Positions 1 through 38,812 are shown, counted from the first letter of the stretch. The stretch: 38,812 nt of DNA from Verrucomicrobiota bacterium (GCA_040754135.1 JBFMDG010000001.1:1-38812), one strand, 5' to 3'. Notes: generated by a model from the sequence alone, not told the origin. Translations and numbers: made by a program.

Positions 1-69
1 CCGGAGTTGTCGAATCTGCGCCAGGTGCCCTTCAGTCAGCTCCCGCCCTTGCACGCGTAATGTTGTCAT
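1..69 (-). CDS. 5' end (first 23 codons) of an unidentified protein that runs out of the window
   Basis: ATG at 69..67 on the minus strand opens a frame with no stop down to position 1: MTTLRVQGRELTEGHLAQIRQLR. It is missing from the ORF track because the window edge truncates it. The pattern GR-x-L-T-x-x-x-L-x-x-IR-x-L recalls N-termini of DUF4338-family proteins, from memory only. Confidence 0.3.
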   Translation of the reverse strand, partial: MTTLRVQGRELTEGHLAQIRQLR

Positions 70-124
70 GACTCAGATTGAGCCAGGAAACATTTTCAGA
101 GTCCAGCAAAAAATGTCCAAACTC

Positions 125-600
125 CAGTGCGGGACTTAGTCCCGCGCTCCGGACCGCGACTCTGTGAGTCGCTGCACTGGCTCAATCCAAAACGCTCAGT
201 TTTTCGGGAAACGCGCTGGGACTGAGCGAAACCGCTGCGGGACTTAATCCTGCGCTCCGGACCGCGACGCTGTGAGTCTCAGCACTGCCTCAATCCAAAA
301 CGCTCAGTTTTTCGGGAAACGCGCTGGGACTGAGCGAAACCGCTGCGGGACTTAATCCCGCGCTCCGGACCGCGACGCTGTGAGTCTCAGCACTGCCTCA
401 ATCCAAAACGCTCAGTTTTACGGGAACCGCGCTGGGACTGAGCGAAACCGCTGCGGGACTTAATCCCGCGCTCCGGACCGCGACGCTGTGAGTCGCAGCA
501 CTGGCTCAATCCAAAACGCTCAGTTATTCGGGAAACGCGCTGGGACTGGGCGAAACCGCTGCGAGACTTAATCCCGCGCTCCGGACGCGGATCTCAATGC
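125..600. repeat. Tandem array of a 108-bp unit: 4 full copies plus a fifth copy with an internal deletion
   Basis: The motif G(G/A)GACTT recurs at 131, 239, 347, 455 and 563, an exact 108-bp period. Whole units are near-identical, differing at a few positions, mostly in the segment GTGAGTC(GC/TC)(TG/AG)CACTG(G/C)C. Each unit carries the hairpins GCGGGA-CTTAA-TCCCGC and CGCTCAGT-(20 nt)-ACTGAGCG. Confidence 0.9.
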
Positions 601-687
601 CGCAGCAACGCCCGGCGGCAGAACCCCCTTCTCCGGTTTTGTACTTTGCCCCTTGAAGTTTGGGGTTGAATCTCTAGCTTTTCCGCC

Positions 688-975
688 ATGGCTGAATCGG
701 ATTTCGATATTAAATACGTCGCTCACCTCGCGCGGATCGCCCTCACTCCGGAAGAGGAACAAAAGCTCGGCGCCCAATTGGGCCATATTCTCGGCTACAT
801 CGAGAAACTGAAACAGCTCGATGTCTCGCAGGTCGAACCGACGGCGCATGCTGTTCCGATGGTGAACGTGACGCGTCCGGATGAAATTCAGGAGTCGCTC
901 CCGACCGAGCTCGCTTTGGCCAATGCTCCTTCGAAGGCCAACCAGTTATTTGTCGTGCCGAAGATTGTCGAATGA
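688..975 (+). CDS. gatC: Asp-tRNA(Asn)/Glu-tRNA(Gln) amidotransferase subunit C
   Basis: 95-aa ORF with an ATG start. The sequence is typical of GatC ([31 protein letters not shown]...VPKIVE) and sits immediately upstream of gatA. Confidence 0.95.
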
Positions 976-1006
976 ATTTCCCATAAATTGGCCAGAGCCT
1001 TTTCGC

Positions 1007-2479
1007 ATGTTGAACCAACTCACCATTTCTCAACTCGCCGCCCAATTGGCGTCCGGCGAAGTCACCGCACGAGCGGCCACGATGGACTGCCTGAGTCGCG
1101 TTCGGGCGGTCGATGCGCACATCAACGCCTTTTTGAGCGTGGATGCCGAAGATGCGCTCGCCCAGGCAGAGGCCGCCGACAAGGAAATTGCCGCCGGACG
1201 GACCCATCGGGAGAAGCCATTGCTCGGGGTGCCGATCGCCGTGAAGGACGTGCTGGCTGTGCGCAATCAGCCATTGTCGTGCGGCTCGAAAATATTGAAG
1301 GGATTCATCGCGCCGTATGACGCGACGGTCATCGAGAAGCTCAAAGCCGCCGGGGCCATCGTGTTTGGGCGATTGAACATGGATGAATTCGCTATGGGCA
1401 GTTCAACGGAGAACTCCGCGTTTGTCACGACGCGCAATCCCTGGGACACGACGCGCATTCCTGGCGGATCTTCGGGCGGATCGGCAGCCGCAGTGGCGGC
1501 AGACGAGTGCATTGCCGCTCTCGGGTCGGATACGGGCGGATCGATCCGTCAACCGGCGGCGCTGTGCGGGTGTGTCGGGTTCAAGCCGACTTATGGTCGT
1601 GTTTCCCGCTATGGTCTGGTGGCGTTCGCTTCATCGCTCGATCAAATAGGTCCCTTCACCAAAGATGTGCGGGATGCGGCCACGCTACTCGAAGTGATCA
1701 GCGGGGGCGATCCACGCGATTCGACCAGCGTGCCGCAACCGGTGCCCAATTACGCAGCGCAACTGACGGGCGACATTCATGGATTGAAAATCGGCATCGC
1801 CCGTGAATACATGATTGGCGGGCTCGACCCGGAGGTGAAGCAAGCGGTGGATGCGGCGATCAAGCAACTCCAGTCGTTGGGTGCGGAAGTCGAGGAAGTC
1901 TCATTGCCGCACACCGATTACGCGGCGGCGACTTATTACATCATTGCTCCGGCCGAAGCGAGCGCGAACCTGGCCCGGTTTGATGGGATGCGTTATGGGT
2001 TGCGCAAAGAAGGCAGCGACCCGATCGAAATGTATTGCCAGACGCGCGGGGCGGGATTTGGAGCAGAGGTCAAGAGGCGCATCATTCTCGGGACCTATGT
2101 GCTGAGCAGCGGGTATTACGACGCCTATTACTTGTGCGCGCAAAAAGTTCGCACCTTGATCCGGAACGATTTTTTGAAAGCGTTCGAAAAAGTGGATGCC
2201 ATTGTCACTCCTACAACTCCGACCGCCGCATTCAAGGCCGGCGAGAAGTCCGATGACCCGTTGCAAATGTATCTCTCCGACATTTTCACGATCTCATGCA
2301 ATTTGGCGGGGATTTGTGGGATCAGCTTGCCGTGCGGATTCACGCAGAGCCCCAAACTGCCGATCGGGCTGCAGCTTCTCGGAAAACCCTTCGGCGAAGA
2401 AACCATCCTGCGCATCGCCCACGCCTACGAACAAAGCACAAGCTGGCATCGGGAACGTCCGATCTTGAACGAGGCTTGA
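1007..2479 (+). CDS. gatA: Asp-tRNA(Asn)/Glu-tRNA(Gln) amidotransferase subunit A (amidase family)
   Basis: Amidase signature region [13 protein letters not shown]...[14 protein letters not shown] chose the start at ATG 1007 ([14 protein letters not shown]...), 32 nt after the gatC stop. The track ORF start at 881 would overlap gatC with an Arg/Ser-rich, non-GatA-like extension. Confidence 0.95.
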
Positions 2480-2543
2480 GAGCCCACGGAATTTTCAGAC
2501 AGGCTCTTAACTTAAGTTAAAGTCGTTCCGCGCCGCACCGCAG

Positions 2544-3506
2544 TTACGCTTTTGGATAAAGGCTGGCAACGAACTTTCCATAGCCGTTGTAAAGCTGCGT
2601 TTTCACCCGGTCTCCGCTATCAATCATCCGTTCGGTGGCCTGAGACCAGCGCGGATGGGGCACGGCGGGGTTGACGTTTGATTCGAAGGGATATTCGTCC
2701 GGCGCCAACGTTTCCCAGAGTGTGGCTGGCTGTTTGTCCACGAGTTCGATTTTGACGATCGATTTAATGCTTTTGTAACCATACTTCCAAGGCACCACCA
2801 TTCGGAGAGGCGCGCCATGCTGCTTGGGCATCGGTTTGCCGTAAATGCCCGTGGTCACCAGGGTGAGCGGATTCATGGCTTCGTCCAACCGCAACCCCTC
2901 CGTGTATGGCCATGGATAATTCGTGTCGGCAAAACCCGGCGCTTGATCCGGACGGAAAAACGTCACAAAGCGGACGAACTTCGCCTCAGACTTTGGCTGC
3001 ACTTTTTCCAACAGCTTGCTGAGAGGAAATCCGGTCCATGGAACAATCATCGCCCATGCTTCCACGCACCGGAATCGATAGACCCGCTCTTCCAGCGGAA
3101 ACATCGCAATCAACTCGTCCACATCGACTCGCATCGGCTTTTCCACCAGGCCGCCGATTTCGATCGACCAGGGCGAGATGACGAACCGGTTCGTGAGCCG
3201 CGCCACCGCGGTTTTCACGGTGGTGAATTCGAAGAAATTGTTGTACTTCGCCGCTACAGCTTCTTCGGTCAGCCTCCAGCCCGGATCGAATTCCGGGTTG
3301 CGTTTCGCCGGATAACGCGACGCCGTGTTCGAACTTGTGTTTTTTGGAGCGGAATTTGCCTGAGCAAAACCGGCTTGAACAAGGCCGGAAAAGCCCCCGA
3401 CGAATCCGAGTTGCTTTAGGAATTCTCGGCGGTTCCGATAAACTTTTTCGGGAGTGACAAAGCGGTCCGGCAATTGCCAGTCAGGTCGAATAATCACATT
3501 GGCCAT
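2544..3506 (-). CDS. msrP: Protein-methionine-sulfoxide reductase catalytic subunit (YedY/MsrP-type molybdopterin oxidoreductase), Tat-exported
   Basis: 320 aa with an ATG start. Twin-arginine signal NRREFLKQLGFVGG...AQA. Length and motifs are YedY-like (VEAWAMIVPWTGFPL, GAPLRMVVPWKYGYKSIKSIVKIEL). Confidence 0.9.
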   Translation of the reverse strand: MANVIIRPDWQLPDRFVTPEKVYRNRREFLKQLGFVGGFSGLVQAGFAQANSAPKNTSSNTASRYPAKRNPEFDPGWRLTEEAVAAKYNNFFEFTTVKTAVARLTNRFVISPWSIEIGGLVEKPMRVDVDELIAMFPLEERVYRFRCVEAWAMIVPWTGFPLSKLLEKVQPKSEAKFVRFVTFFRPDQAPGFADTNYPWPYTEGLRLDEAMNPLTLVTTGIYGKPMPKQHGAPLRMVVPWKYGYKSIKSIVKIELVDKQPATLWETLAPDEYPFESNVNPAVPHPRWSQATERMIDSGDRVKTQLYNGYGKFVASLYPKA

Positions 3507-3562
3507 ACGAGCATAAGATGCGAATCGCGAGAATTTAGTTCACGCTTTTTTTCCAATCCAAT

Positions 3563-3618
3563 CCCTTCAACCCTTCAACTCTCCATCCCTTCAACCCTGC
3601 AACCCTCCACCCTGTCAA
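3563..3618. repeat. Degenerate 8-bp tandem repeat (CCCTTCAA-like, 7 units); G-tract-rich on the minus strand
   Basis: Units read CCCTTCAA CCCTTCAA CTCTCCAT CCCTTCAA CCCTGCAA CCCTCCAC CCTGTCAA. CCC tracts at 3587, 3595, 3603 and 3610 are separated by 4-5 nt, which fits G3N(1-7) x4 on the minus strand. The repeat lies between the divergent msrP and giant protease genes. Confidence 0.75.
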
Positions 3619-3717
3619 CAGGCACCACCAACTGCGCCTTGACTTTCCGTCGCATTGAGCGCTGACTCCGAAAAATCTTTAGCGGATCTAAACAATAACA
3701 GCCATCTCCCTGGGCCA

Positions 3718-6700
3718 ATGCCACTCGACCTTCCTGAGATGCCGCGGCGCGTTGTGTGCGCTTTGCTCCGGTGCATGCGGCCGATCGGTTGCACTTCAAA
3801 TCCATTGCCCATCCACATTGCTCTCGTGCTTGGCTGCCTGGGGTTAACGCTCCTAAACGTTGTGGCGTTTCAGAAACCTGAGACCGAACCGCTCCCGAAT
3901 TTCGACAAGCGCTTTCGTGCGCCGGAGCCGTCGCTGAACTGGACAAGCACGCAACGCGAAGCAATTGCACGACTTGAACAAAGCGTGCCCGGGTTGGTCG
4001 TTCAATCCGATCCGGTGACCGGTGCGCCGCGATTGGTCACATCCAGGAATGGGTTTCTCACTGGCCAGAATGCGGCCGGCATTTCGGCCGATACGCTGGA
4101 ACAGTTTGCAGAAAACGATCCTTACCGCATTCCCAAAGCCTTTCTCCAGGAACACCGGGCATTGTTTGGGCACGGCGCGGAAATGCTCGATGCCGCCAAA
4201 ATTCAACGCGAATTCGTCACTGCGCATAGCGGCTTGAAAACCTTCGTCTGGCGCCAGGAACTCAACGGTGTCCCGGTGTTTCAAGCCATAATGACAGCGC
4301 ACGTGACTCGCGATGGCGAGCTCGTGAGCGTCGGATCGAGTTTTCTGCCCGATGTTGAATATGCCGCCCAGAATGGCGTGCCTCATTGGGCTGAAGTGCT
4401 GGCCAATCCTCCGGTGTCAGCGGTTCAAGCCTTGAGTGCCGCCGCCGCGCATTTGGGTTCGTATGTTTCGGACTCGGACCGACTGAACGCTACGCGAGTG
4501 CAAGATCCGGAGGGCGCCGCGCAAAAGCAGCGATTTGTTTCGGCGCATTTGCGAGGCGAAGCCGTGGCCCAATTGAACTGGGTGGCTTTGAACAGATCGC
4601 ATTTAAAGCCCTGCTGGAAAATCGAGCTCACCTTGCGCGGCCGGAGTGAACTCTACCGCGTGCTGGTGGATGCGCAGACGGGTGAAGTGCTGTTGCGACA
4701 TTGCCTCACGCAATATCTGACCGATGCCACCTTCCGCGTTTTCACGAGTGACAGCCCATCGCCATTTTCGCCGGGACATTCCGTACCGTCGTCCACTCAA
4801 CCGGCGCTGGTCGAACGCGTCCTGGTGACCTTGAGCGCGCTATCGACCAATGCTTCGCCTGCCGGCTGGATTGCGGACGGTGGCAACGAAACCCTCGGCA
4901 ACAACGTCGATGCTCACACCGATCGCAACGACGATGATCTGCCTGATTTGCCGCGGCCGCGCGGATCGCCCGAGCGCGTTTTTGATTTTCCGCTCGCACT
5001 CACCAATGCACCGAGCACTTATGGCAACGCGTCGGTGGTGCAACTTTTTTATTGGAACAACTGGATGCACGATCGGCTTTATGAACTCGGGTTCACGGAA
5101 GAAGCCGGAAATTTTCAGGCGAACAATTTTGGCCGGGGAGGATTGGGCAATGATGCCGTGCAAGCCGATGGCCAGGATGGGGGCGGATTCAACAACGCCA
5201 ATTTCAGCACGCCGGAAGATGGATCGCCGGGCCGCATGCAAATGTATCTTTTCAACGGGCCGAATCCCGATCGCGACGGAGATCTCGATGCGGAAATTAT
5301 TTTGCACGAATACACGCATGGCCTGAGCAATCGCCGTGTGGGGGGCGGTGTGGGCATTTTCGAGTTGCAAAGCGCGGGCATGGGCGAGGGCTGGTCTGAT
5401 TTTTATCCGCTGGCATTGCTGAGCGAACCGGGCGATGACCTGAACGGGAATTATGCGGCGGGCGGTTATCTCACCTACCGGCTGGCCGACCTCACCGAGA
5501 ATTATTATTTCGGAATCCGGCGTTATCCCTACAGCACCGATCTGACAACGAATCCGCTGACCTTCAAAGACATCGATCCAGGCCAGGCGAGCGATCATCC
5601 GGGCATTCCGATCAGCCCATTGTTTGGCGGCGGCATTCCAGCGGACGAAGTGCATAATCAAGGCGAAGTCTGGTGCGTCACGCTCTGGGACGCGCGCGCC
5701 AATCTCGTTCGCAAATGGGGGTTCGAACGCGGCAATCAATTGATCCTGCAACTGGTCACCGATGGCATGAACTTGTCTCCGGCCAATCCAAACTTTCTCG
5801 AAGCGCGCGACGCCATCATTCAAGCCGATCGGGTTTTGACCGGCGGCCTGAACCGCGATGAGTTGTGGGCGGCGTTTGCCAAACGCGGCATGGGTTTCAG
5901 TGCCAGTTCTCCGCCCAGTTCAACCACCATTGGCGTCGAGGAATCGTTCGATCTGCCGGACGATTTGCTTGTATTGCCGAACAAAGGGTTTGCCTCGCAT
6001 GGACCCGAGGGCGGGCCATTCACGGTTCTGACACACACCTTCACCCTTTCGAATACCGGCACCAACGCGGTGCAATGGTCGATTATCAACCCGGCCGGCT
6101 GGCTGCGTGTTTCTCCCGAAAGCGGCGCCATTCCCGTCGGCAACAACAGCACGGACGTAACGGTCGGCATTGAACCGATTGCGCAGAGTCTGCCGGCGGG
6201 GTTGTACACGGAATCGCTCACCTTCACCAATCATGTGACGGGCCGGTTCCAAACCCGGCGCGTTTTCCTGCGCGTCGGACAACCCGATTTTCTGACGGAA
6301 GAATTCGACGATGCGCCCATGAAACTGCCGCATCGGCAACTGACCTTCACTCCCGATGAAGCGGGCTCGTATCTGGCCTGCATCGAGACGGCCATGCAAT
6401 TTCCAGTGGATCCGACCGACGGCGATTTGCTGCTGCTCGAAGACGATGATTTTGCGCCGTTGACATTGGCCGATGGAGCCGAGGTGAAATTTTTCGGAAC
6501 GAACTATTCGACCATCTACGTGAGTGCCAATGGCTACATCACGTTCACGCGAGGCGTTTCGGATTTTGATCCATCGCTCCAGGCTCATTTTCAATTGCCG
6601 AGGCTTTCTGCTTTTTTCACCGATCTGGATCCGACGGTTGGAGGATTGATTTCGTGGAAACAGCTGACCGATCGCGTGGTGGTGACTTACGAAGACGTGC

Positions 6701-9700
6701 CCGAATTCTTTTTCGATACCTCGAACAATTTTCAAATCGAAATGTTTTTCAGCGGAGTCATACGCGTCACCTATTTGGAATTCGAGGCCACCACCGGCCT
6801 GGTCGGATTGTCCAATGGCGGCGGCATTCCGCTCGGCTTTTCCGAATCGGATTTTGCCTCGGCCGGCGCATGTCTCCCTGCATTGAAACTCAAGCTGCCC
6901 GCATCGGCCGTTGAAGACGCGGGCAGGCTGCTCGGGAGCGTTGCGCTTCCCCAGGAAAGCAGCGTGGACACGCGTTTGCGTTTCGAGTCGAGCGATCCAG
7001 CGCTGCTCGAAGTGCAGCCGGAAATCGTCATTCCCGCCGGTGAGTTGATCGGGACATTTTCCTTTGAAATCAAACCCAATCCGCGTCCGACCGGCACGCG
7101 ACTGGGGCGTGTGACAGCTCGGGCCGACGGCTTTCGTCCGGCTCATGGCCGCATGCGGATCGAAGACAATGAATCAGCCACGCTGCAAATCCAGGTGCCG
7201 GACCGCGCGCGCGAGGGGGATAATCCAATGCGCGGCGCGGGAATGGTGACCATCACGCCTGTGCTCGTGGATACGGTGCTGATCGAACTTGCATCGGCCA
7301 ATACCAACGAGGTTTTGGTGCCGCCAATCCTGATTCTTCCCGCCGGCCAGACTCATGCGATTTTTGATCTCTCCGCTGTGGATGATCGAAGAATCGATGG
7401 CACGATTGCGACCAGAATCACCGCGCACGTGGATCGCTGGGAGGAGAGCAGCGCAAGCATTTCGGTGGAAGACAACGAGACGCGCGACTTGCGTGTTCAA
7501 TTGAAGCGGCGCATCGGAGAAAATGGCGGAACACTTGCCAATGCCGGAATGATCGAGATTGCAGGGACGCTGCCGTCGGATCTTGCGGTGTCGCTGGAGT
7601 CGAGTGATCCGACCGAATTCAACGTGCCGGCATCGGTTCTCATTCGCGCGGGGGAAACCACTGCTGTGTTTGAAGGAGAAGCGAGAAACGATTCGGAAAT
7701 CGACGGAACGCAGACGGTGCACATCACGGCGCAGGCTTCTGATTTCACGAGTGCGACCGCCCAGATTCTGGTCCTGGACGACGAAACACCTCCGGCCCCG
7801 GCGGGTCCGCACCCGGCACATCTTTCGACGAACAACCCGCCGCGGATTGAACTGACCTGGATTGGCGAAGGCGAGGCCGCGAAGAATGGCGGATTTGAAA
7901 CAGGCGATTTCAATGGATGGATTCGACAAAACAGCGGCAGCGGCAGTTTTGTTTTAACGCAGGGCGATCTCGACCCGGAAGGGCCTGAGTTGCCGACGCC
8001 CGCGTTCTCGGGCCGTTACTGCGCTGTGTCGCGTCAGATCGGTCCAGGAAAACAGATGCTGGCGCAGGAGATCACCATTCCAGAGGGAGTGACGAGCGCG
8101 GTTTTGAGATGGGCGGATCGCATTCGCAATCATGCGTCGTTGTTCCTGCCCGAATTTCAGGAATTCCGTGTTGAAGTGCAGAGTTCTGCGGGCGACCCGT
8201 TGGCGGTGTTGTTCACGACCCAGCCGGACGATCCGTTATTGGGGGATTGGACGTCGCGCAGCGCCGATCTGCTGGATTTCAGCGGTCAGACCATTCGCAT
8301 TGCATTTATCGAGCAGGACAATCTCGGGTATTTCAATGTTTACCTGGATGACATTCGGGTGGAAATCGGGAGCATTGGTCCGCCGGGCGCCCCGGGTGCG
8401 ACCGAGTTCGAAGTGTTCTTTGGCAAAGCGCCGGTTCCGGGCGCGAGCGAATTGCTCGGAACCACTTCGGAAAAGCGCTGGCCGCTCGCCATTTTGCCGA
8501 TCGACTCGACTTATTATTGGCAGGTCATCGCGCGCAAAGGCGAGGCGCGCACCGCCGGGCCGATCTGGCAATTTAGCGTGCCGGGCGTCGGACCGATCGA
8601 TCATTTCAGCTTTGCTGCGGTCGCATCTCCTCAGTTCGTCACCCAGCCATTCTCGGTTGAGGTCCAGGCCAGAGATATTTTTGAAAACGTGGCTACGAAT
8701 TTTTCGGGCCGGGCCAGGTTGATTGGCGGCATTGAAATTCCGCCGGTGATTGTGGGATCGGAGAGCAATTCCTGGGAATACCCGATGGGAACGGCGAATC
8801 ATGACCAGCGGGTTCAGGCGATTTATTTGCGGGAGGAACTCGGGCCCGCGCGCCGGTTGACGGCGCTGGCATTGTTCGTCGTCACGCCACCCGGGCAAAC
8901 GCTGAATCGCTGGACCATCCGGATGAAACATTCGCAGTTGAAGCGGTTTGAATTGTTCTCACCGCTTTGGGAACGGACCGGCTGGACCACTGTTTATCAA
9001 AATAACGAAACCATTTCCGGCAGCGGCTGGGTGGAATTTCAGTTCAGTACGCCGTTCGATTACAACGGCGGCAGCAGTCTCATGATCGATTTCAGCTTTA
9101 ACAACTCGACCGGCAGCACCGATGGCTCATGCCGATTTTTTGCCGCCGAATCGCGCGGGATGGCGTTCAGCGCGGACAGTGATTTTGGCGATCCGCTCAC
9201 CTGGTCTGGTTCGGAGCCGCTGGTCTTCTTCGCCGAATCTCGAATACCAGCCATCCGGCTCTCCTCGTTCACCGGGCTCCAGTTGCAGCCGTCAACCACG
9301 GGCGATTTCAAAGAAGGCTTGTGGAGCGGTGACATCACCATCGAGCAAGTGGCCAATGGCATGATTCTGCGAGTGGAAGATGAGGACGGGCACGTCGGGC
9401 GAAGCGCGCCGTTCGATGTTCAAGCCCGCGATGATCTTTCGATCACGATGAGAGACACCCCCGATCCGGTGACGGTCACCGAACCCGTCACGCTGGAGAT
9501 CCTGGTCAATAATTCCGGACCGAGTGAGGCCAACGATGTCGTGGTCACGAACAAGCTGGGCTCCAACGTGACCTTCAATTCGATCGATCTGAGCCAGGGC
9601 ACCGGCGTCGCAAGCAGCGGTCAGGTGGTCGCGTCGCTCGGCACGCTCGCCGGCGGCGCTTCCGCGCGCATAACTCTCGTAGTCACTCCAACGAGCACGA

Positions 9701-11688
9701 GCCCCATGACCAACATCGCCACAATCGGACGGGCCGAATTCGATCCGGTCGATTCGAACAACACCGCCATCACCGTCACAACGGTCAATGCACGCCCCGC
9801 GATTTCCATCGCCGACTCATTTGTGGATGAGGGTCATGCGGAGACCAGGCCGATGGAGTTCGAGCTGACCCTGACGTTGCCATCGAACCGAGAAGTGAGC
9901 GTCAGTTTTACGGCGCAACCGGTGAGCGCCACTCAAGGCATCGATTTCGTGGCGACAAACGGGGTCGTGACGTTTCCACCCGGAGTTGTCTCGCAGCGCA
10001 TTCAGGTGCTTGTCATTGGCGATACGGTTGATGAAGCCGATGAGATCTTGCGTGTGCAATTGAGCAACCCGCAACACAGCACGATCCGCGATGGCATTGG
10101 CACTGGCACGATTTTCGATGATGACGGTCCGCAAATCTCGATCAGCGACGCGCTTGTTGTGGAAGGGCATTCCGGCAATACCAATGCAGTTTTCCGCCTG
10201 GAACTCTCGGCCGCAAGCCCGCAAACCATCACCGTTGAGTACGAAACGGTGGACGGCTCGGCTCTGGCGCCGGGGGACTTCACGGCACGCACGGGCAGCG
10301 TGACGTTCGGCCTCGGATCGACCAACCGAACCATTACCGTCCCGGTGCGCGGCGATATTCAAGTCGAGGCGGACGAAACGTTTTCCCTGAACTTATTTGG
10401 AGCCATCGGCGGAAATCTGACCCGCACTCGCGCGGAAGGCCGCATTGTGAATGACGATGGGCTGCCCGGACAACTGCACCATTTTGCGTGGAGTCCTTTG
10501 CCGTCAATTGCGGAGGTGAACACGCCACTCAAAGTCATGCTTGCGGCGCAAGACATCGACAATCTTCCGGTGAAGGATTTTTCCGGCACAGCCACTTTGA
10601 GCGCGCGTTATGAAAATCCTGATGTGGAAATCGGCCGCGCCGTGACGGCATGGGAGTTTCCGATGGGAACCTCGTTTGAAGATTCGCGCATTCAATCGAT
10701 TTACCTGGCGGAAGAAGTGGGGCCGGCGCGGTGGCTCACCGGTCTGGCTTTGTACGTGGTCAAAGCCCCCAGCCAAACACTCACGCGCTGGACGATTCGA
10801 ATGAAGCATACGCCGCTCACTCAGTACACCGCCAACTCGACCTGGGACCGGACCGGCTGGACGCTGGTTTATCAGAAGCCGGAGGTCATTGCGGGCACCG
10901 GCTGGATTGCATTCGAATTCACCACGCCCTTTCTCTTCAATGGCACGGATCAGCTCATGATCGACCTCAGTTTCAACAACTCCACCTTCACCGATGACGG
11001 TCTTTGCCGATATTCACGCGTGGCCGAATCGCGCTCGATTTTCGCGCGAGCCGACAGTGATTTCGGCGATCCGTTAAACTGGTCGGCGACGTTTACTCCT
11101 TTCATTGAGATCGGACGCGAATTGCCCAATGTGCTGCTCATGTCGCGACCTTCTGTGCCTGTGTCCCCCACAGTCACTGAAAATTTTGTGGAAGGCGTTT
11201 GGAACGGCGAGATCACCTTTTTAGCGACGGGCTCGAATGTCTTTCTCAATGCGCGCCATCCTTTTGGCTATTTCGGAACCTCAGCGGCCGTCACCGTGCA
11301 ATTGGTGCTCGATACCGATGGCGATGGACTTCCCGATCAGTGGGAGGAACAGCATCGATTGAATCCACGCGACGCATCAGATGCCAGCGCGGATACCGAT
11401 GGTGACGGGGCAAGCAATGGCTGGGAGTTTTTGGCCGGCACGGATCCGCAGAGCGCCGCTGACGTTTTCAAAATCATCTCCTTGCGCAGGGATAGCGGGC
11501 AAATGAAGGTGCTGCTCGGCACTGTGCCGGGCAAAAAGTATTTGCTGGAACGGCGCACGGCCTTGACGGGTGGATCATGGGAAGCAGTGGGTCTGGAAAC
11601 TTCCGCAACCGGAACCGAACTGGAATTGAGCATCTCGGAAGCGAGTCCTGATTCGTTGGTGTTCTACCGCGCTCGGCTTGTGCCGTGA
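3718..11688 (+). CDS. Giant secreted multidomain protein with a peptidase M36 (fungalysin-type) zinc metalloprotease core plus adhesion/beta-sandwich modules
   Basis: One uninterrupted frame to the stop at 11688. HEYTHGLSNR (HExxH codons at 5305..5319) and GEGWSDF are M36 hallmarks, preceded by an FTP/PepSY-like propeptide region. Downstream modules: NIDO-like, three roughly 100-aa repeats, a jelly-roll (NGGFETGDFNGW), a DUF11-like repeat, two Calx-beta units (9805..10460), two DTDGDG Ca-binding motifs (11311..11430) and a C-terminal beta tail. The start is ambiguous: TTG 3655 in the track, ATG at 3718, 3739 or 3775. The hydrophobic signal-like segment is IHIALVLGCLGLTLLNVVA. Confidence 0.85.
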   Translation: MPLDLPEMPRRVVCALLRCMRPIGCTSNPLPIHIALVLGCLGLTLLNVVAFQKPETEPLPNFDKRFRAPEPSLNWTSTQREAIARLEQSVPGLVVQSDPVTGAPRLVTSRNGFLTGQNAAGISADTLEQFAENDPYRIPKAFLQEHRALFGHGAEMLDAAKIQREFVTAHSGLKTFVWRQELNGVPVFQAIMTAHVTRDGELVSVGSSFLPDVEYAAQNGVPHWAEVLANPPVSAVQALSAAAAHLGSYVSDSDRLNATRVQDPEGAAQKQRFVSAHLRGEAVAQLNWVALNRSHLKPCWKIELTLRGRSELYRVLVDAQTGEVLLRHCLTQYLTDATFRVFTSDSPSPFSPGHSVPSSTQPALVERVLVTLSALSTNASPAGWIADGGNETLGNNVDAHTDRNDDDLPDLPRPRGSPERVFDFPLALTNAPSTYGNASVVQLFYWNNWMHDRLYELGFTEEAGNFQANNFGRGGLGNDAVQADGQDGGGFNNANFSTPEDGSPGRMQMYLFNGPNPDRDGDLDAEIILHEYTHGLSNRRVGGGVGIFELQSAGMGEGWSDFYPLALLSEPGDDLNGNYAAGGYLTYRLADLTENYYFGIRRYPYSTDLTTNPLTFKDIDPGQASDHPGIPISPLFGGGIPADEVHNQGEVWCVTLWDARANLVRKWGFERGNQLILQLVTDGMNLSPANPNFLEARDAIIQADRVLTGGLNRDELWAAFAKRGMGFSASSPPSSTTIGVEESFDLPDDLLVLPNKGFASHGPEGGPFTVLTHTFTLSNTGTNAVQWSIINPAGWLRVSPESGAIPVGNNSTDVTVGIEPIAQSLPAGLYTESLTFTNHVTGRFQTRRVFLRVGQPDFLTEEFDDAPMKLPHRQLTFTPDEAGSYLACIETAMQFPVDPTDGDLLLLEDDDFAPLTLADGAEVKFFGTNYSTIYVSANGYITFTRGVSDFDPSLQAHFQLPRLSAFFTDLDPTVGGLISWKQLTDRVVVTYEDVPEFFFDTSNNFQIEMFFSGVIRVTYLEFEATTGLVGLSNGGGIPLGFSESDFASAGACLPALKLKLPASAVEDAGRLLGSVALPQESSVDTRLRFESSDPALLEVQPEIVIPAGELIGTFSFEIKPNPRPTGTRLGRVTARADGFRPAHGRMRIEDNESATLQIQVPDRAREGDNPMRGAGMVTITPVLVDTVLIELASANTNEVLVPPILILPAGQTHAIFDLSAVDDRRIDGTIATRITAHVDRWEESSASISVEDNETRDLRVQLKRRIGENGGTLANAGMIEIAGTLPSDLAVSLESSDPTEFNVPASVLIRAGETTAVFEGEARNDSEIDGTQTVHITAQASDFTSATAQILVLDDETPPAPAGPHPAHLSTNNPPRIELTWIGEGEAAKNGGFETGDFNGWIRQNSGSGSFVLTQGDLDPEGPELPTPAFSGRYCAVSRQIGPGKQMLAQEITIPEGVTSAVLRWADRIRNHASLFLPEFQEFRVEVQSSAGDPLAVLFTTQPDDPLLGDWTSRSADLLDFSGQTIRIAFIEQDNLGYFNVYLDDIRVEIGSIGPPGAPGATEFEVFFGKAPVPGASELLGTTSEKRWPLAILPIDSTYYWQVIARKGEARTAGPIWQFSVPGVGPIDHFSFAAVASPQFVTQPFSVEVQARDIFENVATNFSGRARLIGGIEIPPVIVGSESNSWEYPMGTANHDQRVQAIYLREELGPARRLTALALFVVTPPGQTLNRWTIRMKHSQLKRFELFSPLWERTGWTTVYQNNETISGSGWVEFQFSTPFDYNGGSSLMIDFSFNNSTGSTDGSCRFFAAESRGMAFSADSDFGDPLTWSGSEPLVFFAESRIPAIRLSSFTGLQLQPSTTGDFKEGLWSGDITIEQVANGMILRVEDEDGHVGRSAPFDVQARDDLSITMRDTPDPVTVTEPVTLEILVNNSGPSEANDVVVTNKLGSNVTFNSIDLSQGTGVASSGQVVASLGTLAGGASARITLVVTPTSTSPMTNIATIGRAEFDPVDSNNTAITVTTVNARPAISIADSFVDEGHAETRPMEFELTLTLPSNREVSVSFTAQPVSATQGIDFVATNGVVTFPPGVVSQRIQVLVIGDTVDEADEILRVQLSNPQHSTIRDGIGTGTIFDDDGPQISISDALVVEGHSGNTNAVFRLELSAASPQTITVEYETVDGSALAPGDFTARTGSVTFGLGSTNRTITVPVRGDIQVEADETFSLNLFGAIGGNLTRTRAEGRIVNDDGLPGQLHHFAWSPLPSIAEVNTPLKVMLAAQDIDNLPVKDFSGTATLSARYENPDVEIGRAVTAWEFPMGTSFEDSRIQSIYLAEEVGPARWLTGLALYVVKAPSQTLTRWTIRMKHTPLTQYTANSTWDRTGWTLVYQKPEVIAGTGWIAFEFTTPFLFNGTDQLMIDLSFNNSTFTDDGLCRYSRVAESRSIFARADSDFGDPLNWSATFTPFIEIGRELPNVLLMSRPSVPVSPTVTENFVEGVWNGEITFLATGSNVFLNARHPFGYFGTSAAVTVQLVLDTDGDGLPDQWEEQHRLNPRDASDASADTDGDGASNGWEFLAGTDPQSAADVFKIISLRRDSGQMKVLLGTVPGKKYLLERRTALTGGSWEAVGLETSATGTELELSISEASPDSLVFYRARLVP

Positions 11689-11854
11689 AACCGTGCGCAC
11701 GCAGTCTTCGCGCATTGAACTCCTGATTCTCGAAATCGAATGCCCGACAGGACTGGGCGTTTTAAAAGAGGACGTTTACCGCAGAAAGGAGAGAGAATCT
11801 GTAGCCACTCTCGGATCGCATTTGCCTAACGAATTTCCGCGCTGGCACGCTTCT

Positions 11855-14119
11855 TCAGGTCAGGTCCACGGGATCGACATCCACCGTGAGCCGGATATCT
11901 TCGGGCAGCTTGAGCGTCTCCAAAATTTGGGTCAGCGCTTGGCTTAAGCGCGACATTTGCCGCGTGCGCAGCATGATTTGGTAGCGATAAAAAGTTGCGG
12001 CGCGCAGCAACGGCGCAGGCGCGGGGCCTGCGACCACCAGGTCTTTTAACTCACCGGCCCGTTTTTCAATTTCCCGTTTCACATGCTCCGCCGAAAAACT
12101 CACCTTCTCCTCGTTCCGGCCGCGCAGCGTCAGCAAAGTCGCGCGGCTCAGCGGCGGATATTTCAGTTGTTCGCGAAACTCGATTTCCTGTTCGTAAAAA
12201 CCGATGAAATCGTGCCGCCGCGCATATTGAATCGCCGGATGAAACGGCGTAAAGGCTTGCACAAACACCTCGCCTTCCACGTCACCGCGTCCCGCCCGGC
12301 CGGCCACTTGCGTGAGCAATTGAAACGTCCGTTCCCCCGCGCGGAAATCGGGCATGTGCAAACTCAGATCGGCGTAAATGATCCCCACGAGCGTGACGTT
12401 GGGAAAATGCAGTCCTTTGGCGATCATTTGCGTGCCGACCAGAATGTCGATTTTGCCCGTGCGAAAGTCGCCGAGAATGCGGCGGTAATCCTCCTTGCGC
12501 TGGAGCGCGTCTGAATCCATGCGCACCACGCTGGCTTGCGGAAACAATTTGTGCAGGGATTCCTCGACGCGTTCCGTGCCGAGCCCGGCGTATCGAATCG
12601 CGGGATTGCGGCATTGAGCTTCCGGACAAACGGCAGGCGCATCCTCCTGATGCCCGCAAATATGGCAACAGAGCTTTTGCAATCGGCGATGATACGTGAG
12701 CGCGATGCTGCAATTCGGGCACCCGGCCACAAAGCCGCACTTGGGACATTGCAGCGAAGAAGCGTACCCGCGCCGGTTTAGGAAGAGGATCGTTTGTTCC
12801 TTTTTTTCCAGCCGCCTCGTGATGGCCTCTTTCAATCCCACTGAAAAAATCGGAACGCCTTTGGCCTTGCGCGCTTCCTGCCGCATATCGATGACTCGAA
12901 CGAGGGGCATGCGGCGATCATCGATGCGCGTTGGCATTTCCAGCAACGCGTATTTGCCGCGGCGCGCATTGAAATAACTTTCGAGCGAGGGCGTCGCCGA
13001 ACCGAGAACGACCACAGCCTGCTCGAACTGGCCACGCATCACCGCGACATCGCGTGCGTGATAACGAGGCGTTTCCTCCTGTTTGTAAGAATGCTCGTGC
13101 TCCTCATCCACAATGATGAGTCCGAGCGGATCGACCGGCGCAAAAATCGCCGAACGCGCGCCAATGACAATGCGGGCGCGGCCTTGGCGAATCTTTTGCC
13201 ATTCGTCATGCCGTTCGCCTGCAGAAAGGTGGCTGTGCAACACGGCGACGAGCGTTTGCAACGGTCCTGAAGTGAAACGCGCTTTGAATCGTTCCACGGT
13301 TTGGGGCGTGAGCGAAATTTCGGGCACGAGCACGATGGCGCCTTTGCCACGTTCGAGCGCATGGGCGATGGCCTGAAGATAAACTTCTGTTTTGCCGCTC
13401 CCGGTCACGCCGTAAAGCAGGAATGTGGTTTTGCCTTTCTGATTGCCAGCCGCCGCGCTGTCGGAGGTCGGCGGAGTCTTTTGCCATGCGTCAATCGCGC
13501 TGGTGATCTGGCGAAGCGCGGCCGCTTGCTCCGTGTTCAGGACGAGTGGTTGGGTGGGAAGAATCAATTCGTTTGCATAAGGATCGCGCTCCGAAATTTT
13601 TGGCGCGATCGTCACGAGGCCTTTTTCTTCGAGGCGGCGCACCGTAGCCGAAGTGGTGTCGGCCAGTTCGATCAACTGTTGCAAAGGCAATTCGTGCCAT
13701 TCATCGATGATATTCCAGAGATCCTGCTGGCGTTTGCTCAGTTTCGGCATAGGGCCGTGCCACGGCTGTTTGCGGACGAAGAGCAATTCGCGCCAGCCTT
13801 TTTGTTCACGGCGCACGGCTTCGGGAAGGACAGTCTTTAAAACGCTATCGAGCCGGGAACAGTAATAATCGGCAATCCAGCGCGCGAGTTTCAGAACATT
13901 GGGAGTGATCGGCGCCTGAGAACCGAGGAGCCTGGCAATCGGCCGGAGGTTGGTCTGCGGCGAGTGCTCGACCAAGGCCGTCACCGAACCGAGCACATGC
14001 CGCGGCCCGAAGGGGACCTTGACCCGGCTGCCAATCTCGATGTCACGCTCGAACTCGGGCGGAATGAGATAATCGAACTCCTTGCGGAGCGCGAAATCGA
14101 GAGTGACGCGAGCGATCAT
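11855..14119 (-). CDS. priA: Primosomal protein N' (replication restart helicase PriA)
   Basis: 754 aa with an ATG start. Walker A GVTGSGKTEVY, DEEH box (IIVDEEHEHSYKQ), the Cys-rich zinc-binding insert (CPKCG...CPNC...CHICG) and a PriA-typical N-terminus (VKVPFGPRHVLGSV). Confidence 0.95.
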   Translation of the reverse strand: MIARVTLDFALRKEFDYLIPPEFERDIEIGSRVKVPFGPRHVLGSVTALVEHSPQTNLRPIARLLGSQAPITPNVLKLARWIADYYCSRLDSVLKTVLPEAVRREQKGWRELLFVRKQPWHGPMPKLSKRQQDLWNIIDEWHELPLQQLIELADTTSATVRRLEEKGLVTIAPKISERDPYANELILPTQPLVLNTEQAAALRQITSAIDAWQKTPPTSDSAAAGNQKGKTTFLLYGVTGSGKTEVYLQAIAHALERGKGAIVLVPEISLTPQTVERFKARFTSGPLQTLVAVLHSHLSAGERHDEWQKIRQGRARIVIGARSAIFAPVDPLGLIIVDEEHEHSYKQEETPRYHARDVAVMRGQFEQAVVVLGSATPSLESYFNARRGKYALLEMPTRIDDRRMPLVRVIDMRQEARKAKGVPIFSVGLKEAITRRLEKKEQTILFLNRRGYASSLQCPKCGFVAGCPNCSIALTYHRRLQKLCCHICGHQEDAPAVCPEAQCRNPAIRYAGLGTERVEESLHKLFPQASVVRMDSDALQRKEDYRRILGDFRTGKIDILVGTQMIAKGLHFPNVTLVGIIYADLSLHMPDFRAGERTFQLLTQVAGRAGRGDVEGEVFVQAFTPFHPAIQYARRHDFIGFYEQEIEFREQLKYPPLSRATLLTLRGRNEEKVSFSAEHVKREIEKRAGELKDLVVAGPAPAPLLRAATFYRYQIMLRTRQMSRLSQALTQILETLKLPEDIRLTVDVDPVDLT

Positions 14120-14204
14120 GTCGCTCGCAGTCTTCCGATGGAAAGGGCGTGCGTCAAGAATGGCAAAAAGGGTGACTGCTTCGATTCCGAAACGCAGCTG
14201 GCGG

Positions 14205-17200
14205 TTATTTCAGAACTCGCAATTGGTCATCAAGCCCCCAGAACAAAAAGACCTGATCATCGCCATGTTCAAAGGCCGGTCGGGCAGTGGTCGCCGCTGG
14301 CCCACCGGATATCAAACTGCCAATGGGAACGGCGGGCTGGCCGCGGCGCACCACCACGGCGCGAATGTTCATCTCCTTCAGTTCCGACAGGATTTCTGGA
14401 TCCAACCCGGGTTCGAGCCACGGATCAAAAACAAAATCCTCAGACGAGTTGTGGTGGCCAGGGCGATAGGTTTGGGAGAATTCGTCTTTCAGCTCGATGG
14501 CTCTCGAAGCCAGTCCGTGGATTGTCGTTCCAACCCACGCAATCACCGGCGCGGTGTATCCGGCGCCAGTTCCTCCCGGTTCTCTCGGCCAATAATAGCG
14601 CGTCGTGATTTCAATTCCACGCTGGGAAAGTGTCCGCTGTTGCAGCTTGCTTTCAAGAGTAATCGATGGCGCCGGCGCGAGCCAGACCACATCCGAAAGC
14701 GTGTTCGTCACCACGAAATCGTCGAACGCCACCGTCGGCTGTGGAACCGCGTAATCGATCTGAAATTCCAGGCGGTGATCGCTAAGGAAGACCAGTGGGC
14801 CGAGCCAGGGGGTGTAATCGGGGATATCGAAAACTCGAAGTTCAAAGAGACGGTGTGAGGCCCCCGAACCTGCCGCCCACCTTTCGGCGGTATGATTCTC
14901 TTTGCGCATGAAGGTGTATTCGGGGAGCGCAGCCGGATTCCCCGAAAACTGAAGGCGATTCGTGCCGTGGCGCGCATCCAATTCGATTTCTCCAAACAGA
15001 GATTCGGAACGGTTCGAACTGACGAGAGCCGTGTGCCGCGTTGTCAATCGCCACAACGACTTCAATCGATGATTGGCAATCACGTCACCGAACTCGCCCT
15101 GGAAAAGCAGATAGCGATTCGTCGAGCTCATCAGATATTGGGTGGTGCGCGGCGCGGTGGCGGGCGGAACGGTGCGGATTTGTTTCACACGCAAATGGCC
15201 CGGCTCAACTTTTTTGTATTCGAAATCGAGCGTGATCAATTCATTCGTTCCCAGCTCCTGTTGCCATCGCAGCGTGGCGGTCTTTAAAAGCGCATAAAGA
15301 TCGCGATATTCCTGTTCCCAATTCATGACCGTGGCGCCGAGTTGCACCAGGCTCGAACGCGTCACCACTGAAAAAAACGGCCGCGTGCCGCTGGCGAAAT
15401 CAATCACGCTGACTTCTTCGGGACGCGCCGCCGAATCGGGATTGGTCACCGACGTAGCCCCCACTTGCGTGATGAGCCTTGTGGTCATCATCCACGAGCC
15501 GCTGCCATAGTTGCGAAACTCGAGCAGCGCCACGCCGTTCGCCAATTCGAAAACGTCGGGCGTGGAATGATGCACGAGAACGCCCATGCCGACTTGCGTT
15601 TCATCGACGCGATGACGCAGCCGTTCGAGGAATGCATTGTCATTGTAAAAACTGGCAAACACGCGGCGCAAAGCGCGAAACACTCCGCGTTCGCGAGGCT
15701 CCTCCGGATCGCACCGGCTCGGTCCGGCCGTGTCGTCGTCGAGATCGTCGGCCAAACATCCGCTGTAACTGTCGTAAAGTCCGGCGCCGCTGAATTGGTC
15801 GCTGTCCTCGACATTTGTCGAGCTACGAAAACGGATATTGCGCTGGCCATCGAATCCGGCCGATTGCAATGCGGCGATGATGGCGGCGCGATGCGCGGGT
15901 GAGAAATCGCCGTCGCGAATGAGTTCGCGCACATCATCGAGGGCGTTCTGGAGTTCGGCCATATTGGGCGGCCAGGAGAAATCCCGCAGTCTGGAATCAA
16001 TGGTTGCGCGCAATGTCCGGCCATCCCCGAGCACTTGATCCATGTAGCCATCCCAAAGATCGAAGCTGAATGCAATGGCGGGCGACGGAGCGTTCGCCGG
16101 AATGCTGCGGCGGAGAATGCCGAAATTGGCCGCTTTGCCTCCAACAAAACGGATATCGGACGGCGCCAGTGATTCTGTTCCGATGCTGAGCTGCCCCAAC
16201 GATTGTTTCGGAGGAATTTTCAGCGGCGGCGGCTGCTTCAACGATAAGATCTCCGCGCGCAGGGCGGGCGGGAGATCTGATGCCAACGGGACAGTAGCCG
16301 CCTCTTGCAGGGCAAAAAAGTCGATCGCCCGCAAAACAACCTCGCGTCCAATCCAGCTCATGACCGTCTCGGCGAATCCTGGCTGCACAATATGCACGAA
16401 TGGTATCCCGAATGATTTCGCCAGAATCGCCACGTGCGAATTGGGTGTGGCCGGACTCAAGGCAATAATTCCCGCCAACGGCGGCACCTCCGCTGGAACG
16501 GCATCGGTCAGCAGAATATCATCAGGTCTAAGCCGCCCTTCCCGGTAAGCCAGAGCGATCTCGGCCCCTGGCACAAAGACCAGTTTGCCCAGCGCCCATC
16601 CAGGAGCATAGATCTGGTCGGCTATCACCCATCGATCGGCCGAACTGACCGGAATACCGCGTGAAGCGAACCAATTGGCATTTTGCAGTGCTACCTCACG
16701 CTGCTCGAATGTCGGCAGATAATAAACCTGCATGTCCGGACCCGCGCCGAGAACGGACCGCACAACCTCAAACCACTCCGCGACCGATTCGCGCGGATAA
16801 GCATCGTAACCGACGAACTGAATGCCCGCTTCGAGCAAATTCTCGGTCGGCGAAAAGAGCACGGCGCCGAGAACGGCTTTTTGACTGTTCGTGCGCAAGG
16901 TGGCGGCATCGAATTGCTGCCGGGAGAATCCTTTGAATTCGGGCAAGCGCTCGACGGCAAAATCGTAATGAAACAGGTATTTGCGGCTGTCCTGGAAAAT
17001 GACGCGCTGTGGTTGATTGAGCCGAAGCATGAATTTCACCCATCGCGGCTCGCTTTTCCCGACGGGGGGTTCCGGAGATTGGAAGGGATCCGCTTTGGCC
17101 CGGAGCACGTTTTTCCAGTCGTCGTCGCTCGTCAGTTCCCGAAATCGGCTGCGGTAAAACCGGTAAGGGGCGGTTGGCGCAGCAAGATCGGGCACGTCGA

Positions 17201-17450
17201 AAACCGTTCCATGACCAACGAGCCATTCGTTCCAGTTCCGGAAATCCGCGCCACGTTCGATGACCGAGACCTGGTTTTCGGCGGCATCGACCGTGATGCG
17301 CGGATGGCTGGAACCGGCCGGGATGCGGAGGCTCATGCGGTTGGTTCCAGTTTCGGCAGCGGGAGTATTGAGCGTGAAGAATGAAGATGGGCCAGCGCAG
17401 AGCAGCGGCGCGGCAGCGATGCAGAAGCAAACTTTTTTCACAACAACCAT
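14205..17450 (-). CDS. Signal-peptide-bearing PEP-utilising / pyruvate-phosphate-dikinase-like protein (swivel-His domain followed by a PPDK_N-type ATP-grasp, with unknown N- and C-terminal regions)
   Basis: Swivel-domain motif GIIALSPATPNSHVAILAKSFGIPFV (His codon at 16434..16436). PPDK_N-like motifs FVGGKAANFGIL (16114..16140) and RFRSSTNVEDSDQFSGAGLYDS (about 15771..15815). I chose the start at ATG 17450 (MVVVKKVCFCIAAAPLLCAGP); the track start at 17456 is TTG. Confidence 0.7.
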   Translation of the reverse strand: MVVVKKVCFCIAAAPLLCAGPSSFFTLNTPAAETGTNRMSLRIPAGSSHPRITVDAAENQVSVIERGADFRNWNEWLVGHGTVFDVPDLAAPTAPYRFYRSRFRELTSDDDWKNVLRAKADPFQSPEPPVGKSEPRWVKFMLRLNQPQRVIFQDSRKYLFHYDFAVERLPEFKGFSRQQFDAATLRTNSQKAVLGAVLFSPTENLLEAGIQFVGYDAYPRESVAEWFEVVRSVLGAGPDMQVYYLPTFEQREVALQNANWFASRGIPVSSADRWVIADQIYAPGWALGKLVFVPGAEIALAYREGRLRPDDILLTDAVPAEVPPLAGIIALSPATPNSHVAILAKSFGIPFVHIVQPGFAETVMSWIGREVVLRAIDFFALQEAATVPLASDLPPALRAEILSLKQPPPLKIPPKQSLGQLSIGTESLAPSDIRFVGGKAANFGILRRSIPANAPSPAIAFSFDLWDGYMDQVLGDGRTLRATIDSRLRDFSWPPNMAELQNALDDVRELIRDGDFSPAHRAAIIAALQSAGFDGQRNIRFRSSTNVEDSDQFSGAGLYDSYSGCLADDLDDDTAGPSRCDPEEPRERGVFRALRRVFASFYNDNAFLERLRHRVDETQVGMGVLVHHSTPDVFELANGVALLEFRNYGSGSWMMTTRLITQVGATSVTNPDSAARPEEVSVIDFASGTRPFFSVVTRSSLVQLGATVMNWEQEYRDLYALLKTATLRWQQELGTNELITLDFEYKKVEPGHLRVKQIRTVPPATAPRTTQYLMSSTNRYLLFQGEFGDVIANHRLKSLWRLTTRHTALVSSNRSESLFGEIELDARHGTNRLQFSGNPAALPEYTFMRKENHTAERWAAGSGASHRLFELRVFDIPDYTPWLGPLVFLSDHRLEFQIDYAVPQPTVAFDDFVVTNTLSDVVWLAPAPSITLESKLQQRTLSQRGIEITTRYYWPREPGGTGAGYTAPVIAWVGTTIHGLASRAIELKDEFSQTYRPGHHNSSEDFVFDPWLEPGLDPEILSELKEMNIRAVVVRRGQPAVPIGSLISGGPAATTARPAFEHGDDQVFLFWGLDDQLRVLK

Positions 17451-17801
17451 AACCAATGACAGTTTCCACCGGACTTTGGATCCGGTGACCTGGATTTACG
17501 TTGCTTCTGCCCGGGCAGTAAATGGACCGAAAGTGCCATCGGGCTCAAGTCCAAAATAACTGAAAATTTCTGTGCCACCGGCCACTTTGATGTTGCTTGG
17601 AAAAAAGCGCGCTTGTTAGTTTCAGGCCGTATTTCCGCAATGACACAGCGATCGTCGTCGCACGCAGGCCTATGATCAGTGATATGCGCAACGCCGTCCT
17701 CGAAACGAATCCCTGCCGGGCAGGACAGTTACCGACCGGCCGATGGGATAGAACCCAGTTTGCGATCTGATTTTCTAACCTCCCTTCATCAAAGGAACGC
17801 C

Positions 17802-19205
17802 ATGAGCAATTCCAGCAGCAACAACTTTCCCAAACTCCATAACGCCATGTGGCCCGGACTCGTCGGCAAAGGCAGCCCCGGCGCCGAACCATCCATCGAC
17901 CTCGACACCATGCTCGACCTCACCGCCAAAGCCGAAGTCAATGGCGTCAGGTTCGATGGCGTCGATCTCTTTCTCTTCGACCCGCACACCAGCATCGATA
18001 GCAGCGATGATGACTTGAAAAAGCTCGCCGACAAGATCAGCGGCAAAGGCTTCGTCGTCGGTTCGGTGGTCGCGCCGGTCTGGCCGCCGACGGGCGGTGG
18101 ATCGGCGATGGGAAGCGACGACGATCGCAAACGATTTGTCGAGCAGGTGAGGAAAGCCTGCCGCATCGCGCAGAAGCTGCGCGAATTGGGCGTGCGGCCG
18201 TATGGAGTGGTGCGCATCGATTCCGCTTCCGGAGTCGAGGATTGGCTGAAAGATCCCGAAGGCAACCAAAAGAAAATCGCGCAAACATTCGGCGAAGCGT
18301 GTGATGTCGCGGAGAGTTTCGGGGAACGGCTCGCTGCCGAAGGCGAAATCTGCTGGGGCGGCATGCACAGCTGGAAACGCATGGTGCAACTGCTCGAAAT
18401 GGTGAATCGCCCCAAAACGCTCGGGTTCCAGGCCGACATGGCGCACACGCTCCTTTACACCCTCGGATACAATGCGCCCGAGGACGCCATTCTTCCGCAG
18501 GATTTCGATTGGAAAGATGCCGGCAAACTCGATGACGCGTTGCGCACTTTGACGGCGGCGTTGCGCCCGTGGACGATCGATTTTCACGTAGCGCAAAATG
18601 ATGCCACCGTGCATGGCTCGGGCACGCATGACAAGACCGGCCGGCATTGCCAGGTGAATGATCCCAACGGCAAACTGAATATCGCGCATCACGCGGGATT
18701 CTGGCTGCGCGATGCCAAAGGCAAAATCACCAAAGCCTTTCGCCACATTTGCTGGGACGGTTGCATGTTCCCCAACGAAGTGATGATGAAACAGGAGACG
18801 TGGAATAACATTCTCGGCGCCATGATTGCCGTACGCGATGCCCACGGCTGGAGTGAATCTGAAACCAAAGCGCCCAAAGCCGAACAAGGCGCAGCCGCAC
18901 TCGTCCCAAGAACCCCGACAAAAAAGAAAGTTTTCAAACCCGCGGTCAAACCGGGAAAAACAAAAGTCGCGCGCGAAGCTATGGCCGCGAAACCCACGGC
19001 CAGGAAGCCAGCCAAACCTGTTAAAAAAGCGAAGCCTGCCGCGAAGCCTGCCGCGAAACCTGCCAAAAAAGCGGCGAAAAAATCCACAGCAAAACCCGCC
19101 CGCAAAATCGCCCGCGCCAGCGTCAAACGCGTCAAAGCCAAAGCCGCACCAAGCAAGCCTTCGAAAAAACCTGCGGCCAAAAAAGCAGCCAAACGGAAGC
19201 GCTAA
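17802..19205 (+). CDS. Xylose-isomerase-like TIM-barrel (sugar phosphate isomerase/epimerase family) protein with a C-terminal Lys/Ala/Pro-rich histone-H1-like tail
   Basis: ATG 17802 is preceded by AAAGGAA. The body resembles the TIM-barrel family that commonly pairs with Gfo/Idh/MocA genes. The last ~110 aa (about 18865..19202) read [26 protein letters not shown]...[13 protein letters not shown]. Confidence 0.7.
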
Positions 19206-19288
19206 ATTGCACACCTCGGCAAACACGTCTCCACTTTTCGACTAGCTGAATTTGCAGTCATTCAACCCTTGGAAATCAAAAAACAGAA

Positions 19289-20434
19289 ATGAAACCTCTT
19301 CGCATCGGACTCATCGGTTACGGCTTCATGGGACGCGCTCACTCGAACGCTTTCCGGAAGGTCGGCAACTTTTTCGATCTCGCATATCAACCCGTCCTCA
19401 AAGCGGTTTGCGCGCGCAATGAAGAAAAGGTCAAATCTTTCGCCGCAAAGTGGGGCTACGAATCGATTGAAACCGACTGGCGCAAGCTGCTCGCGCGCGA
19501 CGATATCGATTTGATCGACATTGCCTGTCCGAACGACATGCATGCCGACATCGCCATGGCTGCCGCCAAAGCCGGGAAAATGATCCTGTGCGAAAAGCCG
19601 CTCGCCTTGAATGGCAAACAGGCGGAAAAAATGGTCGCCGCCGTCCAGAAAGCCAAAGTGCCCAACATGGTTTGGTACAATTACCGCCGCTGTCCGGCCG
19701 TCGTGCTCGCCAAACAACTCATCGACGAAGGCAAGCTTGGAAAAATTTTTCATTACCGCGCCAATTTCCTCCAGGATTGGACGATCAGCCCCGATCTGCC
19801 TCAGGGCGGGACCGCCCTCTGGCGTCTCGATGTCAAAGTGGCCGGCAGCGGCGTCACCGGCGACCTGCTCGCGCATTGTATCGACACGGCCATGTGGCTG
19901 AATGGCGGCATTAAGGACGTCAACGCCATGACGGAAACGTTCATCAAAGAGCGCAAGCACACCTTGACAGGGAAAGTGGAAAAAGTGGGCATTGACGACG
20001 CCTGCGCCTTTCTCTGCCATTTCAACAACGGATCGCTCGGGTTGTTTGAATCGACCCGCTACGCGCGCGGGCACAAAGCGCTCTACACCTTTGAAATCAA
20101 CGGGGAACACGCCTCGATCAAATGGGATCTGCACGACCTTCATCGCTTGCAGTATTTCGATCATCGTGACGAAGGCCGCGTGCGCGGTTGGCGCAGCGTT
20201 CATGTCAGCGACGGGGATCAGCCCTACATGAAGAATTGGTGGGTGCCCGGCCTGCAAATCGGTTACGAGCACAGTTTCGTGCATCAAGTGGCCGATTTCA
20301 TCAAAGGCCTGGAAACCGGCGAAGCTGCCAAACCCGATTTCCAAGATGGGCTGGCCACGGACTACGTGGTCGATGCCGTGCTCGGCTCGGCCAAATCGAA
20401 GAAATGGGTCAAGGTCAAACAGGTTAAGGCTTAA
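19289..20434 (+). CDS. Gfo/Idh/MocA family NAD(P)-dependent oxidoreductase
   Basis: N-terminal Rossmann motif [17 protein letters not shown] and the family-typical EKPLA motif ([10 protein letters not shown]). 381 aa with an ATG start. Confidence 0.9.
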
Positions 20435-21887
20435 CGCGCGTCACGCGCAACGCGATGTCTTCGAGGTAATCGGGCGAGCGCAGAGTTTGATTTCCGTTCA
20501 GGCAATTGAAATCGTTGTTTTGCTCGACAACGCCAGTGCGTGGATTGATCCAGGCGCTTCGGTAATGGCCGCGGGGAAGTTCCAAATCCATTTCCACGCC
20601 CGTTCCAACATTCACGTAAATCGCATAAGCCTCCCCCGGTTTCGACAGAACCCGGACATCGCTTCCCCCGCCGATCGAAGGGGGCACACCTCGAAATCGC
20701 GCCGCTTTAATTACCGAATGGTCCAGAGACATTTTGACGAAATCGAACCTTTCGATGAATTCCTTCAGAATGCGAAGCTGCCGTCGTAATTCCGGACCGC
20801 CACCGCCGGGAGTGCCTTTTGGGAGCGGGATTGCTGAGCCGTCCGGTCGATCGGTTGTGAAAGAAAAATCGAGGTGATTGTAAACCGAGCCACCCGCGAG
20901 CATGAACCGCCAGCCTTCACTCCGATATTTGCGATCGCTCTGGTCCGATCCGCCCGTTTCGTCAAAAGCAATCGCTTTCCGCAAATTGAAATTGCGCTGA
21001 ACGGCTTCAGGCTTTGCCGCGTGAAAATTGAGCACGGAAATGGCCGGGTGCAGATCCTGGACTGAATCGGGCGACGGCGGAAAACCTTGAGCGATGAGGT
21101 GTTTGTTTGGGAGCGATTCTTCGGTTGCGACGATGGTGTCGATGATGCGGTCATTCCAGCGGCGCGTGAGTCCGCCGCGTTCGTAGGGCTCGTTGCAAAT
21201 TTCAAAGTAAAGATTGTCGAACTCGTTCAGTTCACGCACCAGTTTTTCGACCAGAGCCTGTTGGACGCTCTGCAATGCGGCATCCTGACCGCTGAACACT
21301 TCGTATTTGCCCACATTCCCAAGGCCGAGCGTGTTGTTGCGGCTGTTCATCGGACTGGCATTCCAGACCGCGTCGTCGTACATCGTGCAAAACAAGACGA
21401 GTTCCACAATGATGCCTCTCTGTCGCGCCGCGTAGAGAAAATCTTTGAGCCTCGCGAAGTACTTTTCGTCCCAGCGACTGAGATCAAATTTGTTTCCGCC
21501 ATCGGTTGCGCCGGGAATGGGACTGCGCGGCCAGGGGCAAATGAATCGTCCTGGTGCAGGGGCCAGAGTGTTGCCGGTGATGTTGAATGAACCTGGAACT
21601 TCGCGATACGTGCCGGAAAAAATTCGGGTCAAATTAAACCGATTCGTCGCCAGCACATCAAGATAGCGTTGGTAGTTGAAATCGAGGTTTAGAACCGCTC
21701 CGTAATGCTCTCCCGAAGTGATCAGCACCGACGGTTTCTCGCGCCACAAGAAGTAGTGCGGGTTTTCCGGATGCAAACGAATCGGTTCGGCGGCCGGGCT
21801 TCGGGGGCCGCAAGCGAAAGCGAAAACAAACAGGGTGATAACAAGCGCGAGCAGAGCGTTGGAGTTCCGTTGACAGCAACGGTGCAT
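20424..21887 (-). CDS. Secreted clan GH-A glycoside hydrolase (GH5-like / DUF4038-GH140-like TIM barrel) with a C-terminal beta-sandwich
   Basis: Signal peptide [25 protein letters not shown] fits the GH5 catalytic-acid signature as I recall it. The C-terminal segment (AYAIYVNV...[16 protein letters not shown]) resembles the collagen-binding-like beta domain found after such barrels. Its 3' end overlaps the convergent oxidoreductase gene by 11 nt. Confidence 0.65.
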
Positions 21888-22067
21888 GTCCAGAGCTGAG
21901 CGCGGTCAGGACGCGCTGGCAAGAGGCAAAGTTAGAGATCCAAGGTTATCAGCATTTCAAGGTCGCGTTTTTGTCAGAGCGTGCGCCGTCCGAACGGACC
22001 GAAGTTCGAAGTTCGGGAGGCCACTTGACCCTGCATTGAGCGTCCCCTAGTATTGCGGCGTTCGAAA

Positions 22068-23027
22068 ATGAAATATTTTTTTCTGCTTTTGCTTGGTGTG
22101 CTCGGGTTGAGTCCGCTCACGCGGGCGCAACCGAAACTGGCCAATGGCGTTGCGGTGATTGTCAACGACGTGGTGATCACCTACAAGGACGTGCAAAACC
22201 TCATTACGCGGGATTTGGAATTTTTGGAGAGGCGCTACGCCGGCCAGCCCAAAATGCTCGAACAAAAAATCAACGAGCTGACGAAGGAACGCATCGAGGA
22301 ACTGGTCGAATCCCAACTGATCCTCCACGAGTTTGAAACCAAGGGCCATAAACTCCCCGAGAGCTACATCGAAGCCCGCATCAATCAGGATATTCGCGCT
22401 CATGGCGACCGCCTGACGCTGACCAAGACGCTGCAATCGCAAGGCTTAACTTACGAAGCCTACCGGAAAAAAGTGCGCGAGAACATCATCGTCGAAGCCA
22501 TGTGGCGTCATAACATTTCGGATGAAGTCCTGATTTCGCCGCACAAGATTGAAATGTATTACGTCGAGAACAAGGAGAAGTTCAAGGTGGACGAGCAGGT
22601 CAAGCTGCGGATGATCGTGCTGACCAATCGCCCCAATGACAAACTGTTTTCGCCCACAAAAATGGCGCAGGAAATTGTTCAGAAAGTGAAGGACGGGGCG
22701 CCGTTCGCCGAAATGGCCAAGATTTACTCGCAAGGTTCCCAGGCGGTCGAAGGCGGCGATTGGGGCTGGGTGGAAAAACAAGTGTTGCGCAAGGATCTCT
22801 CCGAAAAAGCTTTTGGCATGAAACCCGGCGAACTCGCGCTCGTCGAGTCCACCGAAGCCGCCTATATCATGCTGGTCGAGAACCGGCAGCCCGCCCATAT
22901 CAAATCGCTCTCGGAAGTGCGCGAAGAAATCGAATCAACTCTGAAAGCGGAAGAAAACAAACGGCTCCGCAAGAAGTGGCTCGACCGTCTCCGCACCAAA
23001 TCGTTCATTCAGTATTTCGTGCTTTAA
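22068..23027 (+). CDS. SurA-like periplasmic chaperone / parvulin-type peptidyl-prolyl isomerase
   Basis: Signal peptide MKYFFLLLLGVLGLSPLTRAQP, a SurA_N-like helical region, and a PpiC/parvulin domain (APFAEMAKIYSQGSQAVEGGDWGWVEK...GELALVESTEAAYIMLVE). I prefer ATG 22068 over the TTG at 22053. It sits directly upstream of pdxA, as in the classical surA-pdxA arrangement. Confidence 0.8.
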   Translation: MKYFFLLLLGVLGLSPLTRAQPKLANGVAVIVNDVVITYKDVQNLITRDLEFLERRYAGQPKMLEQKINELTKERIEELVESQLILHEFETKGHKLPESYIEARINQDIRAHGDRLTLTKTLQSQGLTYEAYRKKVRENIIVEAMWRHNISDEVLISPHKIEMYYVENKEKFKVDEQVKLRMIVLTNRPNDKLFSPTKMAQEIVQKVKDGAPFAEMAKIYSQGSQAVEGGDWGWVEKQVLRKDLSEKAFGMKPGELALVESTEAAYIMLVENRQPAHIKSLSEVREEIESTLKAEENKRLRKKWLDRLRTKSFIQYFVL

Positions 23028-23123
23028 ATCGTTGAAGCGCGTGTGCGGCTCTGTCCGCACCACGGGTTGGGTTGGTTGCCCGTACATTGCGGCGATTTCG
23101 CTCCGCGCATCCGCATCATCACC

Positions 23124-24113
23124 ATGACCGGCTGGATTGGCATTTCTATCGGAGACGTCACTGGCATTGGCCCGGAGGTCACTTTGAAGGCGCTGGCGGC
23201 GAAGACTGCGTGGAACGGAACGCGGTTTTTGTTGATTGGAGATTCGGGGCATTTGCGACGATTGAATGCGCAGCTCGGGTTGAATTTGCCCCTGCAATGC
23301 TACGAGGGCCCCGAAGGCGTTGGCCGCTATTTTCTTCTGGATCCACTGCCGCCTTTGCGCGGGGAATTGGTGGCGGGTTCTCCGGCCGCGGCCCGAGCCG
23401 CTCTGGCCTGGTTGAAGGAAGGAGCGGAACGATGTCTTCGCCAGGAACTCGATGCTCTGGTGACCGCGCCGGTGAACAAGGAAGCGATTCTCCGGCTCGG
23501 CCACCCTTTTATCGGCCAAACGGAATTCCTGTCCGAAATTTCCGGAACGTCGCGAACCGCCATGATGCTCGTCGGTGACGATGGCGCTGGACATTGGCTG
23601 CGCGTCGCTCTCGTCACCACGCACGTGCCAATCAAATTCGTCTCGGATCAATTGACTCAATCCAAAATCGAAATGGTCATCGAATTGGCCGCGCAAGCCT
23701 GCCGTGATTTGGACCTTCCTCGAGCGCGCATCGGGGTCTGCGGACTGAATCCGCACGCCGGTGAAGGGGGCGAATTAGGCACTGAAGATCAAGAGCTGAT
23801 TGCGCCGGCCGTTGCCGCAATGGCCAAACGCAATGCGGATGTTTCGGGGCCATGGGCTGCGGACACCCTTTTCTATTACGCCTATCACGGAGAGTACGAT
23901 GCGGTGGTGGCGATGTACCACGATCAAGGTTTGGTGCCTTTGAAAATGATCGGTTTCGAACGAGGAGTGAATTGGACATTGGGATTGCCCTTCGTTCGCA
24001 CCTCACCAGACCATGGCACGGCCTACAACATTGCCGGGATGGGCAAAGCGAATCCTTCGAGTATGCAAGCGGCTATGGCGCTGGCCATGCAACTTGCGCG
24101 GCACGGCCGGTGA
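23124..24113 (+). CDS. pdxA: 4-hydroxythreonine-4-phosphate dehydrogenase
   Basis: PdxA motifs GDVTGIGPEV, NPHAGEGG, AMYHDQGLVPLK and RTSPDHGTAYNIAG. I chose the start at ATG 23124 (MTGWIGISIGD); the track ORF begins at an upstream GTG. Confidence 0.93.
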   Translation: MTGWIGISIGDVTGIGPEVTLKALAAKTAWNGTRFLLIGDSGHLRRLNAQLGLNLPLQCYEGPEGVGRYFLLDPLPPLRGELVAGSPAAARAALAWLKEGAERCLRQELDALVTAPVNKEAILRLGHPFIGQTEFLSEISGTSRTAMMLVGDDGAGHWLRVALVTTHVPIKFVSDQLTQSKIEMVIELAAQACRDLDLPRARIGVCGLNPHAGEGGELGTEDQELIAPAVAAMAKRNADVSGPWAADTLFYYAYHGEYDAVVAMYHDQGLVPLKMIGFERGVNWTLGLPFVRTSPDHGTAYNIAGMGKANPSSMQAAMALAMQLARHGR

Positions 24114-24218
24114 GCCTCCCTCCATCTCCATGCTCCCGCTTCAGGCCTCCGCTCACGTGAAGTCGAAGCACAGCATTCCAATCCCGGTTCTCCTGATTTA
24201 CGTGACCCTGCGCCTTCG

Positions 24219-27200
24219 TTATTCGAATGCGACCGTTATCTCGCGGGCATTCGCCGGGATCACTGTTTTTGTTTCCCGGCCGCCGGGCCATCGCACCCAG
24301 AGATGCGTCGCTTCTCGAGGCAATGTCATGACCTGCACTGGATCATCGGCGGACCAATAGCCGGAACCAGCGTGGATTTCGCGCGCTGGTCCCCAAATGC
24401 CAGCGCCTTGCCAGCGCAACGTGGCGCCAATCCCGCGCGGATTCCCCGGCAGACCACGTAAACGAATGCGAACCCCGCGACGCGAACTTTCATTCTGGAA
24501 AAGCTTCGTCGTTGCACCGTTCTGCGTCACCACCAGATCCACACGGCCGTCTCCGTTGAAATCGGACAATGCACAACCGCGCTGTTCTCCATAAACCAAA
24601 ATGCCGGATTCCTGGCCGGGCACCGATTCGAAATTCCCACTCCCATTTCCGCGCAGCCAAAGCCCGCGTCCAGCGTCGTTCCGCCACGCGTCGGGACTCA
24701 CTGCAAATAAGTTCTGGCTTAAGAACAGATCTTCGAACCCATCGCTATCGAAATCGCCAACCGCAATCCCGAACGCCGGAGCAAATTGCGCCTCTGCCGG
24801 AAGCGGGATCGCTTCAAAGCGCGAACCGCGATTGAGAAAAATCATCGATGCAAGCGTCGTCACTTCCCATCGGCGGGCACTTTTGAGCTGATCCCGAAAA
24901 AGATCTTCAACACCTGCTCGGCCAAAGGCGGCAAACGTCGTCACAGTTTCCTGCAGCAGCGGAAAGGCGGCACTGAACGCTTTGAACCCGCGTTCGGGCA
25001 CGTATTTCTGCATCCGCTCGTTACGATAACTTTCGATCAGATCGAATGTGCCGTTCTCATCGAAATCCCCGTACTCCACGCGTCGCGGTTGCGCGGGTGA
25101 GGCCGGGTACTTGTGGTTCAGCCCCCAGTTGGATGCGACGATGTCCAATCTTCCATCTCTATCGAAATCGCCTGTGGTCACACCATTCCACCAGCCGGTA
25201 AATGCGGAAAGGCCAAGTTGATCCGTGACCTCTTTGAACTCGCTGACTCCCGCGGCGCCGGCGCTGTTCTGGCGCAAGACGCGAACCGGCCCCCAATCAC
25301 AAGCGAGGACAAGTTCGACTCGGCCATCACCATCCAAATCGCTGAAGACTGCGCCACTCACCAGCCCCAAACTCGTGGCTCCGCTCCACCGTTGTTGGAC
25401 AACAAATCGCCCTCGCTCATTGCGCATGAGCAGCGAAACCGCAGGCTCGGGATATCGGCCTGCCACCGAACGGCCCCCGATAAACAAATCCAGATCGCCA
25501 TCGAGATCGACATCAGCGAATGCCAGCGGGCCCGTGCAGGAGGAAGGGCCGAGAATGCTTTCGCCGGAAATTTTACGGTTCAGATCAATAATGGCGATGT
25601 GACCTCCGTTCGTGGAGCCATCCTCGTAATTGGACAGACCGACGAACACCGTCGAGCCAAAGCCAACGATGCCGGTTTGATCTCGACCTGCGATCCGGTG
25701 GAATGGCGCTTCGCTGATAGGAGTGAAGCCTCCTTTGGTGTCGTTGCGAAAGACACTGATTTTTCCGCCGCGCCCGGTTCCGATGACCAGATCAGGCCAT
25801 TCATCACTATCGAGGTCATGCCACGCCACGCCGGGCCCGAGTTGACTGAGGCGATAGGACAACAGCGGCTGCCGCTCAAAATCATCAAAAGGATCTTCAT
25901 GATGATCATGCCTGAGCAAATCGCTGGCGTCCTTGAAAATGGCAGTTTTGACGGGGTTCGATTCTGACGCGATTAAACCGCCATCGGCTGCTTGCGTTTC
26001 TGCTTCGGCAATTTGGTAGATGCGATTCGGCATCGCATTGGTGACGAGACTCCGGTTTCCATTGCGCCAGACAACTTGAATGGCCATGGGGTTCGTGCTT
26101 GTTCCCGTGGCAAACGTGCGAATGGGGTCGTCGCTGGCCAGGTAACGCCCGCCGGAAATCATCTGTTGCGATTGCGTGACGGGGCCGCCTGTGACCGTGA
26201 TTTTGGCGCCGATTCCCGCGGTGTTTGTCATGCCTTTGAGCCGGACGGAAAGCCGCGGCGCTGAAGTTTCATTTCGGTAAATCCCCGCCGCATCATTAAG
26301 ATTATTCACCGCCAGATCGATGTCTCCATCATTGTCCAAATCGGCCAGCGCCATGCCGTGCGCCACACTCACGGTCTGAAATCCCCAGAGCTCGCTGACC
26401 CTTTCGAAGGTCAAGTCGCCGCGGTTCCGAAAAGCGACATTTGGCAGCACATGTCGATCGAACATTTTGCGGAGTTTCAGCTGTTCCAGGGGAGTGAGTT
26501 TCGTTTGCGATTTGATGACTTCAGCCTCTTGCGTGACGTCGGCATTCATGGCGTCGATTTCATGGCCGGTCGTGATGAGGAGATCTTCATAACCATCGAG
26601 GTCCACATCAAGGAACGCGGACGTCCACGACCATTCGGTGGCATTGACACCGCTGAAGCAGCCAATTTCGGCGTAGGTGTGGTCGCCGCGATTGAGGAAC
26701 AAAGTATTCCTGGAATATTGGGGACGATTTCGGATTTCGCCGATGGGCAGCATTACCGGTTTCATGTCCCCTATTTGCACCTGACGCTTCTGATGGTCGG
26801 GACTGAGCATGTCCACGACGAAAAAATCGTCGAACCCGTCGCGATTAATATCCGCAAAATCGACTCCCATCGAGAAGATGCTTGTGGAACGCACGGCTAA
26901 AGCGGGCAACGCTTTAAATCGGCCATTGCCAGTGTTGAGCCAGATGCGGTCTGGCGAATGGAAATCGTTGCAGACATAAATGTCCGGGGCACGGTCGCCG
27001 TTCATGTCGCGAAGCATCACGGATAGGCCCCAATCGTATGGAGGCGAGCGCAGGGCGTTTCCATGTTCGTCCAGAAATCGCCCATCGGTCCAGGAAACTG
27101 CGGTCATGCGGCCGCGGCCGTCATTCAGAAAAAGCGCATCGGCTTCGCCCTGCTCTTCGAGGCCATGCTTCGGATGCACGGTAAATCGACCGACCAAATC

Positions 27201-27950
27201 CGGAGCCGTCGCTGGACGGCCATCCACAGCCACCACGCGAGGATGACCGTCAATATTTTCAATCGTGAGTTTGGCATTGGGCCGATCGCGAATGGACCAG
27301 ACGCGATAGTTGGTCACATACAAGTCGAGATCGCCATCGGCATCGATATCTGCGAGGGCGCTGGACATGCCTGCTTTGTTCACGTTCAGCGGCGGATCGT
27401 ATGCTTCTCGTGTAAAGCGGCCCTTCCCATCGTTCATGTAAATAAACGTCCCGTCCGCAACCGAGTTGACGATGAGGTCAAGGTCCGAGTCGCCATCCAA
27501 ATCTGCCAATGCCGCGGCCGTTGCCAATAATCCCGGACAAGCCACACCCGCAGCTTCGGTCACATCTTCGAACTTCCAAGCTCCGGCATTTCGATAAAGC
27601 ACATTGGGAGCGTCGAGATTGCAAAAATAAAGGTCCGTAAGCCCATCGCCATCGATGTCGCCCGCGGCGACCCCTGATCCATTGAGCAGCATCGAGTTTG
27701 TGATCCAATGCGCTTCCGAAAGCACGTTGGTGAAGCGAATGCCGGTGCCGGCAGGATCGAGCAAGGTAAAACCAGCACGCCCGGTCGGACGAGGGTTGAG
27801 TTCGGCATAGCGTAAACCGCTCGCGGATTTCCAATGCAACGCCTGCACTGGTTGAACGCTCTCGGCTGCGGTGAGGCCAAATGGTCCTCGCACAATCCAG
27901 CAAACAACAATCAGAGCGAACAGGAATCGAGAACGAGGCAAGGCCGGCAT
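24219..27950 (-). CDS. Secreted CRTAC1-like protein with two consecutive units of FG-GAP/VCBS beta-propeller plus ASPIC/UnbV
   Basis: About 14 Ca-binding FG-GAP loops (GDIDGDGLTDLYFCN, ADLDGDSDLDLIVNS, ADIDADGDLDLYVTN and others). Two UnbV/ASPIC-like segments: GIGAKITVTGGPVTQSQQMISGGRYLASDD and GIGATLRWQGAG...HAGSGYWSADD. I chose ATG 27950 (MPALPRSRFLFALIVVCWIV, signal-like); the track start at 28001 is GTG. Confidence 0.85.
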   Translation of the reverse strand: MPALPRSRFLFALIVVCWIVRGPFGLTAAESVQPVQALHWKSASGLRYAELNPRPTGRAGFTLLDPAGTGIRFTNVLSEAHWITNSMLLNGSGVAAGDIDGDGLTDLYFCNLDAPNVLYRNAGAWKFEDVTEAAGVACPGLLATAAALADLDGDSDLDLIVNSVADGTFIYMNDGKGRFTREAYDPPLNVNKAGMSSALADIDADGDLDLYVTNYRVWSIRDRPNAKLTIENIDGHPRVVAVDGRPATAPDLVGRFTVHPKHGLEEQGEADALFLNDGRGRMTAVSWTDGRFLDEHGNALRSPPYDWGLSVMLRDMNGDRAPDIYVCNDFHSPDRIWLNTGNGRFKALPALAVRSTSIFSMGVDFADINRDGFDDFFVVDMLSPDHQKRQVQIGDMKPVMLPIGEIRNRPQYSRNTLFLNRGDHTYAEIGCFSGVNATEWSWTSAFLDVDLDGYEDLLITTGHEIDAMNADVTQEAEVIKSQTKLTPLEQLKLRKMFDRHVLPNVAFRNRGDLTFERVSELWGFQTVSVAHGMALADLDNDGDIDLAVNNLNDAAGIYRNETSAPRLSVRLKGMTNTAGIGAKITVTGGPVTQSQQMISGGRYLASDDPIRTFATGTSTNPMAIQVVWRNGNRSLVTNAMPNRIYQIAEAETQAADGGLIASESNPVKTAIFKDASDLLRHDHHEDPFDDFERQPLLSYRLSQLGPGVAWHDLDSDEWPDLVIGTGRGGKISVFRNDTKGGFTPISEAPFHRIAGRDQTGIVGFGSTVFVGLSNYEDGSTNGGHIAIIDLNRKISGESILGPSSCTGPLAFADVDLDGDLDLFIGGRSVAGRYPEPAVSLLMRNERGRFVVQQRWSGATSLGLVSGAVFSDLDGDGRVELVLACDWGPVRVLRQNSAGAAGVSEFKEVTDQLGLSAFTGWWNGVTTGDFDRDGRLDIVASNWGLNHKYPASPAQPRRVEYGDFDENGTFDLIESYRNERMQKYVPERGFKAFSAAFPLLQETVTTFAAFGRAGVEDLFRDQLKSARRWEVTTLASMIFLNRGSRFEAIPLPAEAQFAPAFGIAVGDFDSDGFEDLFLSQNLFAVSPDAWRNDAGRGLWLRGNGSGNFESVPGQESGILVYGEQRGCALSDFNGDGRVDLVVTQNGATTKLFQNESSRRGVRIRLRGLPGNPRGIGATLRWQGAGIWGPAREIHAGSGYWSADDPVQVMTLPREATHLWVRWPGGRETKTVIPANAREITVAFE

Positions 27951-28122
27951 GGAGAACTCAGAAGCGAATCGCGCGAAAAAAACGACAACCGCCCTGGGCA
28001 CTCTGCGGCTCGGGACAAGACGGATTCAAAACCGGATTCACGCGGTGCCAATGTGCCAGAGTCAATGATGAGGGTCCAAGAAGAAATTCGCGCACAGAAA
28101 AGGAGCGATCAGGGCGGCCTGT

Positions 28123-30066
28123 TCAGCGCACGGCCGGCGCGCGCGGGTGTGGTGCGGGAGCCGGCGATTCCAATTTTCCACTTTCAATGAGCGCAATGGC
28201 GTCGCGGGCCGGTTGGAATTCTGGATCGAGCCGAAGCGCTTCGCGGAGATGGCCGAGCGCTTCGTCGCGTCGTCCAGCCCGTGCCAAAGCCGCGCTAAGT
28301 GCCATGCGATTGGCCGGCAGATGCGGAAATTGTTTCACTTCGAATTCCAGGAATTTGGCGGCGTGCTCATATTTTCCCTGAGTAAACCAAAACAGGCCAA
28401 AATTGTGGTGCAAATGCCAATCGGTCGGATGCGATTTCAAAGCGGATTCATAGATGGAAATCGTGGCCGTCATTCCATCTTTGCGCAACCGCTCGCCTTT
28501 TTCTACCAGGGCTTGCTCGGCGCGCTTCTGCCGCGGCGCGTGATCGAGTTGATCGAGAAAAGGCGGTTTGCCGGAAAGCTGCACCATCGACAGTTCGGTT
28601 TGAAACTCGTCCCACGGTGTGAACGCCAGTCGAGCGGCACATTCTTCGCGCGAAGGCAATTTATCGTTGCCATCATTGCGCTCCGGTTTACTGAGACGTT
28701 CGCCAAGTGCCGACTCCACTGCGGCTACCCACGCCCTGGCCAGTGCATAATCGCCCTCGAACCGGAGATGAACATGTTCATAGAAAAACCTCGAACCAGG
28801 AATTCCATGGTCGCTCCATTCATGCGTAAAGAATTCCTGCTCGGCATCAAACAATTGGACGTGGCGCGCCGACCATTGATCAGCGACGCGCCGGATCACA
28901 TCGTTGACGGGGGTATCAGCGCGGAACTGAAGCGCGTCGCGATCGCGAGCCAGCACGAAATGCCGCCGGGCCTTTTCGTAATCGCCCTTTGCCATGAGCA
29001 CCTGTCCCAATCGGAAATGCAAATCGGCGAAGTGATCATCAATCTCTGCCGCGGCTTGCAGTTCGTTTAGCGCCGTTTCCCATTGGCCGGCTTGTTGGGA
29101 TTCGACGGCTTTGGCATAAGACCTTTCCCATTTTGAATTTTGTTCGGGCGTCAGATCGCGGCGATGCAGAGAAGCGAACGGTGGAGAATCTTTCAAATTC
29201 ACCGGAATGGTCGAGAGCAGGACTTTGGCGCCGAAGCGGGTCGTCACTTCGCAAATCTCATTGAGATTAGCCTCGAAGAATCGATAAACCCTGGCTCGTT
29301 TGGAATCGTCGAACGCGAGGCGGCGTTCGCGAAAGAATGCCATATCTTGCGCCGGTGAAATTCTGGGCTGGCGCTCCAGCGTGCGGGAAAGGAGCTGGCC
29401 TGTGCGGGTGGATTTAAGCTTTTGCACGAGGCGAATGGCGCAAAGGTTTTGGTTCAGCCATGTCGAATCAGGCCCAGGCGCATGGAGGCCGACGACTTCG
29501 TTGTTGCCGATGTAACAAAGAAACAAATCCGGTTGATGCCGGGCACAATCGCGGGCGATCGGGAGAATGATATGAGAATTGATGCCTCGCATTGCCGCGT
29601 TGATGACTTCAAACCGAATTTCGGGATGGCGTCGTTCCAGCATCCATTCGAGAATGCGCGCGAAACCAAACGCTGGATTGGGAGTTCCTTGCGCCGCGGA
29701 TTCCCCGAGGATGAAAATGCGAACAGTATTGGAACCTTTGGCCACCGGGAAAGAAACCGGATGCATTTTCCCACCGGCCGCCGTTTTCGAATAAAACTGC
29801 TGCGCAAAGTGATCGTTGATCGTGTAGTTCGCTCCATCCGCGGTTTTTTGGAAGAATGCCGTTGAATAACCCGAGCCGCTTATGCGCAAAGCCGCTTCCA
29901 AAAGTACGAAGATAAGGGCTGGACTAATCAACAGCGCGATCAGTCGAAAGGCCCACTTTTTCCAGGGCGGCAACGAAAGTCGATCCGAGGACCGAGCCGC
30001 GGCGATATCCGGAAGAGCAGGCTGAGATCTGGGCGAGCTGCGGCGTTGTCTTTTTCGTTTTCCCAT
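28123..30066 (-). CDS. Membrane-anchored SGNH/GDSL-type hydrolase-like protein with TPR repeats
   Basis: Basic N-terminus followed by one TM helix (WAFRLIALLISPALIFVLLEAAL). SGNH-like blocks VRIFILGESAAQG (block I), YIGNNEV (block III) and FFYEHVHLRFEG (block V-like). TPR-like helices occur internally and at the C-terminus (GQWETALNELQAAAEIDDHFADLHFRLGQVLMAKGDYEKA; GRRDEALGHLREALRLDPEF). Confidence 0.65.
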   Translation of the reverse strand: MGKRKRQRRSSPRSQPALPDIAAARSSDRLSLPPWKKWAFRLIALLISPALIFVLLEAALRISGSGYSTAFFQKTADGANYTINDHFAQQFYSKTAAGGKMHPVSFPVAKGSNTVRIFILGESAAQGTPNPAFGFARILEWMLERRHPEIRFEVINAAMRGINSHIILPIARDCARHQPDLFLCYIGNNEVVGLHAPGPDSTWLNQNLCAIRLVQKLKSTRTGQLLSRTLERQPRISPAQDMAFFRERRLAFDDSKRARVYRFFEANLNEICEVTTRFGAKVLLSTIPVNLKDSPPFASLHRRDLTPEQNSKWERSYAKAVESQQAGQWETALNELQAAAEIDDHFADLHFRLGQVLMAKGDYEKARRHFVLARDRDALQFRADTPVNDVIRRVADQWSARHVQLFDAEQEFFTHEWSDHGIPGSRFFYEHVHLRFEGDYALARAWVAAVESALGERLSKPERNDGNDKLPSREECAARLAFTPWDEFQTELSMVQLSGKPPFLDQLDHAPRQKRAEQALVEKGERLRKDGMTATISIYESALKSHPTDWHLHHNFGLFWFTQGKYEHAAKFLEFEVKQFPHLPANRMALSAALARAGRRDEALGHLREALRLDPEFQPARDAIALIESGKLESPAPAPHPRAPAVR

Positions 30067-30120
30067 GAGTGCTGAGCGGCGTAAGGCTTTATTGCGTTAC
30101 GAGTGAAGGTCCGTACGAAG

Positions 30121-30150
30121 AAAGAGACCGGACTTGCGTCCGGTCTCTTC
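30121..30150 (-). terminator. Probable rho-independent terminator after the lectin/PA14/CBM-like gene
   Basis: Perfect 11-bp inverted repeat AGAGACCGGAC (30123..30133) / GTCCGGTCTCT (30138..30148) with loop TTGC, about 25 nt downstream of the stop at 30173. On the minus strand it is followed by TTTCTTCG, which is only moderately T-rich. Confidence 0.6.
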
Positions 30151-30172
30151 TGAATCAGCTCAGGATCAGAAC

Positions 30173-33100
30173 TTAGTTATTACGCTTCACGCGACCGAAG
30201 CGCGCAGCTCGGTCGATCGGAGCATCGACGGGACTGGTGAGGCCAGTATCGACCCACGGGCCAGTCACGCTATCCGAGACTTCGAGAGTGCCGCCGCCTT
30301 CCCATTCCAGGTGGATATTTCCAGCCTGCAAGCGGAACACGGTGAACTTCGGAGGAGGCGGTGGTGCTGATGTCCTGACGAATGCCAAGTAGTCAAAGTC
30401 ACCGCTATCGGCCTTGTAGCGCAGGGTTTGAGTGCCTTCGAGATGCACAATGGACAGGTTGCCATTGCCGTCTTTCATGGCGACGAGGTCGCTCGCTCCC
30501 CAGCCACCACGATAATTGGTGCCCGGAGCGTCGAAGGTGCCGAGAAGCTCGGTCGCCTGGTTCGGTTGTGTCGGATCAGTCGTGACTCGATGCAACGTGC
30601 CATGAAGCTGGCCTGGGTTGTTGCCATCGAATGAAAGCGCGACGTAAACGTTGTAATCGCCCGCCGGGAAGGTTCGGGTGTAGTTGAAGTAATCAGGTCC
30701 GCCGATCCAGCCAATGCGGTAGTTCGCGGTCATATCCCATGTACCGCGATCTTTGCCGAGCTGGCTGCCGAATACATCTGTGGTATTCAGGTTGTCGGTG
30801 ATCTGAATGTTGTTGCCCGTCTCACCCAGACGATAGACGTTCGAATCATTCCCGTCATCGGTGACGTAATCGACACCATTGACCGCGCCGAGTCCATTGT
30901 ACGCGCCGCCGAGGTAAGGCATGACACTCGCGACATCGAGGGTCTTCCCGCTGTCGTAGTTCATGTCTTCCGCTTCAATCACGAAGTCGCCAGGGGCACC
31001 GAGTGCACCTGTCTGGAATCGAGCTGTGACAGAGAAGTTCCTGGCCGGGGTGCCATTATCTGAGAAGCTCACCGTGTAGGTGTGCCAGGAGAGCGGATCA
31101 AATGGGGTCGCCGGCAGGTATTCCACTGTCGTTACATCACCATTCTTGTTGACGGTCGCGTTCACTTCCGCTCCGTCCAGATTGAACTTGATGCTGGTCG
31201 CGTTCACCGCGGTGTCGAAGTCCTGAATCTGAACACGGATCGGTTTGTTGCGAGAGAGATAAGCACCGTTTCCAGGCGAGGCCGCCACCACCTTCGGCGG
31301 AACACCGCTCACTGGAACCAGCGTGAACCAGTCGAAGTCACCGCTCGCCATATTGAAACGAATGGTGACTCGGCCGCCAGGCAGTTTGAACACACCTTGG
31401 CTGCCATCAGGGCCGACAAGACCGACCAGGTCATTGGCGCCCCAACCAGCGCTGCCACGTGCATTGAAGTTACCGAGGCTCTTCAAGGTCTGATTGGCAG
31501 TGCCAGCTCCAGCCGTGACCAACGCCAAATTTGCATTCAATTGGCCAGGCGCGACGCCGTCGAATGAAAGCGCGGCGTAAGCGGTGTAGGTACCGGCTGG
31601 AATGGTGCGTGAGTAGTTGCCCCAGTTTCCTCCGCCAACCCAACCAATCTTGTGATTGATGGTCACTTGCCGGAATGAACCGAAGGGACCGGGACGATCT
31701 GCGCTCCAGCGATTGCCGAGCACTGAATCCATGTTCACGTTCGGACTTTCTCCGATGCGATAGAGGTTCGAATCGTTGCCGTCGTCGTTGTTGAAATCAA
31801 CGAAACGAACAGCGCCGAGATCGGCGTATGCCCCGCCTGTATAAGCCAAATCATCAGCCTCCACCTTGCTCTGGCCATTGTCGAAATCGAAATCTTCCGC
31901 TTCGACAAAGAAGGAGTTCGCCGGCAGATCAAACGGCATGACTTTGTTATGAGCGGTGTAGTCGAACGCCACGACACGCGTGGTCACAGGCGACGTCGTT
32001 TCATCGTAGCTGAGTTCAACGTTGGTTTGCGTGTTGAACCGGATTCCATATCCGCCACCCGGATCATAGGTCACGGTCGTGGTGTTGCCCGAGCGGCTCA
32101 CCGTCGCGGCCACTTCGGCGCCATTCACTTTCAATTTCACCGTGCCATCGACCACTTTCGTGTTCGCGTCAACGATGGTGATCTTGATCGGTTCTCCAGG
32201 CACGCCAATGACACCATTGCCGGCGCCAGGGCGGACGGAAGCGATATAAGCGCGATCGGTCATCGGGCCTTGGCGGTATGCCTTCAGCGAACGAGGATCG
32301 TTCACATCATTGATGAGAATCTTTGTGCCATCATCGGCGATGCTGAACCACTCAACATTATTGCCGCCTCCACCTTCTTCCCACGTGGTGCGGAACGGAT
32401 AGATACCGGCCTGGTTCACCACCAGACTGAAGATCGTGTCCGAAGCGCCGCGACCACCGTTGAATTCGCCAACTACCAGACCGCCCACTTGCCAGCGGTC
32501 CTTGGGGTTCTTGCCGACAATCGTGCGGAAACCGTCATCGCTATTCACGCCCATGCGATAAAACCCAGGCGCGGGGAATTCGATGAAGGTGATGAATTCA
32601 CCACCGATGTTGTCCGTTTGCGATGCAGGTAGAATCAAGCTCGGAATACCTGGAATCGGCTCATCTGGAAAACCGGCCCCTGAACCAAAATTTCCGTCAT
32701 TGCCGCCACCGTAGTTGATGACGTCTTCATCGAGGAAGATACCGTTGGCATCGAAGAAGGTGTTATCGGCCACGTTCGCACCCATTTCGCCAAAGATCTG
32801 GCGATCGGTGCGATCGTTGGTGTTTTCCAAACCGTGATAGGACTGATGGATGCGCACTACGAAGCCTGGCTTGGTCTTGTCCACTCCCGTGACGGCGAGG
32901 GCCGGATCAATCAGCACATAATTCGGAGCATTGAAATTGCGCACCGCCGAGACATCAACGCCGCGGCCGTCTTTGACGAAAGCTTCGACGGAATGCGCCG
33001 AGCCGGAGTCGAAACGGGTGCCAGCCGGAAGCAGGAACGTGAAGGTCGTTTCTCCGCCCGTCTTGCTACGAGTAGTTGGAGTAATGGCCGTTCCGTCCAG

Positions 33101-34219
33101 TTTGAGAGCGAGTGATGCGCTGTTGGGATCGATAACGCTCTGACCGGAATCGTTGATGGTAATCCGGAAACCGGTGGCATCGGGAAGCGAGACCGCATTG
33201 CCCCAGATGGCGGAATCGGAAGGTACCGTGATGATGTGGATGTTATCGACACCGGCAAATTCCATCGCACCACCCGTGCTGGCGCCGAAGACGATACGAC
33301 CCGGGCTAGGAAAGTAGGAAGTGGCGAGATCTTTGACGATCTGGCAACCCTTCCAGAAAACTTGGACCTTACCATCAACCGCAACCTCAATCTTCAGGGG
33401 AACCCAATTCAGCTTCGAGCCGCTGCCGGGGAGGTCGGGATCCGCCTCACCAGTGATCAAGGTGTTGCAATCCGCGACATAGTCGTAACCGGCCGGAAAG
33501 GCAACGTCAGGCATGGCGATTTGAGTGAGTTGTTTGCCATCAACACGCACGCTGATACCGCGAACATCTTGCCCGCCGTTGGAACCACCGACAGGAGCTG
33601 TGCCTGTTCCCCACGTATCGAAACCGATGGCGATACCGGTTTGGGTTCCTTCTTCAGGAAGATTGTCTTCATTACCGCCGTTGTCCTGGCTGCCGGCCCA
33701 ACCATCCGTCCGGCCACCACGGCCGGGATTCGTACCGCCCGCGATGAGCGGGATGATCGGGTCGCCGGCGCGAGCGTAATTAACGCTGAAGCCGTCGGCA
33801 GGAGGGTTGGCAAACCAGTCACCCAACTTGATCATACACTCGAAAGTAAAACTGCCGACGATCAGGCCCTCATCGAAGTCAGGGAAGAGCACGGCGCAAG
33901 ATTGACCGGTGTTATCGGTCAATTTGATAAACCCGGAGTTATTGACTCCTTCGGAATCCTTCCATTCGGCGCTGCCGACGAGGTCGAATTTCGGGTCAAG
34001 GGCTGGATCTGTGTCCAAATTGAACGTGGCTTCAGCCGCTTTGGACTGACTCATTCCGAGCATGAGCAGCGCGATCAGCGCAAGGGAGGTTTTGATCAAT
34101 TTGCATTTTCCTTCATCAACGGATCGCTGTGCCGCATGCCCCGGCCATACCGAAGCTAGCAGCCCTCGCATCCGCGAATGGAGGAACTCGCTCATAAGGG
34201 TTTTGGATTTCTTTCGCAT
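30173..34219 (-). CDS. Large secreted carbohydrate-binding-type protein: lectin/LamG-like domain, Ig-like units, a PA14-like domain and two CBM6/35-like repeats
   Basis: Signal-like segment LALIALLMLGMSQSKAAEA. N-terminal legume-lectin/LamG-like segment (GFIKLTDNTGQSCAVLFPDFD...ADGFSVNYA). PA14-like core (FPAPGFYRMGVNSDDGFRTIVG). Two homologous ~200-aa units start at FFVEAEDFDFDNGQ (31313..31918) and FVIEAEDMNYDSGK (30371..30988). The start is ambiguous: ATG at 34219, 34195 or 34171. Confidence 0.7.
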   Translation of the reverse strand: MRKKSKTLMSEFLHSRMRGLLASVWPGHAAQRSVDEGKCKLIKTSLALIALLMLGMSQSKAAEATFNLDTDPALDPKFDLVGSAEWKDSEGVNNSGFIKLTDNTGQSCAVLFPDFDEGLIVGSFTFECMIKLGDWFANPPADGFSVNYARAGDPIIPLIAGGTNPGRGGRTDGWAGSQDNGGNEDNLPEEGTQTGIAIGFDTWGTGTAPVGGSNGGQDVRGISVRVDGKQLTQIAMPDVAFPAGYDYVADCNTLITGEADPDLPGSGSKLNWVPLKIEVAVDGKVQVFWKGCQIVKDLATSYFPSPGRIVFGASTGGAMEFAGVDNIHIITVPSDSAIWGNAVSLPDATGFRITINDSGQSVIDPNSASLALKLDGTAITPTTRSKTGGETTFTFLLPAGTRFDSGSAHSVEAFVKDGRGVDVSAVRNFNAPNYVLIDPALAVTGVDKTKPGFVVRIHQSYHGLENTNDRTDRQIFGEMGANVADNTFFDANGIFLDEDVINYGGGNDGNFGSGAGFPDEPIPGIPSLILPASQTDNIGGEFITFIEFPAPGFYRMGVNSDDGFRTIVGKNPKDRWQVGGLVVGEFNGGRGASDTIFSLVVNQAGIYPFRTTWEEGGGGNNVEWFSIADDGTKILINDVNDPRSLKAYRQGPMTDRAYIASVRPGAGNGVIGVPGEPIKITIVDANTKVVDGTVKLKVNGAEVAATVSRSGNTTTVTYDPGGGYGIRFNTQTNVELSYDETTSPVTTRVVAFDYTAHNKVMPFDLPANSFFVEAEDFDFDNGQSKVEADDLAYTGGAYADLGAVRFVDFNNDDGNDSNLYRIGESPNVNMDSVLGNRWSADRPGPFGSFRQVTINHKIGWVGGGNWGNYSRTIPAGTYTAYAALSFDGVAPGQLNANLALVTAGAGTANQTLKSLGNFNARGSAGWGANDLVGLVGPDGSQGVFKLPGGRVTIRFNMASGDFDWFTLVPVSGVPPKVVAASPGNGAYLSRNKPIRVQIQDFDTAVNATSIKFNLDGAEVNATVNKNGDVTTVEYLPATPFDPLSWHTYTVSFSDNGTPARNFSVTARFQTGALGAPGDFVIEAEDMNYDSGKTLDVASVMPYLGGAYNGLGAVNGVDYVTDDGNDSNVYRLGETGNNIQITDNLNTTDVFGSQLGKDRGTWDMTANYRIGWIGGPDYFNYTRTFPAGDYNVYVALSFDGNNPGQLHGTLHRVTTDPTQPNQATELLGTFDAPGTNYRGGWGASDLVAMKDGNGNLSIVHLEGTQTLRYKADSGDFDYLAFVRTSAPPPPPKFTVFRLQAGNIHLEWEGGGTLEVSDSVTGPWVDTGLTSPVDAPIDRAARFGRVKRNN

Positions 34220-34557
34220 ACGAGTCCTTCAGTTGGATTGCAGTGGAACTGTTTCCTGCGAGTAAGCGTCATGGCCGCATTCAACGCGCACCCACACGAG
34301 AACGCGGGCATGAAACCTTACAGGCTTTTCGCTGCTGCAGGAACACATAGTGTTTGGGAACTGTCGCCAGTTGTAACCACCCCTGAGAGCGAAGGCAATA
34401 AAAAAATTCGGCGCCCCATGTTGATTTTCTTCCGCCAACCGGTCTCGCCCTGGGGCAAACAGTCTTCTTTTCGAGGCGAAGCGGACACGACCGAGTTCCC
34501 GGTCGAGCTCATTTCCAACCACATCGCCGCATGAAGCAGGCGCAAACAGATCCGGGT

Positions 34558-37500
34558 TTAATGATCACGATGCGGCGTCAATTTGCCGGCAGGATCCAGG
34601 GCAATTTCTCGGGCCGAAGATGGGATTGGAGTCGAGGTCATTTTTCCTCCGGGCCATTTGATGTGGAGGCGAACCGGTGGCCTGGGCGTAGCCAATACTT
34701 GCACGGCGCTGTTCTGTGACCAATAGCCGGAACCGAACTGGACCTCGCGCGCCGATCCGAGGCGATCCCCAAAATCCAGCCGAAGCACAGCCCCCACTCC
34801 TGAAGGATTCCCCGGCGGTCCGGCCAATCGGACGCGCAGCCCAGGCCTGGCTTGCTGGTTCTCGTAAAGCCGAGTGGCTCCGGCATTCTGCGCCACGGCG
34901 ATGTCCACGCGCCCGTCTTGATTGAAATCACTCGCGGCCGAACCGCGCTGCTCACCGTCAATTCTGATACCGGATTCTCCTGTCGATATCACATCGAACG
35001 CGCCTGAACCACGATTGCGCAAACAGAGGCCACGCCCTGCATCGCACCTCGGCAATTCCAGATGAGTCCCGAAAAGATTTTGGCTCAGGAAAATATCCTC
35101 TGCCCCATCCCCATCGAAATCAGCCACCACAAGGCCGAACACTGGAGCGCATTGGGCCTCGAAAGGCAACGGCACTGGTTGAAACTTGCCGTCGCGATTC
35201 AAAAAAAGCATCGAGGCAAGCGTGTTCGCGCTGAGTTCTTGCGGTTCCTTTTGCAACAATCCAATAAGGTCAGGCATCGTGGCCCGGCTGAAGGCGCGAT
35301 GCGTGGGAAACCGCGTCTGGATTTCCGGCAGGATCATGCCTAATACATCGAGAGGCCGCAGCGGCATCGAGACACGTCCAGTGGCATCAGACTCGGCTTC
35401 GATAATATCCATCGTCCCGCGGCCAGCGAAGTCTCCAAAAAAAATGTGCATCGGTCGCTCGGAGGAGGCGCGGTAAGGACTGTTTAAACCCCAATTGCCC
35501 GCCACGATGTCCAACTTTCCATCGCCATCGAAATCGCCCGTAGCCACTGAATTCCACCAACCGGTGAATTCGGCAAGACCCGATTCCGCAGTCGCTTCCC
35601 GCAATAGTCCGCCGTGGTTGCGGAACAAGCGCACAGGCCCCCACGCGCACGCCAGGATCAGGTCAGAAAAGCCATCCGCATCGAGATCGCTCCACACGGC
35701 GCCGCTCACCAATCCCACGCCGGATAGCGCTTGCGTGTTTTTGGAGTCGAGCTGAAACCGCACTCCATCAAATTTATAAACGCGCGAAACATCGCTGCGG
35801 GGCCATTGGGCCGGCAACGCATTCCCGCCTGCGAATAAATCCAAATCACCGTCTGCATCGAAATCAGCCAAAGCCAATGGTCCAATACTCGCATCCCGAT
35901 CAGCGATGAGATCCTCGATTTGATGCGTGGAAAGGTCGATTTGCCGAAGCGCCGATCCATTCTCCGGCCTACCTTCATAATTCGAGGACGCAACCAGAAT
36001 GGCGGAGCTCCCATTTGTTTTCGCGAAGGCGACGATACCTGCCTGGTCGCGAATGGCAGGCTGGTCGAATGGCGGTTGTGCCAGCTTCTTGAAACCGCCT
36101 TTTTTATCATTGATGCACGCGGCGAGCGAGCCTCCCCGGCCGGCGCCGATGATCAGGTCATCCCAACCATCGCCATCAAAGTCGAACCAGCATACGCTTG
36201 GGCCCAACCGGCTTTGCATGTGTGGCAAGAGTGGCTGCCGTTCGAAATCGTTAAACTCATTTTCATGATGAACGTGTGTCAGCCGAGCGCTTTGATCGGT
36301 GAACCAGGGACGATCCGATTTGAGAGCGTCGGCTGGAACGTGCGTTCCTGTTTCATCGATTTCGTAAACGCGATTGGGCTTTGCGTTCTGGATGACATTC
36401 CGGACACCGCTGCGCCAGCGAACTTCGATGGTCAGGTCATTGGTGGCAGAACCTGCGGCGAAGACGCGCAGGGTGTCATCGCACGAAAGGTATCGTCCGC
36501 CACTGATCATTTCCTGTGATTGCACCACCGGCCCGCCCGCCACCTTGATTCTGCTGCCGATGCCGCGGGTATTCGGTGAGCTGCCTTTGAGCCGCACCGC
36601 GATGCGCGCAGCAGGGGAATCGTTGCGGTAAATGGCGGCTCCCGAATTCATGTTATTGATGACCACATCCAGATCACCATCTTGATCGAGGTCGGCCAGC
36701 GCCATGCCATGCGATACTCCGCGCAAATGAAATCCCCACGCTTCACTGGCATCAAGGAAGGTGCGGTTCCCCTGGTTATGAAAAGCCAGGTTGGGCACAT
36801 CGATGCGTGGGAATTTCTGCAAGTCGGCCAAATGTTCCTCGTGTGTTTTTCCAGGCCGTCCCGTTTCCTTGAGCGTATCGGCGTCGAGCACATCGTGCTC
36901 GTGCCCATTGGTGATCAGCAAGTCTTCATATCCGTCCAGATCGACATCCATAAACACAGCGCTCCACGTCCAATCGCTGGCGGCAATTCCCGCCATTTCG
37001 GAGATCTCCGCGTAGGTTCCATCGCCGCGATTCCAGAACAGCGTATTGCGAATAACCTCAGGCCGGTACTCAGGATCAAGGATCGGAAGAGGGACGTCGC
37101 GCATGAGGGCGATATTGGCGCGTTGACGGTGCCGCGCCTCGCGATCGCGGCTCAGCATGTCCGCGACAAAAATGTCGTCGAAACCATCTCGATCGATGTC
37201 GGCCACATCAACGGCCATGGAAGACATGCTCATGTGCCGCAAAGCCAATCGAGGCAGAGCGCGAAAGCGGCGGCCGTTTTCATTCAGCCAAATACGGTCG
37301 GGCGAGTAGAAGAAATCATTGCAGACATAAAGGTCGGGAAAGGAATCGCCATTCAAATCTCGGAACAGAACTGAAAGCCCCCAATCGCGCGGTGGTTGGA
37401 CGAGCGGTTTGCCCTCCTCGTCGGCAAACGCCCCGGATGTCCACGAGATTGCGCCGAAGCGTCCTTGGCCTTTGTTGACATAAAGAAGGTCCGGTTCACC

Positions 37501-38250
37501 GACTTCGCGCAAGCGGACGCCGCTGGTCTTTGTTTCGACCGCGGCAAACCGATCGGGTGGCGTGACGACGTATTGCCCTTCCACTTTTTTGATTTCAGGT
37601 CGTTGGATTCCTGGAGGCGCATCCTTGAATGTGTTTAATCGGTAATGGGCGACATACAACTCGAGATCGCCGTCTCCATCGATGTCTCCCATTGCCATGG
37701 AGGTCGCCCCAAATTGTCGCGCCAGACCGGAGTTTGTCATTTCAGTGAATTTTCCGGAGCCTTGATTAAGGAATAACCGGGTGCCGTTGCCAATGGAATT
37801 CACGATTAAATCCAAATCTGAATCTCCATCGACATCCGCAAGGAGAGCTCCGGTGGAAAACTGGCCGTCGCACGCTACACCTGCCATTTCAGTAACGTCT
37901 TCGAATTTCCAGTCGCCGCGATTTCGGAAGAGCGCATTGGAATTTTCCAATCCGCAAAAATAGAGGTCGCAAAGCCCATCGCCATCGACATCGCCTAAGG
38001 CGACGCCCGAGCCGTTTTCGAGAATTCTGTTTCTCGCGATGGTTGTTGTTGAAAGCCGGTTGGTGAACGCAATGCCAGTGACCTCCGTTGCGAGCAGGGT
38101 GAAGCCGGTCCTTCCCTCGGGAGGAACGCGCAGGTCGCGCCACCTGAATCCCTTTTCCTCATGCCACTCCGATGCTTCCGTCTGACAAAAGCTGAGCAGG
38201 CCTATTACGGTCCAGAGGGCCGTGATCCTCAGCGTGGTACCAATGGTCAT
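34558..38250 (-). CDS. Secreted CRTAC1-like protein, paralog of 24219..27950, with the same doubled FG-GAP/VCBS + ASPIC/UnbV architecture
   Basis: Collinear with the other copy (GDVDGDGLCDLYFCG..., GIGSRIKVAGGPVVQSQEMISGGRYLSCDD, C-terminal GVGAVLRLDFGD...FGSGYWSQNS). I chose ATG 38250 (MTIGTTLRITALWTVIGLLSFCQTEA) because it forms an ATGA overlap with the stop of the upstream gene. The track start at 38310 is GTG. Confidence 0.85.
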   Translation of the reverse strand: MTIGTTLRITALWTVIGLLSFCQTEASEWHEEKGFRWRDLRVPPEGRTGFTLLATEVTGIAFTNRLSTTTIARNRILENGSGVALGDVDGDGLCDLYFCGLENSNALFRNRGDWKFEDVTEMAGVACDGQFSTGALLADVDGDSDLDLIVNSIGNGTRLFLNQGSGKFTEMTNSGLARQFGATSMAMGDIDGDGDLELYVAHYRLNTFKDAPPGIQRPEIKKVEGQYVVTPPDRFAAVETKTSGVRLREVGEPDLLYVNKGQGRFGAISWTSGAFADEEGKPLVQPPRDWGLSVLFRDLNGDSFPDLYVCNDFFYSPDRIWLNENGRRFRALPRLALRHMSMSSMAVDVADIDRDGFDDIFVADMLSRDREARHRQRANIALMRDVPLPILDPEYRPEVIRNTLFWNRGDGTYAEISEMAGIAASDWTWSAVFMDVDLDGYEDLLITNGHEHDVLDADTLKETGRPGKTHEEHLADLQKFPRIDVPNLAFHNQGNRTFLDASEAWGFHLRGVSHGMALADLDQDGDLDVVINNMNSGAAIYRNDSPAARIAVRLKGSSPNTRGIGSRIKVAGGPVVQSQEMISGGRYLSCDDTLRVFAAGSATNDLTIEVRWRSGVRNVIQNAKPNRVYEIDETGTHVPADALKSDRPWFTDQSARLTHVHHENEFNDFERQPLLPHMQSRLGPSVCWFDFDGDGWDDLIIGAGRGGSLAACINDKKGGFKKLAQPPFDQPAIRDQAGIVAFAKTNGSSAILVASSNYEGRPENGSALRQIDLSTHQIEDLIADRDASIGPLALADFDADGDLDLFAGGNALPAQWPRSDVSRVYKFDGVRFQLDSKNTQALSGVGLVSGAVWSDLDADGFSDLILACAWGPVRLFRNHGGLLREATAESGLAEFTGWWNSVATGDFDGDGKLDIVAGNWGLNSPYRASSERPMHIFFGDFAGRGTMDIIEAESDATGRVSMPLRPLDVLGMILPEIQTRFPTHRAFSRATMPDLIGLLQKEPQELSANTLASMLFLNRDGKFQPVPLPFEAQCAPVFGLVVADFDGDGAEDIFLSQNLFGTHLELPRCDAGRGLCLRNRGSGAFDVISTGESGIRIDGEQRGSAASDFNQDGRVDIAVAQNAGATRLYENQQARPGLRVRLAGPPGNPSGVGAVLRLDFGDRLGSAREVQFGSGYWSQNSAVQVLATPRPPVRLHIKWPGGKMTSTPIPSSAREIALDPAGKLTPHRDH

Positions 38251-38812
38251 GGTCGCGATGGGCGAAGTTGATTTCGCAAAATGAGAACAGACGGCCCCGC
38301 GGTCTCCCACTCGCGCGCCAAAGCGGGCGGAACAGGACTGGGACCGCGAATATATGAACCCAACACAATATCGAGATCTCCGTCTCCGTCCAAATCACCG
38401 GCGTCCATGGTCAGCCAGCGGCCGGCGAGGCATCGGGAAAATGTCCCCGCGATGAATTTCAGGTTCCCTTGATTTTCCAGGTAAACAAAACTTTCTTCAG
38501 GCGAGTTCTGGTAATCGGGAAAAAATGAAATTGCCGCCACATCCAGATCTCCATCGCCATCGAAATCACGCGGCAACGCCTTGAACGCGCCGTTCAATGG
38601 ATAAAAGAATGATTCTTCAAACCGCGTGCCGCCGCGATTCAGGTAAATCCGTATCCCATGATATTTTTTCAAGGGCGAGGGATATTCTCCGTTGTCACCG
38701 TTCGTGACGATCAAATCGAGTTGGCCATCTTGATTGAAATCGGCCATTTCAAAGTAGGTGTGCCCGATCAACGGATGTTTTTGAAAAATGGTTTCCGATT
38801 TGAACTGGCCTT
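38247..38812 (-). CDS. 3' part of an FG-GAP/VCBS repeat protein (5' end lies outside the window)
   Basis: The frame stays open to the window edge (...GQFKSETIFQKHPLIGHTYFEMADFNQDGQLDLIVTNGD...), so the track start (TTG 38771) is not the real start. FG-GAP loops include ADFNQDGQLDLIV, RDFDGDGDLDVAAIS and GDLDGDGDLDIVLG. The TGA stop is at 38249..38247. Confidence 0.75.
   Translation of the reverse strand, partial: GQFKSETIFQKHPLIGHTYFEMADFNQDGQLDLIVTNGDNGEYPSPLKKYHGIRIYLNRGGTRFEESFFYPLNGAFKALPRDFDGDGDLDVAAISFFPDYQNSPEESFVYLENQGNLKFIAGTFSRCLAGRWLTMDAGDLDGDGDLDIVLGSYIRGPSPVPPALAREWETAGPSVLILRNQLRPSRP

Follow-up and report, generated by a model that had tools for sequence, protein, structure and literature searches.

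A conserved Verrucomicrobiota gene cassette joins a multi-lectin protein to CRTAC1-like double propellers

RESULTS

Gene content of the locus

The window analyzed here, a 38,812-nucleotide stretch of Verrucomicrobiota DNA (GCA_040754135.1 JBFMDG010000001.1:1-38812), contains a cluster of five minus-strand genes, which an ORF check recovered at the coordinates and with the gaps given by an earlier sequence-only reading. Down the cluster these are F (38247..38812), A-up (34558..38250), G (30173..34219), T (28123..30066), and A-down (24219..27950). F is partial: its gene continues past the window end, leaving the last 187 aa of a protein with one FG-GAP propeller, and it is translationally coupled to A-up by an ATGA overlap of stop and start. 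The intergenic gaps down the cluster are 338, 106 (G-T), and 121 to 172 bp. A-down, the final gene, is convergent with pdxA (23043-24113, plus strand), and a weak GH5-like gene lies 2.3 kb off. As had been proposed, the products of all five genes look exported or membrane anchored: the A proteins have signal peptides, T a transmembrane (TM) helix, and G a hydrophobic core (aa 44-57). Judged from their sequences, the products are probably exported by Sec signals.

A-up (1230 aa) and A-down (1243 aa) each carry an FG-GAP propeller plus UnbV_ASPIC unit twice, behind the N-terminal signal peptides MTIGTTLRITALWTVIGLLSFCQTEA and MPALPRSRFLFALIVVCWIVRGPFGLTAAE, respectively. Pfam searches upheld this doubled architecture, with FG-GAP_3 matches of 3.1e-82 (A-up) and 1.6e-74 (A-down) and two UnbV_ASPIC stretches in each protein, and the two are 50% identical over their full length. 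A profile of the A family matched the CRTAC1 structure 9etn (5.3e-33); its only other PDB relatives were the YenB propeller and integrin alpha, and no enzyme fold or family was matched. The family has many invariant non-Ca residues, among them C327, a GHExD region, and an H-rich linker. No cofactor motifs were found in the A, G, or T sequences.

The F fragment matched FG-GAP_3 (8.8e-22) and drew 21690 FG-GAP matches. Its full-length orthologues are ∼540 aa long and begin with a CxxCH domain, a new feature invisible to the sequence-only reading. In the F family, 104/104 full-length-like representatives have a single N-terminal CxxCH heme-c motif followed by a conserved Met, as do all 10 cassette F genes. 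Neither Pfam nor NCBIfam has a model, even among the cytochrome families, that matched this N-terminal domain; the motif itself is a putative heme attachment site.

G is a multi-lectin protein

G encodes a 1348-aa all-beta protein, secreted in appearance, starting at the ATG at 34219, where a CCTATGCG-type context and an MR.. N terminus are conserved with its homologues. It had no Pfam, NCBIfam, or PDB-sequence match even at E=10. Among 8000 candidates scored, 181 homologues were found at E<=0.001; the few with a source name are from Verrucomicrobiota, and single MAGs carry several G paralogues. The lectin, PA14, and paired CBM calls previously made by eye are supported by structure prediction (AF2 model, pLDDT 79), Foldseek, profile searches, and orthologues. 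No catalytic domain was detected.

All G modules lie on the minus strand. The first is an L-type (legume-like) lectin beta-sandwich (33215..34033, aa ∼63-335), for which Foldseek on the AF2 model returned SraP 4m00 (1.2e-9), Emp47p, VIP36, YwfG, and SasG; the closest domain-sized matches (SraP, SasG, YwfG, VIP36) are without exception adhesin or cargo lectins. Its PADGFS (P140-S145) and FDT (including F200-D201) motifs are invariant among homologues, and G orthologues give weak Lectin_L-type and Lectin_leg-like matches. A PA14 lectin-type domain follows (32270..32902, aa ∼440-650). A profile of family alignment A3 matched the PA14 domains of a Lap adhesin (6m8m, 3.1e-5) and MpIBP (5j6y, 5e-3), and the invariant S560-D561-D562-G563-F564 aligns to the DDGY of these adhesin sugar-binding domains. 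Many G homologues carry precomputed PA14 and GLEYA matches, and the PA14 of orthologue P0029 maps to G aa 534-628.

Two CBM6/35-like modules come next. Module 2 (30350..30985, aa ∼1079-1290) is identified by orthologue P0048, whose CBM_6 (1.1e-14) and CBM_35_2 matches map to G aa 1166-1280, and module 1 (31295..31918, aa ∼768-975) by its likeness to module 2 (43.5% identical, 4e-52). Module 1 opens with a family-conserved FxxEAEDF motif, and its central loop is conserved but modeled with low confidence. Finally, a PPPPP linker leads to a short C-terminal module (30176..30322, aa ∼1300-1348) with conserved W1306, G1310, L1312, G1320, W1322, P1330, and R1343. Of 67 long G proteins, 40 terminate in the motif W..(F/Y)(F/Y/G)R, as do 9 unrelated large ORFs, including the secreted M36 protease giant of the window. 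Since other large secreted proteins also have it, this module could serve in sorting or anchoring.

A terminator-like hairpin is specific to G genes

An intrinsic-terminator-like hairpin (30113..30150, minus strand; GAGACCGGAC-GCAA-GUCCGGUCUC plus a U-rich tail) lies ∼25 nt past the G stop codon, inside the G-T gap. It is a GC-rich 13-bp stem (dG -37.3 kcal/mol, z -3.7). An equivalent hairpin and U tract is found 3' of 64/77 G genes, against 1/46 A, 0/12 F, and 0/8 T genes (jointly 1/66) and 26/318 other ORFs; this family-wide, G-specific hairpin is a further new feature of the locus. Its conservation supports the earlier suggestion of several transcription units. Transcriptional insulation of G by this strong candidate terminator suggests that G is expressed differently from A-down, probably more highly.

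F-A-G-A is a conserved cassette and T an occasional accessory

The same gene order and strand recur in at least five other independent genomes or metagenomes: F>A>G>A in L005, L010, and L052, A>G>A in L011 and L007, and F>A>G>A again on an independent metagenome contig, L085. Identities to the window proteins are 64 to 67% for F, 49 to 54% for A, and just 35 to 37% for G; with values of 35 to 55%, the loci are not near-identical copies of one mobile element. The bearing MAGs are labeled Limisphaerales, Pedosphaerales, or Verrucomicrobiales. F-A(up)-G-A(down) is thus a self-contained conserved cassette, common to many uncultured Verrucomicrobiota, of which the window carries one copy.

The two A genes belong to distinct, old lineages, each tied to its place in the cassette. 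In clustering, A-up falls among the A copies found upstream at L005, L010, L011, and L052, and A-down joins the downstream copies of other cassettes. Upstream copies share a mean identity of 0.59 with one another and downstream copies 0.58, but the mean drops to 0.49 across the two groups, which are also apart in an NJ tree. A doubled ASPIC gene is the next same-strand gene for 17 of 54 assessable G genes. ASPIC blocks are at least 12-fold enriched beside G, with 37 chained within 2.5 kb of a G gene and 4 across 543 kb of farther flank.

G and F/A are separable modules, since each occurs without the other: A adjoins only about one-third of G genes, one G subfamily (L040-L042, L056, L070) has another conserved context lacking A, and at one other locus F is accompanied by five ASPIC genes but G is missing. 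Among 82 immediate flanking genes, no Pfam family recurred more than twice; TonB-dependent transporters, SusD, glycoside hydrolase families, and regulators were not recurrent, and the flanks were not enriched for electron-transport or cofactor-biosynthesis genes. Nor was any other gene of the window found with G at the loci compared, the GH5-like gene included (0/79).

T (647 aa) is anchored by a TM helix near its N terminus (aa 34-63); an SGNH-fold domain, interrupted by an inserted TPR hairpin, precedes a C-terminal TPR array. Pfam confirmed the TPRs (down to 1.3e-13) and left Lipase_GDSL_2 below threshold (24.0 bits; cutoff, 32.9), so that HMM searches bore out the FG-GAP, UnbV_ASPIC, and TPR calls of the earlier reading and not those for G or the SGNH domain. 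The SGNH call is supported by the AF2 model (pLDDT 87.9), for which Foldseek returned OGT TPR and, at TM scores of 0.66 to 0.71 normalized to the target, GDSL and acetyl-xylan esterases (EstL5 8ik1, 7e16, AlAXEase 7ddy), and by catalytic residues that do not vary among 23 homologues, namely GESAAxG (S123), G187-N188-N189-E190, and H431/H433.

T is near G at 8 of 79 loci (directly beside it at about six) and absent from the other 71; one locus, L001, has the arrangement of the window. Homologues of T number 2402 at E<=0.001, and of six whose contexts were examined (44 to 55% identical), five stand alone in unrelated surroundings, among them P0122 (55%), the closest examined outside L001. T is therefore an occasional accessory, inserted after G in this lineage. 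Of the co-conservation that the earlier reading had expected, the F-A-G-A part was recovered as a recurring unit. The proposed triad of ASPIC, SGNH/TPR, and lectin proteins and the idea of acetyl-glycan remodeling are weak, since T is rarely near G and its homologues occur in unrelated contexts.

DISCUSSION

The cassette ties a large, presumably sugar-binding protein to CRTAC1-like propellers of no established function. In the literature searched, no paper describes the cassette or gives a function for bacterial ASPIC/UnbV proteins, and no named pathway or described system matches it, in agreement with the sequence-only reading. Taken as a whole, the data are in our tentative view best explained by a Ca-dependent glycan capture or adhesion cassette and not by a catabolic locus of the polysaccharide utilization locus (PUL) type. 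The recognition or adhesion role proposed earlier is thereby retained as the best reading. A catabolic remodeling role is not indicated, since the cassette does not lie among CAZymes, transporters, and regulators.

We envisage a secreted, Ca-dependent complex acting at or beyond the outer membrane. G would be its noncatalytic subunit with at least four lectin-type modules (the L-type lectin, PA14 with its Ca- and sugar-binding DD motif, and the two CBM6/35-like modules). Because it diverges fastest, G is most likely the variable specificity subunit, binding a glycan outside the cell that could belong to a polymer, a particle, or a cell surface, with the C-terminal module probably a sorting or anchoring tag. 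A-up and A-down, as anciently diverged double Ca-binding propellers, would be nonredundant partner or scaffold subunits, a role that fits their distinct positions and slower evolution. F would add a single propeller, coupled to A-up, whose family always has one heme-c site. T is only loosely associated with the cassette; its probable activity is the periplasmic removal or transfer of acyl groups.

A universally conserved heme-c site is unexpected for a purely adhesive system and hints at electron transfer or catalysis. An alternative that we consider unlikely is a redox-active extracellular enzyme complex, in which the heme-c of F trades electrons with the A double propellers, an unrecognized class of polysaccharide- or polymer-modifying enzymes, while the lectin and CBM modules of G serve only to bring the complex to its substrate. 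Its logic resembles that of CBM-bearing oxidative systems, such as LPMOs with a cytochrome partner, and CBMs are the usual companions of enzymes. Some beta-propellers, such as the PL11, PL24, and PL42 lyases, do have enzymatic activity, and a novel active site would escape sequence methods. The alternative is also consistent with the coupling or close spacing of F and A-up, the F gene among five ASPIC genes, and the invariant non-Ca residues of the A family. In other PVC bacteria, moreover, CRTAC1-family genes are flanked by heme-protein homologues of hydrazine synthase (PMC12758564). Against it, the A profile finds only nonenzymatic relatives, A, G, and T are devoid of cofactor motifs, the F N-terminal domain matches no cytochrome family, and the flanks show no redox enrichment. 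A redox-active variant of the glycan-binding complex is possible.

A PUL-like locus, in which an acetylated polysaccharide is bound by G and deacetylated by T, ASPIC proteins assist as they would in Bacteroidota PULs, and the products are imported, is more doubtful still. The acetyl-xylan esterase-like fold and catalytic residues of T, its placement beside G or A at eight loci, the CBM-like modules of G, and the nearby GH5-like gene point this way. However, no transporter, SusD, hydrolase family, or regulator exceeds 2 of 82 neighbors, the GH5-like gene never accompanies G, T is mostly missing or stand-alone, and T would be anchored on the periplasmic side of the membrane whereas G appears secreted. 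The unrelated flanking genes thus argue that the cassette is not PUL-like. Chance adjacency with no functional link, in a genome rich in genes from big paralogous families (FG-GAP, PA14, TPR), is hardly credible: all families are multicopy, and T order and A orientation vary among the closest relatives (L001, L009, L058), but synteny that is conserved across at least five independent loci, where G identity is down to 35%, rules it out for the F-A-G-A core. The positional orthology of the A lineages, the ASPIC enrichment, and the absence of the window's other genes beside G also speak against it.

The preferred reading, a glycan capture or adhesion cassette, can be set beside several known systems. 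T shares its fold and Ser/Gly/Asn/His blocks with SGNH/GDSL esterases such as EstL5, the Geobacillus GDSL esterase 7e16, and AlAXEase, but it is membrane anchored, has GES for GDS and ExxH for DxxH, contains an inserted TPR hairpin with a C-terminal TPR array after the catalytic domain, and scores under the curated Pfam cutoff. F, like quinohemoprotein-type propeller-cytochrome c fusions and "PVC-type heme-binding CxxCH" proteins, combines a single-CxxCH domain with a beta-propeller in a PVC bacterium. Unlike in those fusions, the propeller is of the FG-GAP type rather than PQQ or SGL, the putative heme domain is N-terminal and matches no Pfam or NCBIfam model, and there is no dehydrogenase signature.

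Bacteroidota PULs sometimes encode ASPIC/UnbV proteins, and G resembles their surface glycan-binding proteins as a multicopy, fast-diverging, putatively glycan-binding protein; the cassette differs in lacking an adjacent SusC/SusD pair, CAZymes, and a regulator and in belonging to another phylum with other export machinery. G also resembles MpIBP and Lap-type RTX adhesins, SraP, SasG, and YwfG, which likewise have PA14 (DD motif) or L-type lectin folds; as in these adhesins, Ig-like spacers separate PA14 and lectin and there is no catalytic domain. In contrast to them, G has neither RTX repeats nor an LPXTG motif, and the window contains no T1SS genes. G is further set apart by a predicted Sec signal, a short C-terminal module of its own type, two added CBM6/35-like modules, and genetic coupling to CRTAC1-like propellers. 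The A proteins look secreted, as vertebrate CRTAC1/ASPIC (9etn; UnbV_ASPIC PF07593) is, and both place an FG-GAP Ca-binding propeller before UnbV_ASPIC. The A proteins, however, carry this unit twice per chain without an EGF-like domain and occur as two conserved paralogues on either side of a lectin gene.

Gene layout of the cluster

Five minus-strand ORFs were called head to tail: F (38247-38812), a partial FG-GAP protein gene that extends past the end of the window; A-up (34558-38250), one of two genes for doubled FG-GAP plus UnbV_ASPIC (CRTAC1-like) proteins, its start joined to the F stop by an ATGA overlap; G (30173-34219), which encodes a 1348-aa multi-lectin giant; T (28123-30066), which encodes a 647-aa membrane-anchored SGNH and TPR protein; and the second doubled gene, A-down (24219-27950). 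On the plus strand, pdxA (23043-24113) converges on the cluster end. The other window genes (an amidase, a molybdopterin oxidoreductase, an M36 giant, priA, a PPDK_N-like gene, a weak GH5-like gene, and surA) are unrelated to the cluster.

The public gene models of G and T are short (P0001, 1030 versus 1348 aa for G; P0121, 592 versus 647 aa for T). Homologs cover 95 to 97% of the long G ORF, and from this coverage the database model of G appears to be N-terminally truncated. G most likely starts at 34219, with an ATG that has the CCTATGCG-type start context and the MR.. N-terminus common to G homologs; on these shared features an internal TTG at 34099 was rejected.

Two minus-strand ORFs of odd composition and without family matches (17775-19226 and 19262-20344) were dropped as cluster neighbors; they look like antisense artifacts of plus-strand ORFs 17679-19205 and 19289-20434. 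The plus-strand ORFs look genuine, one with a Gfo/Idh/MocA-like N-terminus and the other with a long Lys/Ala/Pro-rich, histone H1-like C-terminal tail. Also on the plus strand, 3655-11688 encodes a secreted giant of 2677 aa, a size unusual for M36 protease architecture. Besides its M36 fungalysin metallopeptidase domain (1.1e-113), it has an FTP propeptide and BACON_2, DUF11, Calx-beta, and bacterial TSP3 repeats. The protein encoded at 14205-17456 (minus strand; 1083 aa, hydrophobic N-terminus) has as its sole family region a central PPDK_N/PEP-synthase-like ATP-grasp (7.2e-15) and scored far under all NCBIfam PEP synthase cutoffs.

A conserved F-A-G-A cassette

Among 8000 candidates scored, 181 were G homologs at E<=0.001. 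A scan of species-representative genomes yielded 272 stretches encoding a G relative, of which 77 distinct loci were kept, nearly all from Verrucomicrobiota metagenome-assembled genomes (MAGs) of lakes, groundwater, ponds, and soil; several MAGs carry two or three G paralogs. A tblastn comparison of the window proteins with 79 G-bearing loci located a doubled ASPIC gene in 38 of them and T in 8, and the housekeeping neighbors of the window in none. Clustering of ORFs gave only three recurrent G neighbors: A, with 58 genes spread over 39 loci; F, in 12 loci; and T, in 7. No Pfam family recurred in more than two of the 82 immediate neighbors in a census of the two nearest genes per side, and the flanks of L084 and L085 gave the same picture of unrelated neighbors.

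The gene order is conserved as well. Three loci (L005, L010, and L052) and an independent metagenome contig (L085) have the order F>A>G>A, which is that of the window with T inserted after G, and two more (L011 and L007) have A>G>A. The next same-strand gene is A for 17 of 54 assessable G genes. Thirty-seven ASPIC blocks are chained within 2.5 kb of G, compared with four, mostly F-linked, in 543 kb of remoter flank. Upstream A genes group with A-up and downstream A genes with A-down: mean identity is 0.59 among the former, 0.58 among the latter, and 0.49 across the two sets, which a neighbor-joining tree also splits. The A duplication is therefore old, and each copy has stayed in position. Identity to the window proteins is 64 to 67% for F, 49 to 54% for A, and 35 to 37% for G. 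The conserved cassette encodes proteins of three kinds, all of which look exported: a fast-evolving multi-lectin, two slow CRTAC1-like double propellers at fixed positions, and a heme-motif propeller coupled to the first of them.

A G subfamily of ~1300 to 1540 aa occurs in a different conserved context (L040, L041, L042, L056, L070, and also L068). The flanks in L040-L042, L056, and L070 hold recurring genes for proteins of ~1000, 300, 390 to 530, 260, and 380 aa and no ASPIC gene. Several of the MAG contigs with this subfamily are labeled Akkermansia, probably through mis-binning or mislabeling.

The A proteins are doubled CRTAC1-like propellers

FG-GAP/VCBS repeats form Ca-binding beta-propellers. 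In A-up and A-down, Pfam matched FG-GAP_3 (3.1e-82 and 1.6e-74, respectively) in 10 stretches per protein, and UnbV_ASPIC (PF07593) downstream of the propeller (2.9e-17 and 5.1e-15, over the 23.4-bit cutoff) in two stretches per protein. Over the full length, A-up and A-down share 50% identity. The CRTAC1 structure 9etn was matched at 2.6e-14 with a single sequence and at 5.3e-33 with a profile, and their relatives in the PDB are limited to CRTAC1, the YenB propeller, and integrin alpha. Vertebrate CRTAC1 has a C-terminal EGF-like Ca-binding domain, whereas no EGF family was among the Pfam matches of the A proteins; these are bacterial-type homologs and not CRTAC1 orthologs.

An alignment of A proteins (A4) revealed a conserved His-rich/acidic motif, H-x-HHE-x-F-D-D-F-x-R-Q-P-L-L, in the linker that opens the second propeller (A-down aa ~680-700, numbered from M18; window ~25850-25910), as well as an invariant Cys (YVCNDF) and a GHExD region in the first propeller. 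These could be metal or active-site residues.

G is a predicted secreted multi-lectin

The G protein had no match in Pfam (even at E=10), NCBIfam, or PDB sequences. Because these direct searches were empty, its domain identities were drawn from structure, profiles, and orthologs. An AF2 model of aa 62-1075 (pLDDT 79) placed a legume-lectin-like beta-sandwich at aa ~63-335, for which Foldseek returned SraP (1.2e-9) and Emp47p, VIP36, YwfG, and SasG (~1e-5). Within the L-type lectin motifs (the ADG and FDT regions), PADGFS and FD are invariant among homologs; Pfam matches to L-type lectins were obtained in orthologs only and were all subthreshold. The PA14 domain (PF07691) at aa ~440-650, unmatched in the window protein even at E=10, was matched weakly in 3 of 13 orthologs and above the cutoff in remoter homologs (P0012, 36.3 bits; P0014, 34.3 bits). 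The G family profile also aligned with solved PA14 sugar-binding domains, 6m8m of a Lap adhesin (3.1e-5) and 5j6y of MpIBP (5e-3), in such a way that the invariant SDDGF of G, corresponding to the Ca/sugar-binding DD motif, coincided with DDGY of both.

Two CBM6/35-like modules, at aa ~768-975 and ~1079-1290, are predicted carbohydrate binders. The CBM_6 and CBM_35 models found nothing in the window protein; CBM_6 matched the ortholog P0048 (1.1e-14) in the region corresponding to G aa 1166-1280. The two modules are 43.5% identical to each other (the earlier one taken as ~aa 770-975), and part of the CBM6/35-like module was modeled at a pLDDT of <50. No catalytic domain was detected in G.

At its N-terminus, G has a Sec-type signal with a hydrophobic core at aa 44-57. 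Its C-terminal module (30176-30322, minus strand) has the motif L[E/Q]xSxxLxxWxxV...[F/Y][F/Y]R[L/V].., also seen as ...W...(F/Y)(F/Y/G)R..., and ends 40 of 67 long G copies as well as nine unrelated large secreted ORFs. The 2677-aa M36/Calx-beta/DUF11 giant of the window ends in the same module (~11500-11688). The module may serve these Verrucomicrobiota as a shared signal for sorting or anchoring.

F orthologs carry a conserved CxxCH motif

Full-length F orthologs, such as L005:4113-5885, L010:2488-4152, L052:4174-5784, and L085:4274-5911, have an N-terminal domain with a conserved CxxCH-containing stretch, VCxxCHxFPEPxLLDxxTWxxQxLPRM. CxxCH is present in 10 of 10 cassette orthologs. An exhaustive search with the window F fragment yielded 610 representatives at E<=1e-30; among the top 150 of these, all 104 full-length-like sequences contain exactly one CxxCH. 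The wider family, proteins of ~540 aa with a single FG-GAP propeller, has the consensus G..LA..xC..CH..P.P.LLD..TW...xLP.M. The window copy ends before this region, and from orthologs 64 to 67% identical to it we infer that it too carries CxxCH. On the strength of this motif, the F family is a putative heme c carrier. The N-terminal domain had no match in Pfam or NCBIfam, cytochrome c families included, and a word-indexed search for it, a low-sensitivity tool, returned one short match. The literature searched contained no mention of FG-GAP and CxxCH together.

F is also found outside the cassette. On one contig (JGI 3300047160) it lies amid five ASPIC genes, without G, near a MacB-type ABC transporter and a LytTR two-component system; at L089:2894-11635 two PA14 proteins are encoded upstream of it, TPR genes are close by, and no A is in view. 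Because F occurs without G, and without a visible A, the F-A and A-G links overlap yet are separable. Beyond the strict cassette, F, A, G, and TPR genes form a looser neighborhood network.

T is an accessory gene

TPR matches in T were strong in Pfam. Lipase_GDSL_2 scored 24.0 bits against a 32.9-bit cutoff, matching the first half of the model only; PF13472 or PF00657 is precomputed in many T homologs. The AF2 model of T (pLDDT 87.9) matched the GDSL/acetyl-xylan esterases 8ik1, 7e16, and 7ddy in Foldseek, with TM scores of 0.66 to 0.71 normalized to the target, and matched TPR proteins too. When a T profile was run against PDB sequences, TPR matches dominated and no SGNH relative was found. 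The catalytic-block residues sought, Ser (I), Gly (II), Asn (III), and His (V), are conserved, and the SGNH blocks G121-E-S123-A-A-x-G127, G187-N-N-E190, and H431/H433 are invariant across 23 sequences. A basic tail precedes the N-terminal helix (aa 34-63), consistent with a protein anchored in the membrane and otherwise periplasmic. The domain calls made by eye in the sequence-only reading are supported: for both A proteins Pfam confirmed doubled FG-GAP plus ASPIC/UnbV, and for G and T models with Foldseek, profiles, orthologs, and invariant residues favor them despite empty or subthreshold Pfam searches for the lectin-type and SGNH domains.

The same reading had named an ASPIC-UnbV, SGNH/TPR, and lectin triad to be checked for co-occurrence, and T proved not to be a core member. 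The T family is large (2402 matches at E<=0.001), and in 8 of 79 loci T neighbors G or A, mostly directly adjoining G. Of six homologs whose contexts were inspected, only P0123, which is T of L001, has the window arrangement; P0122, P0132, P0154, P0173, and P0239 (44 to 55% identical to T) stand alone in unrelated neighborhoods. There may be a mild enrichment of T near G or A, and T is an accessory with no core link to the cassette.

A terminator-like hairpin follows G

A hairpin with a U tract lies at 30113-30150 (minus strand; alternatively placed at 30121-30150; dG -37.3, z -3.7). Such GC-rich hairpins with U tracts occur 20 to 40 nt past the stop in 64 of 77 G genes (L001-L079), but past only one of 46 A genes, none of the 12 F or 8 T genes, and 26 of 318 other ORFs. 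Because this intrinsic-terminator-like hairpin is specific to G, it points to transcriptional insulation of G from A-down, or else to stabilization of the G mRNA, and it backs the earlier proposal of several transcription units. No Rfam family was found in 23900-38812 at the gathering threshold. Sigma-70 promoter matches were no commoner than in shuffled sequence, and a k-mer search upstream of G yielded no promoter motif, recovering only start-codon context and near-relative similarity.

Possible functions of the cassette

We infer a role in glycan capture or adhesion. G would be the specificity subunit, binding extracellular glycan via Ca-dependent sites, and A-up and A-down would be nonredundant partner or scaffold subunits. 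All domain-sized structural matches of G are adhesin or cargo lectins, and all relatives of A are adhesion/matrix proteins or a toxin receptor-binding propeller.

The main rival is that the complex may be catalytic and redox-active, as suggested by the invariant CxxCH heme site in F and by a report that, elsewhere among PVC bacteria, CRTAC1-family genes adjoin genes for heme proteins related to hydrazine synthase (PMC12758564). No enzyme was among the PDB matches of A in single-sequence or profile searches, methods that a novel propeller active site would escape. In its fullest form, this rival makes F-A-G-A an unrecognized Verrucomicrobiota extracellular machine in which the heme c propeller and the CRTAC1-like double propellers do redox chemistry on a glycan or polymer (e.g., oxidative cleavage or modification) and the diversifying multi-lectin picks the substrate. 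We regard that as improbable; if true, it would give the bacterial ASPIC/UnbV family its first biochemical function.

Glycan remodeling, also raised from the sequence, is poorly supported in the form of a polysaccharide utilization locus (PUL): no CAZyme, TonB-receptor, or regulator family recurs among the flanking genes, with no GH, PL, or regulator family in more than two of the 82, and a PUL-like catabolic reading was dropped since transporters and CAZymes are missing from the flanks. Chance adjacency, the outcome that the proposed co-conservation check was to expose, is likewise poorly supported, with F>A>G>A kept in other loci and ASPIC genes enriched beside G.

The cassette bears on a family for which the literature searched gave no function. 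Bacterial ASPIC/UnbV proteins abound in Verrucomicrobiota, as they do in Planctomycetota, Acidobacteriota, and Bacteroidota. The family now gains defined conserved partners, a multi-lectin with recognizable sugar-binding sites and a heme-c-motif propeller, and has two paralogs held in separate positions over a long time. The question of its function thereby becomes a set of concrete ones: what G binds, whether F contains heme, and whether F, A, and G form a complex.

Comparison with known systems

No description of the F-A-G-A cassette, the positional paralogy of A, the CxxCH-FG-GAP family, or the G-specific terminator was found in the literature searched. The domains are all of known families, and the arrangement is best taken as a variant of secreted systems of the lectin/adhesin type; the chance that it is categorically new is modest. 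Giant adhesins of the RTX/type I secretion system (T1SS) class have RTX repeats, a C-terminal T1SS signal, and adjacent T1SS genes. G has an N-terminal Sec-type signal, no RTX or hemolysin-type Ca-binding family in Pfam matched it, and the window has no T1SS genes. A Bacteroidota-type PUL has SusC/SusD, CAZymes, and a dedicated regulator adjoining, whereas the cassette has none of them. No SusC-like TonB-dependent transporter or SusD-like gene was found in the window or among the families of the 82 flanking genes, and the GH5-like gene of the window never accompanies G in other loci. Because its flanks are unrelated and lack such families, the cassette is self-contained and is no PUL. Should it serve to capture glycans or to adhere, it would be the Verrucomicrobial equivalent of the surface glycan-binding proteins of Bacteroidota and would bear on how these bacteria, common in fresh water and soil, interact with polysaccharides and particles.
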